From Microbacterium sp. (GTDB lineage Bacteria > Actinomycetota > Actinomycetes > Actinomycetales > Microbacteriaceae): 64,000 nucleotides of DNA. The position numbers were made by a program, and so were the translations under genes. The DNA is taken from NCBI RefSeq assembly GCF_047602155.1, contig NZ_JASGHZ010000001.1, positions 1,204,961 through 1,268,960 of the forward strand, read 5' to 3'. Shown one piece after another: positions 1 to 64,000 of the stretch; the first letter of the stretch is position 1, and the number at the start of each line of letters is the position of its first letter. The notes below the pieces were generated by a model. It worked only from the letters and a program-made list of their open reading frames with translations. It was not told where the DNA came from and made no database searches.

Positions 1-270
1 GGGACGCTCGCCGACGGTGTCGATGAGCACTGTCGCGGTCGAGCCGATGGCATCCTGCAGGGCGCGCTCGGCCTCGGCCGTGGAGGTGTAGGGGTGGTCG
101 AGCTCTTTCAGCCGGTGCACGGCGATGCTCGACGCGACGTCGCCGCCGGCGTGCCCGCCCATGCCGTCGGCGACGACGAACAGGTTCGAGCCGGCGTAGC
201 CCGAATCCTGGTTGTTGGAGCGCACCTTCCCCGTGTGGGAGATGGCGACGCTCGAGCCTTCGAACACCAT
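1..270 (-). CDS. pstP: PP2C-family Ser/Thr protein phosphatase, N-terminal 90 codons (gene continues past the left edge)
   Basis: Not in the ORF track because there is no stop in the window. My own minus-strand translation from the ATG at 270-268 gives MVFEGSSVAISHTGKVRSNNQDSGYAGSNLFVVADGMGGHAGGDVASSIAV..., which carries the PP2C ADGMGGH motif. It lies directly downstream of fhaA-fhaB, as in the conserved actinobacterial fhaA-fhaB-pstP cluster. Confidence 0.7.
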   Translation of the reverse strand, partial: MVFEGSSVAISHTGKVRSNNQDSGYAGSNLFVVADGMGGHAGGDVASSIAVHRLKELDHPYTSTAEAERALQDAIGSTATVLIDTVGERP

Positions 271-280
271 GACGCGGGGG

Positions 281-847
281 CTACTTCCTCAGCTCGAACG
301 TCGTCGCGCCGACCTTGATCGCCGCGCCCACGCGCACCGGAACGGGGGTCGTGACGCGGGCGCCGTCGTGCCAGGTGCCGTTGGTCGAGTCGAGATCCTG
401 GATCATCCACTGATCGCCCCACAGCAGCAGCCGAGCGTGGTGGCTGGAGGTGTAGTCGTCGCGGATGACGAGCCCCGACTCGCTGGAGCGCCCGATCGTC
501 AGCGCCTCGGTGCCGAGCGGCAGCTCCAGGCCGGCCTTCGGGCCGCTCGTGATGACGATGCGCGCGACGGCGTCGCGGGTCGCGGTCTGCGCGCCGGATG
601 CCGTCGGGGATGGCGCGCTCGCGCGCGCCGGGCTCGGTGCGGCGGCCGCCGCGACGGGGGCGACGGGGGCGGTGACCCCGGCAGGCGCGCCGGGACCCGA
701 GGGTGCCGCCGCCGGAGCCGGGTCGGGGAGCTTGCGCACCTTGACGCCGAACAGGTCGGCGCGCAGCGAGTAGACGACGGCGAAGACGAAGAACCACAGC
801 AGGATCAGGAAGCCGACCTGCAGCAGGAGCAGGGTGAGCTCGCTCAC
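281..847 (-). CDS. fhaB: FHA-domain membrane protein FhaB/FipA
   Basis: These are the last 188 codons of track ORF 281..2008. The GTG start at 847 overlaps the fhaA stop (GTGA). The protein has a TM helix LLLQVGFLILLWFFVFAVVY, a Pro/Ala-rich linker and a C-terminal FHA domain (IGRSSESGLVIRDDYTSSHHARL...DLDSTNGT). Confidence 0.8.
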   Translation of the reverse strand: MSELTLLLLQVGFLILLWFFVFAVVYSLRADLFGVKVRKLPDPAPAAAPSGPGAPAGVTAPVAPVAAAAAPSPARASAPSPTASGAQTATRDAVARIVITSGPKAGLELPLGTEALTIGRSSESGLVIRDDYTSSHHARLLLWGDQWMIQDLDSTNGTWHDGARVTTPVPVRVGAAIKVGATTFELRK

Positions 848-1575
848 GAGGCGCCCCCGATCCCGAAGGCGCGCGTGGCATCCGCCGCCGACATCGTGGG
901 CCGCGGCGGGGTCGCCTGCGCGACGACGTGGAACGCGATGTCGGTGCGGCCGATCGTGATGACCGAGTCGGGCAGCAGTGCGGCCTCGGCGACCTTGGTG
1001 CCGTTCAGCTGCGTGCCGTTGGTCGACCCGAGGTCGCGCACGAGGGCGCGCTCGCCGTCCCACAGGATCTCGACGTGGCGGCGGCTGGTGCCGGCATCCG
1101 GGATCGTGATGTCGGCGTCGCTGCCGCGGCCGATGACCGTGCGGCCCTTCTTCAGGGCGTGCCGCGTGCCGTCGATGTCGACGACGCCGCGCCAGGCGAC
1201 CTGCCCGGCGGCGGTCTGCGAGTCGACGCGCAGCGTGCCGGTGGGCAGCTGCGGGTCGGCGGCGAGGCCGATCGTGACGGGGCCGGCGAAGGTGAAGCCC
1301 TGCGCCTTGGCGTGCTTGTGCACGAGCTGCTGCAGTTCGTCGTCGAGGGTCTCGCCGAGCGAGCCCATCCGTTCGGCGTCGGAGGGCGACAGCCGCACCT
1401 GGAACGAGTTCGGTGCGAGGATGCGGTCGCGGCTGACCACGGCGGCCTTCGCGTCGAGCTCGCTGCGCAGGGCCGAAGCGATCTCGACGGGCTGAATGCC
1501 GCTGCGGAAGGACTTCGCGAACGCGCTGTTGACGGCGCGTTCGAGTCCCTTCTCGAAGCTGTCCAGTAGTCCCAC
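844..1575 (-). CDS. fhaA: FHA-domain protein FhaA (DUF3662-like N-terminus plus C-terminal FHA)
   Basis: Track ORF 844..1740, trimmed to the GTG at 1575 (VGLLDSFEKGLERAVNSAFAKSFRSGIQPVEIA...). The C-terminal FHA domain reads TVIGRGSDADITIPDAGTSRRHVEILWDGERALVRDLGSTNGT. It shows synteny with fhaB/pstP and tRNA-Leu. Confidence 0.8.
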   Translation of the reverse strand: MGLLDSFEKGLERAVNSAFAKSFRSGIQPVEIASALRSELDAKAAVVSRDRILAPNSFQVRLSPSDAERMGSLGETLDDELQQLVHKHAKAQGFTFAGPVTIGLAADPQLPTGTLRVDSQTAAGQVAWRGVVDIDGTRHALKKGRTVIGRGSDADITIPDAGTSRRHVEILWDGERALVRDLGSTNGTQLNGTKVAEAALLPDSVITIGRTDIAFHVVAQATPPRPTMSAADATRAFGIGGAS

Positions 1576-1746
1576 GGGGCTCCTCAGGCTCGCCGACCGG
1601 TGCGTACATGCTAATTGCACAGCCTGGGCGCGAGCGGCACGTTGCGATTTCGGCGGGTGGCGGCGCGGTGGGCCCCCGCCTCGGATTCTGCCTGCGACGC
1701 CCTGCGTGATATCCTCGGGAGGTTGAGTCCGTGGCGACACGGATTC

Positions 1747-1830
1747 GCGCGAGTGGCGGAATAGGTAGACGCGCTGGCTTCAGGTGCCAGTGCCCGAAAG
1801 GGCGTGGGGGTTCAAGTCCCCCCTCGCGCA
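1747..1830 (+). tRNA. tRNA-Leu (anticodon CAG), class II with long variable arm, CCA not encoded
   Basis: Acceptor stem GCGCGAG (1747-1753) pairs with CTCGCGC (1823-1829), followed by discriminator A1830. The D-arm reads TGGCGGAATAGGTAGACGC. The anticodon stem CTGGC/GCCAG has loop TTCAGGT, giving anticodon CAG. The T-arm reads GGGGGTTCAAGTCCCCC. The position upstream of fhaA matches other actinobacteria. Confidence 0.85.
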
Positions 1831-1886
1831 CGACAGGAAAAGGGTCCCGATCGGGCCCTTTCCCATTCCCGTCATCGCTCCCCCGC

Positions 1887-1958
1887 CGCGATTCTGCCCG
1901 TCGCGATTCTGCCGTCGCGATTCTGCCGTCGCGATTCTGCCCGTCGCGATTCTGCCGT
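1887..1958. repeat. Five tandem copies of a 14-15 bp unit cgcgattctgcc(c)gt
   Basis: Read directly from the sequence. Copies start at 1887, 1902, 1916, 1930 and 1945. Confidence 0.85.
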
Positions 1959-2040
1959 CGCGAAAAACGGAGAAACCGCGAAAAACGGATGCGTGGTGCC
2001 CGTGGCATCCGTTTTTCGCGACATTTCCGTTTTTCGCGAC
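1957..2040. repeat. Two-tier hairpin (A-A-loop-A'-A' architecture) built from cgcgaaaaacgga
   Basis: The outer arms gtcgcgaaaaacgga (1957-1971) and tccgtttttcgcgac (2026-2040) pair. The inner arms cgcgaaaaacggatgc and gcatccgtttttcgcg pair around the loop gtggtgcccgtg. Confidence 0.8.
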
Positions 2041-2154
2041 AGCGGCGATGCCGCGACGGCGCGGATGCCGACGGCCGCGGTGGCGGTATCGCCGTTGCGA
2101 CGGCGGCGACGGCGACGGCGGCGACGGCCGACGGTGGCGACGGCCGACGGGGGC

Positions 2155-2805
2155 TCAGCCGACGCCGTGCAGCGTGCGGAGGGTGCGCTCGGCGCCGTCG
2201 GCATCGCGGGCGGCGATCTGTGCGCGCAGCGTCAGATAGTCGTCGGCGCGCGCCAGCGGGCCGGCGACGAACGGGGTCCAGCCGCGCAGATTCCGCTGGA
2301 TCGCCAACCCCGCTTCTCGGACGACGCCGATGAAGACGCCGTTGTGCGTCGCCAAGGTCACGAGCTCGAACATCGCCGCCGACGCCTCGAACACCAGCAG
2401 CGGAACCCCCGCCCGGGCGCTGTCGACCACGGCATCCGCCGCGTGAAGGATGCCGTCGAGCTCCTCCTCGGAGGCCTCGCTCAGGGCCATCCGCAACGCG
2501 TTGCCCATGAGGTACGCGGTGAACACGCCCGTCTCTTCGCGCAGTCGGTCGTCGGGTTCGGACACCCGCGTGTAGCGTCCGACGGCGACCTCCACCAGCC
2601 CGAAGCGTTCCAGCCGTTGCAGCGCTTCGCGCACGGGAGTGCGCGACACCCCCAGCTGCAGGGCGAGATCGGTATCGCGCAGGTGCGCGCCGGCGACGAG
2701 GGTGCCGTCGAGAATGGCGGCGCCGATGCGGCTGTAGACCTCGTCGCTGAGGATCGTGCCTGTGCTCAGGTCGATCGGGGCAAGAAGCACGGTCATGTCG
2801 CGCAC
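2155..2805 (-). CDS. GntR-family transcriptional regulator (FadR/FCD-like C-terminal domain)
   Basis: Track ORF of 216 aa. The N-terminal winged HTH reads [54 protein letters not shown]. The start may instead be the ATG at 2796. Confidence 0.75.
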
Positions 2806-3141
2806 AGTTTACGTGTCGTGCATGTGAAGGGAAGAGCGGATGCCATGCCTACCTCGCGCTGGAACAGTTCACGGCGATTTCCCGGATTGCGCCCCCGCAC
2901 GCCCATCGTTATATCAGTACAGTGGAGACAGCCACGCTATGCGTGGCCTATCCGGGGGGATCCGTCGACGCCCGGGCGTGCGCATTTGTGCGTATTCTGC
3001 CCGGGCGTCGAATGGTTAACCGGCTCGTCGTGCAACGTTTGTGTCACCATCTCTCATGGAGTGCCCCGTCCGGGCCGCGACCCCGTTAGCGTTGACCCGA
3101 CGGCGCACTCGCGCCGGCATCGCATGCAAGTAAGGCAGCTC

Positions 3142-3348
3142 ATGAGCACCAGCGGTACCGTCAAGTGGTTCAACTCGGAGAAGGGCTTCGGGTTCATCGC
3201 GCCCGATGAGGGCGGCGCCGACGTGTTCGCCCACTACTCCGCCATCCAGTCGGGCGGTTACCGCTCGCTCGAGGAGAACCAGCGCGTCGAGTTCGAGATC
3301 GCCCAGGGTCCCGAGGGCCTGCAGGCGGAGAACATCCGACCGCTCTGA
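3142..3348 (+). CDS. cspA: Cold-shock protein (CSD)
   Basis: These are the last 68 codons of track ORF 1804..3348: [53 protein letters not shown]. The RNP1 (KGFGFI) and RNP2 (VFAHY) motifs are present. It is preceded by about 330 bp of non-coding sequence. Confidence 0.9.
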
Positions 3349-3369
3349 GTCTGAGCGGCCCCCGGGCCG

Positions 3370-4620
3370 TCAGCCTCTCGTCATCCGGTCATAGTCCGCG
3401 AGGGCTATGGCGTCTTCGGCGTGCCGGGTGGCCCGGCGCGCGGCATCCAATGCCTCGACCGGGTCGCCGGCCGCCCGCGCTGCGGCCAGCTCGCGCTGGG
3501 CCGCTGCCAGGCGCACGCGCGCATCGACGCCCGCGTGGGATGCCGTCGGCTCGGCCCGGGCGATCGTGTCGCGTGCGACCGACAGTGCCCCCGGCAGCGC
3601 GGAGCGCGCGCCGCGCAACCGCTGCTGCGCCGTGCGGGCATCGCCCACGGCGAGGTCGAGCCGATCGCGCAGCCGCGCGATGCGCTCGACCGTCGCGGCG
3701 GGCCGGCGCCCTGCTCCGGGCTCGAGCGCCGTGAGCTCGGCCTCGGCGTCGTGCAGAGCCTTGCCGAGCCGTTCCGCGTCGGCGGGCTCCAGCGTCTCGC
3801 GCAGCGCGGCGGAGGCGCGCAGCGCGGTGCGGGCCTGGGCGAACTCCTCCGGGAGCGCGGCGGCGGCATCCGTCACGAGCCGGCACCGTTCCTCGAACCG
3901 GCGCGTCGACTCGGCCGCCGCGCGCAGCGCCCGCTCGGCGTCGGCGAGCACGGGAAGGGCCGACCGGGTCGGGTCTTCGGCGCGCGCGGCCGCGTCGGCG
4001 ACGAGACGTTCGGCGTCGGCGAGGGATGCCGTCGCCTGGGCGGCGGCTCGCTCGGCGTCGATCCACTCGCTGCGGTCGTGCTGCGCGGCGAGCCGTGCGA
4101 GGAGCCCACCGGGGTCGCCGAGCTCGGCGCGCTGCGCCACGAGCCGTTCGCGGGCGGCCGTGACCTGGACGGCGGCGCTGACGTTCTGGGCCATCCACGC
4201 GGCGTGCCCGGATCGGGCCCGCGCGATCGCCGCGAGCGCGCCGTCGGTGCGGGAGCGGATGCCGCGCGCCCGGCGCGCGGCCTCGTGCGCCGGGGCGCCC
4301 GCGAGCGCGCGATACTCCTCGAAGGCCGCGTCGCGGACGTGCTGCGCCGTCATCCGCGCCCGTCGCAGCGCGGCCGGGGCCGACCCGTCGTAGAGCGCTC
4401 CGGACAGTCCGACCTCGAGGTCGAGCTCGGCGACGGCGTCGTCGAGCCGCACGAGAGCCGAGCCGGCCTGCACCCGTTCGGCGTCGGCCGCGGCCCGCAC
4501 GGCGGGTGAGCGCCGGTGCAGCAGCACCGCGCCGACGGCGATCGCGACGAGGAACGCCGCTCCGCTGAAGACCACGAGGGAGGGGACCACCCACCCCCAC
4601 GCGTCGACCGGCGCATCCAT
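3370..4620 (-). CDS. Hypothetical membrane-anchored Ala/Arg-rich coiled-coil protein
   Basis: Track ORF 3370..4710, trimmed to the ATG at 4620 to avoid overlap with the HAD gene. It has an N-terminal TM helix (WGWVVPSLVVFSGAAFLVAIAVGAVLL) followed by about 380 aa of helical low-complexity sequence. I recognise no domain. Confidence 0.5.
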   Translation of the reverse strand: MDAPVDAWGWVVPSLVVFSGAAFLVAIAVGAVLLHRRSPAVRAAADAERVQAGSALVRLDDAVAELDLEVGLSGALYDGSAPAALRRARMTAQHVRDAAFEEYRALAGAPAHEAARRARGIRSRTDGALAAIARARSGHAAWMAQNVSAAVQVTAARERLVAQRAELGDPGGLLARLAAQHDRSEWIDAERAAAQATASLADAERLVADAAARAEDPTRSALPVLADAERALRAAAESTRRFEERCRLVTDAAAALPEEFAQARTALRASAALRETLEPADAERLGKALHDAEAELTALEPGAGRRPAATVERIARLRDRLDLAVGDARTAQQRLRGARSALPGALSVARDTIARAEPTASHAGVDARVRLAAAQRELAAARAAGDPVEALDAARRATRHAEDAIALADYDRMTRG

Positions 4621-4627
4621 CGGCGGG

Positions 4628-5323
4628 CTAGGCCTGGAGCTCGTCGGCCGGGTCGTCGAGCAGCAGCAGGGCGCGCAACTGGCGGGCGTCGTCGACGACG
4701 GCCGCCGCACCCTCCGACTCGTACGGCCAGCCGAATCCCCATCGCGCGAAGATCACCGGCACGCCGTGCTCGGCGGCGCCGTCGACGTCGTGGTGGCGGT
4801 CGCCGATGAGTACGGGACGGCTCGTGTCGTGGCCGCCGGCATGCAGCTGGCGCAGCGCCTCGGCGACGACCGCCGACTTCGAGGCGCGGGTCTTCTCGTC
4901 GGGCGTCGCGCCGACGACGACCTGCAGATGCCGGGCGAGGTCGAAGTGGTCCATGAGCACCTCGACCTGGTGCTCCGGTTTCGAGCTGGCGGTGGCCTGC
5001 GCGATGCCGGCGGCATCCACCTCCGCGATGAGCTCGGCGATGCCGGGGTAGAGCCGGGCACCGGAGGCGTACCCCTCGGCCTTGCCGATGACGCGGTAGC
5101 GCGCGGTGGCTTCGGCCGCCTGTTCGGGGGTCATGCCGACGTTCGTCTGGAACGATTCGTGCATCGGCGGGCCGATCCAGTGCACGAGCTCTTCGCGGGT
5201 CGGCGCGGGCAGCCCGTAGTCGGTGAGGCACCGCGTGAGGCGGCGGAGGATGCCCTCGGACGCATCGACGACCGTGCCGTCGATGTCCCACAGCACGCAG
5301 GTCCAGGGTGATCTCGCCGCCAT
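4628..5323 (-). CDS. HAD-superfamily hydrolase (phosphoglycolate phosphatase-like)
   Basis: Track ORF of 231 aa. HAD motif I is VLWDIDGTVVD. A motif IV-like GDRHHDVDGA lies near the C-terminus. Confidence 0.75.
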   Translation of the reverse strand: MAARSPWTCVLWDIDGTVVDASEGILRRLTRCLTDYGLPAPTREELVHWIGPPMHESFQTNVGMTPEQAAEATARYRVIGKAEGYASGARLYPGIAELIAEVDAAGIAQATASSKPEHQVEVLMDHFDLARHLQVVVGATPDEKTRASKSAVVAEALRQLHAGGHDTSRPVLIGDRHHDVDGAAEHGVPVIFARWGFGWPYESEGAAAVVDDARQLRALLLLDDPADELQA

Positions 5324-5372
5324 GCCGCCAGCCTACCGGCGCCTCCCCGCGTCCCCCGCCCGCCGCGTCGTC

Positions 5373-5460
5373 CGCGAAACCTCGCAAATGTCCGCTTCTA
5401 GACCGGTTCGCACGGCGTGTCGCGTGCATTTGTGAGGTTTCGCGAGACCTCAGAGATGTC
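5373..5460. repeat. Hairpin repeat of the cgcgaaacctcaca.atgtccgc family
   Basis: Arm cgcgaaacctcgcaaatg (5373-5390) pairs with catttgtgaggtttcgcg (5427-5444). A further half-copy cgcgagacctcagagatgtc follows. The same family occurs at 22534-22672. Confidence 0.8.
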
Positions 5461-5463
5461 GGG

Positions 5464-6156
5464 TCAGAACAGGCGCGGGGCGCCGGACTCGGTGCCCTTC
5501 ATGCCCTCGTAGTCGAGAGTGACGCAGCGGATGCCGCGGTCGGCGGCGAGCACCTTCGCCTGCGGCTTGATCTCCTGCGCCGCGAACACGCCCGTGACCG
5601 GGGCGAGGTGCGGATCGCGCCCCAGCAGCTCGAGGTAGCGGGTGAGCTGCTCGACGCCGTCGATGTCGCCGCGGCGCTTGACCTCGACCGCGACGGTGCC
5701 GCCGGCCGGGTTGCGCAGCAGCAGGTCGACGGGGCCGATCGCCGTCGGGAACTCGCGGCGCACGAGGGTCAGCCCGTCGCCGATCACCTCGACCTGCTCG
5801 GCGAGCAGCCGCTGCAGGTCGGCCTCGACGCCGTCCTTCTGCAGCCCGGGGTCGATGCCCAGTTCGTGCGATGAGTCGTGCAGCACCTCGTAGATGCGCA
5901 CGAGCAGCGCATCTCCGGTCTTGCTGTGGGTCACGCGCCAGTGCTCGATCACGCCCGCGCCGGCCGAGTCGGCATCCGGCTCTTCGACCGTGAGCGTGCA
6001 CGGCGGGCTCATCCAGTTCAGCGGCGCGTGCTGGATGTCGCGATGGAACGCGACCGTCCCGTCGGCTTTGATCATGATGAGACGCGTGGCGAGCGGGAGA
6101 TGAGTGTTCAGCCGGCCCGAGTAGTCGACGGAGCAGCGGGCGATAATGAGACGCAC
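5464..6156 (-). CDS. nucS: Endonuclease NucS (EndoMS, mismatch-specific endonuclease)
   Basis: Track ORF of 230 aa: [38 protein letters not shown]...[38 protein letters not shown]. This is the typical actinobacterial NucS with a RecB-like nuclease C-domain. Confidence 0.9.
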
Positions 6157-6202
6157 CGCTCAAGTCTGACAGGCGGCAACGGATGCTCGGGGGCACGCAG
6201 CG

Positions 6203-6664
6203 ATGGATGAGGCACGGACGCGAAGGATGACCGTCGAGGATGCCGGCGAAGTTCTCACCCTGCAACGCGCCGCGTACGCGACCGAAGCGCAGATCTACGG
6301 CGACCCGTTTCTCCCGGCACTGACCCAGACACTGAGCGAACTTCAGGACGAGCTGCGCGTCGGCAGCGGCGCCGTCGCGCTGGACGGGGCGAGGATCGTC
6401 GCCGCGGTGCGCTGGACGGTGGAGAACGGAACAGTTCACATCGGACGCCTGACGGTCGCCCCGGATCAGCAAGGCAAAGGGCTCGGCACCACGCTCCTGC
6501 GCCGCGCCGAGCACGATTCACAGGCGACGCGCGCCGAGTTGTTCACCGGACACTTGAGCCAGGCGAACATCAGGCTCTACGTGCGCGAAGGTTACGCCGA
6601 AACCCGACGCGAGACCCTGCGCGACGGAGTGGAACTCGTCTACCTCGTCAAGCCGCTCTCGTAG
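6203..6664 (+). CDS. GNAT-family N-acetyltransferase
   Basis: Track ORF of 153 aa. The acetyl-CoA binding segment reads RLTVAPDQQGKGLGTTLLRRAE. The start may instead be the ATG at 6227. Confidence 0.75.
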   Translation: MDEARTRRMTVEDAGEVLTLQRAAYATEAQIYGDPFLPALTQTLSELQDELRVGSGAVALDGARIVAAVRWTVENGTVHIGRLTVAPDQQGKGLGTTLLRRAEHDSQATRAELFTGHLSQANIRLYVREGYAETRRETLRDGVELVYLVKPLS

Positions 6665-6870
6665 CGAGTGGGGGCGGCATCCGGCGGCGCGTCGGGCGGG
6701 GGCGGCATCCGGCGGTGCGCTGCGTCATCCGTCGCGAATCGTGGCGATTGCGCCGGATGGCCGCGGTTTGGGTCGGATGAAGGCGGGGGCGGCCGGTTCA
6801 TCCGGCGCAAGTCGTGGTCAAGGCGCGGGATAGCCGTGATTCGCGACGGATGAAGGCGGGGGCGGGGGAG
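6665..6870. repeat. Repeat-rich convergent intergenic region
   Basis: Direct copies of gggggcggcatccggcgg (x2) and ggatgaaggcgggggcgg (x2) are present. The distal inverted arms tcatccgtcgcgaatc (6726-6741) and gattcgcgacggatga (6838-6853) also pair. Confidence 0.7.
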
Positions 6871-6916
6871 CAGGATGCCGGCATCCCACGGTGCGCCGGC
6901 GCCGAGGGGCGAGGGG

Positions 6917-8143
6917 TCAGTGGTGGCCGGCGCCGACCTTCGAGCCGGCGATGGGCTTCGCGGCGCCCGAGGCGAAGCCGCTCATGACGATGAGGGCGAC
7001 GATGATCCAGAGGGTGGGCAGGATGCCGATCTGGTGGCTGATCCAGCCCAGCACGGGCGGGCCGCACAGAAACGCGACATAGCCGATGGTGGCGGCGGCC
7101 GACACCGAGGCGGCGGCCTTCGCGGGGTCGTCGGCGGCGGCCGACATCCCGAGGGGGAAGCCGAGCGAGGCGCCCAGGCCCCACAGCGCGACGCCGATGA
7201 AGGCGACCGGCAGGTTCGGCGCGAGGATGAAGGTCACGAGGCCCGCCGCCGCCATGACGGCGAGGATGCGGAGGGTCCAGACGCGGCCGATCCAGTCGAC
7301 GGCGGGCCCGCCCAGGGCGCGGAAGGTCGTCATCGCGATCGAGAACACGGTGAGGAAGATCGCGCCGGTCGCCTCGGACAGGTTGTGCCCGTCGACGGCG
7401 GCGATCGCCAGCCAGTCGCTGGCGCTGCCCTCGGCGAAGGCCATGCCGAGGATGATGGCGCCGATCGCGTAGGTGCGCGGATCGCGCCAGACCGCGAGGG
7501 CGGCGTGCAGGCGTTCGCCGCGGGTCGCGGGCGTCGCGTCGCCGCCGTCGGCGAGCGTCCGCGCGGGGAAGTACCGCAGCGCGAAGACGGCGATCGCCAA
7601 CCAGACGAGCGCGACCGCACCCAGGTGCCACGTCACCCGGACCCCCCATGCGACGATCCCGACGCCGATGGCTGCGCCGACGACGGTGCCGAAGCTGAAG
7701 AACGCGTGGAACAGCGGCATGAGCGTCTTGCCGAACGACTGCTCGACGGCGGCGGCCTCGACGTTCATCATGACGTCGGTCGACCCGATCGCCATGCCGG
7801 TCAGGGCGAGGCCCGCGACGGCGAGCGGGTAGGACAGGAGCGCATCGACACCCAGTGCGACGATCATCAGTCCCGCCCCCATGGCCACGACGGTGCCCGA
7901 CAGGCCGCGCTTGGCGCCCCAGTGCGTCACGATGTAGTTGGCGAGCATGACGCCGGTGAGCGAGCCCGCTCCCATCGCGAACAGCAGGATGCCGACCTGG
8001 AAGTCGTCGATGCCCAGGTTCACCTTGACGGCCGGAAGACGCGCGGCCCACGACGCGAACACGATGCCGCACATGAAGAAGAGCGTGAAGACGGCGGTGC
8101 GCCAGTGGACGAGTTGCGGACGCGTCGGGGCGGTGGTGGTCAC
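6917..8143 (-). CDS. MFS transporter
   Basis: Track ORF of 408 aa. It is hydrophobic throughout, with about 12 predicted TM segments and a typical MFS layout. Confidence 0.8.
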   Translation of the reverse strand: MTTTAPTRPQLVHWRTAVFTLFFMCGIVFASWAARLPAVKVNLGIDDFQVGILLFAMGAGSLTGVMLANYIVTHWGAKRGLSGTVVAMGAGLMIVALGVDALLSYPLAVAGLALTGMAIGSTDVMMNVEAAAVEQSFGKTLMPLFHAFFSFGTVVGAAIGVGIVAWGVRVTWHLGAVALVWLAIAVFALRYFPARTLADGGDATPATRGERLHAALAVWRDPRTYAIGAIILGMAFAEGSASDWLAIAAVDGHNLSEATGAIFLTVFSIAMTTFRALGGPAVDWIGRVWTLRILAVMAAAGLVTFILAPNLPVAFIGVALWGLGASLGFPLGMSAAADDPAKAAASVSAAATIGYVAFLCGPPVLGWISHQIGILPTLWIIVALIVMSGFASGAAKPIAGSKVGAGHH

Positions 8144-8200
8144 CGGAGAAGTCTAGCGAATCGATTCGATCGAACGGCCCGGCCGGGCTAGCATCGAAAG

Positions 8201-9439
8201 GTGTCGAACCGTCGCGCCACCATCGCCGATGTCGCCCGCAGGGCGGGCGTCTCGCCGTCGACGGCGTCGGTGGTCTACAGCGGCAAGTCGCCGGTGTCGG
8301 CCGCGACCCGCGTCAAGGTGCTCGAAGCCGCCGCCGTGCTCGGCTACGTCGGCCCCGACCCCCGCGCCGCCTCGCTGCGCCGCGGCCGCAGCGGAATCGT
8401 CGCCGTCGTGGTGGGCTCGACCCTGAACTCCATCTTCCTCGACCCCGTGCAGCGGCTCCTGATGGACGGCCTCGCCGACGCCGTCGCCCCGTTCGGCGCG
8501 GGCCTGCTGCTCGTGTCGCGCGAGAGCGACATCGCGAACGCCCCGACGCTGCAGACGGCGTCGATCGACGCGGCAGTGCTCCTGGGCTGCGACGGCCGCC
8601 TGCTCGACACGCTGCCCGCCGTGCAGGCCCGCGGCATCCCGATCGTCGTCATCGAGGGCGACGCCGGCGACGGCATCCCCCGCATCCTGCTCGACAACCG
8701 CGAGGCGCAGCGCCGTGCGGCCGAGCATCTGCGCGACCTCGGGCACTCCGACGTCGCGATCGTCACGCTGTGGCAGGATGCCGGGGGTCCGCGCGGCTGG
8801 ATCCCCGCCGGCGCCGACCCCGCCGTCGACGTCACGCGCGAGCGGCTGGAGGGTGCCCGCGACGTCTTCCCGGATGCCCCGGCCATCGCGACCGCCGAGA
8901 GCTCGATCGACGAGGGGCTCGCCGCCGGTCGCGCGCTGTTCGCCGACCCGCGCACCCGGCCGACGGCCGTCATCGCGCAGAGCGATCTGCTCGCCGCCGG
9001 CGTCATCCGCGCCGCGGAGGAGGCGGACCTGCGCGTCCCCGACGACGTCAGCGTCACCGGCTTCGACGGCGTGCCCGTCGACGGGCTGGCGCCCTACGAG
9101 CTGACGACCCTCGTGCAGGATGCCGCCGGCAAGGGCCGCGCCGCCGGCACGGCGATCGTGACGATGCTCGACGGCCGCGCACCGGCCTCGGTGGTGCTGA
9201 CGTGCGAGTTCCGGCGGGGCAACACGACGGCGCCCCCGCGCATCCCCCCGCCCCCGCGTGACCCCCCGCCCCCGCCCCCGCGTCCGCCCCGCCCCGTTAC
9301 GCGCTCACCCCCGCGTGAGAAACCACTTCCTGCTCGAGAAACCACTGCAGATGTGGTTTCTCACGCGCGAAGTGGTTTCTCACGGGCCGGACGGGGGCCG
9401 GACGGGGCGGGGCGGGGCGGCGGGGGCGCTGCCCGGTAG
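8201..9439 (+). CDS. LacI-family transcriptional regulator with an unusual Pro-rich C-terminal tail
   Basis: Track ORF of 412 aa with a GTG start. The N-terminal HTH reads ATIADVARRAGVSPSTASVVYSGKSPVSAATRVKVLEAAAVLGY, followed by a periplasmic-binding-fold core. The last 70 or so codons read through a C-rich/hairpin/G-rich repeat and are probably not part of the ancestral protein. Confidence 0.7.
   Translation: MSNRRATIADVARRAGVSPSTASVVYSGKSPVSAATRVKVLEAAAVLGYVGPDPRAASLRRGRSGIVAVVVGSTLNSIFLDPVQRLLMDGLADAVAPFGAGLLLVSRESDIANAPTLQTASIDAAVLLGCDGRLLDTLPAVQARGIPIVVIEGDAGDGIPRILLDNREAQRRAAEHLRDLGHSDVAIVTLWQDAGGPRGWIPAGADPAVDVTRERLEGARDVFPDAPAIATAESSIDEGLAAGRALFADPRTRPTAVIAQSDLLAAGVIRAAEEADLRVPDDVSVTGFDGVPVDGLAPYELTTLVQDAAGKGRAAGTAIVTMLDGRAPASVVLTCEFRRGNTTAPPRIPPPPRDPPPPPPRPPRPVTRSPPREKPLPARETTADVVSHARSGFSRAGRGPDGAGRGGGGAAR
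9241..9427. repeat. Long imperfect palindrome: C-rich arm, two-tier gagaaaccac hairpin, G-rich arm
   Basis: The C-tracts at 9241-9295 are mirrored by the G-tracts at 9385-9427. The centre, 9313-9384, contains gcgtgagaaaccactt...cgagaaaccac-tgcagat-gtggtttctcac...aagtggtttctcacg. Confidence 0.75.
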
Positions 9440-9477
9440 ACTGGGGTGACCGACCCCCGAACAGCCAGGAGGCCAGT

Positions 9478-11679
9478 GTGCTCGCTCTCCTGGCCGCGTT
9501 CGCGATACTGCCGCTGGCGTTGCCGTGGCTCGTGAAGCGGATCGGGGCGCGGGCCTTCTTCGTCGCGGCGCTGCTGCCGATCGCCGCGTTCGCGCACGCC
9601 GCCGCCGAGGCTCCCGCCGTGCTGGCGGGGAACACGCCGACCGAGTCGTACGCGTGGATCCCGCAACTGGGCATCGCGCTGTCGATGCGCATGGACACCC
9701 TCGGCTGGATCCTGGCGCTCGTCGTCACCGGCGTCGGTGCGCTCGTCATGATCTACTGCCGGTGGTACTTCGCCGGCAAGAAGGACGGCGTGGGCCTGTT
9801 CAGCGCCGTGCTGCTGGCGTTCGCCGGCGCGATGTACGGGCTGGTGCTGACCGACGACCTCATCGTGCTCGTGATGTTCTGGGAGATCACGAGCATCCTG
9901 TCGTACCTGCTCATCGGCTTCTCCCACGCGCGCGGCGCGAGCCGCCGGGCCGCGCTGCAGGCGCTGCTCGTGACGACGCTCGGCGGGCTCGTCATGTTCG
10001 TCGGCGCCGTGATCCTCGTGGTGGATGCCGGGACCAGCAGCCTCTCCGGCATCCTCGCCGAATATGCCGCTGGCGGCATGAACAGCGATTCCGCGCTGGT
10101 CGACACCGCCATCGTGCTGCTGCTCGTGGGCGCGCTCAGCAAGTCGGCGATCTTCCCGTTCCACTTCTGGCTGCCCGGCGCCATGGCCGCCCCGACACCG
10201 GTGAGCGCGTACCTGCACGCCGCGGCGATGGTGAAGGCGGGCATCTACCTCATCGCGCGCTGCGCGCCGGCGTTCGCGATCGCCGGGCCCTGGCGGCCGA
10301 TCGTGATCTCGCTCGGCATCTTCACGATGCTGCTCGGTGGCGTGCAGGCGCTGCGCGAGTCGGACCTCAAGCGCATCCTCGCGTTCGGCACGGTGAGCCA
10401 GCTCGGCATGCTGACGGCCGTGCTCGGCTTCGGCACGCGCGACCTTGCGCTCGCGGGGCTCGCGCTGCTGCTGAGCCACGCCCTGTTCAAGTCGGCGCTG
10501 TTCCTTGTCGTCGGCGTCATCGACCGTCAGCTGGGCACGCGCGACATCGGCGAGCTGTCGGGGGTCGGGCGGCAGGCGCCGACCCTCGCGACGTTCTCGA
10601 TCGTCGCCGTCGCCTCGATGGTCGGCGTCATCCCGACGATCGGGTTCGTCGCGAAGGAGGGCGTGCTGGCGGCGGTCCTGGATGCCGCCACCGAGCCCGC
10701 AGCGGCAGTCTGGGCGCTCGTCGCGCTCGTCGGCATCGTGCTGGGCTCGGTCCTCACGGCGGCCTACGGCATCCGCTTCGTCTGGGGCGCGTTCTGGACG
10801 AAGCGCACTGCCGACGGGGAGCCGGGGCCGGCGACGGCCTGGCCCGACCCGCCGGTCGGATTCCTCGCCGCGCCCGTCCTGCTCGCCGGCCTCACGATCG
10901 CCGGGGGCATCGCCGCGCCCTGGCTCGACACGGCGCTGGCGGGCTACGCCGACACCGCCCCGGCGGCATCCGGCACAGACCACGCCGCCCACCTCGCGCT
11001 GTGGCACGGGTTCGAGCCGGCGCTGTTCCTCTCGCTCGGGTCGATCGCGGCCGGGTTCGCGCTGTGCGTGCTCGTCGTGCGCACCGGGTGGCGCGGCCGC
11101 GCGCTGCGCTTCACCGCCGTCGACGTCTACAACGGCACGCTGCGCGCCCTCGCGCGCCTCGCGGTCTGGACGACGACCTTCACGCAGCGCGGATCGCTGC
11201 CGGTGTACGTCGGCACGATCTTCGTCGTGTTCGTCGCGGCCGAGGGCACGGCGCTGATCGCGCCGCTGGTGAACGGGGTGAACGGGGCGGACGGCGGCGG
11301 ATGGTCCCTGTCGCTCGACGCCTGGCAGACGCCGATGCAGGTCGTGGCGGCGCCGATCATGATCCTCGCCGGCATCGTCGCCGTGCGCGCGCAGAAGCGC
11401 TACACCGGCGTCGTGCTCGTCTCGGTCACCGGCCTCGGCATGGTCGTGCTCTTCGCCACGAGCGGTGCCCCCGACCTGGCGCTCACGCAGATCCTCGTCG
11501 AGACCGTCACGCTCGTCGCGTTCACGCTCGTGCTGCGCCGCATCCCGGCGCGGATGGGTGAGCACAACGCATCCGTCGCGCCCGTCGCGCGCGCCGTGCT
11601 GGCCGTCGCGGTCGGCGCGACGATGGCGATCGTCGCGATGGTCGCCACCGGCGCGCGGGTGAGGGACCCATCTCGGTGA
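9478..11679 (+). CDS. mrpA: Mrp-type cation/H+ antiporter subunit A (NuoL-like), lacking the usual C-terminal MnhB domain
   Basis: Track ORF of 733 aa with a GTG start and AGGAGG 7 bp upstream. It is a multi-TM proton-pumping NuoL/MnhA-type sequence. The stop overlaps the next start (GTGA). Confidence 0.85.
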   Translation: MLALLAAFAILPLALPWLVKRIGARAFFVAALLPIAAFAHAAAEAPAVLAGNTPTESYAWIPQLGIALSMRMDTLGWILALVVTGVGALVMIYCRWYFAGKKDGVGLFSAVLLAFAGAMYGLVLTDDLIVLVMFWEITSILSYLLIGFSHARGASRRAALQALLVTTLGGLVMFVGAVILVVDAGTSSLSGILAEYAAGGMNSDSALVDTAIVLLLVGALSKSAIFPFHFWLPGAMAAPTPVSAYLHAAAMVKAGIYLIARCAPAFAIAGPWRPIVISLGIFTMLLGGVQALRESDLKRILAFGTVSQLGMLTAVLGFGTRDLALAGLALLLSHALFKSALFLVVGVIDRQLGTRDIGELSGVGRQAPTLATFSIVAVASMVGVIPTIGFVAKEGVLAAVLDAATEPAAAVWALVALVGIVLGSVLTAAYGIRFVWGAFWTKRTADGEPGPATAWPDPPVGFLAAPVLLAGLTIAGGIAAPWLDTALAGYADTAPAASGTDHAAHLALWHGFEPALFLSLGSIAAGFALCVLVVRTGWRGRALRFTAVDVYNGTLRALARLAVWTTTFTQRGSLPVYVGTIFVVFVAAEGTALIAPLVNGVNGADGGGWSLSLDAWQTPMQVVAAPIMILAGIVAVRAQKRYTGVVLVSVTGLGMVVLFATSGAPDLALTQILVETVTLVAFTLVLRRIPARMGEHNASVAPVARAVLAVAVGATMAIVAMVATGARVRDPSR

Positions 11680-12452
11680 GCTTCCCCGAGCTCGCCTACG
11701 AGCTCGGGCACGGCAAGAACGTCGTCAACGTCGCCCTCGTCGACCTGCGCGGCTGGGACACGATGGGCGAGCTGTCGGTGCTCATCCTCGCCGCGACCGG
11801 CGTCGCATCCCTCGTGTTCGTGACGCACCGCTCCGACCTGCTCTCGCGGGCCATCGCGCCCCTGCCGACGGCCGCGATCCGCACCCGCCGTCCCCTCGTC
11901 GAGACCGACGAGGGTCCACGCCCCCGCGCCGTCGCGCCGGGAAGCACGCGCCAGGCGTGGCTCGTCGGCGGGCAGAAGGTGGATCCCGCGAACCGGTCGA
12001 TCATGCTCGAGGTGATCGTCCGCATCCTCTTCCACACGATCATCGTCGTGTCGATCTACCTGCTCTTCGCCGGGCACAACCTGCCCGGCGGCGGGTTCGC
12101 CGGGGGTCTCGTGGCGGGCATGGCGCTCGTCATGCGGTACATCGCGGGCGGTCGGTACGAGCTGGGCGCGGCGGCCCCGACGGATGCCGGGCGGCTCCTC
12201 GGCGCCGGCATGGCGCTCGCCGTCGCGTGCGCGGTCGTGCCGCTGGTCTTCGGCGCGGCGCCGCTGACGAGCTCCTTCTGGGAGGCCGAGATCCCCGTCA
12301 TCGGCCACCTCGAATTCGTCACCTCCACCCTCTTCGACGTCGGCGTCTACCTCGTCGTCATCGGACTCGTGCTCGACGTGCTGCGCTCGCTCGGCGGCGA
12401 GGTCGACCGGCAGACGCAGGAGCTGCGCGACCGGGGGGTGCACGTCCCGTGA
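11676..12452 (+). CDS. mrpB: Mrp antiporter protein carrying the MnhB domain (equivalent to the C-terminal part of fused MrpA/B)
   Basis: Track ORF of 258 aa. The sequence SFPELAYELGHGKNVVNVALVDLRGWDTMGELSVL is the MnhB-domain signature. Confidence 0.75.
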   Translation: MSFPELAYELGHGKNVVNVALVDLRGWDTMGELSVLILAATGVASLVFVTHRSDLLSRAIAPLPTAAIRTRRPLVETDEGPRPRAVAPGSTRQAWLVGGQKVDPANRSIMLEVIVRILFHTIIVVSIYLLFAGHNLPGGGFAGGLVAGMALVMRYIAGGRYELGAAAPTDAGRLLGAGMALAVACAVVPLVFGAAPLTSSFWEAEIPVIGHLEFVTSTLFDVGVYLVVIGLVLDVLRSLGGEVDRQTQELRDRGVHVP

Positions 12453-12994
12453 ACGTGTCCGTCGTGCTGATCGTCGTCATGGCCGTGCTCTTCGCCGCCG
12501 GCGTCTACGCGATGCTCGAGCGGTCGCTGACCCGCGTGCTCATCGGATTCCTGCTGCTCGGCAACGCGGCGAACCTCTTCCTGCTGGTCGTCATGGGCCG
12601 GCCCGGGCTCGCGCCCTTCTTCGGGGTGGCCGAGCCCGACCAGATGAGCGACCCGCTGCCGCAGGCGCTCACGCTCACCGCCATCGTCATCACGTTCGCC
12701 GTGTCGGCGTTCCTCCTCGCCCTCATCTACCGCTCGTGGCAGCTCGGCCAGGCCGACACGGTGCACGACGACGAGGAAGACCTCGCCGTGCGCGGCCGCG
12801 GTGCGGCCGACGAGGACGAGCTCGACGACGAGATCACTCCGGAAGACGACGACGCCACGACCGACTTCATCGGCACCGAGACGGCCCCGATCACCGTGCT
12901 GCACCACCGCGACGTCGACGGCATCCGCGACGACGCTCCCGTCGACCGGATGACGGATGCCGGCACCGCCCGCGACGGAGGGGATGCCCGATGA
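12449..12994 (+). CDS. mrpC: Mrp antiporter subunit C (NuoK-like) with acidic C-terminal tail
   Basis: The GTG at 12449 overlaps the mrpB stop. It lies within track ORF 11957..12994 and reads VNVSVVLIVVMAVLFAAGVYAMLERSLTRVLIGFLLLGNAANLFLL. Confidence 0.8.
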   Translation: MNVSVVLIVVMAVLFAAGVYAMLERSLTRVLIGFLLLGNAANLFLLVVMGRPGLAPFFGVAEPDQMSDPLPQALTLTAIVITFAVSAFLLALIYRSWQLGQADTVHDDEEDLAVRGRGAADEDELDDEITPEDDDATTDFIGTETAPITVLHHRDVDGIRDDAPVDRMTDAGTARDGGDAR

Positions 12995-14556
12995 GCGCGC
13001 TCGTGCCGCTGCTCGTGACGCTGCCGCTGCTCGGCGCCGCCGTCGCGCTCATCTTCGGCCGCCGCCGCCGGGTGCAGGTCGGTGTCTCGGTCGTCACCCT
13101 CACGCTCGTCGCCGTCATCGCCGCCGCGCTGCTGGCGGCCGTCGACGCGTCGCACCACGCCTTCGCGGTATCGGTGGGCGGGTGGCCGATCCCCTTCGGC
13201 ATCGTGCTGTACGTCGACCGGCTCGCGGCGCTCCTGGTCGTCGTGTCGTCGATCGTGCTGCTCGCGGTGCTGCTCTTCTCGGTCGGCCAGGGCGCCGCCG
13301 ACGGCGACGACGACACCCCCGTCACGATCTTCCACCCGTCGTACCTGATCCTCGCGGCGGGCATCTTCACCGCGTTCATCGCGGGCGACCTGTTCAACCT
13401 CTACGTCGGGTTCGAGATCCTGCTCGTCGCCTCGTACGTGCTCATCACCCTCGGCTCGACCGAGAACCGCATCCGCACCGGCGTCGTCTACATCGTCGTG
13501 TCGCTCGTGTCGTCGATCCTGTTCCTCGTGGCGATCGCGGCGATCTACGGGGCGCTGGGCACCGTCAACATCGCACAGCTGTCGCAGCGGATGACCGAGC
13601 TGCCGCAGCAGACCCAGCTCGTGCTGCACCTCATGCTGCTGCTCGCGTTCAGCATCAAGGCGGCCGTCTTCCCGCTGTCGTTCTGGCTGCCCGACTCGTA
13701 CCCGACGGCGCCCGCCCCCGTCACGGCGGTGTTCGCGGGCCTGCTGACCAAGGTCGGCGTGTACGCCATGATCCGCACCGAGACGCAGATCTTCCGGGAC
13801 AACGACCTCAACACCCTGCTGCTCGTGGTGGCGCTCGCGACGATGATCGTCGGCATCCTCGGCGCGGTCGCACAGGCCGAGCTCAAACGCATCCTGTCGT
13901 TCACCCTCGTCAGCCACGTCGGCTTTCTCGTGTTCGGGCTGGCGATCGCGACCCCGCTCGCGCTCGGCGCGACGATCTACTACATGGTCCACCACATCGT
14001 CGTGCAGACGACGCTGTTCCTCGCCGTGGGACTCGTCGAGCGCCGCGCCGGGTCGACGTCGGTGCTGCGCGTGAAGGGGCTCATGAAGGCGGCGCCGGTG
14101 ATCGCCGTGCTGTACTTCATCCCGGCGGTGAACCTCGGCGGCCTGCCGCCGTTCTCGGGCTTCATCGGCAAGTTCGCGCTGTTCAACGCGGCCGCCGAGG
14201 TCGGCACGCCGCTCATGTACGCGCTGATCGGCGGCGGCATCGTGACGTCGCTGCTGACCCTCTACACGCTCATGCGCGCGTGGAACCTGGCCTTCTGGCG
14301 CGAGGAGGAGGACCACGGCGAGGACCCCGCGTTCGCCGAGCGCATCGCCTACCTCGACGGCGCCCCGGCCGCCGGGGAACAGGGCGGGAGGCGCCGCATC
14401 CCGCGCATCATGACCGCCACGACCGCCGGCATGGTCGGCGTCACCGTCGCGCTGACGGTGTTCGCCGGCCCGCTGTACAGCCTGTGCGCGACGATCGGCG
14501 AGGCCCTCACCGAGCCCGTGACGCTCGTGCAGCTGCAGGAGGGGGCGGACCAATGA
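12991..14556 (+). CDS. mrpD: Mrp antiporter subunit D (NuoN/NuoM-like)
   Basis: The ATG at 12991 overlaps the mrpC stop (ATGA). It lies within track ORF 12736..14556 and reads MSALVPLLVTLPLLGAAVALIFG..., multi-TM. Confidence 0.85.
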   Translation: MSALVPLLVTLPLLGAAVALIFGRRRRVQVGVSVVTLTLVAVIAAALLAAVDASHHAFAVSVGGWPIPFGIVLYVDRLAALLVVVSSIVLLAVLLFSVGQGAADGDDDTPVTIFHPSYLILAAGIFTAFIAGDLFNLYVGFEILLVASYVLITLGSTENRIRTGVVYIVVSLVSSILFLVAIAAIYGALGTVNIAQLSQRMTELPQQTQLVLHLMLLLAFSIKAAVFPLSFWLPDSYPTAPAPVTAVFAGLLTKVGVYAMIRTETQIFRDNDLNTLLLVVALATMIVGILGAVAQAELKRILSFTLVSHVGFLVFGLAIATPLALGATIYYMVHHIVVQTTLFLAVGLVERRAGSTSVLRVKGLMKAAPVIAVLYFIPAVNLGGLPPFSGFIGKFALFNAAAEVGTPLMYALIGGGIVTSLLTLYTLMRAWNLAFWREEEDHGEDPAFAERIAYLDGAPAAGEQGGRRRIPRIMTATTAGMVGVTVALTVFAGPLYSLCATIGEALTEPVTLVQLQEGADQ

Positions 14557-15116
14557 GCGCCGGATCCGTGCTCGCGTCGCTGTGGCGGCAACTGCCGTTC
14601 TTCATCTGGCTCGTCGCCCTGTGGATGCTGCTGTGGGGCCAGTTCACCGTGCTGTCGCTGGTGACCGGCGTCGTCGTCGCGGTGTTCGTGACCCGCGTGT
14701 TCCGGCTGCCTCCGGTCGAACTGTCGGGGCGCGTCGACCCGTGGTGGGGCGTCGTGTTCGTCGCGGAGTTCCTCGTGGCGCTCGTGCGCGGTTCGCTCAC
14801 CGTCGCGTGGCAGGTGCTCACGCCCGGGCAGCCCGGGGCCGCGATCATCGGGGTGCCGCTCGTGACCGACGACGACCTCATCATGACGCACGTCGCGGTG
14901 ACGGCATCCCTCATCCCCGGCTCGCTCATCGTCGACATCGATCGCGACCGCCGCATCCTGTACCTGCACGTCATCGGCGTGCGTGGGGAGGCGGATGTCC
15001 AGCGGCAGCGGGCCGACGTGCAGCACTGGGAGGAACGGATCGTGCGCGCCGTGGGATCGCGAGCGCAGGTGGCGGCGGTGCGGGCCGCTGCGTCCGGTTC
15101 GGAGGGGTCGTCGTGA
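14553..15116 (+). CDS. mrpE: Mrp antiporter subunit E
   Basis: The ATG at 14553 overlaps the mrpD stop. It lies within track ORF 12957..15116 and reads MSAGSVLASLWRQLPFFIWLVALWMLLWGQFT. Confidence 0.8.
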   Translation: MSAGSVLASLWRQLPFFIWLVALWMLLWGQFTVLSLVTGVVVAVFVTRVFRLPPVELSGRVDPWWGVVFVAEFLVALVRGSLTVAWQVLTPGQPGAAIIGVPLVTDDDLIMTHVAVTASLIPGSLIVDIDRDRRILYLHVIGVRGEADVQRQRADVQHWEERIVRAVGSRAQVAAVRAAASGSEGSS

Positions 15117-15436
15117 CGGTGCTGATCGTCCTCATCTTCCTCGCGTTCGCGGTCGCCGCGCTGCTGACGGTGTGGCGGATCATCCGCGGACCCTCGATCC
15201 TCGACCGCGCCGTCGCCGCCGACGTACTGCTGACCCTCGTGCTGTGCGTGCTGGGCGCCGAGATGGCGATCAACCACCACACCCGCACGCTCCCCCTGCT
15301 GCTGATCGTCGCGGCCGTCGGGGTGTTCGGCTCGATCTCGGTCGCGCGTTTCGTCGCGCGCCGCGATCAGCCGGCGCCGCCCGAGCAGGGCTCCGCGGGG
15401 GGTTCTGACGCGGCTCGGGAAGGAGGCCGGCGATGA
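15113..15436 (+). CDS. mrpF: Mrp antiporter subunit F
   Basis: The GTG at 15113 overlaps the mrpE stop. It reads VTVLIVLIFLAFAVAALLTVWRIIRGPSILDRAVAADVLLTL. Confidence 0.8.
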   Translation: MTVLIVLIFLAFAVAALLTVWRIIRGPSILDRAVAADVLLTLVLCVLGAEMAINHHTRTLPLLLIVAAVGVFGSISVARFVARRDQPAPPEQGSAGGSDAAREGGRR

Positions 15437-15777
15437 CCGACGTGATCGTGCTCGTGCTGATCCTGATCGGGGCGCTGCTGTGCCTGACGGCATCCATCGG
15501 CCTGCTGCGCTTCCGCGACGTGCCGACGCGCCTGCACGCGGCGACCAAGCCGCAGGTGCTCGGGCTCATCATCGTCTGCGCCGCGATCGCCCTGGCACTG
15601 GGGTCGTGGCAGGTGACGACGTTCCTCGTGCCGGTCATCCTCATCCAGCTCGCGACCGCGCCGCTGTCGGCGCACATGGTCGGGCGGCAGGCCTACCGCA
15701 ACGGCACCCTCGACGAGGATTCGCTGCTCGTCGACGAGCTCGCCCGCGACAAGCGCGAGACGGATGCCGCGGGCTGA
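15433..15777 (+). CDS. mrpG: Mrp antiporter subunit G
   Basis: Track ORF of 114 aa. The ATG overlaps the mrpF stop. It reads MTDVIVLVLILIGALLCLTASIGLLRFRDVPTRLHAATKPQVLG. Confidence 0.85.
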   Translation: MTDVIVLVLILIGALLCLTASIGLLRFRDVPTRLHAATKPQVLGLIIVCAAIALALGSWQVTTFLVPVILIQLATAPLSAHMVGRQAYRNGTLDEDSLLVDELARDKRETDAAG

Positions 15778-15850
15778 GCCCCCGCCCGTCGCTCGCCCGT
15801 CGCTCGCCCGCCGCGCTTCCCCGTCGCTCGCCTGTCGCGCTTCCCCGTCG

Positions 15851-15950
15851 CGCTGTCGTTTTCTGCACGCGCTGTCGAAACCTGCACGCGCTGTCGAAAC
15901 CTGCACGCGCTGCTGAACTTTCGACAGCGCGTGCAGGTTTCGACAGCGCG
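15851..15950. repeat. Direct repeats of gcacgcgctgtcgaaacct ending in a perfect 26-bp-stem hairpin
   Basis: The left arm cgcgctgtcgaaacctgcacgcgctg (15887-15912) pairs with cagcgcgtgcaggtttcgacagcgcg (15925-15950) around the loop ctgaactttcga. Confidence 0.85.
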
Positions 15951-16175
15951 AGCGCGCGATGGATGCCGCGAGCCGAAGCCCGACGGGATGTCATGACCGG
16001 CGGGTGGGCGACAGCGTGTGGGTGGCGGCATCCACCCACACGCGAGAACGCACGTGCGAGACCGACTCCGGCGGCGAGCTGATCCGGCTCGCCGCCGCCG
16101 ACACCCGCCCGACTCTCGCTCGTCCGGCATCCCGTCGCGCTCCCCCGTCGCGCTTCCCTGTCGCGCTTCCCTGTC

Positions 16176-16238
16176 GCGCTGTCGTTTTCTGCACGCGCTG
16201 CTGAACTTTCGATAGCGCGTGCAGGTTTCGACAGCGCG
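16176..16238. repeat. Second, partly decayed copy of the 15851-15950 element
   Basis: The sequence cgcgctgtcgttttctgcacgcgctgctgaactttcgatagcgcgtgcaggtttcgacagcgcg shares the loop and right arm with the first copy. Confidence 0.8.
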
Positions 16239-16351
16239 AGCAAGGGATGCCGTCGCCCGCGCCGGACGCGAGCCCGAGCCGTCGGCCGAGCCCGCGCCGA
16301 ACCCGCGCCGAGCCCGCGCCCGCGGCGAACGCGGAACCGCGGGCGGTCGAC

Positions 16352-19042
16352 TCAGGACGCCGGGGTCAGGATGAGCGTGTCGGTCGCGGCGTCCTTCACC
16401 TTGTCCAGGGTGAACAGCCAGCGCGTGTGCTGCAGGTGCTGCCAGTCGTCGACCTGATCGAGGTAGTTCGGGTGGAACGCGTGGCCGCTCGTGCCGGTGA
16501 GGTGGTTCCAGCGCGACGCGTCGAAGTCGGAGAGGTCGACGGTCATCCGCATCGACGGCACCGTCTGCGTCGCGAACGACCCGGAGCCCACGTACCACCC
16601 CGTCGCGTCGACGACGGCCGAGCCGCCGCCGACCGCGAACGGCCCGCGGTTGAACAGCGCCTCGATCGGTGCGATGCCGCTTTCGCCGAACGTCGAGTTC
16701 GTGAGCGTGATGGCGTGCAGCGAACCCCAGTTCCAGGCATCCGGGTTGTCGCTCTGCAGCCCCACGAGCCGGGTGTACGCGTCGGTCGCGGCCCGTTCCA
16801 GCATCGCGCGCTGGCCGGCCACGTCGAGCTGCGAGTTCGTCCACCACGGCGACGCCGGGTCGTCCAGCAGGTCGTCGACGACGACGAACAGGCGCGCCTG
16901 ATCCGACAGCGGCGCCGGGTCGGCGCGGCGTGAGAACAGATCCTGCGCGAGCTCGTCCCACAGCACGTTGGCGTACGCGGCCGCCGCCGAGTCGGGGCTG
17001 TTCTGCGCGTCCCAGCTGTCGAACAGGTCGAGCGCGCGCTGCACGCCGGCATCGTCGACGGTGATGTCGGCGTAGACGCCCGCGAGGCGCTTGCCCATCC
17101 AGAACTGCTGGTCGCGCTGGATCGCGGCCATGTCGTCGGCGGTCACCTTGCCCTTCGCGATGGCACGCTGCAGCAGGTCGGTGATGCGCGCGGCGCGGAA
17201 TCCGTAGTCGAAGTCCGACCCGAGGAAATACGGGTACGTCTCGTCGACCAGGCGATTGTTCGCCGTGACGATGTACCCGGATGCCGGGTTGTACGACACC
17301 GGCAGCTCCTCGAACGGGATGTACCCCGTCCAGTCGTAGGCCGGATCCCAGCCGGGCTGCGGCATGGTGCCGTCGCCGGCCCCGCGGATTGGGAGCTTCC
17401 CGGGCGCCTGATACCCGATGTTGCCCTGCGTGTCGGCGTAGATGAGGTTCTGCGCCGGCACGTCGAACAGGGATGCCGCCGCGCGGAAGTCGGCGAAGTC
17501 GTGCGCCGTGTTCAGCGCGAAGATCGCGGCCGCGGTGCTGCCGGCATCCAGCGCGGTCCACCGCAGCGACACGGCGTACTCGCCCGACGAGTCGGAGCCG
17601 CCCGCACCGCCCCCGGCGTCGTCCGGTCGCGCAGCCTCGTCTTTCGACCCGACGTACGGATCGTCGGCGATCGCCGTGAAGTCGCCGGTCAGGCCCGAGA
17701 CGATCGGGCCGTGCACCGTCGAACGCACCTCGATCGTCACGTCGTCGCCGCCGGCGACGTGGAACGTCTCGGTGCGGGTCTGAAGCGGCACGAGCTCGCC
17801 GTCGCGCCAGTACGAGTCGCCGTCGACCTTCTCGATGTACAGGTCGGTGACGTCGGCGGTGAGGTTCGTGAAGCCCCACGCGATGTCGGCGTTGTGCCCG
17901 ATGATGACCCCGGGCACGCCGGAGAACCCGAACCCGGCGACGTCGAACGGGCAGGCGCTGCCGACGGTGCGGCAGCGCAGACCGACCTGGTGCCACACGC
18001 TCGGCAGCGCCGCGCCCAGGTGCGGGTCGTTCGACAGCAGCGGCAGCCCGCTCTCGGTGAGGCTGCCCGAGACGACCCACGAGTTCGAGCCGATGCCCTC
18101 GCCCACGCCGCCGAGCAACGCCGACGCGGCTTCGACGACGCTGCCCACCTCGGTCCAGGCGATGGATGCCGAGGCCTCCGGTGCGGGTGCGTCACCGGCA
18201 TCCGTCCGGTACGAGGTGGTGACCGCCGACGAGGGGGCAGGGGCATCCGTCGTGAGCTGCGGCACGATGACGGGGTTCAGGTCGTACGGGTAGGCGGGAT
18301 AGAGCTCGGCGATCTGCGCGGGCGTGAGGGTCTGGGCGAGGAGGGCGCGCTCGGTCTCCTCCTCGACGTTGCTGCGCAGATCCCACGCCATCGCCTTCAG
18401 CCACGCGACCGAGTCGGCCGCCGTCCACGGCTCGATCTCATAGCCGGGGTTCTGCAGCCCGAGGATCGCGTACTCCAACGAGACCGCCGCGCCCTGGTGG
18501 TCGGCGAGGTACGCGTTGACGCCCTCGGCGTAGTCGTCGTAGTAGCTGCGGGTGACGGGGTCGAGCGCGGCGACCTCCTCCTCGGCGACGCGGCGCCAGC
18601 CGAGCGTGCGCAGGAACTCGTCGGTCGGCAGCTGGCTCGCGCCGAACAGCTCGGACAGGCGCCCGCTCGTGACGTGGCGGCGGAAGTCCATCTCCCAGAA
18701 GCGGTCCTGCGCGTGCACGTAGCCCTGCGCGTAGAACAGGTCGTGCGTCGAGTCGGCGACGATCGTCGGGATGCCCTGCACGTCGCGATAGACCGTCACG
18801 TCGTCGCCGAGGCCGGCGACGGCGATCGTGCCGTCGAGCTGCGGGAACGAGCGCTGGATGGTGAAGACCACGACACCGGCGAGGACGAGGGCGACGGCCG
18901 TCAGGCCCGCGACGACCGAGAACGCGATGATGCCGATGCGGCGGCCGAGCGAACGCCGGGGCTTGGCGTGCTTCTCGCCCGGGATCTGGTCGCCGGGCTC
19001 GGCCGGGGTGGCGGGGTCGTGATCGTATGCGGTGTCGGACAT
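16352..19042 (-). CDS. Penicillin acylase-family Ntn-hydrolase (penicillin amidase / acyl-homoserine-lactone acylase-like)
   Basis: Track ORF 16352..19288, trimmed to the ATG at 19042 (MSDTAYDHD...). It has an N-terminal TM anchor (IGIIAFSVVAGLTAVALVLAGVVVF). The beta-subunit nucleophile context is GIGSNSWVVSG. Total length is about 896 aa. Confidence 0.8.
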   Translation of the reverse strand: MSDTAYDHDPATPAEPGDQIPGEKHAKPRRSLGRRIGIIAFSVVAGLTAVALVLAGVVVFTIQRSFPQLDGTIAVAGLGDDVTVYRDVQGIPTIVADSTHDLFYAQGYVHAQDRFWEMDFRRHVTSGRLSELFGASQLPTDEFLRTLGWRRVAEEEVAALDPVTRSYYDDYAEGVNAYLADHQGAAVSLEYAILGLQNPGYEIEPWTAADSVAWLKAMAWDLRSNVEEETERALLAQTLTPAQIAELYPAYPYDLNPVIVPQLTTDAPAPSSAVTTSYRTDAGDAPAPEASASIAWTEVGSVVEAASALLGGVGEGIGSNSWVVSGSLTESGLPLLSNDPHLGAALPSVWHQVGLRCRTVGSACPFDVAGFGFSGVPGVIIGHNADIAWGFTNLTADVTDLYIEKVDGDSYWRDGELVPLQTRTETFHVAGGDDVTIEVRSTVHGPIVSGLTGDFTAIADDPYVGSKDEAARPDDAGGGAGGSDSSGEYAVSLRWTALDAGSTAAAIFALNTAHDFADFRAAASLFDVPAQNLIYADTQGNIGYQAPGKLPIRGAGDGTMPQPGWDPAYDWTGYIPFEELPVSYNPASGYIVTANNRLVDETYPYFLGSDFDYGFRAARITDLLQRAIAKGKVTADDMAAIQRDQQFWMGKRLAGVYADITVDDAGVQRALDLFDSWDAQNSPDSAAAAYANVLWDELAQDLFSRRADPAPLSDQARLFVVVDDLLDDPASPWWTNSQLDVAGQRAMLERAATDAYTRLVGLQSDNPDAWNWGSLHAITLTNSTFGESGIAPIEALFNRGPFAVGGGSAVVDATGWYVGSGSFATQTVPSMRMTVDLSDFDASRWNHLTGTSGHAFHPNYLDQVDDWQHLQHTRWLFTLDKVKDAATDTLILTPAS

Positions 19043-19245
19043 CGTCGTCGGAACGCTTTCGCGGGGGCGTCGGCTTCGCGGCGGTCGGAGGACCGGCTTC
19101 GGCCCCATGCCCCCAGTAGCTGAGACCGCTCTCGCATCGTAACGCGTGGCCGCGGCGGCGGCCGAATCTCTATTCTCCCCGGGGTGAGACGCCCGACGCG
19201 GATGTGCGCGTGCGACACTGGTGCCAGCCGGAGGGATGAGAGCGC

Positions 19246-19623
19246 ATGGTGACGCAGGTATCGGTGTTCCCGCCCGGCTGGGTCGCAACGCCCGACCGGC
19301 AGCGGCCGCCGCTGAACGACGAACGGCTGTCCCCCGACGAGGCGGCGCGCGTGGGCGCCTACCTCCAGGCCGGGGCCGTCGTCATGCACACGACCGCCCG
19401 CGGCGTCGATGTGCTCAACCACGACGAACCGGTCGTGCCGTTGACGATCCGCACCGACGGCGAGTACGTCTGGACCGGACCCGTCACCTACTACGTCGCG
19501 ACCTACGGCGTCGCTCCGGATGCCGGCTTCCTCGACTACCTGCGCGCCCGCGACTACGCGCCCCGCATCCCGACGGATGCCGAGATCGAGGCCGCCGCCG
19601 CCGTCTTCGCCCCGCCGCGCTGA
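19246..19623 (+). CDS. Hypothetical protein (125 aa)
   Basis: Track ORF with codon usage consistent with its neighbours. I recognise no domain. Confidence 0.45.
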   Translation: MVTQVSVFPPGWVATPDRQRPPLNDERLSPDEAARVGAYLQAGAVVMHTTARGVDVLNHDEPVVPLTIRTDGEYVWTGPVTYYVATYGVAPDAGFLDYLRARDYAPRIPTDAEIEAAAAVFAPPR

Positions 19624-19642
19624 GTCTGAGTTAGAGGTTCTC

Positions 19643-19733
19643 CCGGTCGTTGAGCGACGAGCGCAGCGAGGAGACGAAACGCGGTTCTCGTCTGATCACG
19701 TCGTTTCGTCTCGCTCCCCTCGCTCAACGACCG
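19643..19733. repeat. Long hairpin of the ccggtcgttgagcg...gagacgaaacgc family
   Basis: The arm ccggtcgttgagcgacgagcgcagcgaggagacgaaacgc pairs imperfectly with acgtcgtttcgtctcgctcccctcgctcaacgaccg. The same family occurs at 45003-45191. Confidence 0.8.
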
Positions 19734-19760
19734 ATTGGAGTCGGGTCGCGCTGAGCCGCG

Positions 19761-21278
<1,518 letters not shown>

Positions 21279-21280
21279 CT

Positions 21281-22480
21281 ATGACGGTCCCCTACCTCGA
21301 CCTCGCCGACACCGCGTTCGACGTCACCTCGACCCAGGTGCACGACGCGCAGGATGCCTCGTGGTACGCCGAGACCCCGTACGGCTGGGCGATCCTGCGG
21401 TACGAGGAGGGCACGGCGCTGCTGAAAGACCGCCGCTTCCGGCAGGGGAGTGCGCAGTGGCCCGATCAGAACGGCATCCACGACGGGCCGTGGCGGCAGT
21501 GGTGGCAGGAGACGCTGCTGAGCCTGGAGGGCGACGACCACCTGCGGCTGCGGAAGCTCCTCGGGCCGGCGTTTCGCAACAAGACGATCGAGGCGATGCG
21601 GCCGCGGTTCCAGGCGCTGGCGAACGACCTCATCGACGGGTTCGGTGCCCCGGATGCCGATGGCTTCGCGCGCGTCGAGTTCGTCTCGCAGTTCGCCGAG
21701 CCCTACGCCTCGCGGGTGCTCTGCTACCTGCTGGGGCTGCCCGACGAGCAGTGGCCGCAGATCGCGCACTGGGCCGACGACCTCGGGAAGTCCTTCGGCA
21801 TCCGGGTGCGCGACGACCTGCCCCGCATCGAGGCGGCGCTGGAGGGGCTGACCGGCTACATCGAAGAGGTCATCGCCGATCGGCAGCGGCATCCTCAGGA
21901 CGACCTCGTCACGACGCTCATCCAGGCGCACGAGGCGGGCGACGCGCTCTCGCGGCGCGAGCTGTCGGTCGCGCTCGTGTTCCTCGCGTTCGCGGGCATG
22001 GAGACGACCCGCAACCAGCTGGGCCTCGCGCTGCAGACGCTGCTCGCCCGTCCCGACCAGTGGGCGCTGCTGGCGGAGCGACCGGAACTCGGCGCCCGCG
22101 CCGTGGAGGAGGTCATGCGCGTCAACCCCACCGTGACCTGGGTGACGCGCGAGGCCATCGAAGACGTCGACCTCAACGGCCTGCGGGTGCCGGCCGGCGG
22201 CATCGTGCAGGTGCTGTCGCACGCGATGGGCACCGACCCGCGTGCGATGGCCGCGCACGTGGAGCTCGACATCACGTACGACGACCGCCCGCTGCACAGC
22301 GGCTTCGGCGGCGGCGTGCACCACTGCCTGGGCCACTTCGTCGCCCGCACCGACATGTCCGTCGCGCTGCCCCTGCTCGCGCAGCGGATGCCGGGCGCCG
22401 AGCCCGACGGCCCGGGCGAGTGGCTGCCCGTCTCGGGCAACACGGGCCCGGTGCGGTTCCCGATCCGCTACCGGGTCTGA
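21281..22480 (+). CDS. Cytochrome P450
   Basis: Track ORF of 399 aa. It carries the heme-binding loop FGGGVHHCLGHFVA, the I-helix AGMETT and the ExxR motif (EEVMR). Confidence 0.85.
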   Translation: MTVPYLDLADTAFDVTSTQVHDAQDASWYAETPYGWAILRYEEGTALLKDRRFRQGSAQWPDQNGIHDGPWRQWWQETLLSLEGDDHLRLRKLLGPAFRNKTIEAMRPRFQALANDLIDGFGAPDADGFARVEFVSQFAEPYASRVLCYLLGLPDEQWPQIAHWADDLGKSFGIRVRDDLPRIEAALEGLTGYIEEVIADRQRHPQDDLVTTLIQAHEAGDALSRRELSVALVFLAFAGMETTRNQLGLALQTLLARPDQWALLAERPELGARAVEEVMRVNPTVTWVTREAIEDVDLNGLRVPAGGIVQVLSHAMGTDPRAMAAHVELDITYDDRPLHSGFGGGVHHCLGHFVARTDMSVALPLLAQRMPGAEPDGPGEWLPVSGNTGPVRFPIRYRV

Positions 22481-22533
22481 CCCGCCCCGCCCCGCCGTCC
22501 CTCCCGCCCCGCCGTCCCGCCCCGGCCCACCAC

Positions 22534-22672
22534 CGCGAAACCTCACATATGTCCGCAAATCTCACCGAAACGGCCCGAAAAGCCGACATATGCGAGGTCT
22601 CGCGAAACCTCACAGATGTCCGCAAAACACCGCGGAAACGGGTCTGAAAGCGGACATTTGCGAGGTTTCGCG
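22534..22672. repeat. Two tandem hairpins of the cgcgaaacctcaca.atgtccgc family
   Basis: The unit cgcgaaacctcacatatgtccgc pairs with gccgacatatgcgaggtctcgcg, and cgcgaaacctcacagatgtccgc pairs with gcggacatttgcgaggtttcgcg. The element sits between two convergent genes. Confidence 0.85.
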
Positions 22673-22718
22673 GGAGAGGGGAGGGTGGCCGACGGGGGCG
22701 ATGGGGCGGGGGATGCCG

Positions 22719-23417
22719 CTACTGCGGCGCGCGGCGCTCGCGCCAGCGGCCGATGCCGATGACGGCCGTGCCGATCACGAGGAAGCCGGCGCAGATCGCG
22801 CCGATGTAGAGGAATGCCGAGCCGTACCCGCCCGGGCCGTGCGGGTCGAGGAACGGGTACGGATACCACCACGGCGCCGAGCCGTCGGGGTTCGCGACGA
22901 GCTCGCCGCGAACCATCGTGTACGCCGTCCACAGCAGCGGATAGCCGACGAGCACGGAGAGCGTCCACCACGGCAGCCCGCGGCGGCGCGGCGCGAGCAG
23001 CAGGTCGAGCACGAAGTACACGGGGAGCACGACGTGCAGCACCTCGACGGCGTAGGTGTCGAGCAGCGCGATGCCGGGTGAGTCGGCGAGGGCCTCCGCC
23101 GACGGCATCCCGCGCAGCAGCGCGTTGTAGACGACGCCGAGCAGGAGCACCGGGCCGGTGACGGCGGCCAGCGCGAGGGCGAGGGCGAACGGTTCGCGCG
23201 GGGCATCCGCATGCCGCAGACCCCAGCTCGCGCCCCAGGCGAGCACCGCGGCGCCGAGGATCGCGGAGATGATCGTGAAGAAGCTGAAATAGTCGGCGAG
23301 CACGAGTCCGAGGCTCTGCCCCTGCCGCACCGCGCGGTCGACGTTGACGACGAACCCGGCGGCGACCCCCGAGAGCGCGACGGCGGCCGCCGTCAGGCGC
23401 AACCAACTCCAGCGCAT
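22719..23417 (-). CDS. Integral membrane protein (Pr6Pr-family-like)
   Basis: Track ORF 22719..23777, trimmed to the ATG at 23417 (MRWSWLRLTAAAVALSG...). It has about 6 TM segments. The family assignment is from memory only. Confidence 0.5.
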   Translation of the reverse strand: MRWSWLRLTAAAVALSGVAAGFVVNVDRAVRQGQSLGLVLADYFSFFTIISAILGAAVLAWGASWGLRHADAPREPFALALALAAVTGPVLLLGVVYNALLRGMPSAEALADSPGIALLDTYAVEVLHVVLPVYFVLDLLLAPRRRGLPWWTLSVLVGYPLLWTAYTMVRGELVANPDGSAPWWYPYPFLDPHGPGGYGSAFLYIGAICAGFLVIGTAVIGIGRWRERRAPQ

Positions 23418-23529
23418 CGCGCTCCCTTCGTCGTGGCTTCGATTGTCCTCCGCGGCGCGGCGCGCCGGTGTCGGCAGTTTGGGGGACAGGCGGGGTCGAG
23501 TCGGCGGCGCGTGCGGCATCATCGGTGGG

Positions 23530-23994
23530 ATGAGACGGATCGACGTGGTGGGTGCCGTGCTCGTCGGCGACGACGGACGGGTGCTGGCCGCGCAGCGCGG
23601 GCCCGGCAGGGCACTCGCCGGCAGCTGGGAGTTCCCCGGCGGCAAGATCGAACCCGGCGAAGACCCGAGCGCGGCGCTGCGCCGCGAGCTGATCGAAGAG
23701 CTCGGCTGCGTCGTCGCCGTCGGCGGCCTCGTCACCACCACGATCCACGAGTACGACTTCGGCATCGTGACGCTCACGACGTACTACTGCACGCTCGTGT
23801 CCGGGACGCCGCGGGCGACCGAGCACTCCCGGCTGCGATGGATGCCGGCATCCGCCCTCCCGACCCTCGACTGGGCGCCGGCGGACCTGCCCGCGGTGGC
23901 GTGCGTCGTCGCCCGTGCCGACGGATGCCGGCATCCGTCGCCCGCAACCCCGCCCGATAGACTGGGGGCTCACCGTCCGATAGCGGGGGAGTAG
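23530..23994 (+). CDS. NUDIX hydrolase (MutT-like nucleoside triphosphate pyrophosphohydrolase)
   Basis: It lies within track ORF 23344..23994, starting at the ATG at 23530. The Nudix box is GSWEFPGGKIEPGEDPSAALRRELIEELG. Confidence 0.75.
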   Translation: MRRIDVVGAVLVGDDGRVLAAQRGPGRALAGSWEFPGGKIEPGEDPSAALRRELIEELGCVVAVGGLVTTTIHEYDFGIVTLTTYYCTLVSGTPRATEHSRLRWMPASALPTLDWAPADLPAVACVVARADGCRHPSPATPPDRLGAHRPIAGE

Positions 23995-23997
23995 CCC

Positions 23998-25284
23998 ATG
24001 CCAGGCATCGTGATCGTCGGCGTCCAGTGGGGAGACGAGGGCAAGGGCAAGGCCACCGACCTCCTCGGTGAGCGCACCGACTGGGTGGTCAAGTTCAACG
24101 GCGGCAACAACGCCGGCCACACGGTCGTGATCGGCGACGAGAAGTACGCCCTGCACCTGCTGCCCAGCGGCATCCTCTCGCCGGGTGTCAACGCCGTCAT
24201 CGGCAACGGCGTCGTCGTCGACCTCGAGGTGCTGTTCGCCGAGCTGTCGGCGCTCAACGCGCGCGGCGTCGACACATCGCGCCTGAAGGTCAGCGCCAAC
24301 GCGCACGTCATCACGCAGTACCACCGCACGCTCGACAAGGTCACCGAGCGTTTCCTCGGCAAGCGCATGATCGGCACGACCGGGCGCGGCATCGGGCCGA
24401 CGTACGCCGACAAGATCAACCGCGTCGGCATCCGGATCCAGGATCTGTTCGACGAGAACATCCTGCGCCAGAAGGTCGAGGGCGCTCTCGACCAGAAGAA
24501 CCACCTGCTCGTCAAGGTCTTCAACCGGCGCGCGATCACGGTCGACGAGGTCGTCGAGGATCTGCTGTCGTACGCCGACCGGCTGCGGCCCATGGTCTGC
24601 GACACCGGTCTGCTGCTGAACAACGCCTTGGATGCCGGCGATGTCGTCGTCTTCGAGGGCGGCCAGGCGACCATGCTCGACGTCGACCACGGCACGTACC
24701 CGTTCGTCACGTCGTCGTCGGCGACGGCGGGCGGCGCCTCGACCGGAGCGGGTGTCGGGCCGAACCGGCTCGACCGGATCGTCGGCATCGTCAAGGCGTA
24801 CACGACCCGGGTGGGGTCGGGGCCGTTCCCGACCGAGCTGTTCGACGAGCAGGGCGAGTGGCTGCGCACGCGCGGGTTCGAGTTCGGCACGACGACGGGC
24901 CGGCCGCGTCGCGTCGGCTGGTACGACGCTCCGATCACGCGGTACGCGACGCGCATCAACGGCATCACCGACCTCGTGATGACCAAGCTCGACATCCTCA
25001 CGGGCCTCGAGCAGATCCCGGTGTGCGTCGCCTACGACGTCGACGGGCGGCGATTCGAGGAGGTGCCGGTCAATCAGACCGACTTCCACCATGCCATTCC
25101 GATTCTGGAATACTTCCCCGGCTGGTCGGAGGACATCTCCGGCGTCCGCCGCTTCGAAGACCTGCCGCAGGCCGCGCAGGACTACGTCCTCGCGCTCGAG
25201 GCCATGAGCGGCACCCGCATCTCGGTCATCGGCGTGGGTCCCGCGCGCGACGGCGTCATCGTGCGGCACGACCTCGTCGACTGA
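23998..25284 (+). CDS. purA: Adenylosuccinate synthase
   Basis: Track ORF of 428 aa: [23 protein letters not shown]...[12 protein letters not shown]. Confidence 0.95.
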
Positions 25285-25356
25285 TGCGCGGGCGTTGCGC
25301 ACGGCGGCGCGGAGCGCGCGGAGTGCGACCGAGTCGACACGCGTGAGGAGACACTG

Positions 25357-26412
25357 ATGCGCATCTTCCTGGGCGGGTACACCGCCGACATGGGCGGAAC
25401 CGCCACGGGCATCGGCGTGCTGCACGCGGGCGCGCTCGACGAGACGTCGGCGGGGGGTGCGCTGTCGCTGCGCGAGCCGGCGGTCGTGACCGACTCGCCG
25501 TCGTGGATCGCCGGGCACCCCACGCTGCCGGTGCTGTACGCCGCGCTCGAAGCGCGCCAGGTCGTGCAGGCGTTCCGTCGCACCGGCGAACAGACCCTCG
25601 TGCCGCTCGGCGCGCCGGTCGAGGCCGGAGAGGCCGTCTGCCACGTCGCCGTCTCGCCCGACGGGCGCGCGCTGATCGCCTCGTGCTGGGGCGACGGCCG
25701 GGTCGTCCGCATGACCCTGGATGCCGCCGGGGCGCCGTCGTCGTCGTCGCTCGCCCCCGCCGCCACCGACCCGTATGCCCTTTCGGGCATGGATGCCGCC
25801 GAGCCCCGCCCGTCGCGCGCGCACCAGGCGCGGTTCCTTCCCGGCGGCGGCCTGATCACGACCGACCTGGGGCTCGATCAGGTGCGGATCTGGGCGCCGG
25901 GTGGCGTGTCGCACGAAGCCGGGCGGGTGGTGCTGCCGCTCGGGTCCGGGCCGCGGCACACGCTCTGGCATCCCTCCGGCCACCTCTACGTCGTCACGGA
26001 ACTGTCGTGCGAACTGTTCGCGCTGGCACCCGACCCCTCGGGCTCCGGGGCGTGGCGGCTCGTCGGCGGCACGCCGCTGGCGCCCGGCACCGTTCCCGGC
26101 GTCGACGCCGCGGCCGAGATCGCGCTGTCGCGCGACGGCCGCTTCGTCTACGCCGGCATCCGCGGCTCGAACACGATCGCCGTCGTCGAGGTGCGCGGTA
26201 CCGGCGCCGAGCTGCGCCCGGTGGCCCTCGTCGAATCCGGCGTCGACTGGCCGCGGCACCACGTCGTCGTGCGCGACGAGCTGCTCGTCGCCGGGCAGCT
26301 GTCGAACGAGGTCGCCGGTCTCACGCTCGACGAGCGCACCGGCATCCCCGGTCGCGCCCGCCGTCGCGTCGAGGCGCCGAGCCCGACCCAGTTGCTGCCC
26401 GACCGCGCCTGA
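25357..26412 (+). CDS. Lactonase-family beta-propeller protein (6-phosphogluconolactonase-like)
   Basis: Track ORF of 351 aa. The N-terminus IFLGGYT..., the repeated SP(D/S)G..L segments and the PRH motif are typical of the 7-bladed lactonase family. The assignment rests on pattern recognition only. Confidence 0.6.
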   Translation: MRIFLGGYTADMGGTATGIGVLHAGALDETSAGGALSLREPAVVTDSPSWIAGHPTLPVLYAALEARQVVQAFRRTGEQTLVPLGAPVEAGEAVCHVAVSPDGRALIASCWGDGRVVRMTLDAAGAPSSSSLAPAATDPYALSGMDAAEPRPSRAHQARFLPGGGLITTDLGLDQVRIWAPGGVSHEAGRVVLPLGSGPRHTLWHPSGHLYVVTELSCELFALAPDPSGSGAWRLVGGTPLAPGTVPGVDAAAEIALSRDGRFVYAGIRGSNTIAVVEVRGTGAELRPVALVESGVDWPRHHVVVRDELLVAGQLSNEVAGLTLDERTGIPGRARRRVEAPSPTQLLPDRA

Positions 26413-26421
26413 GACGCACGC

Positions 26422-27606
26422 TCAGACGAGCGAGTCCTGCCGGGGGATGAAGATCTTCTTGACGATGAGCAGGATCGACGCCGTCACGGGGATCGCCACG
26501 AGCGCGCCGAGCAGACCCATCAGGGTGCCGCCGACGAGGGCGCCGATCACGACCAGCGAACCCGGCACCGAGATGGCCTTGTTCATGACCCGCGGCGTCA
26601 GCACGTATGCCTCCAGCTGCATGTACACGAGGTAGGAGGCCGCGAAGATCAGCGCCATGAGCGGGTTGGAGAACAGCGCCACCACCGATCCGATGCCCCA
26701 GAACAGCACGGTGCCGACGAGCGGGATGATCGTGATGACGAAGGCGACGACGGCCAGCAGCGCCGGGAACGGCAGTTGCAGCACCGTGTACAGGATGAAC
26801 GTCACGAGCGCGTTGAAGAACGCCAGCACGACCATGCCGCCGAGGTATCCGCCGACCGAGTCGGTGATCTGCTCGGTGAGGTCGGCGGTCAGCTCGCGGC
26901 CCCGGGCCGGCACCATCCGGTAGAACGCCTGCTTGATCTCGGGCAGCGTGGCCAGGAAGTACAGGCTCAGCACGATGACGATGACGAGGCCCGACAGCGT
27001 CGTCCCGATCGATATGCCGACCTTCAGCACCCCGCCGCCGATCGCGGCGATGTTGCTCGGATCGGTGAAGAACTTCTGCACCTCGGCGAGGATGACCGGC
27101 ACCTGCGCGCCGAACTGATCGTGCAGCCACGCGTACAGGTCCGTGGTCTGGAAGTTGGAGATGAGGTCGGGGAGGTCGTTGATGAACTGGGCGATCTGCT
27201 TGACCACCGTGGGCACGATCAGCCAGATCACGGCCGCGATGATCACGAAGAACGCGAAGAAGACGATCACGATCGCCCACGCGCGCTTCGTGCCGCGCTT
27301 TTCCAGGCGCAGCACCAGCGGGTTCAGGCCGAGCGCGATGAACAGCGCGAACGCGATGTAGACCCAGATCGTGGCCAGGCTGCTGATCGCCGTGCCGAGC
27401 GCGATCGCCGCGAGCGCGCCCAGCGCGAGGAAGAACCCCGCGACGAACGGGCGGTTGACGTTCGCCCAGACCTGTGGCCCGCTGCGCGCGCCCGCCGGGG
27501 CGACGGATGCCGGCGCCACCTCGGTCGTCCCTGCCGACGGTGCGCCGGAGGTGCGACGCCGCGCGCGTCGGGGGAAGGTCCGCCTGCCGGTTTCGTCATT
27601 GGTCAT
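26422..27606 (-). CDS. AI-2E family transporter (PerM/UPF0118)
   Basis: Track ORF of 394 aa. It has about 8 TM segments after a basic N-terminal tail, matching the characteristic family layout. Confidence 0.75.
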   Translation of the reverse strand: MTNDETGRRTFPRRARRRTSGAPSAGTTEVAPASVAPAGARSGPQVWANVNRPFVAGFFLALGALAAIALGTAISSLATIWVYIAFALFIALGLNPLVLRLEKRGTKRAWAIVIVFFAFFVIIAAVIWLIVPTVVKQIAQFINDLPDLISNFQTTDLYAWLHDQFGAQVPVILAEVQKFFTDPSNIAAIGGGVLKVGISIGTTLSGLVIVIVLSLYFLATLPEIKQAFYRMVPARGRELTADLTEQITDSVGGYLGGMVVLAFFNALVTFILYTVLQLPFPALLAVVAFVITIIPLVGTVLFWGIGSVVALFSNPLMALIFAASYLVYMQLEAYVLTPRVMNKAISVPGSLVVIGALVGGTLMGLLGALVAIPVTASILLIVKKIFIPRQDSLV

Positions 27607-27724
27607 GCTGACACTCTACGGCCCGGCTCCCCCGCGACGCGGGGTGACGACGCGGGAAATCGCCCGGATGACGCGGCGGGCACCGGCAGAACCGATAGGG
27701 TCGGCACAGACGGAGGGAGCCGCC

Positions 27725-28024
27725 ATGACCGACGCCACCGAGCGATTGACCGCCCTGCGCGCCAGCATCGACAACATCGACGCCGCGCTGATCTTCATGC
27801 TCGCCGAGCGCTTCCGCTGCACGCAGCAGGTCGGGGTGCTCAAGGCCCAGCATCGGATGCCGGCATCCGACCCCGCGCGCGAAGAGCAGCAGATCGCCCG
27901 CCTGCGCAGCCTCGCCGTCGAGGCCGACCTCGACCCGGAGTTCGCGCAGAAGTGGTTCGGCTTCGTCGTCGCCGAGGTGATCCGCCACCACACCGCCCAG
28001 CAGGAGGGCGCCGCCGCCGACTGA
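27725..28024 (+). CDS. Chorismate mutase (AroQ class, 99 aa)
   Basis: These are the last 99 codons of track ORF 27371..28024: MTDATERLTALRASIDNIDAALIFMLAERFRCTQQVGVLKAQHRMPASDPAREEQQIARL. Confidence 0.8.
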   Translation: MTDATERLTALRASIDNIDAALIFMLAERFRCTQQVGVLKAQHRMPASDPAREEQQIARLRSLAVEADLDPEFAQKWFGFVVAEVIRHHTAQQEGAAAD

Positions 28025-28035
28025 GCCTGCAGGGG

Positions 28036-28734
28036 TTACGGGACGGCGCGGCGCAGCGTCAGGTACGAGGCTGCGGCGATCACGACCGTCAGCGCGAGGC
28101 CCCAGAGGGCGAGGCCGAGCGCGCCCTGCGTCAGGATCCACTCGATGGCGGAGACCCACGCCGCCGACCACGCCACGACCCACAGCACCGCCACGAGGAG
28201 CACCGCGAGCCCGAGGAACGTGAGCGTCAGGCCCAGCGGGCCGAATCGCTTGTACACCGTTGCGAAGCCGAACCCGGTGGTGAACAGCAGCATCGCGGCC
28301 GAGAAGTAGGTGAAGCCGGCCGCGAGCGGCCCGGACACCCAGATCCAGTCGAGGTAGAAGATGTAGCCGTTCAGGCCCCAGCCGTGCGTCGCCTGCTCGA
28401 TGAGACCGCCGAGAATGAACAGGATCGCGAGAAGCGCCGACGCGCCGACCGCGGTCAGCATCGTCCCGAGGAAGAACTCGCGCCGCGTGACGCTCATCGC
28501 CTGCGAGAACGGGAACGTGTAGCTCAGCGCGCCGATGCCCAGCGCGACGAAGTACCACAGGGGGGCCGAGGCGGCGCCGCCGGCCTTGACCACGTCGTCG
28601 ATGCCGGCTGCCGCGAGGATGGCGTAGACGGCGATGCTGAGTGCGACCGCGCCGCCGAGGATGATCAGCGGGATCCAGATGAACGTCTGGCGGTTGATCA
28701 GCTGCATGCGGACGACGTTGAGCGTACGGCTCAT
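28036..28734 (-). CDS. ABC-2-type transporter permease
   Basis: These are the last 232 codons of track ORF 28036..29403, starting MSRTLNVVRMQLINRQTF.... It has 6 TM segments. The ATG overlaps the stop of the upstream ATPase gene (ATGA). Confidence 0.65.
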   Translation of the reverse strand: MSRTLNVVRMQLINRQTFIWIPLIILGGAVALSIAVYAILAAAGIDDVVKAGGAASAPLWYFVALGIGALSYTFPFSQAMSVTRREFFLGTMLTAVGASALLAILFILGGLIEQATHGWGLNGYIFYLDWIWVSGPLAAGFTYFSAAMLLFTTGFGFATVYKRFGPLGLTLTFLGLAVLLVAVLWVVAWSAAWVSAIEWILTQGALGLALWGLALTVVIAAASYLTLRRAVP

Positions 28735-29636
28735 CGGAGTGCTCCTTCGGTCGACGGCGCCGGGTCGTCGGCGCGCTGGGTCAGACGGACGATCAACTGC
28801 TGCAGCGACACCGGTGCGACGTCGAGGCCGGCCTCGGCCAGGCGTCGGTGATCGTCGCGGGTAAGCGCGCCGATCACGGTGACCGACGCCACGCGGCCGA
28901 GCGTCTCGCGATGCACGACCTCGCGACCCGCGACGAACGCGTCGACGGCCGCCGCGTCGCCGACGATGGTCGCCGCGCGTCCGCGGACGGCGTCGGTCTC
29001 CTCGTCCATGATGATGTGGCCCTGGTCGATCACGATCACGCGCTCGATGAGGTTCGCGACCTCGTCGATCAGGTGGCTCGACAGGATGACCGTGCGCGGG
29101 TGCTCGGCGTAGTCGGCCAGCAGCCGATCGTAGAAGATCTGGCGGGCGACGGCATCCAGCCCGAGGTAGGGCTCGTCGAAGAAGGTGATCTCGGCGCGCG
29201 CGGCGAGGCCGATGACGACCCCGACCGCCGACAGCTGCCCGCGGGAGAGCTTCTTGATGCGCGTGCGCAGCGGCAGCCGGAAGTCGGCCACGAGGCGGTC
29301 GGCCAGTTCCTGGTTCCAGTTCGGGAAGAACAGGCGCGCCATCTTCAGCGCGTGCCGTGCCGTGGCGTCGTCGGGGTAGCGCTGGCTCTCGCGCACGAAG
29401 CACATGCGGCCGAGCACGTGGGCGTTCTCGTACGGGTGCTCGCCGAAGACGCGGACGTCGCCGCTCGTGGCGAAGTTCTGCGCCGTGAGGATCGACATGA
29501 GGGTGGTCTTGCCGGCGCCGTTGCGGCCGAGCAGCCCGTAGATCGTGTCCTTCTCGATCGTGAAGCTGACGTCGTCCACCGCGAGGGTGTCGCGGTAGCG
29601 CTTGGTGAGGTGGTCGACCTCGACGATGGTGGTCAT
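28731..29636 (-). CDS. ABC transporter ATP-binding protein
   Basis: Track ORF of 301 aa. It carries Walker A (GRNGAGKTT), the signature LSRGQ and Walker B (ITFFDEP). Confidence 0.85.
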   Translation of the reverse strand: MTTIVEVDHLTKRYRDTLAVDDVSFTIEKDTIYGLLGRNGAGKTTLMSILTAQNFATSGDVRVFGEHPYENAHVLGRMCFVRESQRYPDDATARHALKMARLFFPNWNQELADRLVADFRLPLRTRIKKLSRGQLSAVGVVIGLAARAEITFFDEPYLGLDAVARQIFYDRLLADYAEHPRTVILSSHLIDEVANLIERVIVIDQGHIIMDEETDAVRGRAATIVGDAAAVDAFVAGREVVHRETLGRVASVTVIGALTRDDHRRLAEAGLDVAPVSLQQLIVRLTQRADDPAPSTEGALR

Positions 29637-30025
29637 CGCTGGGTTCCTTCCGTGGCGATGTCGATGGACGCCGCGGCCCGCTCCGCGAGCAGCCGGCTCA
29701 CGTCGTCGGGGCCGAGGCCCAGCGTTCGCGCCTCGGCCAGCAGCGGGTCGAGGTAGCGGTCGGCGAACGCCGCGCGGCGTTCGGTGAGCAGCAGTTCGCG
29801 GGCGCCGTCGGCGACGAACATGCCGATGCCGCGGCGCTTGTACAGCACGCCCTTGTCGGTGAGCATCGCGATCCCTTTCGCCGCGGTGGCCGGATTGATG
29901 CGGTGGAAGGCGGCGAGCTCGTTCGTCGACGGTGCCTGTGCCTGCTCGGCGAGGCTGCCGTCGACGATGGCGTCTTCGATGCTCTCGGCGATCTGCACGA
30001 AGAGCGGTCGGCCTTCTTCGATCAC
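29633..30025 (-). CDS. GntR-family (YtrA-subfamily) transcriptional regulator
   Basis: Track ORF of 130 aa. It is a short GntR with the HTH PSTNELAAFHRINPATAAKGIAMLTDKGVLYKRRGIGMFV and is the first gene of a YtrA-ATPase-permease operon. Confidence 0.75.
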   Translation of the reverse strand: MIEEGRPLFVQIAESIEDAIVDGSLAEQAQAPSTNELAAFHRINPATAAKGIAMLTDKGVLYKRRGIGMFVADGARELLLTERRAAFADRYLDPLLAEARTLGLGPDDVSRLLAERAAASIDIATEGTQR

Positions 30026-30099
30026 TCCGGCCCCCTGCTGGTTTGGTGGTTAGTTACTTGACTAGGTAACCACGTCACCAGCGGGACGTCAAGGGCGGC

Positions 30100-30195
30100 G
30101 TGCCAAACGCAGGGCGAAACGCGCTTTCGGCGCGTGCGCGGCCGTCTGGGGGCCGGTTCACCCTGCGTTTGGCACAGCCGTGGTCAGTGAGGGGG
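30100..30195. repeat. 96-bp palindromic element, copy 1 (gtgccaaacgcaggg...ccctgcgtttggcac plus 20-bp tail)
   Basis: It is 94/96 identical to 38068-38163 in the same orientation. The arms gtgccaaacgcagggcgaa and ttcaccctgcgtttggcac form a long hairpin. Confidence 0.9.
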
Positions 30196-30228
30196 CCGCC
30201 GCCGCCGAGGCATGACCCCGCCGCACGC

Positions 30229-30266
30229 AAGAGACGGCACATCTCGCCGGAGATGTGCCGTCTCTT
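30229..30266 (-). terminator. Perfect 17-bp-stem hairpin downstream of the GH38 gene
   Basis: The arm aagagacggcacatctc pairs with gagatgtgccgtctctt across the loop gccg. There is no clear U-tract, so intrinsic-terminator function is only plausible. Confidence 0.45.
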
Positions 30267-30317
30267 CGGGAAGCTACTGCTCTTCGGGAAGCTACTGCTC
30301 TTCGGGAAGCTACTGCG
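30264..30317. repeat. Three tandem copies of an 18-bp unit cttcgggaagctactgc(t/g)
   Basis: Copies lie at 30264, 30282 and 30300. The last copy contains the GH38 stop codon (cta at 30310-30312 on the plus strand). Confidence 0.9.
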
Positions 30318-33312
30318 CGGCGCGGGGGATGCGCAGCGTGACGAGCTGGAACGGGCGCAGTGCAAGCGTGCCGTCGTCGGACAGGCTCGCGGCGGCCACG
30401 GGGCGCTCCAGCAGGTCGGTCTCGACCGGCGTGCCGTGCGTGAACCCGAACCGGATGCCCGTGCGCACGCGCTCGCCGAGCGCCTCGTACAGGCGCACGA
30501 TGACGTCGCCGGAGCCGTCGCGGGCGAGCTTGACCGCCTCGACCACGACGCCCCCGTCGGTCACCATCACGAGGGGCTCGACCGCAGAGGTTCCGGCGTT
30601 GTCGATCACGCGCGGCGCGAGGTTCGTCCGGTAGCCCTCGACGACGGCATCCTGCACCTCGGCGCCGATCACGACGCCGACCTCGAGCCGGTATTCGCCT
30701 TCGTCGTGGCGCGGGTCGGGGAAGAGGGGGCTCCGCAGCAGCGACAGCCGCACGAGCGAGAACGTGCCGCCGCCCTGGCGCTCGTGGCGGGTGATGTCGT
30801 GCCCGTACGTCGAGTCGTTCGTGACCGCGACCCCGAAGCCGGGCTCACCGACGCGCACCCAGCGGTGCGCGGCCGTCTCGAACCGCGCCGCGTCCCACGA
30901 CGTGTTCGTGTGCGTGGGGCGCTCGATGTGTCCGAACTGGATCTCGGACGCGGCCCGGTCGGTGTGCACGTCGACGGGGAAGCCGAGCTTCAGCAGCTTC
31001 TGCGTCTCGTGCCAGTCGATCTGGAACGACAGCGAGAGGACGCGGGAGCCGGATGCCAGGCGCACCCGCTCTACGATCCGCGACGTGCCGAACGTGCGCT
31101 CGATCACGACGTCGTCGCCCTCGACGCGCACCATCGATGCGGCGAGCTCGTCGCTGTGGCGGCGGTAGGTGTCGTCGATGTCCCAGGCATCCCACTGCGT
31201 CGGAGTGTCACGGTGCAGGTGCACGACGCCGCCCCGCTCACCCGGGGGGACGCTCTCGCGCCCGGTGGCGAGATCGACGAGCGACGCGAACGTGCCGTCG
31301 GCACCGATCACGGCTCGAACGATCCCGTTGTCGAGGACGAACCCGTCGCCGCTCGGCGACGGCGCCGCGAACCCGGCCGATGAGGCACGGCCGATCGACA
31401 GCGCAGCCACCTCGTCGCGCTCGTGCGGCGCCGCGTTGGCGAGCACGGTCTCGGTGCCCGTGCCGACGAGGGCGCGCAGCGCGGTGCCGATGATCTGCTC
31501 CGCGCTCTCGCGGATCGCCGCGTACCCGCGCTCGGCGTCCTGGTGGACCCACGCGATCGAGGTGCCCGGGAGGATGTCGTGGAACTGCTGCAGCAGCAGG
31601 TGACGCCACAGGCGCTGCAGCTCGGCGGCGGGGTACTCGGCCCCCGCGCGGACGCTCGCGGTGGCCGCCCACAGCTCCGCCTCGCGCAGCAGGTGCTCGC
31701 TGCGGCGGTTGCCCTGCTTGGTGCGCAGCTGGCTCGTGTACGTGCCGCGGTGGAACTCGAGGTACAGCTCGCCGCTCCACACCTCGGGGTTCGGGTACTC
31801 GGCCTCGGCCGTCTCGAAGAAGGTGCGCGGTGTCGAGTGCCGCACCGACGGCGAGCCCTCCAGCGAACCGGTGCGTGCGACCGCCGCCGTCATCTCGCGC
31901 GTCGGACCGCCGCCGCCGTCGCCGTAGCCGTAGGGGAGCAGCGAGACGCGTGCGCGCCCCTTGTCGGAGAAGTTCCGCTGCGCGTGCGCGAGGTCGGCGC
32001 CCGACACGTCGGAGTTGTACTTGTCGACGGGCGGGAAGTGCGTGAAAATGCGGCTGCCGTCGATGCCCTCCCAGTGGAAGGTGTGGTGCGGGATGCGGTT
32101 GGTCTCGTTCCACGAGATCTTCTGCGTCAGGAACCAGCGCGCGCCCGCGGCGCGCATGATCTGCGGGAGAGCCGCGGTGTACCCGAACGAGTCGGGCAGC
32201 CAGACCTCGGGGGTGTCGATGCCGAACTCCTCGAGGAAGAAGCTCTTGCCCTCGAGGAACTGGCGGGCCATCGCCTCGCCGCCGACCATGTTCGTGTCGG
32301 ATTCGACCCACATGCCGCCGACGGGGACGAAACGGCCCTCGCGGACGCGCTCGACGAGCCGGCCCCAGATCTCCGGGTAGCGCTCCTTGATCCAGGCGAA
32401 CTGCTGCGCCGACGAGCTCGCGAACACGAAGTCGGGGTCCTCGTCCATGAGCGCGAGCACGTTGGAGAACGTGCGGGCGACCTTGCGGGCCGTCTCGCGC
32501 ACCGGCCATAGCCACGCCGAGTCGATGTGCGCGTGCCCGACGGCGTGCAGCACGTGCGCGCTCGCGTGCGCGGGGCTCGCGAGCAGCGGCGCGAGCACGG
32601 CGCGACCGGCATCCGCCGTCCCCGCCACGTCGTGCGGATCGACGGCGTCCACCATCCGGTCCAGCCCCTCGACGAGCTCCGCGCGGCGCGGCGACGAGGC
32701 GTCGAGCTCGGCGACGAGCTGGCGCAGGACGATCACGTCGTCCACGAGCGCGCTCACGGTCAGATCCCGCAGACCCAGCTCGAGCGTGCGTAGGCGGTAG
32801 ATCGGCTCGCTGCCGGCGGTCGTCGGGTCGCCCAGGTGCGTGGGGTCGAAGCTGAACAGGCTGCCGACGTCGGGGTTGGATGCCGCCTCGACCAGGACGT
32901 CCACGGCGCCGTCGACGACGGCGCCGGCGACCGTCGTGTTGAACGGTGACACGCCCTTGATGACGGATCCGTCGCGGCGCCAGACCAGCGCCTCCGCCTG
33001 GAAGCCGCTCTGCCCCGCGGTGAACCCGAGATCGACGACCAGTTCCGCGCGCGTGCCCGGCTGGTCGAGCCACGCGGCGGGCACGGCTCCGTGCACGGCG
33101 AACCAGGTCGTTCCCCAGGGCCGACCCCACACGTCGCCGACGGCGAACGGCGTGAAGGGCGCGACCGAGGCCTCCTCGAACGGCACCGGCTCCCCGGGCG
33201 CCTCCCACGCCGAGACCGTGAGCGGCGCGGAGGCCCGGTGGACGGCGGGCAGCAGTCGCTCCCGGAGGAAGCGGTCGACCCGCATTTCGATGAGGGGGGT
33301 GCGGTCGTGCAC
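30310..33312 (-). CDS. GH38-family alpha-mannosidase
   Basis: Track ORF of 1000 aa. The N-terminal catalytic region reads HAVGHAHIDSAWLWPVRETARKVARTFSNVLALMDEDPDFVF, and the length is typical of cytosolic bacterial GH38. Confidence 0.85.
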   Translation of the reverse strand: MHDRTPLIEMRVDRFLRERLLPAVHRASAPLTVSAWEAPGEPVPFEEASVAPFTPFAVGDVWGRPWGTTWFAVHGAVPAAWLDQPGTRAELVVDLGFTAGQSGFQAEALVWRRDGSVIKGVSPFNTTVAGAVVDGAVDVLVEAASNPDVGSLFSFDPTHLGDPTTAGSEPIYRLRTLELGLRDLTVSALVDDVIVLRQLVAELDASSPRRAELVEGLDRMVDAVDPHDVAGTADAGRAVLAPLLASPAHASAHVLHAVGHAHIDSAWLWPVRETARKVARTFSNVLALMDEDPDFVFASSSAQQFAWIKERYPEIWGRLVERVREGRFVPVGGMWVESDTNMVGGEAMARQFLEGKSFFLEEFGIDTPEVWLPDSFGYTAALPQIMRAAGARWFLTQKISWNETNRIPHHTFHWEGIDGSRIFTHFPPVDKYNSDVSGADLAHAQRNFSDKGRARVSLLPYGYGDGGGGPTREMTAAVARTGSLEGSPSVRHSTPRTFFETAEAEYPNPEVWSGELYLEFHRGTYTSQLRTKQGNRRSEHLLREAELWAATASVRAGAEYPAAELQRLWRHLLLQQFHDILPGTSIAWVHQDAERGYAAIRESAEQIIGTALRALVGTGTETVLANAAPHERDEVAALSIGRASSAGFAAPSPSGDGFVLDNGIVRAVIGADGTFASLVDLATGRESVPPGERGGVVHLHRDTPTQWDAWDIDDTYRRHSDELAASMVRVEGDDVVIERTFGTSRIVERVRLASGSRVLSLSFQIDWHETQKLLKLGFPVDVHTDRAASEIQFGHIERPTHTNTSWDAARFETAAHRWVRVGEPGFGVAVTNDSTYGHDITRHERQGGGTFSLVRLSLLRSPLFPDPRHDEGEYRLEVGVVIGAEVQDAVVEGYRTNLAPRVIDNAGTSAVEPLVMVTDGGVVVEAVKLARDGSGDVIVRLYEALGERVRTGIRFGFTHGTPVETDLLERPVAAASLSDDGTLALRPFQLVTLRIPRAAQ

Positions 33313-33384
33313 GTGCGGTGGGTCCTTACGTCGAGGGTCGGCCGGGCAGGCCCGGTGGAGAAGCGGGAGGCGGGGGCGGGGGTG

Positions 33385-34272
33385 TCAGCCCTTGACGCCG
33401 CCGGCCATGGCGAACGAGTTGCCCGTCATGCGCTGCATGACGAGGTAGAGAACGAGAATCGGCGCGGAGTAGAGCATCGCGAACGCCGCGAGCTGCCCGT
33501 AGGCTACCGCGCCGTGGTTTCCGAAGAACGTGAAGATCGCGACGGCGGCCGGCATCTTCTCCGAGCTGAACAGCAGGATGAAGGGGACGAAGAAGTTCCC
33601 CCACGCCTGAGTGAACACGAAGATGAACACGACGCCGAGGCCGGGGCGCATGAGCGGCAGGACGATCTGCCACAGCGCGCGCATCGCCGATGCCCCGTCG
33701 ACCCACGCCGACTCCTCGAGAGAGACCGGCACCGAGTCCATGAAGTTCTTCAGCATCCAGATCGCCATCGGAAGCGACGTGGCGGCGAGGAAGAGGATCA
33801 CTCCCACGAGCGAGTCGAGCAGCTTGAACTGCACGAACATCGCGTACACCGGCACCATCAGCGCGGTGATCGGAAGGCAGGAGCCGAACAGCACGCCGTA
33901 CAGGAAGCCGCGGTTGAAGCGCATGTTGAAGCGCGACAGCGGATAGGCGGCGAGCACGCCGACCACGACCGTCAGCGAGGCCGTCCCGAAGGAGATCAGG
34001 GTCGAGTTCCACAGTGGAAGGAGCGTCTGATCGAACGTGAAGACCGCGGCGAAGTTGTCGAGCGTCAGCGATCCCGGCACGGAGACCGACACGAGCGCCT
34101 TCGGGTCGACCGACGAGAACACGATCCAGGCGATCGGGATGAGGAACGAGAGGCCGATCACCACGAGCGAGATGTTCGCGAACCACCGCGCCCCTTGTCG
34201 TGTGGGTGCGGCGACCGATCGCGGGGTGCGGCGTCGGGCCGGTGCGGCCAAGGTTGCGGGGGCGACGGTCAT
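33385..34272 (-). CDS. Carbohydrate ABC transporter permease (MalG-like)
   Basis: These are the last 295 codons of track ORF 33385..34803 (MTVAPATLAAP...). The EAA-like loop reads LEESAWVDGASAMRALWQIVLPLMRPG. The start overlaps the upstream stop (ATGA). Confidence 0.85.
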   Translation of the reverse strand: MTVAPATLAAPARRRTPRSVAAPTRQGARWFANISLVVIGLSFLIPIAWIVFSSVDPKALVSVSVPGSLTLDNFAAVFTFDQTLLPLWNSTLISFGTASLTVVVGVLAAYPLSRFNMRFNRGFLYGVLFGSCLPITALMVPVYAMFVQFKLLDSLVGVILFLAATSLPMAIWMLKNFMDSVPVSLEESAWVDGASAMRALWQIVLPLMRPGLGVVFIFVFTQAWGNFFVPFILLFSSEKMPAAVAIFTFFGNHGAVAYGQLAAFAMLYSAPILVLYLVMQRMTGNSFAMAGGVKG

Positions 34273-35201
34273 GACTCCACCTCGGGCTTGAGGATCTTGA
34301 TGTAGAGGATCGCGAACACGGCGCCGAGCACGATCGTGACGGCCGCGATCGCGGTGCCGTAGCCGACCTGCGCGAACTTGAACGCCTCCTGGTAGGCGAG
34401 CACGGGCAGCGTCGAGCTGCGCGTGCCGGGGCCGCCCGCGGTCATCACCCAGATGAGGCCGAAGGTTCCGATCGTCTGCAGCGTCGTCAGCATCAGGTTG
34501 GTGGTGATCGAGCGGCGGATCATCGGGATGGTCACGAGGAAGAAGCGCTGCACCGTGGTGGTGCCGTCGATCTGCGCGGCTTCTTGCACCGCGGGGTCGA
34601 CTTCCGCGAGGGCGGCGTTGTAGACGAGCATCGAGAAGGCCGTCCCGCGCCAGATGTTCGCGAGGATGACGGTGAGCATCGGGTAGTCGATGAGCCAGCT
34701 GACCGAGCCGAGCCCGATGCCGTTCAGCATCGCGTTGAGGGTGCCGTCGGAGGAGAAGTAGGCGTAGAGGGCGAAAGCGGCGACGACCTCGGGCATGACC
34801 CACGCGACGACGACGAGGGTGCTCACGGTCACGGACAGTGCCTTCGTCGCCGTGCGGATGAGGACCGCCAGGGCGAGCCCGAGGACGTTCTGGCCGATGA
34901 TCGCCGAGAACAACACGAAGACGAGGGTGAGGACGACGGAGTTCCAGAAGTCCTTGTCGCCGAAGAGGGCGATGTAGTTGTCGAGGCCGATGAACTCGGG
35001 CTTCGCGGCGCGATAGCCCGACAGCGCCTGGTTCGTCAACGATCCCCAGAGGGCGAAGATGATCGGCCCGACCAGGAAGATGACGAGGAGGATGAGCGCC
35101 GGGATCAGCGGGGTCGACTTCGACAGGGTGCGGAGGGTGCCCCGCCCGCTCCGGGCACCCGAAGGAGCGCGGAGCGGGCGAGGCGTGGTCACGGTGGCCA
35201 T
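34269..35201 (-). CDS. Carbohydrate ABC transporter permease (MalF-like)
   Basis: These are the last 310 codons of track ORF 34269..35864 (MATVTTPRPL...). The EAA loop reads QEAAQIDGTTTVQRFFLVTIPMIR. Confidence 0.85.
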   Translation of the reverse strand: MATVTTPRPLRAPSGARSGRGTLRTLSKSTPLIPALILLVIFLVGPIIFALWGSLTNQALSGYRAAKPEFIGLDNYIALFGDKDFWNSVVLTLVFVLFSAIIGQNVLGLALAVLIRTATKALSVTVSTLVVVAWVMPEVVAAFALYAYFSSDGTLNAMLNGIGLGSVSWLIDYPMLTVILANIWRGTAFSMLVYNAALAEVDPAVQEAAQIDGTTTVQRFFLVTIPMIRRSITTNLMLTTLQTIGTFGLIWVMTAGGPGTRSSTLPVLAYQEAFKFAQVGYGTAIAAVTIVLGAVFAILYIKILKPEVES

Positions 35202-35206
35202 CCGGC

Positions 35207-36571
35207 TCAGTCGCCAGCCTCGACGTGTGACGCGCCGACGATCTTGGTCAGGGCGTCGTCGTAGGTCTGCGCCGCCTCTTCCGCTGTCGCGTCGCCCGTG
35301 ATGACGGACTCCGCGGCCTGCTGCAGCGCACTGGAGATCTGCGAGTAGTCCGGCGTCGCGGGACGGAAGTGCGTGTACTGCACGAGGTCCGAGAAGAACG
35401 AGAACGTGGGGTTGTAGTCCAGGTACTCGTCCGTGGTCGCGACGTCGTCGCGCACGGCGATCTGGCTGTTCTCGGTGTCGTACTTGAGCGAGTTCTCCTG
35501 GTTCAGGGCCATCGCGATGAAGTCGAAGGAGGTCTTCGGGTAGTCCGTCTGCGAACCGACCGCGAGCGTCCAGCCGCCCGACATCGACGTGTAGCCCGGA
35601 TCCTCGCCATTCTGGGTGGGCATCTTGGCCAGACCGATGGTGCTCTCCCAGTCGGCCCACGCGTTGTCGCCTTCGATCCAGCCGCCGGGCAGCCACGAGC
35701 CGTCGATCGCCATCGCGAGCTTGCCCTCTGGGATCAGCTCGGTGGAGACGCGGCTGCCGATCGTCGAATCGAGCGCGAGGTCGAGCGGCGTCCCCAGGTC
35801 GTTCTCGTAGAGCGTCTGGTAGAAGCCGAGCGAGTCGGTCATGCCGGTCGAGCCGGTGACCCACTTCTGCGAGTCGGTGTCGTACAGCGTCGACTTCGTG
35901 CCGTAGAGGAGCATCTCCAGACCCTGCATGGATGCCTGCTCGCTGGCTGATTTGCTGCCGTAGATGTTCAGCGGTATGAGGTCGGCGTCGTAGGCGTGGA
36001 TCGCCTCAGCGGCCTCGATGATGTCATCCCAGCTCTCCGGCTGCCAGTCGGTCGGCAGGCCGGCCGCGGCGAAGATGTTCTTGTTGTAGTAGATGGCGCG
36101 GGTGTCCGTGCCCATCGAGACGCCGTACGTCTGGCCGTCGTCACCGAGACCGGCCTCCTTGGCGGCGTCGTAGAACTGGCTCCAGTCGTCCCAGTCGGCG
36201 AGGTAGTCGTCGATCGGCAGCAGGTAGCCGGCGGCGGCATCCGAACGGATCTGGAACGTGTCCTCGTAGATGACGTCGGGGGCCGTGTCGGCCGAGCCGT
36301 TCATGAGGGCGAGCTTGGTGAAGTACTCGTCCTCGGACTCGATCGGCTGCAGGTTGACCGTGACGCCGGGGTTGGCGGCCTCGAACTCGGGCTTGACCTT
36401 CTGGAAGAGGTCATCGAGCTGGTGGAACGCGGAGGTCATCTGGTAGACCACCGTGATCGTGCGGTCGCCGGTCTCGTCTGCGCTGGGGGTGGAATCGCTC
36501 GAGGCGCATCCGCTGAGGATGGCGCCGACGGTGGCGATCGCCGCGATGGTGCCGAGCCTGCTGTGTTGCAT
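35207..36571 (-). CDS. Sugar ABC transporter substrate-binding lipoprotein
   Basis: Track ORF of 454 aa. It has a signal peptide plus lipobox (AILSGCASS) and an extracellular solute-binding family 1 pattern. Confidence 0.8.
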   Translation of the reverse strand: MQHSRLGTIAAIATVGAILSGCASSDSTPSADETGDRTITVVYQMTSAFHQLDDLFQKVKPEFEAANPGVTVNLQPIESEDEYFTKLALMNGSADTAPDVIYEDTFQIRSDAAAGYLLPIDDYLADWDDWSQFYDAAKEAGLGDDGQTYGVSMGTDTRAIYYNKNIFAAAGLPTDWQPESWDDIIEAAEAIHAYDADLIPLNIYGSKSASEQASMQGLEMLLYGTKSTLYDTDSQKWVTGSTGMTDSLGFYQTLYENDLGTPLDLALDSTIGSRVSTELIPEGKLAMAIDGSWLPGGWIEGDNAWADWESTIGLAKMPTQNGEDPGYTSMSGGWTLAVGSQTDYPKTSFDFIAMALNQENSLKYDTENSQIAVRDDVATTDEYLDYNPTFSFFSDLVQYTHFRPATPDYSQISSALQQAAESVITGDATAEEAAQTYDDALTKIVGASHVEAGD

Positions 36572-36685
36572 TCCTGCTCCTTTGCTAGGGGGGTTCGAGC
36601 ACTCTCGTGTGCCGGACTCGTGGGTTAATCTATCAAATGGATTAAAGATGTCAAGCAGTTCCTCCTGGATCTGAGGGAGCGGGGA

Positions 36686-37903
36686 CTACTCCGTGATCAG
36701 CAGCGCCGTCGGCCGCGCCGTGAAGGCGCGATCCAACAGGAGGCACGCCGCGCCCACCGCCGCGGCATCCGTGCCCCCGCGTGAATCGCGCAGGCGCAGC
36801 GGCCCCGTCGTGCGCACCGCCGTGTCGCGGGCGAGCGCCGCACGGAGCGGATCGCGCAGCACGGGAGCGAGTCGCACCCAAACGGGGCCGCCGATCACCG
36901 CCATGTCGACGTCGAGCAGGTTGTTGATCTGCACGAGGCCGCGGGCCAGACGGCGCGCGGCCTGTTCGAGCGCCGCGACCGCGCGCGGCTCGCCGTCTTC
37001 GGCGAGGCCGCGCAGGCGGTCGAGCGCAGGCCGCGGGTCTGCAGAGCCCGGGCGATCCGCCCCCTCCAGGAGGCCCGCTTCGCGCAGGAGCTCGTCGGGT
37101 TCGAGCGAGGTGCCGAGGCATCCCCGCGCACCGCACTCGCACCGAGGGCCGTCCGCATCGACACCGAGGTGCGCGATGTCGCCCGCGTTCCCCGTCCGCC
37201 CCCGCACGGGAAGCCCGGACTGCGTGAGGCCCGCACCGATGCCCGCGCCGTAGTAGAAGAACAGCGTGTCACCGGGCTCGTCACCGTACGCCAGCCACTG
37301 CTCGCCGACGACGGCGGCCGTCACGTCCTTCTCCAGCACCGTCGGCATCCCGGTCTCGTCGAGCAGCCGGGCGGTGAGGTCGACGCCATGCCACGCGGGG
37401 AGCAGCGGCGGATCGAGGAGCCGTCCCGATGCGGTGTCGACCGGTCCCGGCGCCGCGACGCCGATGCCGAGGATCCGATCCGTGTCGATGCCGGCGCGGT
37501 CCACGATCGCCCGCACGGCTCCCGCCATCGCCGCCACGAGCCGCGTGGCATCCTGTGTCTGCCCGGGGGGATGCTCCGCCTGCGCGATCACCCTTCCCGA
37601 CATGTCCACGATCATGATCGTGTCGACGCTGGGGTCCAGGTGGACCCCGATCGCATAGCGCGAGCGAGGATCGAGGGCGAGGAGCGTGCGCGGCTTGCCC
37701 GGCCCCGAGATGACCTTGCCGGCCTCGAGGATCAGCCCCTCATTCGTCAGGCGGCGCGTGACGTTGCTGAGCGTCTGCGGGGACAGCCCCGTGCGCTCCG
37801 CGAGCTCGACGCGGCTGAGCCCCTCCGGTGACCGGCGGATCAGGTCGAGAACCAGCGTCTGGTTGTAACTGCCGACGGCGGGCAGATTGGATCCCCGGCG
37901 CAC
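36686..37903 (-). CDS. ROK-family transcriptional regulator
   Basis: Track ORF 36686..38074, trimmed to the GTG at 37903, which has AAGGAG 7 bp upstream. The N-terminal MarR-like HTH reads NQTLVLDLIRRSPEGLSRVELAERTGLSPQTLSNVTRRL, followed by a ROK sugar-kinase fold with the CxCGxxGC motif (CECGARGC). Confidence 0.75.
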   Translation of the reverse strand: MRRGSNLPAVGSYNQTLVLDLIRRSPEGLSRVELAERTGLSPQTLSNVTRRLTNEGLILEAGKVISGPGKPRTLLALDPRSRYAIGVHLDPSVDTIMIVDMSGRVIAQAEHPPGQTQDATRLVAAMAGAVRAIVDRAGIDTDRILGIGVAAPGPVDTASGRLLDPPLLPAWHGVDLTARLLDETGMPTVLEKDVTAAVVGEQWLAYGDEPGDTLFFYYGAGIGAGLTQSGLPVRGRTGNAGDIAHLGVDADGPRCECGARGCLGTSLEPDELLREAGLLEGADRPGSADPRPALDRLRGLAEDGEPRAVAALEQAARRLARGLVQINNLLDVDMAVIGGPVWVRLAPVLRDPLRAALARDTAVRTTGPLRLRDSRGGTDAAAVGAACLLLDRAFTARPTALLITE

Positions 37904-38067
37904 TGGTGCTCCTTCCCTTCCGTCACACGGTATCGCCTTCCCGGCCCGGTCGTTTCCTTGTCGGGAGAGGGCCACCGCTTGTGGGCGACCTGGGCTCCGC
38001 GGGTGTCGCGGCTCCGTCCACCGCGACCGACAGCGGCTGCCGCGCCGGGGTGACGGGGCGACGGCGC

Positions 38068-38163
38068 GTGCCAAACGCAGGGCGAAACGCGCTTTCTGCG
38101 CGTGCGCGGCCGTCTGCGGGCCGGTTCACCCTGCGTTTGGCACAGCCGTGGTCAGTGAGGGGG
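38068..38163. repeat. 96-bp palindromic element, copy 2
   Basis: It is 94/96 identical to 30100-30195. Its tail supplies the last codons and the stop of the STAND gene. Confidence 0.9.
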
Positions 38164-40686
38164 GCGCCGTAGCTGCTCGGCGCGGGTGCGCTCGGGCGAC
38201 GAGCCCTCGGGCAGCGCCCCGAGCGCCGCCTCGGCGTGGACGGCGGCGGCTGCGGCGTCGCCGGCGTCGGCCGCGAGCTCGGCCAGCCCCAGCAGCCCGC
38301 GCCCGCGCTCGTGGGCGCTGTCGGTGGCGAGCGCGAGCCCCGCCTCGAGCGCGCGTGCGGCGGCCGCGGCGTCGCCGGCCTCGCGCAGCGCGAGCCCCAG
38401 GTTGATGTGGATGGCCATCCTGAGCACCGGATCGGACATCTCCTCGCTGACCTCCAGCGCGCGGCGATGGTGGGCGATGGCGTCGGCGGCGTGCCCCTGC
38501 GCCGACAGCGCGAGCCCGAGGTTCGTCAGCGCGTACGCGTGCGTCTCGCCCCGGGAGTCGGCGGTCAGCTCCACCGCGCGCGCGGCCGACTCGACCGCGC
38601 CGTCGATGTCGCCGGCGGCGAGCTGGTCGTCGCTCAGATTGCTCAGCGCGCTCGCCGCGTTGCGCGCGTGCCCCTGGGCGACGGCGAGCTCGTAGGCTTC
38701 GCGATGCCGGACGATCGACCCCTCGATATCGCCGAGCTGGCGCATCACGATCGCGATGTTGTCCAGGCTCGGCCCCACGTACTCGGGGATGCCGCGCGTC
38801 TGCGCGATCTCCAGGACGCTCTCGAAGTGCCGCAGGCCCGTCTCGAGGTCGCCCGCGTGCACGGCGGCGACGGCCAGCGCGTTCGTCGCCGAGGCGCTCA
38901 GCCGCGGCAGCGGCAGCTGCGCCGCGAGCGCGGCGGCGCGTTCCAGCTCGGCGACGGCGCCCTCGTGCCGCAGCCGCATGCGTAGCTGGGCGACAGCGTG
39001 CGCGGCGATGGCGATGTCGATCGGATCGCCGAGCACCTGCGCCAGCTCCTGCGACCGCGACTGCAGTCGCAGCGCCAGCGGCAGCAGCCCCTGCACGTCG
39101 AGATGACGGCTGAGCGCCTGCGCGGTGCGCACCGTGACCTCGGGCCGCCGGTCTTCCAGCGCCTCGGCGAGCAGCATCAGCGAGACGCGCTCCGCCGCCA
39201 GCCACCGCTCGCCGTCGAGCGGGTCGAAGGATGCCGTCGGCGCCGGGGTGTGCGGATAGCTCGCCGCATGACCCGGATGGATCGCCTCCGCGGCGCCGCG
39301 AGCCCGCTCGAGGTAGGCGTCGGCGAGGCGGTCGAGCGCGGCGTCCCGCACCCCCTGCGGATCGTCGTCCCACGACGCGGCCGCCCCGTACGCACGGACG
39401 AGGGCGTGCAGCCCGATGCGCCGCCACCGCGGGCCGGCCACGGAGCCTTCGTGCCGCTCGGCGCAGTGACTGGCCGCCAGTTCGCGGAAGATCTCGGCGG
39501 CCGCCGCGTCGTCGACGTCCAGGAGCGCGCCGAGCAGTTCTTCCGGGATGCCGTCGCACGGCAGCACGGCCAGCAGCCGCAGCGCCCGCAGCGCCTCGGG
39601 CCGCAGCATCCCCGCCGTCAGCGCGATGGAGTCGCTCACCGGGTCGTCCAGGCGCAGGCTGTCGAGGCGGGCGCGCTGCGCGTCGCGGTGCTCGGCCAGG
39701 GTCCAGTGCGTGCGAGCGTGGATGCGTGCCGCGGTGAGGGCGGCCGCCAGCGGCAGCCCGCCCGCCAGCGTGACGAGGTCGGCCGCGGCCTCGGGCTCGG
39801 CATCGACCCGCGCGGCGCCGACGATGGCGCGGAGGTAATCGAGCCCCTCCTGCGGCGACCACGGGGCGAGTTCGACGAGCTGCACCGCAGGCGGCGTGTC
39901 CAGCAGCGACCGGCTGACGAGCACGAGCGGGGTGGCGACGACCCGCTCGGCCAGCGCGGCCACCTGCTCCCACGCCGCGATGTCGTCGACGACCAGCCCG
40001 GTGTTCTGCCGCGAGAGCAGGTCGGCGACATGTTCCGCGCGCTCGGAGAGCTCGGCGTCGGGATCGGCCTCCGACCCCAGCGCGACGGCGACGGCATCGA
40101 GCATCGCCGTCGCCGACGACTGCCAGGCCGACGTGTCGCTCGCCCGCAGGTCGACCGAGACGACGCCGGCGATGCGGCCGGCATCCACCAGCTCGCGCAG
40201 CGCCCGGGTCGCGACCTGCGTCTTGCCCGAACCCGGCATGCCGGTGATGAGCACCGGCCCGATGGCGCGGCGCACCGCCGCGACCTCGCCGCCGCGCCCC
40301 GTGAACGCCGCCGCCACCGTGAGGTCGTCGCGGCGGGCCGGCACGACGCCCGCGGCGTCGCGGCGCAGCACCGCCGCGCAGCTCTCGCGCCAGTGCCCGA
40401 CCTCGGCCTCGTCGCCGCCGAGCGCCCGCACGATGTCGAGCACGAGCTCGACATCGACGCGGCGCCGTCCGGAGCGGAAGCAGTCGTAGACCGTGATGCG
40501 TCCGGGAGAGCGTTCGCTCGCCCGGACGCCACGGGCGGCGCGCACATCGCTCACGCGGCGGGCGAGCTCGCTGAACGACGGCGATCCGGCGTGCACGCGC
40601 CGGTCGCGCAGCAGCGCCGTCAGGTCGTCGAGGGTGGCCGCCGCTCGGACGGCGTCGTGCGACCAGATCACGGCATCCATCGGCAC
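38152..40686 (-). CDS. STAND-class regulator: N-terminal XRE-like HTH, NB-ARC/AAA ATPase, C-terminal TPR array
   Basis: Track ORF of 844 aa. The HTH reads SFSELARRVSDVRAARG...RITVYDCFRSGRRRVDVELVLDIVRAL. Walker A is ITGMPGSGKTQVA and Walker B is GLVVDDI. About 350 aa of TPR-like repeats fill the C-terminal half. Confidence 0.7.
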   Translation of the reverse strand: MPMDAVIWSHDAVRAAATLDDLTALLRDRRVHAGSPSFSELARRVSDVRAARGVRASERSPGRITVYDCFRSGRRRVDVELVLDIVRALGGDEAEVGHWRESCAAVLRRDAAGVVPARRDDLTVAAAFTGRGGEVAAVRRAIGPVLITGMPGSGKTQVATRALRELVDAGRIAGVVSVDLRASDTSAWQSSATAMLDAVAVALGSEADPDAELSERAEHVADLLSRQNTGLVVDDIAAWEQVAALAERVVATPLVLVSRSLLDTPPAVQLVELAPWSPQEGLDYLRAIVGAARVDAEPEAAADLVTLAGGLPLAAALTAARIHARTHWTLAEHRDAQRARLDSLRLDDPVSDSIALTAGMLRPEALRALRLLAVLPCDGIPEELLGALLDVDDAAAAEIFRELAASHCAERHEGSVAGPRWRRIGLHALVRAYGAAASWDDDPQGVRDAALDRLADAYLERARGAAEAIHPGHAASYPHTPAPTASFDPLDGERWLAAERVSLMLLAEALEDRRPEVTVRTAQALSRHLDVQGLLPLALRLQSRSQELAQVLGDPIDIAIAAHAVAQLRMRLRHEGAVAELERAAALAAQLPLPRLSASATNALAVAAVHAGDLETGLRHFESVLEIAQTRGIPEYVGPSLDNIAIVMRQLGDIEGSIVRHREAYELAVAQGHARNAASALSNLSDDQLAAGDIDGAVESAARAVELTADSRGETHAYALTNLGLALSAQGHAADAIAHHRRALEVSEEMSDPVLRMAIHINLGLALREAGDAAAAARALEAGLALATDSAHERGRGLLGLAELAADAGDAAAAAVHAEAALGALPEGSSPERTRAEQLRRPPH

Positions 40687-40817
40687 CTCCCTCGCGCTGC
40701 CGCGATCCTATCGTTCGGGATCATTCGGGTTCCGCGCAAACGGGGGTGCGCGGCGGATGCGGCCGCGATTGTGGAGGGGATCCGCATGGCCCGCTCCCCA
40801 CTCATCCGGAGGACATC

Positions 40818-42740
40818 GTGTTCCGCATCCATCGCGCGCTCGCCGCGCTCGCCCTCACCGTCTCGGTCGCCCTGGTCGCCAGTGGATGCGTCGCGGCGAC
40901 CATCCCCGAGAAGTCCACCAGCACCAGCATCACGATCACGTGGCTCGCGACGCGCGGATCGGAGGGCACGACGGGCACGACGAAGATCTCCCGCACCGAT
41001 CCGGAAGAGGCGGGCGACTTCCGGGTGGAGTTCTCGGTCGACGAGGTCGGCGGCATCGGCGACCAGTCGCAGGCGGGCGCCTGGAACGCCGCCATCGCCT
41101 CGACGCTGCTGCTCGGCCTGCCGCTGGAGGGCGAGTTCCGCTTCGAGACCGACGGCTGGAACGACGGCCCGAGCGCGGGGGCGCTCACGACGGCCGGGCT
41201 CATCGCCCTCGCACGCGGCGAGAAGTTCCTGAAGAAGGTGACCATGACGGGCACCATCAACTCGACCGGCATGATCGGCCCGGTCGGGGGCATTCCCGAG
41301 AAGGTCGCGGCCGCCGGCGACGCCGGGTTCACGACCGTGCTGATCCCGATGGGCCAGCGCAACACCCCCGACAAGAACGGCGACTACGTCGATGTCGTGC
41401 GCGAGGGCGACCGCATCGGGGTCGAGGTGATCGAGGTCGGCGACATCTACGAGGCGTATCAGCACCTCACCGGCACGCAGATCGACGTGCCCGGCGTCAC
41501 TCGCGATCCGCGGCTGGACAACACCTCGTACGACAAGATCAAGCCGCAGACGGATGCCGCGCTCGCGCGCTACACGGCGGCGCGCGCGTCGCTGGAGCGT
41601 CTGCCCGCCGCCGTTCAGGAGGTGTTCGCCGCGACCGGCCTCATCGCCCTCGCAGACGGCTACGCGGCGCAGGCGACCGACCTGCAGCGGCAGGGGCTGC
41701 AGGCCGGCGCCTACAACCTCGCCGCCCAGGCCGCCGCCGCGATGGAGGCCATCGCCGCCGTCGGCAGCCTCCTGCTGCCGCTGACGACGCAGGGGCTCGC
41801 CGGGCTCGACACCTTCTTCGCGCAGGCGATGGACACCACGACCGCGTCACTGGAGTTCGGCGCCTTCCTCGACCGGTTGTCGGCGTACGAGCCGAAGAAC
41901 GTCTCGGATGTCGAGGGGCTCGTCAACGGCTACGCGGGGGCGTTCGACGCGTACTCGCTGCTGATGTTCGCCGAGAACCGCATCGCCGACATCCAGGCGC
42001 GGTTCGCCGCCGGCGACTTCGCGTCGCTCGACGAGATGTTCAGCGAGCTGACCGCACCGGCGCTGTGGGCCCAGCTCGCGCGGTCGCAGATCTCCAACGC
42101 CGCCGCGACGTTCGAGGTCGGGCGTGACAACCCGGGGGCGAAGATCAGCGACGAGGTCGATCTGCAGCAGGTGGGCGACTTCTTCCGACGCGGCGCCGAC
42201 GCGAACTATGCGGCGTTCGAATCGGTGACGATCGCGCCCCTCGCCGAGCAGTACGGGGTCTCGGCCGATCGCATGACGCAGATGCTCGCGAACGTCGACC
42301 TCAACGTCGCCTTCGCCGTGTCGCAGGCGAACGTGCAGCCGGCGATCGCCGACTACATCGGGCCGGGCAAGCCCAACGCGCAGTACGCGACGCTCGGGTA
42401 CGGCCTGAACAACTTCGCCCGCAACCAGGGGCTCGTCGACAAGTACTACAACAACGCGGTGCTCGGCGAGAACCTGGTTGTCGTCGACGTGCAGTTCGAC
42501 GCGGTGCTCAGCCGATCGCTCGAACTGGGGCGGCAGCAGCTGGCCGCCGAGGTCGAGCTGCTGCGCGCCAACGACACCGAACCGGTCGTCAGCGTCGCAA
42601 GCTACGAGGTCGCGGGCCTGCTGCGCTCGGGCACGCTCGACGAGCAGTTCACCGCGATCGGCCTGTACAACGGCGGCTTCCTCACGACCCGCATGATGGC
42701 GTATCTCGCCGAGCTGGGTCGTGGGAGCTCGGCCGACTGA
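40818..42740 (+). CDS. Putative lipoprotein with Lon-protease-like (S16) proteolytic domain and about 420-aa helical C-terminal region
   Basis: Track ORF 40746..42740, trimmed to the GTG at 40818, which has GGAGGA upstream. The signal and Cys read ALALTVSVALVASGC. The S16 catalytic motifs are DGPSAGA (Ser) and GPVGGIPEKV (Lys). Confidence 0.65.
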   Translation: MFRIHRALAALALTVSVALVASGCVAATIPEKSTSTSITITWLATRGSEGTTGTTKISRTDPEEAGDFRVEFSVDEVGGIGDQSQAGAWNAAIASTLLLGLPLEGEFRFETDGWNDGPSAGALTTAGLIALARGEKFLKKVTMTGTINSTGMIGPVGGIPEKVAAAGDAGFTTVLIPMGQRNTPDKNGDYVDVVREGDRIGVEVIEVGDIYEAYQHLTGTQIDVPGVTRDPRLDNTSYDKIKPQTDAALARYTAARASLERLPAAVQEVFAATGLIALADGYAAQATDLQRQGLQAGAYNLAAQAAAAMEAIAAVGSLLLPLTTQGLAGLDTFFAQAMDTTTASLEFGAFLDRLSAYEPKNVSDVEGLVNGYAGAFDAYSLLMFAENRIADIQARFAAGDFASLDEMFSELTAPALWAQLARSQISNAAATFEVGRDNPGAKISDEVDLQQVGDFFRRGADANYAAFESVTIAPLAEQYGVSADRMTQMLANVDLNVAFAVSQANVQPAIADYIGPGKPNAQYATLGYGLNNFARNQGLVDKYYNNAVLGENLVVVDVQFDAVLSRSLELGRQQLAAEVELLRANDTEPVVSVASYEVAGLLRSGTLDEQFTAIGLYNGGFLTTRMMAYLAELGRGSSAD

Positions 42741-42886
42741 GCCCGCGGTCGCGGCGCCCTCCGCTGGGGAGGCGTGGGCGCCGCGGCCGCGTTTGCCCCG
42801 GGCGTGCTGCTAGCGGGTGCCCGCGTGCGTCAGGCGCCGGGGCGCGGTGGCCGCCGCCGCCAGCGCGGGGCGCGGTGGCCGCCGCC

Positions 42887-43208
42887 GGGTTCGGTCGCGG
42901 CGATATGTGGGTGTTGACGGTCTTCACTCGCAGTTTGCCGCGACTGAAGCGGAGGTGCGGGCGGCGCCGCGGCCGCGTTTCCCCGGGGCTGCCGCCGGCT
43001 GGTGCCCCCGGGCGTCGGGCGTCGGGCGTGCCAAATGCAGGGTGGATCGCACGTCTGGCGCGTGCGGCGGGGTGTTTCGGCCGTTTCACCCTGCGTTTGG
43101 CACGGTTGCCGCGACGGAGCGGACACCCGTGAGGTTCGGTCGCGGCGATATGTGGGTGTTGGCGGCATCCACCCGCAGTTTGCCGCGACTGGAGCGGAGG
43201 TGTGGGGG
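42887..43208. repeat. Nested repeat: diverged third copy of the gtgccaaa.gcaggg palindrome (43028-43103) flanked by two direct repeats of about 78 bp
   Basis: The direct repeats ggttcggtcgcggcgatatgtgggtgttg...cgcagtttgccgcgactg.agcggaggtg lie at about 42887-42965 and about 43131-43208. Confidence 0.8.
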
Positions 43209-43233
43209 GCGCTGTGGCCGGGCGGTGGTAGGC

Positions 43234-43968
43234 TCAGGCTCCGGCGGGGTCGGCGCCCGGGGTGCGGGACGGCAGCGGCAGCGCCACCTTCTCCTCCAGC
43301 ACGGTGATCGCCTCGTCCGACACGACGATGAGGCCGTCCAACTCGTCGCGGACCCGGCGGTAGGCGAGCTGGCGTTCGGCCGGGGTCGCGGCCTCGTCGA
43401 CGGCGACCGACAGCAGCTGCTTCGCGGTGGCGAGGCGCTTGCGCTCGGTCTCGCTGAAGTCCGAGTCGCGCAGCCGCCGCGCCTCGCGCTCGGCGATGTC
43501 GAAGGCGACCTCGAAGTCGGTGACGGCGCCGGCGTACTCGGCCAGCTCGGCGTCGGTCACGTGCGCCTTCGCGGATGCCGGGCGCAGCCGGTCGGCCGTC
43601 TTCTTCGCCCGCAGGAACGCCGCCGTCAGCGGCTGGCGGCCGTCGCTGATCGTCGGGAACGCGATGAGCTTCGCGACATCCAGTTCGTAGTCGAGCCACC
43701 GGGCCGTCACGGCATCGTGTGCGGCGAAGAGCCGCTCCAGCTGCGGCTGGGTCGGCGTCGGCTTCGTGATCGGCTTCGGCTCGGCGGCGGTGGCGACGGG
43801 CTTCGGCTGCGCCGTCTTCAGCTCGCCTTTCGCGTGCAGGATCTCCAGCCGTCGCTGGTGACGTGCCCGCGCACCGCGCTCCCAGGCCCGGCCGACACCG
43901 CCGAGCACCGCCATGGCGGGGAAGATGAGCCACCAGTAGCTGCCCGCGAACGCCCAAAAATCGTGCAC
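43234..43968 (-). CDS. Hypothetical membrane-anchored protein, paralog 1
   Basis: Track ORF of 244 aa. It has an N-terminal TM helix (YWWLIFPAMAVLGGVG). The conserved core HDAVTARWLDYELDVAKLIAFPTISDGRQPLTAAFL...LRPASA is shared with the adjacent gene. Confidence 0.55.
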   Translation of the reverse strand: MHDFWAFAGSYWWLIFPAMAVLGGVGRAWERGARARHQRRLEILHAKGELKTAQPKPVATAAEPKPITKPTPTQPQLERLFAAHDAVTARWLDYELDVAKLIAFPTISDGRQPLTAAFLRAKKTADRLRPASAKAHVTDAELAEYAGAVTDFEVAFDIAEREARRLRDSDFSETERKRLATAKQLLSVAVDEAATPAERQLAYRRVRDELDGLIVVSDEAITVLEEKVALPLPSRTPGADPAGA

Positions 43969-43994
43969 GGTGCCACCCTACGCGCGCGCGGCGC

Positions 43995-44939
43995 TCACGG
44001 TCGCGCCGACCGGCTGTCGCGGGCGGGCACGGGCCAGACGCGGCCGTCGGGGCGGGCCTGCGGCGAGGGCGCCGGCTGCGGCCTGGGCGACGGTGTGGGC
44101 CCGGCGGCGGCATCGGATGCGGGCGGCGCCGCGACGCGGGCCAGCGCCTCGGCCGAGCGCACGATGACGGTCTGGGTCAGCGACTGCGCGAAGGCCGCCC
44201 AGTCGGTCGTCGGGGCGGCCGCAGCATCCGGATCGCCCCGCGTCGGCACGGGCGGCGCGGAGCCCTCGGCGCGCGCGCGGCGCCACGCCTCGGCCTCGGC
44301 CGCGTCGAACGCGCGGCCGAGACGCGCGACGCTGTCGCGGTAGGCCGCGAACTGCGCCGTCGTCAGTCGCACGCGGGCGGATGCCGGGCGCAGCTGCCAC
44401 GTCGTGCGCTGCTCGGCGAGGAACGTCGCCGTCGCCGGAACGCGGGCATCGGTCATCGCCGGGAACGCGATGAGCCGGGCCGGGTCGGTCTCGTACGCCA
44501 TCCAGCGGGCCGTCACGGCGTCGTGGCCGGACATCAGGCGGGCCAGCGGCAGGGCGGCCGGATCGGCGGCGCCGGCGGGCAGGGCGGCCCGCGCGGCGGA
44601 GACCCGGGCGCGGTGTGCGCGGACGGTGGCGCTCGCGGCCCGCGTCTCGCGCTGGGCGGTGTCGAGGGCGTGTCTCGCTCCGGCGACGTCGGCCGGGGTG
44701 GCGCGGTGCGCGGCGCGCTCGGCCTGGAGCCGGACGAGCTCGGTGCGTGCGACGCGCACGGCGGCGCGGGCGCTCGCCGCGTCACGGCGGGCGGCTTTGA
44801 GCTCCTGCCGTGCGGCTTCGAGCTCGACGCGGCGCAGGCGCTCGGCGCGTTCGTGGCGCAGGCCGAGCCAGCCGAGGGTGCCCGTGCCGATCACGATCGG
44901 CCCGATCCACCAGAACTCGACTGCCCATGCCAGGTCCAC
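43995..44939 (-). CDS. Hypothetical membrane-anchored protein, paralog 2
   Basis: Track ORF of 314 aa. It has an N-terminal TM helix (FWWIGPIVIGTGTLGWLG), a coiled-coil segment and the core HDAVTARWMAYETDPARLIAFPAMTDARVPATATFL...LRPASA. Confidence 0.55.
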   Translation of the reverse strand: MDLAWAVEFWWIGPIVIGTGTLGWLGLRHERAERLRRVELEAARQELKAARRDAASARAAVRVARTELVRLQAERAAHRATPADVAGARHALDTAQRETRAASATVRAHRARVSAARAALPAGAADPAALPLARLMSGHDAVTARWMAYETDPARLIAFPAMTDARVPATATFLAEQRTTWQLRPASARVRLTTAQFAAYRDSVARLGRAFDAAEAEAWRRARAEGSAPPVPTRGDPDAAAAPTTDWAAFAQSLTQTVIVRSAEALARVAAPPASDAAAGPTPSPRPQPAPSPQARPDGRVWPVPARDSRSARP

Positions 44940-45002
44940 AGCGTCATGCTATCCAGCATGCCTGAGAGCCGCCGGGGTTTGTCTCCCGGCATCCGGCTTG
45001 CT

Positions 45003-45191
45003 GCGTTTCGTCTCGCGGCTGCGCCGCTCGCTCAACGTCCGGAGGAGGGGCGCCGTCCGGCGTGCCCCCGGAGTCCCCGCGCCGCAGCCCCCCGGTCGTT
45101 GAGCGAGGCCCGCAGGGCCGAGACGAAACGCCGCAACGGAACGCCAGCCCTCCGGTCGTTGAGCGAGGCCCGCAGGGCCGAGACGAAACGC
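45003..45191. repeat. One inverted plus two perfect direct 40-bp units of the ccggtcgttgagcg...gagacgaaacgc family
   Basis: The inverse unit lies at 45003-45042. Identical direct units ccggtcgttgagcgaggcccgcagggccgagacgaaacgc lie at 45092-45131 and 45152-45191. Confidence 0.85.
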
Positions 45192-45199
45192 AGCGACTG

Positions 45200-45334
45200 T
45201 CAGCCGAAGAGCAGCGCGAGCACGGTCGCACCGCCGCCGACGAGGATCAGCGCGATGATCGTCACCCACGCGACGATGCGGGTACGGCGCGTGCGCGCGG
45301 CATTCATGCCCTCGTACTCGTCCGGGTCGCTCAT
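45200..45334 (-). CDS. Possible 44-aa single-TM protein
   Basis: This is the tail of track ORF 45200..46063: [44 protein letters not shown]. The ATG overlaps the purL stop (ATGA). There is no homology evidence. Confidence 0.4.
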
Positions 45335-47646
45335 GAGGTCAACCCTACGGGCTCGGCGACGGTGTCCCCGAAAACGGCCGGCAGCGTCGCCTGCGACAGG
45401 GCGCGCAACTCGGCGACCGGGATCGTGAAGACGTCCTGCACTTCGAGCGTGGGCTCGGTGTCGGTGACGCCGATGCGGAGCACCGGGTATCCGCGGCCTT
45501 CGCACAGTCCACGGAACTTGACGTCCTCTTCGCGCGGCACCGAGACGATGACGCGGCCGGTCGACTCGCTGAACAGGGCGGTGGCGGCATCGACGCCGTC
45601 GCGCTCCATGATCTCGCGCAGCCACACGCGGGCGCCGACGCCGAACCGCTCCGTCGCCTCGGCGAGGGCCTGGCCGAGCCCGCCGGCCGAGAGGTCGTGG
45701 GCGGACGAGACGAGCTCCTGCTGGGATGCCGCGTGGATGAGCTCGGCGAGCCGCTTCTCCTGCGCCAGGTCGACCGCCGGCGGCCGCCCGCCGAGGTGGC
45801 CGTGCACGGTGCCGGCCCACGCCGAGCCGCTGAGCTCGGTCGCGGTGACACCGAGGAGGTAGATGTTCTCCCCGGCATCCTGCCACCCGCTCGGAATGCG
45901 GCGGGCGACGTCGTCGATGATGCCGAGCACGCCCACGACCGGGGTCGGGAAGATCGGGACGTCGCCGGTCTGGTTGTAGAAGCTGACGTTGCCGCCGGTG
46001 ACCGGCACGCCGAGCTCGAGGCACGCCTCGGCGAGGCCGTCGACCGCCTGGCCGAACTGCCACATGACCTCGGGGTTCTCCGGGCTGCCGAAGTTGAGGC
46101 AGTCGGTGACGGCGGTCGGCACGGCGCCGGTGACGGCGACGTTGCGGTAGGCCTCGGCGAGGGCGAGCTGTGCGCCGGCGTAGGGGTCAAGCTGGCAGAA
46201 GCGGCCGTTGCAGTCGGTGGCGATCGCAAAGCCCAGGCCCGATTCCTCGTCGACGCGGATCATGCCGGCATCGTCGGGGAACGACAGGGCCGTGTTGCCC
46301 AAGACGAAGTAGTCGTACTGGTTGGTGACCCACGACGTGTCGGCGAGGTTCGGGCTCGTCAGCAGCTGCAGGAACTGGTCACGGAGGTCGGCCGGGTCGC
46401 TGCTGCGGGGGAGGGCGGATGCCGAGTCGTCGCGGAGGGCGTCGATCCAGGTCGGGTAGGCGACCGGCCGCTCGTAGACCGGGCCGTCGACGGCGACGGT
46501 CGACGGGTCGACGTCGACGATCTGCTCGCCGTGCCAGAAGATCTGCAGGCGGCCGTCGCCGGTGACCTCGCCGAGGACGCTGGTCTCGACATCCCACTTG
46601 CCGGTGACTTCCAGGAAGGCATCCAGCTTGTCGGGCGCGACGATGGCCATCATCCGCTCCTGCGACTCGCTCATGAGGATCTCCTCGGGCGTGAGCGTGG
46701 GGTCGCGCAGGAGCACGTTTTCGAGGTCGACGCGCATGCCGCTGTCGCCGTTGGCGGCGAGCTCGCTCGTCGCGCAGGAGATGCCGGCGGCGCCGAGGTC
46801 CTGGATGGCTTCGACGAGGTCGCTCTTGTAGAGCTCGAGGCAGCACTCGATGAGCACCTTCTCGGCGAACGGGTCGCCGACCTGCACGGCGGGGCGCTTG
46901 GTCGGTCCGCCGTCGGCGAACGTGTCGGAGGCGAGGATGGATGCCCCGCCGATGCCGTCGCCGCCCGTGCGCGCGCCGAACAGCACGACCTTGTTGCCGG
47001 CGCCGGAGGCGTTGGCGAGCTTGAGGTCTTCGTGGCGCAGCACGCCGACCGCGAGCGCGTTGACGAGGGGGTTGCCCTGGTAGACGGCGTCGAACACCGT
47101 CTCGCCGCCGATGTTGGGCAGGCCCAGGCAGTTGCCGTAGAAGCTGATGCCCGACACCACGCCGTGCACGACGCGCGCCGTGTCGGGGTTGTCGATCGCG
47201 CCGAAGCGCAGCTGGTCCATGACGGCGACCGGGCGCGCGCCCATCGAGATGATGTCGCGCACGATGCCGCCGACGCCGGTCGCGGCGCCCTGGAACGGCT
47301 CGATGTAGCTCGGGTGGTTGTGCGACTCGACCTTGAAGGTCACCGCCCAGCCCTCGCCGACATCGACGACGCCGGCGTTCTGGCCCATGCCGACCATGAG
47401 GCGCTTCTTCATCTCGTCGTTCGTCTTGGTGCCGAACTTGCGCAGGTAGATCTTCGACGACTTGTAGGAGCAATGCTCGCTCCACATGACGGAGTACATC
47501 GCCAGCTCGCCGCTGGTCGGCCGGCGGCCGAGGATCGTCTTGATCTGCTCGTACTCGTCGGGCTTGAGGCCCAGCGCCGCGTACGGCTGATCCTTGGTCG
47601 GGGTGGCGATGGCGTTCGCGACGGTGTCGGCGACGGGAGTGGTCAC
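45331..47646 (-). CDS. purL: Phosphoribosylformylglycinamidine synthase subunit PurL
   Basis: Track ORF of 771 aa: ...[26 protein letters not shown]...[26 protein letters not shown]. Confidence 0.95.
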
Positions 47647-47826
47647 GCGGCTGAGCTCCTGGAATTGGGTGCCGGGGATGGGGATCAGTCTATCGGCGGG
47701 GTGGGGTTGCTGTGGCGGGGGTTGGTTGCCGGCATCCCGGGTAAGAAGCGCCGGTCAAACCGCACTGCTGACAACGGATGCGGCTCGTCGTGCGTTCGTG
47801 GCGGCGGGGAGCGGCAGGATGGTGCC

Positions 47827-50727
47827 GTGACCCAACACCTGGCTTCCGGTGAGTTCAGCCGACGCGCCCGATCCGTCTGGGCAAAGACGCGCACCGGACC
47901 CGGACCCGATTTTGCATTGCAAGGCTGGCTGCCACTGGTCCAGCATCTGGCTGACACCGCAGCGGTGGCCGCGCTGTTATGGGAGGAGTGGGTTCCCGAA
48001 TCGCTGAAATCGATGCTCACGGATGCCGTCGGCACAAGGAGCGCCGCACGCGACCTCGTCGTTTGGCTCGCAGGGACACATGATGTCGGGAAAGCGTCGC
48101 CCGCATTCGCAGTGCAGGTGCCGCTCCTTGCCGATGTCATGCGAGACGAAGATCTCGAGATCGATCCACGGATCAAGGATGGCGACGAACGCAGGCAGGT
48201 CCGCCACGAGTTGGTGAGCTACCTGGCCATCCGTGACTGGCTTCAGTTGGTCCATGGATTCTCCAAGCTGGCAGCTGGTCGTCTCGCTAGCGTTGCAGCG
48301 GCGCATCACGGACAGCCGCCCTCGCGGCAACTGGTGTCCGAGGCAGAACCCCGACCGCACCTTGTCGGATCGGGTTCCTGGATCGACGTTCGAAATGAAC
48401 TGCTCGCAGCAGCCGACCGGGATCACGCATCTGTGGGGTCAGGTGAGCAGTGGAGAGCCGCCGAGTTCACGCAGCCTGTGCTCGTCATGCTCAGCGCGAT
48501 TGTCATCGTGTCCGATTGGATAGCGAGCAGTGATCTGTTTGATGCCGCCCCTTTGGGGGAGCCGCCGCGGGACACCACGGAGGACAGAGTCGCGCGTGCA
48601 TGGGCCGACCTCGACTTCCCACGCGCATGGGCACCGAGAAGCGATCAGACAGACGTCACCGCGATGCTGACGGCGCGGTTCGACCTTCCCGCGGGTGCTG
48701 CCCCTCGACCCGCGCAGGAAGCTTTCGTACGACAGGCGATGCAGGTTGAACGACCCGAGTTGATGATCCTCGAAGCCGAGATGGGGTCGGGTAAGACGGA
48801 GGCCGCACTCCTGGCCGCGGAGATCCTCGCCGGCCGCTTCGGCTTGAGTGGCGTGTTCGTCGGGCTCCCGACCCAGGCGACCACTGACGGGATGTTCTCG
48901 CGAGTCTTGCAGTGGGCTGACCGGCTCGATCTCGATACCCCGGCCAGCCTGTTCCTGGCTCGGGGGAAGTCGATGCTCAATCCCGAGTTCGCGCAAAAGT
49001 CTCGTGAGGCCCACTTCCGATCGATTGGCGATGACTACGCGGCCCGCCGCGAATCCGATGAATCGCTCGTCGTGGCTCACCGATGGTTCAGTGACCCTCG
49101 GAGGGGACCGCTGTCCAACTTTGTCGTGGGCACGGTCGACCAGGCGCTGTTCGCCGGGCTGCGGAGCAAATACCTGATGCTGCGACATCTCGCTCTCGCG
49201 AGCAAGGTCGTCATCATCGACGAGGTGCACGCGTACGACGCTTATATGCAGGAGTATCTGACGCGCGTGATCGAGTGGCTTGGCGCGTATCGAGTGCCTG
49301 TGATCCTGCTCTCGGCCACTCTGGCATCGTCACAGCGGCGGGCGTTTGTGGAGGCATACGATCGCGGTCGCGAGGCGCTCGAACCTGCGCCGCCGCTGGA
49401 CCCCTCGATGTCGGGCGCGGAACGTGCTGAGCGGCGTGCCGTGAGCGCGCAGGCGAAGGAAGCTCGATACCGGAGGCTGGACGGTGATTTCTGGTACCCG
49501 GCGATCACCGTCTCGCAGTGGAGAAGACCGCCTGCCCTGACCTTGCCGGGCGGGGCCAGCGATACGCGGAGGCTTCATATTGATCGCATCCCGGATGACC
49601 ATATTGTGCTCATCGATCTGCTCCGCTCCGCTCTTCGTGATGGGGGGAACGTTGCTGTCATCCGCAACACGGTCAGCCGAGCACAAGAGACGGCTGCACT
49701 GTTGCGCGACGCCTTCGGGGGAGACCTCCCGGTGACGCTCGCACACTCTCGCTTCCTCGGCCTCGACCGGGCACGCAAGGATCGCGAGCTCTTGTCGGCA
49801 TATGGCCCGAAGGGGGATCGGCCGAAGCGAAGCATCGTCGTCGCTACGCAGGTGATCGAGCAATCGTTGGATATCGACTTCGATCTGATGGTCACTGACA
49901 CGGCACCCATCGATCTGCTTCTGCAGCGCAGTGGTCGGCTCCATCGCCATCTGCGCGCCGGACGGCCCTTGCCGTTGCGCGAGCCTCGGCTCGTGTTGAC
50001 GGGAACGAATTGGGACGCCGAGCCGCCGCAATTCGTTCGCGGATCGACGCGGGTCTACTCCGAAGCAATCCTTCTGCGCACCACGGCTGCACTGCACGGA
50101 CGAGATGTGTTGTCGGTTCCGGATGACATCGCCTACCTCGTGGAGACGGTCTACAGCCACGACTTGTCGTTCATCCCAACGGGGTGGCGCGATGCGGTCG
50201 ACGATGCGACGAGGAAGCACGAGCGGGAACAGCAACGGCTTCGCGACAAGGCGCACAGCTTTCGTCTGCAGGGTGTCGCTGAGGGATCGTCGACGCTGCT
50301 CGGATGGATCAGCGGTCCCGACGTGGATCCAGATCTCACGCCGCCGGGACGGGCGACGGTACGTGATGGGGATGAGACTCTCGAAGTCATCGTCCTTCAG
50401 CGCAGGATTGACGGGGGGCTCGCGACGCCGGCGTGGCTCGCAGGCGGACCCCGCGACATCCCGGTGAATGAGGCTCCTCGTGGCGCATTGACGCGCACCA
50501 TCCTGGGGTGCACGCTTCGCCTGCCAGCGGGAATGTGCCACGGCAACGCGATCGACCGGCATATCGCAACACTGGAACGAGGTTTCGAGCTGCCCGAGTG
50601 GCACGCGAGTCCTGCTCTCAGGGGGGAACTCGTACTCGTGGTAGACGGCGACGGCAGGGCGCGCCTCAATGAGTTCGATCTTCGCTACACGCCCGACGAC
50701 GGTCTGACATTCGCCCGGGCCGGTTGA
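47827..50727 (+). CDS. cas3: Type I-E CRISPR-associated helicase/nuclease Cas3 (HD plus DEAH helicase)
   Basis: This is the C-terminal 966 codons of track ORF 45697..50727. The GTG at 47827 is the first plausible start after the purL antisense region. The HD region reads LPLVQHLADTAAVAALLWEEW...LAGTHDVGKASPAF. Walker A is EAEMGSGKTEAAL and the DEVH box is VIIDEVHAYD. Confidence 0.9.
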   Translation: MTQHLASGEFSRRARSVWAKTRTGPGPDFALQGWLPLVQHLADTAAVAALLWEEWVPESLKSMLTDAVGTRSAARDLVVWLAGTHDVGKASPAFAVQVPLLADVMRDEDLEIDPRIKDGDERRQVRHELVSYLAIRDWLQLVHGFSKLAAGRLASVAAAHHGQPPSRQLVSEAEPRPHLVGSGSWIDVRNELLAAADRDHASVGSGEQWRAAEFTQPVLVMLSAIVIVSDWIASSDLFDAAPLGEPPRDTTEDRVARAWADLDFPRAWAPRSDQTDVTAMLTARFDLPAGAAPRPAQEAFVRQAMQVERPELMILEAEMGSGKTEAALLAAEILAGRFGLSGVFVGLPTQATTDGMFSRVLQWADRLDLDTPASLFLARGKSMLNPEFAQKSREAHFRSIGDDYAARRESDESLVVAHRWFSDPRRGPLSNFVVGTVDQALFAGLRSKYLMLRHLALASKVVIIDEVHAYDAYMQEYLTRVIEWLGAYRVPVILLSATLASSQRRAFVEAYDRGREALEPAPPLDPSMSGAERAERRAVSAQAKEARYRRLDGDFWYPAITVSQWRRPPALTLPGGASDTRRLHIDRIPDDHIVLIDLLRSALRDGGNVAVIRNTVSRAQETAALLRDAFGGDLPVTLAHSRFLGLDRARKDRELLSAYGPKGDRPKRSIVVATQVIEQSLDIDFDLMVTDTAPIDLLLQRSGRLHRHLRAGRPLPLREPRLVLTGTNWDAEPPQFVRGSTRVYSEAILLRTTAALHGRDVLSVPDDIAYLVETVYSHDLSFIPTGWRDAVDDATRKHEREQQRLRDKAHSFRLQGVAEGSSTLLGWISGPDVDPDLTPPGRATVRDGDETLEVIVLQRRIDGGLATPAWLAGGPRDIPVNEAPRGALTRTILGCTLRLPAGMCHGNAIDRHIATLERGFELPEWHASPALRGELVLVVDGDGRARLNEFDLRYTPDDGLTFARAG

Positions 50728-50972
50728 TCGGCGCCGAACTTTCGGTAGGCGTTCTGCTTGGAGGTCCGCAGTGCGACGCCGATCGCCGCCCAGGAGTCTC
50801 CCGCGGCACGTGCTGCCGCAACGGCGTCGCGCAACCTCTGATCGGCCTCAGCGAGGGCTCGTCGAGCGGCGGCGATCTCCCGCAGATGCGCGGCGTCTCT
50901 CATCGACGACGGGTCGATGCCCCCGAGGAAGTCTTCGATGCCGTGCTCTGACGCGACTTTGACGGTGCCCAT
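50685..50972 (-). CDS. Small protein with C-terminal HTH-like segment, putative antitoxin/regulator
   Basis: Track ORF of 95 aa. The sequence ...AAARAAGDSWAAIGVALRTSKQNAYRKFG resembles the HTH tails of actinobacterial antitoxins. It lies 14 bp downstream of the 88-aa gene, and its 3' end overlaps the cas3 3' end by 43 bp. Confidence 0.4.
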   Translation of the reverse strand: MGTVKVASEHGIEDFLGGIDPSSMRDAAHLREIAAARRALAEADQRLRDAVAAARAAGDSWAAIGVALRTSKQNAYRKFGADQPARANVRPSSGV

Positions 50973-50986
50973 TCAGGATCCTTCTC

Positions 50987-51253
50987 TTACAACAGCCCTC
51001 GTCGACCTGGTCGGAGGATGTCGGCGTGGATGATCCGTTGCGGTTCATCGACCGGGACGAGGACGATCTCAAGGAGCGCGCCGGCTCGACTCGGTCCGAT
51101 CACCAGCATTCTCAACTCCCCGTCGTATTCCTGCTCGACGTATCGGACCGCATAGTCGATCGCGTGGAACATGTCGTCGTCGGCGATCCCGTGCTTTCGC
51201 GCGCTATCTGCGACCTCAAACGTCATCATATCGAGTACGACCCCGTTCGTCAA
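50987..51253 (-). CDS. Small protein, possible BrnT/DUF497-like toxin
   Basis: Track ORF of 88 aa. The pattern ARKHGI...(30 aa)...[24 protein letters not shown] resembles the KHG(V/I)...(I/V)R(I/V)ISAR layout of DUF497 toxins. This comes from memory, not a search. Confidence 0.35.
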
Positions 51254-51304
51254 TGAAAGGTTTACGCTGGACTCGGCGCGTATCCTGGCAGTCGGTTGGA
51301 TTTC

Positions 51305-51391
51305 GTCGCCCTGCGAGTTCCGGGGATGATCCCGCTGAATTGTTCGAGAGCAAAACCTTCGAGTGTTCCCCGCGCTGGCGGGGCTGTTCCG
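51305..51391 (+). CRISPR. Degenerate two-repeat mini-CRISPR (psi-repeat 1, 29-nt psi-spacer, psi-repeat 2), CreR/CreA-like
   Basis: Psi-R1 (51305-51333) ends in CGGGGATGATCCC, identical to the last 13 nt of the sense-strand repeat. Psi-R2 (51363-51391, GTGTTCCCCGCGCTGGCGGGGCTGTTCCG) keeps the CCCCGC/GCGGGG stem. The psi-spacer is 51334-51362. Confidence 0.6.
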
Positions 51392-51464
51392 ATACCGGAG
51401 GGGTCCGTCTCATTTTATGAATGCTGAATTGTTGGAGAGTAATAATTGAGAGGATTTTTCTTGC

Positions 51465-51493
51465 TTGACGTATCGATGATGCGTCTGTAGCGT
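51465..51493 (+). promoter_or_regulatory. Putative sigma-70-type promoter of the cas8e operon
   Basis: TTGACG (51465-51470), a 17-bp spacer, then TAGCGT (51488-51493). It lies 75 bp upstream of the cas8e ATG in the only AT-rich stretch of the region. This is by eye only. Confidence 0.3.
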
Positions 51494-51568
51494 GATGCTG
51501 TCGGGTCAAGAGTGACATCGACCTCGGACATCGGCGACGCCGCCGACCACCTGCGGGGAGTGGGGAAC

Positions 51569-53206
51569 ATGGGAGCAGTGCATCCGCAGTTCAGCGTTCT
51601 CGACGACGCATGGATCGCAGTTCGCCTCGTTGACGGATCGGCAGCCGAGGTCTCTTTGCGTGACGCTTTTCACCGGGCCGACGAGATTGCCGAGATCACT
51701 GGTGATCTCCCCACCCAGGCATTCGCGATCCTGCGACTGATGCTGGCGATCCTCTATCGCACGCTGCGTGGTGACAAACTCACCATCGATGTGTGGGCAT
51801 TCTGGCGTGAGAACGGGCTGCCCAACGGGGATATCGATGACTACTTCGACCTCTACGCTGACCGCTTCGAGCTGTTCCACCCTGAACGTCCGTTCTTCCA
51901 GGTCGCAGACCTCGCAACCGCATCGGGTGACCACAAGGATGTGTCGCCGCTCATCCTGGACTTGCCCAGCAACAACCGGCTATTCACGAACCGCGCAGGG
52001 TCGGGAGCCTCATCACTGTCGTTCGCAGAGGCGACACGCTGGCTGGTCGATGCGCAGGCCTGGGATCCGAGTGGTATCAAGAGCGGTGCTCTCGGTGACC
52101 CGCGAGTGAAAGGTGGCAAGGGCTACCCACTCGGATTGGCGTGGGCGGGTCTTCTCGGCGGCGTGTATGTGCAGGGGCAGACCCTGCGAGACACACTGCT
52201 GCTGAACCTTGTCGCAACGGACGATGGTCTCGATGTCGACGCCGAGTGGGACGTCCCGCCGTGGGAGGAAGAGCAAGCAGATGACGCCGCCGAACGTGAA
52301 GGCATCGTTCCTCGCGGCCCGGTGCGGCTCTACACCTGGCAGGCGCGCCGCATCCGGCTCTTCCCATCCGGCAGCCGCGTGACCGGATGCCTCGTCACCA
52401 ACGGCGACAGACTCACTCCGCAGAATCAGCAGACCCACGAGCCGATGTCTGCCTGGCGTTTCAGCGAGCCGCAGACCAAGGCGGCGAAGCAGACGACCTA
52501 TATGCCGCGCGAGCATCAGCAGGGGCGTGCGATGTGGCGCGGCATCGGTGCACTGCTTCCTGAACTCGCCGTGCCTGTCCCCAAGCGTGACATTCCGGCG
52601 AGTCTGCCACCGGGCATCGTCGGATGGCTGCAACGCGTCGAAGATGAGACGGATCTACTCCCCTCACGAGACCAGTTCCGGCTCCGGGCGATCGGTGTGG
52701 TCTATGGCAGCAACAATTCCGTCGTGGACGAAGTGATCGATGACGAGGTACTGATCCCCGTGGCCCTGCTCCGCGATCGCAATCGGCCTCTCGCTGCTCA
52801 AGCGCAAGAAGCCGTTCGGCTGGCGGATGAAGGTGTTCTCGCCCTGCGTCACCTTGCCGAGAACCTCGACCGCGCCGCCGGGGGCACAGGAGAAGGCGCA
52901 CGGGTGCGCGCCGGCGAGGTCGCCTATGCGGCCTTCGATGCACCATATCGGTGTTGGCTGGCCTCCCTCACAGACGCGAGTGACCCCGTCGAAGTCGTCT
53001 CGGAGTGGAAGCGAACTGCATACGGCATCTTGCGGGAACTGGGGACCGAGCTCATCGAGACGTCCGGACCGGCGGCTTGGGTGGGTCGCGACGTGTCGCG
53101 CGGAGGGCGCACAGATCTCATCACAACGCCGCGCGCCGAGGGCTGGTTCCTGAGCTCGCTTGCAAAAACCTTCGGCGCTGCTGCCAGAAAGGAAGAAGCC
53201 GCATGA
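51569..53206 (+). CDS. cas8e: Type I-E Cascade large subunit Cas8e (Cse1/CasA)
   Basis: Track ORF 51512..53206. I prefer the ATG at 51569, which has GGGGAG upstream, because MGAVHPQFSVLDDAWIAVRLVDGSAAEVSLRDAFHRADEI matches the usual Cse1 N-terminus (F.LLDEPWIPV). The GTG at 51512 remains possible. Confidence 0.85.
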   Translation: MGAVHPQFSVLDDAWIAVRLVDGSAAEVSLRDAFHRADEIAEITGDLPTQAFAILRLMLAILYRTLRGDKLTIDVWAFWRENGLPNGDIDDYFDLYADRFELFHPERPFFQVADLATASGDHKDVSPLILDLPSNNRLFTNRAGSGASSLSFAEATRWLVDAQAWDPSGIKSGALGDPRVKGGKGYPLGLAWAGLLGGVYVQGQTLRDTLLLNLVATDDGLDVDAEWDVPPWEEEQADDAAEREGIVPRGPVRLYTWQARRIRLFPSGSRVTGCLVTNGDRLTPQNQQTHEPMSAWRFSEPQTKAAKQTTYMPREHQQGRAMWRGIGALLPELAVPVPKRDIPASLPPGIVGWLQRVEDETDLLPSRDQFRLRAIGVVYGSNNSVVDEVIDDEVLIPVALLRDRNRPLAAQAQEAVRLADEGVLALRHLAENLDRAAGGTGEGARVRAGEVAYAAFDAPYRCWLASLTDASDPVEVVSEWKRTAYGILRELGTELIETSGPAAWVGRDVSRGGRTDLITTPRAEGWFLSSLAKTFGAAARKEEAA

Positions 53207-53850
53207 CCACTTCTGTCCGGTCCTCTCTCGGGGAACGCTTGGTCGATCACGTCTCGGCCAAGGCCGCCTCCTTGCAGGCGCGCTATCGGAACAACGATTC
53301 CACGGCTGTGGCAGAGCTTGCGATCCTGCGTCGGGGCGTCTCTCAGCGTGTGGGCGAGGATGCCGCGCTCGCCGGATCGGTACTCGGCGGCCTCTACGAG
53401 AACCCCGCTGCTCTTCCGGACGAGGTGCAGCCCGCGGAGCGCGCCGCATATGCCGCACTGACGCTGTTCGCCGTGCACCAGCAGTCGCATCGCGGTGCGA
53501 GCATGCATCGCCCGGGATACTCGCTCGGGCGATCAGCACGCCTCCTGGGGCGACACTCAGGTGCTCAGGACGCCGTACGCCGACGCTTCACCGCTCTGGC
53601 CACAGCGACCACCTGGGACGAGACTATGCACCACGCTCGCGGACTTGTGCAGCAGCTGCGGGCATTCGGCATCCCACTCGACTACGGACGGTTCGCACGT
53701 GACCTTCTTGATCTGCAGTCGCAGGATCGGGCGGATCGTGTTCGTCTGGTCTGGGGACGCCACTTCTATCGTGTGCGCCACGCCGAAGACGATGCCGAGT
53801 CAGACGGCGGCACGGTCGCCGAAACCGACGACACCACAAACGACGCCTGA
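53203..53850 (+). CDS. cse2: Type I-E Cascade small subunit Cse2 (Cas11/CasB)
   Basis: The ATG at 53203 overlaps the cas8e stop (ATGA). These are the last 215 codons of track ORF 53005..53850. Position and size are typical of Cse2. Confidence 0.8.
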   Translation: MTTSVRSSLGERLVDHVSAKAASLQARYRNNDSTAVAELAILRRGVSQRVGEDAALAGSVLGGLYENPAALPDEVQPAERAAYAALTLFAVHQQSHRGASMHRPGYSLGRSARLLGRHSGAQDAVRRRFTALATATTWDETMHHARGLVQQLRAFGIPLDYGRFARDLLDLQSQDRADRVRLVWGRHFYRVRHAEDDAESDGGTVAETDDTTNDA

Positions 53851-53871
53851 ACGAACCCAAGGAGAACTCAC

Positions 53872-55011
53872 ATGACCCGCACCATCGTGGACGTCAACGT
53901 CCTGCAGACCGTTCCACCCAGCAACCTCAATCGCGATGACACCGGCAGCCCGAAGTCCGCTGTCTACGGCGGCGTGCGCCGGGCTCGAGTGTCCAGCCAG
54001 GCATGGAAGCGCGCCACACGCCTTGCCTTCAAAGATGTCTTGGATTCGTCCACGCTAGGCACTCGGACAAAGCGCGTCGTGGAGCTGCTCGGCGAACGGA
54101 TCGTCCAGCAAGACCCGGCCATCCCCGTGGAGCGGGCGCAAGAGTTGGCAGTCTTCGCGTTCTCAGCCGCGGGCATCAAGCTCTCGGCCCCCCGTCGCTC
54201 GACGGCGGAGAACCCGCAACCACACGAATCCGGGTACTTGCTGTTCTTGAGTTCGCTTCAGCTTGACCACCTCGCGCAGCTCTGCGCTCAAGCGCACGAT
54301 ACCGATGACCCGAAGGCGCACCTCAAGGGCGCAGACGTCAAGAACGCGCTCGACAGCTCGCATTCCGTGGACTTGTCGCTGTTCGGTCGCATGGTCGCCG
54401 ATGCCAGCGACCTGAACGTCGACGCTGCATGCCAGGTCGCACACGCGGTCAGTGTGCATCCGGTGGAGACGGAGTTCGACTACTTCACGGCTGTCGATGA
54501 TCATAAGGATGCGGACGCCGAAGAAGACGCCGGCGCCGGAATGATCGGCACCGTCGAGTTCAACGCTTCGACTCTCTACCGTTACGCGACGATCGATGTC
54601 GACCTGCTCGCACGCAATCTGGGCGATGCGGATGCGACTCGCTTGGCCGTCGAGGCCTTCGTGCGCGCCTTTGTGACCAGCATGCCGAGCGGCAAGCAGA
54701 ACACCTTCGCGAACCGCACCTTGCCGGATGCAGTGGTGATCAGCCTGCGTGACACTCAGCCGGTGAATCTCGTCGGTGCGTTCGAGGAGGCCGTGGTCGG
54801 GGAACATCGTCTGGCGCAGGCAGCAGAGAGGCTCGCCGACTATGCAGTCGGTATCGACCGCGCCTATGACACGACGCCGGTCGAGACATGGATCGTGCGT
54901 GGCAACGGCACCACGAAAGCGCTGGATGTATTCGGTCAACCGGTGTCGTTGGGCGCAGCGGTCTCCGGCGTCGGGGCGGCCGTCGCAGAACGACTGCAGT
55001 CGCAGGAGTGA
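53872..55011 (+). CDS. cas7: Type I-E Cascade backbone subunit Cas7e (Cse4/CasC)
   Basis: Track ORF of 379 aa: MTRTIVDVNVLQTVPPSNLNRDDTGSPKSAVYGGVRRARVSSQAWKRA is the canonical Cas7e N-terminus. Confidence 0.9.
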   Translation: MTRTIVDVNVLQTVPPSNLNRDDTGSPKSAVYGGVRRARVSSQAWKRATRLAFKDVLDSSTLGTRTKRVVELLGERIVQQDPAIPVERAQELAVFAFSAAGIKLSAPRRSTAENPQPHESGYLLFLSSLQLDHLAQLCAQAHDTDDPKAHLKGADVKNALDSSHSVDLSLFGRMVADASDLNVDAACQVAHAVSVHPVETEFDYFTAVDDHKDADAEEDAGAGMIGTVEFNASTLYRYATIDVDLLARNLGDADATRLAVEAFVRAFVTSMPSGKQNTFANRTLPDAVVISLRDTQPVNLVGAFEEAVVGEHRLAQAAERLADYAVGIDRAYDTTPVETWIVRGNGTTKALDVFGQPVSLGAAVSGVGAAVAERLQSQE

Positions 55012-55718
55012 CCGTGAGCACGCTGCTGATCGAACTCGCCGGACCGCAGCAGGCCTGGGGTTCGCGCAGCCGCTTCGCGACTCGCGCCACCGAGCTCGCT
55101 CCGACACGCAGTGGCGTGATCGGCCTGGTCGCGGCGGCTCTGGGGCTCGCTCGCACCGAGCCGCTGGACCGGTTCGACAAGCTGGAGTTCGGAGTGCGCA
55201 TCGATCAGCCCGGGCGAATCGAGCGAGACTTCCAGACTGCGCGGACCCTAGATGGCAAGACCTCGATGCCCCTGTCCCAGCGTTTCTATCTCGCTGACGC
55301 CGTGTTCCTTGCAGCGTTGGGGACTGAAGACCGCGCGATGCTGGAGAGCCTGCGGCAGGCGTTGACCCACCCTCGGTTTCCGCTGTATTTGGGGCGTCGA
55401 GCCTTTCCACCGGCGCGACCGCTCATGCCCGAGATCGTGGATCGTCCTTTGCGGGAGGCTCTCCGGGAAGCGGCGTGGCGGGCGTCGCCCTGGTACCAAC
55501 GCGTGCGAAGTGTCGAGCAGCCCGCCTTAGAGATCCTGGCCGACGCGCTACCCGGAGAGACGGGAGCCTTCACGCTGCGCGACGTGCCGCGCAGCTTCGA
55601 TCCGCGAAGGCGACTTCATGACCTACGAGGCGTCGCCGCTCTGTCGACTGCGGGCGACACCTCCACACACGTCTCACCGCATGACCCCATGCTGCTTGTC
55701 AGCGAAGAGGAAGTCTGA
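55008..55718 (+). CDS. cas5: Type I-E Cas5e (CasD)
   Basis: The GTG at 55008 overlaps the cas7 stop (an alternative GTG lies at 55014). It lies within track ORF 54888..55718 and reads STLLIELAGPQQAWGSRSRFATRATELAPTRSGVIGLVAAALG. Confidence 0.85.
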   Translation: MTVSTLLIELAGPQQAWGSRSRFATRATELAPTRSGVIGLVAAALGLARTEPLDRFDKLEFGVRIDQPGRIERDFQTARTLDGKTSMPLSQRFYLADAVFLAALGTEDRAMLESLRQALTHPRFPLYLGRRAFPPARPLMPEIVDRPLREALREAAWRASPWYQRVRSVEQPALEILADALPGETGAFTLRDVPRSFDPRRRLHDLRGVAALSTAGDTSTHVSPHDPMLLVSEEEV

Positions 55719-56401
55719 TGTACCTGTCCCGTATCCAGCTGAACCCCGCGCGCCGTGACGCTCAGCAGCTTCTTGCTTCGCCACACGCGCTGCATGCGGC
55801 TGTGCAGGCGGCCTTTCCCGACCCGGCTCCGCGGCCGGAGGGCCGGGTTCTTTGGCGCCTTGACGTTGCGCAACACGCGACCCACGTCTACATCGTGAGC
55901 CCGACCCGGCCGGACTCTACGCATATCGCTGAGCAGGCTGGGTGGCCTTCGCTTGACGACACCCAGTTGGTGCGACCGTATTCGCCGTTGCTGAGCCGCA
56001 TAGAGAAGGGCCAGCGTTACGCATTCCGGCTGACTGCCAATCCCACCCACACAACCCGTTCGGTCGAGGGCGAGCGCGGCAAGGTGTTTGGGCATGTGAC
56101 GGTGGCGCAACAAGAGCGATGGTTGCTCGACCGTCAAGAGCATGCGGGATTTCTCGTCGATATGCTTGCTGCACCCCACGCGGAGCGGAGTGAGGAGACT
56201 GAGGTAGCGCGCGCGCTCGTCATCAAGGATCGGCGTACCTTGTCGTTCTCCCGCCGTGAGACGCGGGTCACGCTGCGGATTGCCACCTACGAAGGCTCTT
56301 TGCAGGTCATCGACCGTGACGCCTTCGTCTCGGCACTCTGCCATGGCATCGGTCGGGCAAAAGGGTACGGCTGCGGGCTCATGACCATCGCCCCGGCGTG
56401 A
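55718..56401 (+). CDS. cas6e: Type I-E crRNA endoribonuclease Cas6e (Cse3/CasE)
   Basis: Track ORF of 227 aa: MYLSRIQLNPARRDAQQLLASPHALHAAV...GIGRAKGYGCGLMTIAP. Confidence 0.9.
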   Translation: MYLSRIQLNPARRDAQQLLASPHALHAAVQAAFPDPAPRPEGRVLWRLDVAQHATHVYIVSPTRPDSTHIAEQAGWPSLDDTQLVRPYSPLLSRIEKGQRYAFRLTANPTHTTRSVEGERGKVFGHVTVAQQERWLLDRQEHAGFLVDMLAAPHAERSEETEVARALVIKDRRTLSFSRRETRVTLRIATYEGSLQVIDRDAFVSALCHGIGRAKGYGCGLMTIAPA

Positions 56402-56414
56402 TAAGGCCGCCAAA

Positions 56415-57365
56415 ATGACGATTCCCGGTGCTCGCCCGCCCGATCTGCCGGATCTTGTCCGCGCTCAGGATCGAATGACGTTCATTTATCTCGAGAAGTG
56501 CCAGCTCCACCGTGACGCGAATGCGATTACGGCGACAGACGAGCGAGGGGTGATGCACATCCCCGCGGCAGCTCTCGGCGCCCTGCTACTTGGGCCCGGT
56601 ACCACCGTGACACAACAGGCGATGGTGCTCATGGCAGAGAGCGGATCGACCGTGGTCTGGGTGGGTGAGGAAGGTGTGCGCTATTACGCGCACGGGCGTT
56701 CTCTCGCACACAGCTCGCGTCTCTTGGAGGCGCAGGCGCAGCTGATGACAAATCAGAGCAGCCGTCTCCGTGTCGCTCGGGAGATGTACGCCATGCGATT
56801 CCCCGGCGAGGATACTTCTGGCCTGACGATGCAGCAGCTACGGGGTCGCGAGGGCGCACGCATCCGACGCGCGTACCGCGAGCATTCACGTCGCACGGGC
56901 GTCCCGTGGGCAGGGCGCGACTACGAGGTCGAGGATTTCGCAGCGAGCGACCCGGTCAATCAAGCGCTCTCTGCGGCGAACACGAGTCTCTACGGAGTCG
57001 TGCACTCGGTCATTGTCGCGTTGGGATGTTCGCCGGGCCTCGGGTTCGTACACACGGGCCACGTGCGGTCATTCGTCTACGACATCGCCGACCTATACAA
57101 GGCTGAACTGACTATTCCGTTGGCCTTCGATCTCGCCGCTGAGGCGCCGTTCGACATCGGGGCGGCCGCGCGCCGTGCCCTGCGTGATCGGTTCCATGGC
57201 GGAGCGTTGCGTGAGCGGTGTGTTCGGGACATTCGCCAGCTGCTCATCCCTGACGATTCGGAGCAAGATGCTGACATCGGCCTGGCTGAGAACGTCGTGT
57301 ACCTCTGGGACGGTTCGCGGCGGGCCGTCGCCGGCGGTACCAGCTATGACGAGATACCGTTCTGA
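56415..57365 (+). CDS. cas1: Type I-E integrase Cas1e
   Basis: Track ORF of 316 aa. Its position and the conserved segments (RMTFIYLEKCQLHRDANAI, GLGFVHTGHVRSFVYDIADLYK) support the call. Confidence 0.9.
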   Translation: MTIPGARPPDLPDLVRAQDRMTFIYLEKCQLHRDANAITATDERGVMHIPAAALGALLLGPGTTVTQQAMVLMAESGSTVVWVGEEGVRYYAHGRSLAHSSRLLEAQAQLMTNQSSRLRVAREMYAMRFPGEDTSGLTMQQLRGREGARIRRAYREHSRRTGVPWAGRDYEVEDFAASDPVNQALSAANTSLYGVVHSVIVALGCSPGLGFVHTGHVRSFVYDIADLYKAELTIPLAFDLAAEAPFDIGAAARRALRDRFHGGALRERCVRDIRQLLIPDDSEQDADIGLAENVVYLWDGSRRAVAGGTSYDEIPF

Positions 57366-57730
57366 TGGTGGTGATCGTGCTTTCGGCGTGTCCCCCCGGA
57401 TTGCGTGGGTATCTGACCCGTTGGCTGCTGGAGATATCCGCGGGAGTATTCGTGGGCGCCGTATCCAAGCGCGTGCGCGAACTCCTGTGGAAACGCATCG
57501 TAGAGATGGTGCGCACGGGTCGAGCAATCATGGTGTTTCCCGCTCGGAATGAACAACGCCTTGAGTTCCTTGTGCACGGCCACCACTGGGAACCCGTGGA
57601 TGTTGACGGGATCATGCTCATGCTGCGACCTGCAGCGGAACAGCGTGGTCGAGAGTCGGAGACAGCTGGGATGGCCGACACCAGTCGACGAACAGGATGG
57701 AGCAAGGCAGCGCGTCGCCGGAGTCGATGA
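57365..57730 (+). CDS. cas2: Type I-E Cas2e
   Basis: Track ORF of 121 aa: MVVIVLSACPPGLRGYLTRWLLEISAGVFVGAVSKRVRELLW. It overlaps the cas1 stop. Confidence 0.9.
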   Translation: MVVIVLSACPPGLRGYLTRWLLEISAGVFVGAVSKRVRELLWKRIVEMVRTGRAIMVFPARNEQRLEFLVHGHHWEPVDVDGIMLMLRPAAEQRGRESETAGMADTSRRTGWSKAARRRSR

Positions 57731-57769
57731 CCTCTGAACATTGGACGCGCAGGTTGGGAACTCATTGAT

Positions 57770-57977
57770 GGTTTATCCCCGGGACCGGGGACCACTCTGG
57801 CTCTCAGTCGCCGTGGATTCCGACGGTCGAGTCATCCCCGCGGCGCGGGGAGGAGATCGCGGGGATCGTGCTGATGTTCATCGCCGCAGGATCATCTCCG
57901 CGCAAGCAAGGAGAACCGGTCGGGACGCTTGGGGAGTGTCTTGCGGAACGGATCACCCCCGTGGTGGCGGGGAGCTC
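57770..57977 (-). CRISPR. Four decayed repeats (trailer-end remnant of the array)
   Basis: The four repeats are ggtttatccccgggaccggggaccac (57770), gagtcatccccgcggcgcggggaggag (57829), ggatcatctccgcgcaagcaaggagaac (57889) and ggatcacccccgtggtggcggggagctc (57950). Their spacings are 59, 60 and 61 bp. Confidence 0.75.
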
Positions 57978-58004
57978 ATCGGAGATTTCGCTCAATCGCG
58001 ACAC

Positions 58005-59130
58005 TAGTGTCGCGTGTCGTTAGTTCCTAAAGGGTTGGATGGTTGGGAGAATTGGCTATGGCGAATTCTCCGGCTCCTGCGCTGCGGCTGTTCGATGGCG
58101 ACGAGTCCATGCTGCGTGGCTGGCTCCGGTCGACAACGGTGCGTGCGGGTGATGCGAAGCGGGCGCGGATCGTGTTGCTGGCCTCGGAGGGAGTCGCGAA
58201 TACGCGGATCGCTGAGCTCACGGATGCGTCGGTCGTGACGGTGTTGAAGTGGCGGGCCCGGTACGAAGAGCTCGGGATCGCGGGTTTGGGCGACGCGGAT
58301 CGGTCCGGAAGACCACGTCATCTGGACCACGCGGACATCGTCGCTGCGACGTTGACCTCGCCGCCGAAGAAGTACGGGGTAACGCACTGGTCATCCCGGC
58401 TGCTGGCCAGGCATCTGAAAATCGGGAACGCAACGGTTGCCAGGGCGTGGCGAGAGTACGGGGTGCAGCCGTGGAAGTCGGAGACGTTCAAGTTCTCCAC
58501 CGATCCGGAACTGGTCGGCAAAGTCACGGACGTCGTCGGTCTGTACCTCGCACCGCCGGAGAACGCGATCGTGCTGTGCGTGGACGAGAAGAGCCAGATC
58601 CAGGCGCTGGATCGCACCGCGCCGATGCTGCCGATGCGCATCGGGGACGCTGAGAAGCGCACCCATGACTACAAACGGCACGGCACGACGACACTGTTCG
58701 CCGCGCTGGAGATCGCGACCGGGCACGTCACCGGAGCGGTCAAGCCGAAGCACCGCCGGCAGGAGTTCCTGGCGTTCCTGCGGCAAATCGACCGCGCCTA
58801 CCCCGACGTCGAACTGCACCTCGTGATGGACAACTACGCCACCCACAAGACCCCGGAAGTGAAGGCCTGGCTCGAGCAACGCCCCCGCTTCCACGTCCAT
58901 TTCACACCGACATCAGGATCCTGGCTGAATCTCGTCGAAGTCTGGTTCGGAATCATCGACAAGCAGGCCATCCGCCGCGGAATCTTCACCAGCGTGAACG
59001 ACCTCAACGCGAAGATCAGACAATTCATCACTGGCTGGAACGACCGGAAGCATCCTTTCGTCTGGACCAAGACCCCGGAACAGATCCTCGCGAAAGCCAA
59101 CCGTCAACCAACTTCAGAAACGCGACACTA
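58005..59130 (+). mobile_element. IS630-family insertion sequence with TA target duplication in a CTAG target
   Basis: The flanks read caC-TA-[gtgtcgcgtgtcg ... cgcgacac]-TA-G. The terminal inverted repeats are GTGTCGCGT (58007-) and ACGCGACAC (-59128). There is a single DDE transposase ORF. Confidence 0.85.
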
Positions 59131-59131
59131 G
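58058..59131 (+). CDS. IS630-family DDE transposase
   Basis: Track ORF 58043..59131. The ATG at 58058 is more likely than the TTG at 58043. It has an N-terminal HTH (ANTRIAELTDASVVTVLKWRARYEE) and a DDE region (VLCVDEKSQIQAL...HLVMDNYATHKT...GSWLNLVEVWF). The stop TAG is completed by the target-site TA plus G. Confidence 0.85.
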   Translation: MANSPAPALRLFDGDESMLRGWLRSTTVRAGDAKRARIVLLASEGVANTRIAELTDASVVTVLKWRARYEELGIAGLGDADRSGRPRHLDHADIVAATLTSPPKKYGVTHWSSRLLARHLKIGNATVARAWREYGVQPWKSETFKFSTDPELVGKVTDVVGLYLAPPENAIVLCVDEKSQIQALDRTAPMLPMRIGDAEKRTHDYKRHGTTTLFAALEIATGHVTGAVKPKHRRQEFLAFLRQIDRAYPDVELHLVMDNYATHKTPEVKAWLEQRPRFHVHFTPTSGSWLNLVEVWFGIIDKQAIRRGIFTSVNDLNAKIRQFITGWNDRKHPFVWTKTPEQILAKANRQPTSETRH

Positions 59132-59173
59132 ATGAGTGAGTCCGTTTGGCTTGTTTGGCTTTGATTTCGCGTG

Positions 59174-62100
59174 GGCGCTGTTAACGGGAGGCGGCGAGCA
59201 CCTCATGCTCCGCGTGTACAACCCGGCAACCGTGGGATCATCCCCGCGCACGCGGGGAGCACCTGACGGCGACACCGCCGAGGACGAGGAACGGGGGATC
59301 ATCCCCGCGGACGCGGGGAGCACGCTCCTGCGCCGCGTTCCCCGTCCCGCTACTGGGGATCATCCCCGCGGACGCGGGGAGCACATCGGCCCCTTGCCGC
59401 CGGTCGCTTTGCCGGCCGGATCATCCCCGCGGACGCGGGGAGCACCTTGTTCGAGAGTGAGACAGCTCAAGAACGAAGGGATCATCCCCGCGGACGCGGG
59501 GAGCACTGCCGAGCACGGCGACGACACCGAGGCGATCAGGGATCATCCCCGCGGACGCGGGGAGCACGTGGGGAGGGTGAGGCTGGTCATGGTGTGGTCC
59601 GGATCATCTCCGCGGACGCGGGGAGCACGGCGCTGACAAGCTCCGCGAGGCCCGCGACGACGGATCATCCCCGCGGACGCGGGGAGCACGGTGGCGCCGA
59701 CAACGCCGTCCGCCTCTACCCGGGATCATCCCCGCGGACGCGGGGAGCACTCCGACACCGACCTCGACCGGTACGCGGGAGGGGGATCATCCTCGCGGAC
59801 GCGGGGAGCACTTCGAGGCGGTCACCCGGGGGAAGGACGCGCCGGGATCATCCCCGCGGACGCGGGGAGCACAGCCAGACTGCGCGCAACGTCGCGGAGT
59901 CCTCGGGATCATCCCCGCGGACGCGGGGAGCACACGCTCGACGTCACCGACGACGCCCCGGTTGCGGGATCATCCCCGCGGACGCGGGGAGCACGATGCC
60001 GGTAAACCGGACGCCGGAATTCCGTCAACGGTGGAGGGCGAGGGATCATCCCCGCGGACGCGGGGAGCACCGGAGCGTGTTCCTGGCCGAGTACGGCGGT
60101 TGGGGATCATCCCCGCGGACGCGGGGAGCACGGCGACCAGCTCACGCCGCTCTGCACGGTGGCGGGATCATCCCCGCGGATGCGGGGAGCACTCACAGTC
60201 CGACCACAGCCAACCAACCGGCGGGGGATCATCCCCGCGGGCGCGGGGAGCACGAAGTCGCCCATGTCGTCTTCCTCTTCCTCCGGGGATTATCCCCGCG
60301 GACGCGGGGAGCACACCGCCTTCGGGATCGTCGCCACATCCGTGGACGGATCATCCCCGCGGACGCGGGGAGCACAGGACTCCGATCCGGTCGACGAGGC
60401 CGCGCACGGGATCATCCCCGCGGACGCGGGGAGCACGTCGATGACGGACTGGGTGCCACACCGTACCTGGGATCATCCCCGCGGACGCGGGGAGCACGTG
60501 CCGGGCAACGGCGCCGAGGACGTGGCCGTGGGATCATCCCCGCGGACGCGGGGAGCACACCGGTTGCGGCGTCTTTCTGGGTGATCTGCCAGGATCATCC
60601 CCGCGGACGCGGGGAGCACGACGATCTCGCCGAGTCCGACATGTGGGATCGGGGATCATCCCCGCGGATGCGGGGAGCACGCATGATGCCGGCCTGGTGC
60701 TGCGGGATGGTCGGGATCATCCCCGCGGACGCGGGGAGCACGGGTGCCAGGTGCCGGGTAGCGGCCTGGAGGTCGGATCATCCCCGCGGACGCGGGGAGC
60801 ACCTCCCATCGAGGCCCGCCTATCCCTGGACGACGGGATCATCCCCGCGGACGCGGGGAGCACCTTCGACCCCATTCGATGGAGGTCACTTGCCCGGGAT
60901 CATCCCCGCGGACGCGGGGAGCACTCGAATGGGATCGGGTCGGTGATGAGCTCGACCGGATCATCCCCGCGGACGCGGGGAGCACGAGTTCTTCTACCCC
61001 GTACCCGGTGCCGAGCACGGATCATCCCCGCGGACGCGGGGAGCACAGCACTATCAGAGGCCCGCCTGCGTGCTGACTGGGATCATCCCCGCGGACGCGG
61101 GGAGCACATCGGTGGCGCGGGCATGAACCTCGTGGGCGGGGGATCATCCCCGCGGACGCGGGGAGCACCCCGCACCCGCCGCCGCCACCTTCGATCTGCT
61201 GGGATCATCCCCGCGGACGCGGGGAGCACCGCCGACCAGGCGAACCGGGACCGGGCCGGAAGGGATCATCCCCGCGGACGCGGGGAGCACGGGGTGGCGG
61301 CGGGCGATGTGATCGTGGTGACGGGATCATCCCCGCGGACGCGGGGAGCACCAACGAGAACCCCGTCAGGAACACTTGACGGGGGGATCATCCCCGCGGA
61401 CGCGGGGAGCACGAGGTAGGCGCCGGGCCAAGTGCGCTCGGCGGGGGATCATCCCCGCGGACGCGGGGAGCACACCATTGCGCCCTGGTGGACGAACAGC
61501 CACCACGGATCATCCCCGCGGACGCGGGGAGCACGTGTCGGTCTTCGTCCACTCCTGCACGAAGAACGGATCATCCCCGCGGACGCGGGGAGCACCGCCG
61601 GCACAGCCGGGCAGACCGCGATGTGCCAGGGATCATCCCCGCGGACGCGGGGAGCACGACGATGTCCTGCCGATCGGGGTCACGGTGACGGGATCATCCC
61701 CGCGGACGCGGGGAGCACTCGTACGAGTGGACCCCGATTGCGGGGTTGCCGGGATCATCCCCGCGGACGCGGGGAGCACACCCGTCCGGTGACGCGTTCC
61801 TGGCAGTTCAGGGGATCATCCCCGCGGACGCGGGGAGCACTCGGTGGGTGTGAACACCGCCCCCGAGACAAGGGGATCATCCCCGCGGACGCGGGGAGCA
61901 CTCGATCTGCCGATACTCGTAGTCGGCGGGCACGGGATCATCCCCGCGGACGCGGGGAGCACGTCGTGTCGCACCGTGCACAATGGGCGGTGACCGGGAT
62001 CATCCCCGCGGACGCGGGGAGCACGACGGCGTCGACGAGCACGCGTCCCTTTCGTCGGGATCATCCCCGCGGACGCGGGGAGCACCAATGGGTGGCGGCT

Positions 62101-64000
62101 TCGGTTGAACGCGGAGGGGGATCATCCCCGCGGACGCGGGGAGCACCCAAATTGGCGAATTGATCGCGGCGTGTCGCAAGGGATCATCCCCGCGGACGCG
62201 GGGAGCACGTGAAGGGGACGGCGAGTAACCCGCTCATCTTCGGATCATCCCCGCGGACGCGGGGAGCACGCGATGACGGGTACGCGATCACGGCGACCGA
62301 TCGGATCATCCCCGCGGACGCGGGGAGCACCGCCGCGTTCAATCTTCCCCGTTGCGCATTCTGGGATCATCCCCGCGGACGCGGGGAGCACGCTGAGGAA
62401 CCGGGTGGGTCGGGATCACTTGGGGGATCATCCCCGCGGACGCGGGGAGCACGAACGGCAAGTAGGCCCGGTCATGGATGCAGCGGGATCATCCCCGCGG
62501 ACGCGGGGAGCACGCGACGTCGCCGGCACCGCCCGGGGAAGTCCAGGGATCATCCCCGCGGACGCGGGGAGCACGGGCGCGGCCGTCTCCGCGAAGCTCC
62601 AGAAAGTGGGATCATCCCCGCGGACGCGGGGAGCACTGCAACTGCGAGTGCCATCTGGAGCAGAAGGCGGGATCATCCCCGCGGACGCGGGGAGCACTAT
62701 TCGGCTGAATGCAAGGACATGCCCTTGCAGGGATCATCCCCGCGGACGCGGGGAGCACTACTGGCTGCCCCGGTCAAGCACACGAAACACGGGATCATCC
62801 CCGCGGACGCGGGGAGCACGCCACCAGCAAGTCACGAAGCTTCCAGAGCTGGGGATCATCCCCGCGGACGCGGGGAGCACTCGTTCTGGCGGGACCGGGC
62901 AGCCGCAAGGGTGGGATCATCCCCGCGGACGCGGGGAGCACGGGTCGCCGATGGCGTTGCTGATGCTGCCCAGCAGCGTCTCGACGGGATCATCCCCGCG
63001 GACGCGGGGAGCACCCCTGATGAACGTACAGCCACCACTTCGTCCAGGGATCATCCCCGCGGACGCGGGGAGCACACCGGCGAGTGGAGCTGGCCCCCGC
63101 CGCAGGAGGGATCATCCCCGCGGACGCGGGGAGCACGTGGCGTTGTCGCAGACGTACTGGATCGTGGCGGGATCATCCCCGCGGACGCGGGGAGCACCCG
63201 GTCGAGCACCGCGATGTCAACGGAATGCCAGGATCATCCCCGCGGACGCGGGGAGCACACTCCTAGGGAGGAAGAGGAAGACATGAGAAAGGGATCATCC
63301 CCGCGGACGCGGGGAGCACGGCGTGATGAAGCGCGAGGGCGGGCCTGCCCGGGGATCATCCCCGCGGACGCGGGGAGCACATAAAGTCGCTGCCGGTGCT
63401 CTGCACAGGGGAGGGATCATCCCCGCGGACGCGGGGAGCACGCTGACCGCAGAGCCGTTGCTCGAGCTCGTCGGGGATCATCCCCGCGGACGCGGGGAGC
63501 ACACCGGGGCCACGTGGGAGACGAGGGTCGGGCGGGGATCATCCCCGCGGACGCGGGGAGCACCCCCTGCTCTATCGGGTCAGGAACCGGATGATCGGAT
63601 CATCCCCGCGGACGCGGGGAGCACTCGTCGATCATGGGGATCAGAGCACCCCACGTGGGATCATCCCCGCGGACGCGGGGAGCACGGTACCGCGTGGGTC
63701 GGGCACCGCCTCACGACGGGATCATCCCCGCGGACGCGGGGAGCACTCGACGGACGACTTCCCCGAGAAGTGGCAGCTGGGATCATCCCCGCGGACGCGG
63801 GGAGCACTCTGCCTCTGGTGCCCTGGAGGGGCTCTCGGAGGGATCATCCCCGCGGACGCGGGGAGCACAGTGTCGAGGGCATTCAGTATGCAGGCGAGCT
63901 GGGATCATCCCCGCGGACGCGGGGAGCACGCGCGTGTCGACGTTCGCCACGTCGGCGAGGGTGGGATCATCCCCGCGGACGCGGGGAGCACACCGGGGCC
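59174..64000 (-). CRISPR. Type I-E CRISPR array: one decayed plus 78 consensus-like 28-bp repeats, continuing past the right edge
   Basis: The plus-strand repeat is GGATCATCCCCGCGGACGCGGGGAGCAC, whose reverse complement GTGCTCCCCGCGTCCGCGGGGATGATCC is the canonical I-E sense orientation. I located every repeat by hand: the first consensus-like repeat is at 59235-59262 and the last at 63964-63991. The period is 61 bp (33-nt spacers), with a few 62-bp intervals and two long spacers. All variant repeats lie among the 24 left-most. Confidence 0.95.

Follow-up and report, generated by a model that had tools for sequence, protein, structure and literature searches.

The DNA analysed here is a 64-kb stretch of Microbacterium sp. 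sequence with a G+C content of 70% (hereafter the window), within which lies a type I-E CRISPR–Cas locus. This assignment follows from the gene set (cas3, cas8e, cse2, cas7, cas5, cas6e, cas1 and cas2) together with 29-nt repeats of the form CCCCGC...GCGGGG and 32-nt spacers (Table 1). The Cas8e product is 100% identical to an NCBI protein from Microbacterium sp. (P0001); ATG 51569 is an alternative start for the gene. A 1676-aa cas3 reading frame in the list of open frames was rejected as an artefact of high-G+C DNA, the Cas3 domains beginning only at residue 728. Two small minus-strand genes, one encoding a weakly BrnT-like protein and the other its partner, are separated from cas8e by an intergenic region of 258 nt, and an NCBIfam search of both proteins (88 and 95 aa) returned nothing meaningful. 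The main array is written in the window as its reverse complement; it is transcribed on the minus strand, the repeat reading GTGCTCCCCGCGTCCGCGGGGATGATCC plus one variable base in the transcribed sense, and lies 8 kb from a mini-array on the plus (cas) strand.

Table 1. Features of the type I-E locus, in window coordinates
Feature	Position	Strand	Remarks
cas3	47827-50727 (about)	+	likely GTG start 47827; Cas3_HD, Cas3-like_C_2 and Cas3_C domains
Small gene, 95-aa partner of BrnT-like protein	50685-50972	-	between cas3 and the mini-array
Small gene, 88-aa weakly BrnT-like protein	50987-51253	-	Pfam BrnT_toxin E = 1.1e-3, below the curated cut-off
Candidate -10 hexamer TATCCT (TANNNT type)	51281-51286	+	24 nt upstream of psiR1
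psiR1, decayed repeat	51305-51333	+	GTCGCCCTGCGAGTTCCGGGGATGATCCC
psiS, pseudo-spacer	51334-51362	+	29 nt, GCTGAATTGTTCGAGAGCAAAACCTTCGA; guide segment, positions 1-17
psiR2, decayed repeat	51363-51391	+	CCCCGC/GCGGGG hairpin 51368-51383 intact; 3' tail degenerate
Target PAM, AAT	51420-51422	+	directly 5' of the target
Target (protospacer-like) site	51423-51442	+	18/20 match to psiS; nominal 29-nt site ends at 51451
A+T-rich stretch	51440-51464	+	from the paired segment to the -35 box
Putative cas8e operon promoter, TTGACG-17-TAGCGT	51465-51493	+	TTGACG 51465-51470; TAGCGT 51488-51493
cas8e (cse1)	51512-53206	+	GTG 51512, 564 aa, per NCBI annotation; Pfam CRISPR_Cse1 E = 6.5e-111
cse2	53203-53850	+	by position, ATG at 53203 and Cse2 matches of neighbours in related loci
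cas7	53872-55011	+	Pfam match (CT1975)
cas5	54888-55718	+	Pfam match
cas6e	55718-56401	+	Pfam match
cas1, cas2	3' of cas6e	+	assigned from position and size
Three degenerate terminal repeats	3' of cas2
IS630-type transposase gene	58043-59131
Main CRISPR array	59234-64000	-	78 repeats, spacers mostly 32 nt, 61-nt period; extends past the window end

A degenerate two-repeat array upstream of cas8e

Autorepression of cas genes by CreR has been shown experimentally for types I-B, I-E (at the Salmonella casA promoter) and V-A (Liu et al., bioRxiv 10.1101/2023.03.10.532045, later in Cell Host Microbe). The mini-array shares its general form, being a two-repeat degenerate CRISPR within the cas locus, outside the main array and on the effector strand. 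An earlier sequence-only reading had named two decayed repeats (psiR1 and psiR2), the pseudo-spacer between them (psiS) and a target site, all of which were present with the coordinates and sequences that it gave. The repeats have decayed in the complementary manner of CreR elements, the handle being preserved in psiR1 and the hairpin, or 3' handle, in psiR2. The 3' 13 nt of psiR1 (CGGGGATGATCCC) are those of the locus repeat consensus in its transcribed sense and include the predicted 8-nt 5' handle at 51326-51333 (ATGATCCC), while the first 16 nt are largely decayed, giving 12 ungapped mismatches to the consensus in all. The remaining stem is poor (CCCUG/CGGGG, 5 bp including a G-U pair, with a 7-nt loop) and folds with -9.0 kcal/mol (z = -0.5), compared with -14.3 kcal/mol for the canonical repeat. 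Given this weak Cas6e stem, formation of the 5' end of a pseudo-crRNA is uncertain.

psiR2, by contrast with psiR1, folds with -13 kcal/mol (z = -2.1) and is predicted to supply the 3' handle and the hairpin bound by Cas6e. The exact stem claimed for it in the sequence-only reading is intact, whereas the identity of 21/29 given there proved to be 22/29 (seven mismatches). When the whole element (51295-51400) was folded, psiR1 paired with psiR2, with a stability no better than that of shuffled sequences (z = -1.3). psiS, with 29 nt, is 3 nt shorter than the native 32 nt, a shortfall that is no multiple of the 6-nt Cas7 step. The hexamer TATCCT upstream of psiR1 may be the promoter element of a transcript belonging to the mini-array itself. 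A terminator scan detected none 3' of psiR2, and an E-value-threshold search of 44000-64000 against Rfam left the mini-array without a match, the only hits being two sub-threshold RAGATH-31 matches in the main array.

Target site, PAM and predicted cas8e promoter

psiS recurs at 51423, an offset of 89 nt. The two copies agree at all 15 positions of the segments 1-5, 7-11 and 13-17 (15/15), differ at 12 and 18, match again at 19 and 20, and lose their identity after 20. Shuffling 51392-51600 20,000 times gave no score above 13/15, and no second psiS site scoring above 11/15 was found on either strand of the window. The copy lies beside the predicted cas8e promoter, so that psiS, like CreR guides, has partial, PAM-proximal complementarity to a site adjoining that promoter. 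In this genome the target is upstream of the -35 box without overlapping it, the TTGACG box beginning 13 nt past the end of the nominal 29-nt site; from such a position the strength of repression cannot be predicted. The GTG start of cas8e follows 19 nt after the -10 box, and a short conserved leader motif was observed between the promoter and cas8e. The region is markedly poor in G+C (39% for 51400-51470 against 70% for the window), and the A+T-rich stretch that reaches the -35 box, with similar stretches seen by eye in several orthologous loci, may act as an UP element or aid DNA melting. A generic sigma-70 scan did not flag the predicted cas8e promoter, because TAGCGT matches TATAAT at only three of six positions; the sole promoter that it flagged was the minus-strand TTGACG-17-TATGAT of the small-gene pair (51253-51225).

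The native PAM of the system was obtained from the main array, spacers of which match Microbacterium phages. Five of these spacers aligned to a total of four phage loci. For the three that follow a repeat ending in C, AAC lies 5' of the protospacer, and for the two that follow a repeat ending in G, AAG and CAG do so (one each). Because the last base of the repeat agrees with these flanking trinucleotides, the 29th repeat base is PAM-derived, as it is in E. coli too. Across the main array this base is C for 63, G for 12 and T for 2 of 77 spacers. Taken together, the phage protospacers and the 29th repeat base define the native PAM as AA[C>G>T]. They also answer a question raised by the sequence-only reading, in that AAT, as seen beside the target, is a PAM variant that occurs naturally and is usable, albeit the least frequent one (2/77 spacers). 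The target is thus flanked, as in CreR, by a PAM usable by the cognate system. The order AAC > AAG > AAT should also be useful for repurposing the endogenous system or for studying escape by Microbacterium phages.

Related loci and alternative explanations

Relatives of the locus were collected with an alignment of Cas8e as query, which gave 80 genome loci and 80 metagenome loci; a genome scan with a single Cas8e protein as query found no relative, so that the alignment-based query was needed. Exact-protein look-ups added seven further close relatives. An unrestricted detector of matching pairs was too noisy in G+C-rich coding DNA, and a hairpin with a 7-9-nt upstream handle was then required. 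Twelve unique loci share the layout (the window, L001-L004, L082, which is the same as L083, L085, L165, L167, L168, L170 and L172). The 11 related loci are actinobacterial and of type I-E, with Cas8e proteins 62-75% identical to that of the window, and those that could be identified are Microbacterium. The order of elements is TANNNT, psiR1, pseudo-spacer, psiR2, a target copy flanked by AAN and a TTGnnn promoter. In all 12 the TANNNT hexamer lies 10-35 nt 5' of psiR1, the handle [A/G/T]TGA[T/C]CC[N] is kept while the 5' part of psiR1 decays (its stem being almost gone in L170), and psiR2 retains its hairpin with a degenerate tail. The target starts 74-94 nt downstream of the start of the pseudo-spacer and copies its first 17-20 nt, with AAC as PAM in seven loci, AAT in four and AAG in one, and in all but one of the 12 (11/12) a TTGnnn-(16-19)-TAnnnT element begins 27-42 nt past the first base of the target. 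Weaker and more distant examples were seen in L037, L060, L112 and L142.

The pseudo-spacers of these orthologous loci (20-35 nt) differ in sequence, yet each matches its own target. This is the co-variation, with drifting flanks, that the sequence-only reading had proposed to look for: the mean pseudo-spacer/target score was 13.5/15 within a locus and 5.5/15 between loci (maximum 10), and none of 100,000 permutations reached the observed sum. Evolutionary coupling of pseudo-spacer and target, expected of CreR, is therefore present across the 12 loci. In L168, in-register pairing extends over only about 9 nt.

The mismatches between pseudo-spacer and target are far from evenly spread. From position 1 to position 24 the numbers of mismatched loci (n = 12) were 0 0 0 0 0 9 0 1 3 2 6 11 1 1 2 1 1 8 7 6 10 10 9 9. 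The zeros at positions 1-5 are partly a matter of construction, a match there having been required for detection of a locus, and these positions were left out of the test. Positions 6, 12 and 18 were mismatched in 28/36 cases, a frequency near the 75% expected without constraint, compared with 18/120 at 7-11 and 13-17 (Fisher p = 4e-12); the sequence-only reading had pointed to every sixth position from the mismatches at 12 and 18 in the window alone. Identity is lost after about position 18, and from position 21 onward 9-10 of the 12 loci are mismatched. In type I Cascade every sixth base of the guide is flipped out and unpaired, which accounts for the sixfold period. As judged from these sequences, the mismatch pattern is a footprint of Cascade pairing and reflects selection acting through pairing of the Cascade type; if this is true, neutral change at 6, 12 and 18 would directly record, on an evolutionary scale, which bases are flipped.

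These comparative data bear on a view of the element as a non-functional relic, either the remnant of an old array or a local duplication, in which decaying repeats and a duplicated segment of 17-20 nt would have no regulatory role. CRISPR-cas loci often carry repeat-like debris (Shmakov et al., PMC10120712, which is bioRxiv 10.1101/2023.03.03.530964, later in Nucleic Acids Res), psiR1 is heavily decayed in this genome, the ATGA on the 5' side of the target is reminiscent of the handle, and the element is missing from some close relatives (L081, L169 and L171, whose intergenic regions are short or rearranged). Copies evolving neutrally would each diverge on their own, however, whereas here the match is about 90% within a locus and about 37% between loci (n = 12). 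Neither neutral decay nor gene conversion predicts mismatches concentrated at 6, 12 and 18, and the PAM, the handle boundary and the spacing to the promoter are all conserved, which makes a relic very unlikely. A larger simple duplication, which the sequence-only reading had named as a finding that would undo its proposal, does not apply, since identity runs from exactly the handle/PAM boundary to near position 18 in 12/12 loci. The mini-array is also absent from loci in which cas3 abuts cas8e (L006-L010, L014 and L086-L089), which is consistent with the element being linked to cas8e having a promoter of its own. Still less credible is that both 17-nt copies are operators for a protein transcription factor, with the hairpins incidental or serving as terminators. 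Direct repeats near promoters are often bound by regulators, the region is A+T-rich and the I-E cas promoters of E. coli are under H-NS, LeuO and CRP (Shmakov et al.), but a protein operator would be conserved across orthologous loci, where the sequence in fact differs completely and only the match within each locus is kept. Nor would such operators show a 6-nt mismatch period, or have one copy joined at a fixed point to an 8-nt CRISPR handle and the other preceded by an AAN PAM.

The small-gene pair raises the further question of an addiction module resembling CreTA, in which the pseudo-crRNA would repress an RNA toxin or the BrnT-like toxin, loss of Cascade would kill the cell and autoregulation of cas would be secondary. 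In Haloarcula hispanica (type I-B), where CreTA combines the antitoxin RNA CreA with the toxin RNA CreT, the degenerate mini-CRISPR RNA CreA and Cascade repress a promoter through seed-only pairing, without cleavage, and the same CreA also autorepresses the cas genes (Liu et al., 10.1101/2023.03.10.532045); haloarchaeal I-B CreA elements act as addiction modules of this kind. Toxin–antitoxin genes are enriched beside I-E mini-arrays (Shmakov et al., PMC10120712), the weak BrnT-like pair is the immediate upstream neighbour here and in five relatives, and the leader motif before cas8e might be read in the same direction. The element does resemble that of H. hispanica in its predicted degenerate mini-CRISPR RNA and in the proposed repression guided by the seed alone, and differs from it in subtype, in domain of life and in having no creT-like gene under the target promoter. 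That promoter instead leads directly into cas8e, and the short distance from its -10 box to the GTG leaves no room for even a small toxin gene. A pair similar to the BrnT-like one accompanies the mini-array and its target in only 6/12 loci (the window, L002, L003, L167, L170 and L172); it is absent from L001, L004, L082, L085 and L168, and its place in L165 is taken by one small ORF. The promoter of the pair has no psiS match either, as the window-wide search for a second site makes plain, and we regard a CreTA-like module as highly improbable. The same observations lend no support to the suggestion, made in the sequence-only reading, that Cascade guards the locus along with its toxin-like neighbours. 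The BrnT-like pair is cargo that a locus may carry or lack, outside the circuit.

Probable Cascade autorepression and its known counterparts

We consider it highly probable, on the strength of these sequence comparisons, that the mini-array is a functional autoregulator of the CreR type, its guide RNA steering Cascade to the promoter of its own genes. The comparative data thus favour the Cascade-autoregulation reading put forward earlier, and the function itself is what we infer from them. Among the grounds for doubt are the weak psiR1 stem and the off-register length of the 29-nt psiS in this genome. In outline, transcription of psiR1-psiS-psiR2 would follow the cas strand, probably starting at a TANNNT promoter of the mini-array, and Cas6e would cut the transcript at the hairpin bases to yield an RNA of about 58 nt, composed of the 8-nt handle AUGAUCCC, the 29-nt psiS and a 21-nt psiR2 hairpin. 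The products of cse2, cas7, cas5 and cas6e would bind and process this CreR-like RNA, and the pseudo-crRNA would assemble into Cascade. psiS is complementary to the bottom strand of the target, where Cascade is expected to read the AAT at 51420-51422 and to pair over about 17 nt (1-5, 7-11 and 13-17). Recruitment of Cas3 by I-E Cascade depends on an R-loop that is complete and locked. Because complementarity stops near position 18, the R-loop could not lock, and Cas3 would not be licensed.

Held in this incomplete state, Cascade would act as a roadblock at the cas8e promoter, covering about -77 to -50, the A+T-rich stretch included, and would lower transcription of cas8e-cse2-cas7-cas5-cas6e and probably also of cas1-cas2. 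The outcome would be negative feedback, with repression rising as free Cascade rises. Relief could come from the abundant crRNAs of the 78-repeat array, competing for Cascade, or from anti-CRISPRs that inactivate it. We raise more tentatively the possibility that the regulator of this clade is insulated from self-cleavage by more than truncated complementarity, through short pseudo-spacers or, here, a rare PAM. In 8/12 loci the pseudo-spacer measures only 20-23 nt, having lost about 12 nt, or two Cas7 steps, relative to the native 32, which might imply a dedicated 'short Cascade' physically unable to complete an R-loop, an idea that we put forward with some scepticism. The window's locus would rely instead on a 29-nt pseudo-spacer and the rarest natural PAM, AAT, a conceivable if rather doubtful safeguard. 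Should such variants set different strengths of repression, the clade would offer a natural series in which to examine the tuning of autoregulation by Cascade stoichiometry and PAM quality.

The closest counterpart is the I-E CreR of Salmonella enterica, a degenerate mini-CRISPR that likewise lies between cas3 and casA/cas8e on the effector strand, with 5'-handle nucleotides in psiR1 and a 3' hairpin in psiR2. There a 15-nt match with an AAG PAM guides repression, the same complementary decay of psiR1 and psiR2 is described, and relief follows when crRNAs or anti-CRISPRs titrate Cascade (Liu et al., 10.1101/2023.03.10.532045). In both cases a PAM-proximal partial match lies near the effector promoter (15 consecutive nucleotides in Salmonella; 17 nt with one mismatch at a flipped position here), no RNA toxin is associated, and sensing of crRNA load and anti-CRISPRs is predicted. 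The target is about 140 bp upstream of the cas8e start in Salmonella and about 90 nt (GTG 51512, the annotated start) or about 145 nt (ATG 51569) upstream of it here. Unlike Salmonella, the host is a high-G+C actinobacterium, the PAM at the target is AAT rather than AAG (native AA[C>G>T]), the psiR1 stem is more decayed and transcription of the main array runs on the other strand; moreover, Salmonella CreR has been demonstrated by experiment, whereas the Microbacterium element is predicted from sequence.

Among bacterial I-E loci, about 19% have a mini-array; it typically separates cas3 from cas8, its target lying in the promoter of cas8, and loci in which cas3 abuts cas8 'lack room' for them (Shmakov et al., PMC10120712). 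The present element agrees with these I-E mini-arrays in its two repeats between cas3 and cas8, its partial match to the cas8 promoter, its valid PAM and its decayed distal repeat, and differs from them in that the proximal repeat is also decayed, in its 5' half. Mismatches at every sixth position were noted there for I-F1 mini-arrays. That work is a survey; what the present analysis adds is the statistics of co-variation and sixfold periodicity within a single orthologous clade, and on both counts the comparative signal is unusually clean.

The sequence-only reading knew of no such element in an actinobacterial I-E locus, a claim to novelty that does not hold in its broader sense: CreR has already been demonstrated in Salmonella I-E and predicted for many I-E loci, and Actinomycetota appear in collections derived from CreA/CreR, a later preprint placing them among the phyla with CRISPR-Cas loci targeted by viral Cracr RNAs (with CreA/CreR as queries). 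A phage-borne, Cracr-like mimic of the present element was considered and rejected. Comparison of 51290-51470 with 50,697 phage records by blastn gave weak chance matches to Salmonella jumbo phages only, and the pattern GATGATCCNGCTGAATTGTT in two IMG/VR contigs was a chance occurrence in A+T-rich or unrelated sequence lacking the repeat hairpin. As far as sequence features can tell, the element possesses all those by which CreR is recognized and represents a known mechanism, with no new principle. It would extend a mechanism shown experimentally in few systems to a high-G+C actinobacterial clade that targets known Microbacterium phages, and the region would best be annotated as a gene for a regulatory cr-like RNA with its operator rather than as a degenerate or questionable CRISPR. 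A more distant parallel is the tracr-L of type II-A, a natural non-canonical guide of partial complementarity with which Cas9 represses its own promoter (Workman et al. 2021, as cited by Liu et al.). There the effector is a single class 2 protein and the guide derives from the tracrRNA, with no mini-array.

Pseudo-spacer length and a locus of different architecture

The pseudo-spacer of the mini-array, which was read as a CreR-like regulator of the cas8e promoter, is just 20–23 nt long in eight of the 12 orthologous mini-arrays (L001, L002, L082, L085, L165, L167, L170 and L172), compared with 32 nt for native spacers, and is about the same length as the target-pairing segment. Longer pseudo-spacers were the exceptions, measuring 29 nt in the window and 32–35 nt in L168, L003 and L004. 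The mini-array is absent from L171, a relative whose Cas8e is 68% identical. This locus carries a lone repeat-like sequence at about 1215–1245, in reversed orientation and ∼270 nt upstream of cas8e; HepT/MNT-type toxin–antitoxin genes adjoin it, and the intergenic architecture differs.

A conserved motif at the start of cas8e

Downstream of the cas8e promoter and ahead of the conserved Cas8e N-terminus is a conserved motif, yC(C/G)GACATC, which codes for (S/T)-D-I. By eye, a GTG located 17–19 nt past the −10 box begins this segment in the window and in the orthologous loci L001–L003. In most loci the segment is in the cas8e frame, the window reading MTSTSDIGD..., whereas in L002, L004 and L167 a stop codon closes it. 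The segment may form a short leader ORF or extend the N-terminus, or may instead act as a DNA or RNA element.

Coordinates of features around the mini-array and main array
Feature	Position	Strand	Remarks
yC(C/G)GACATC motif region	window 51512–51568; L001 about 3400–3440; L002 3433–3490; L003 3417–3500; others too
Two-gene cassette	50685–51253	−	88-aa weak BrnT-like protein and 95-aa partner; between cas3 and mini-array
IS630-family transposase gene	58043–59131		DDE_3 and HTH domains
Degenerate terminal repeats (three copies)	about 57827, 57888 and 57949 (span 57827–57977)	−	strand given as sense

Mobile elements beside the arrays

The divergent promoter region of the cassette next to the mini-array (TTGACG-17-TATGAT, 51253–51225) is well conserved. 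A similar pair is found in roughly half the related loci (L002, L003, L167, L170 and L172) and missing from the rest, a distribution that marks the pair as mobile cargo. Its position is consistent with the reported enrichment of toxin–antitoxin genes beside mini-arrays (Shmakov et al., PMC10120712). At the main array, the transposase gene separates the three degenerate terminal repeats from the remainder; an insertion sequence thus divides the trailer end.

PAM and phage targets of the main array

The variable 29th repeat base of the main array (window 59234–64000, − strand) is C in 63 cases, G in 12 and T in 2 (n=77). Spacers of this array match protospacers in the Microbacterium phages PrincePhergus, AxiPup, OscarSo and Isperia (L161–L164), so known cultured phages are targeted, and in these protospacers the last PAM base is the 29th repeat base. 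AAC, not AAG, is the main PAM of the Microbacterium I-E system in the window. The main array also gave a 145-nt match at 67% identity to Saccharomonospora phage PIS 136 (JX006077.1), reflecting a repeat-like sequence in the phage genome; this phage has been named as a mini-array carrier, its target not identified (Shmakov et al., PMC10120712).
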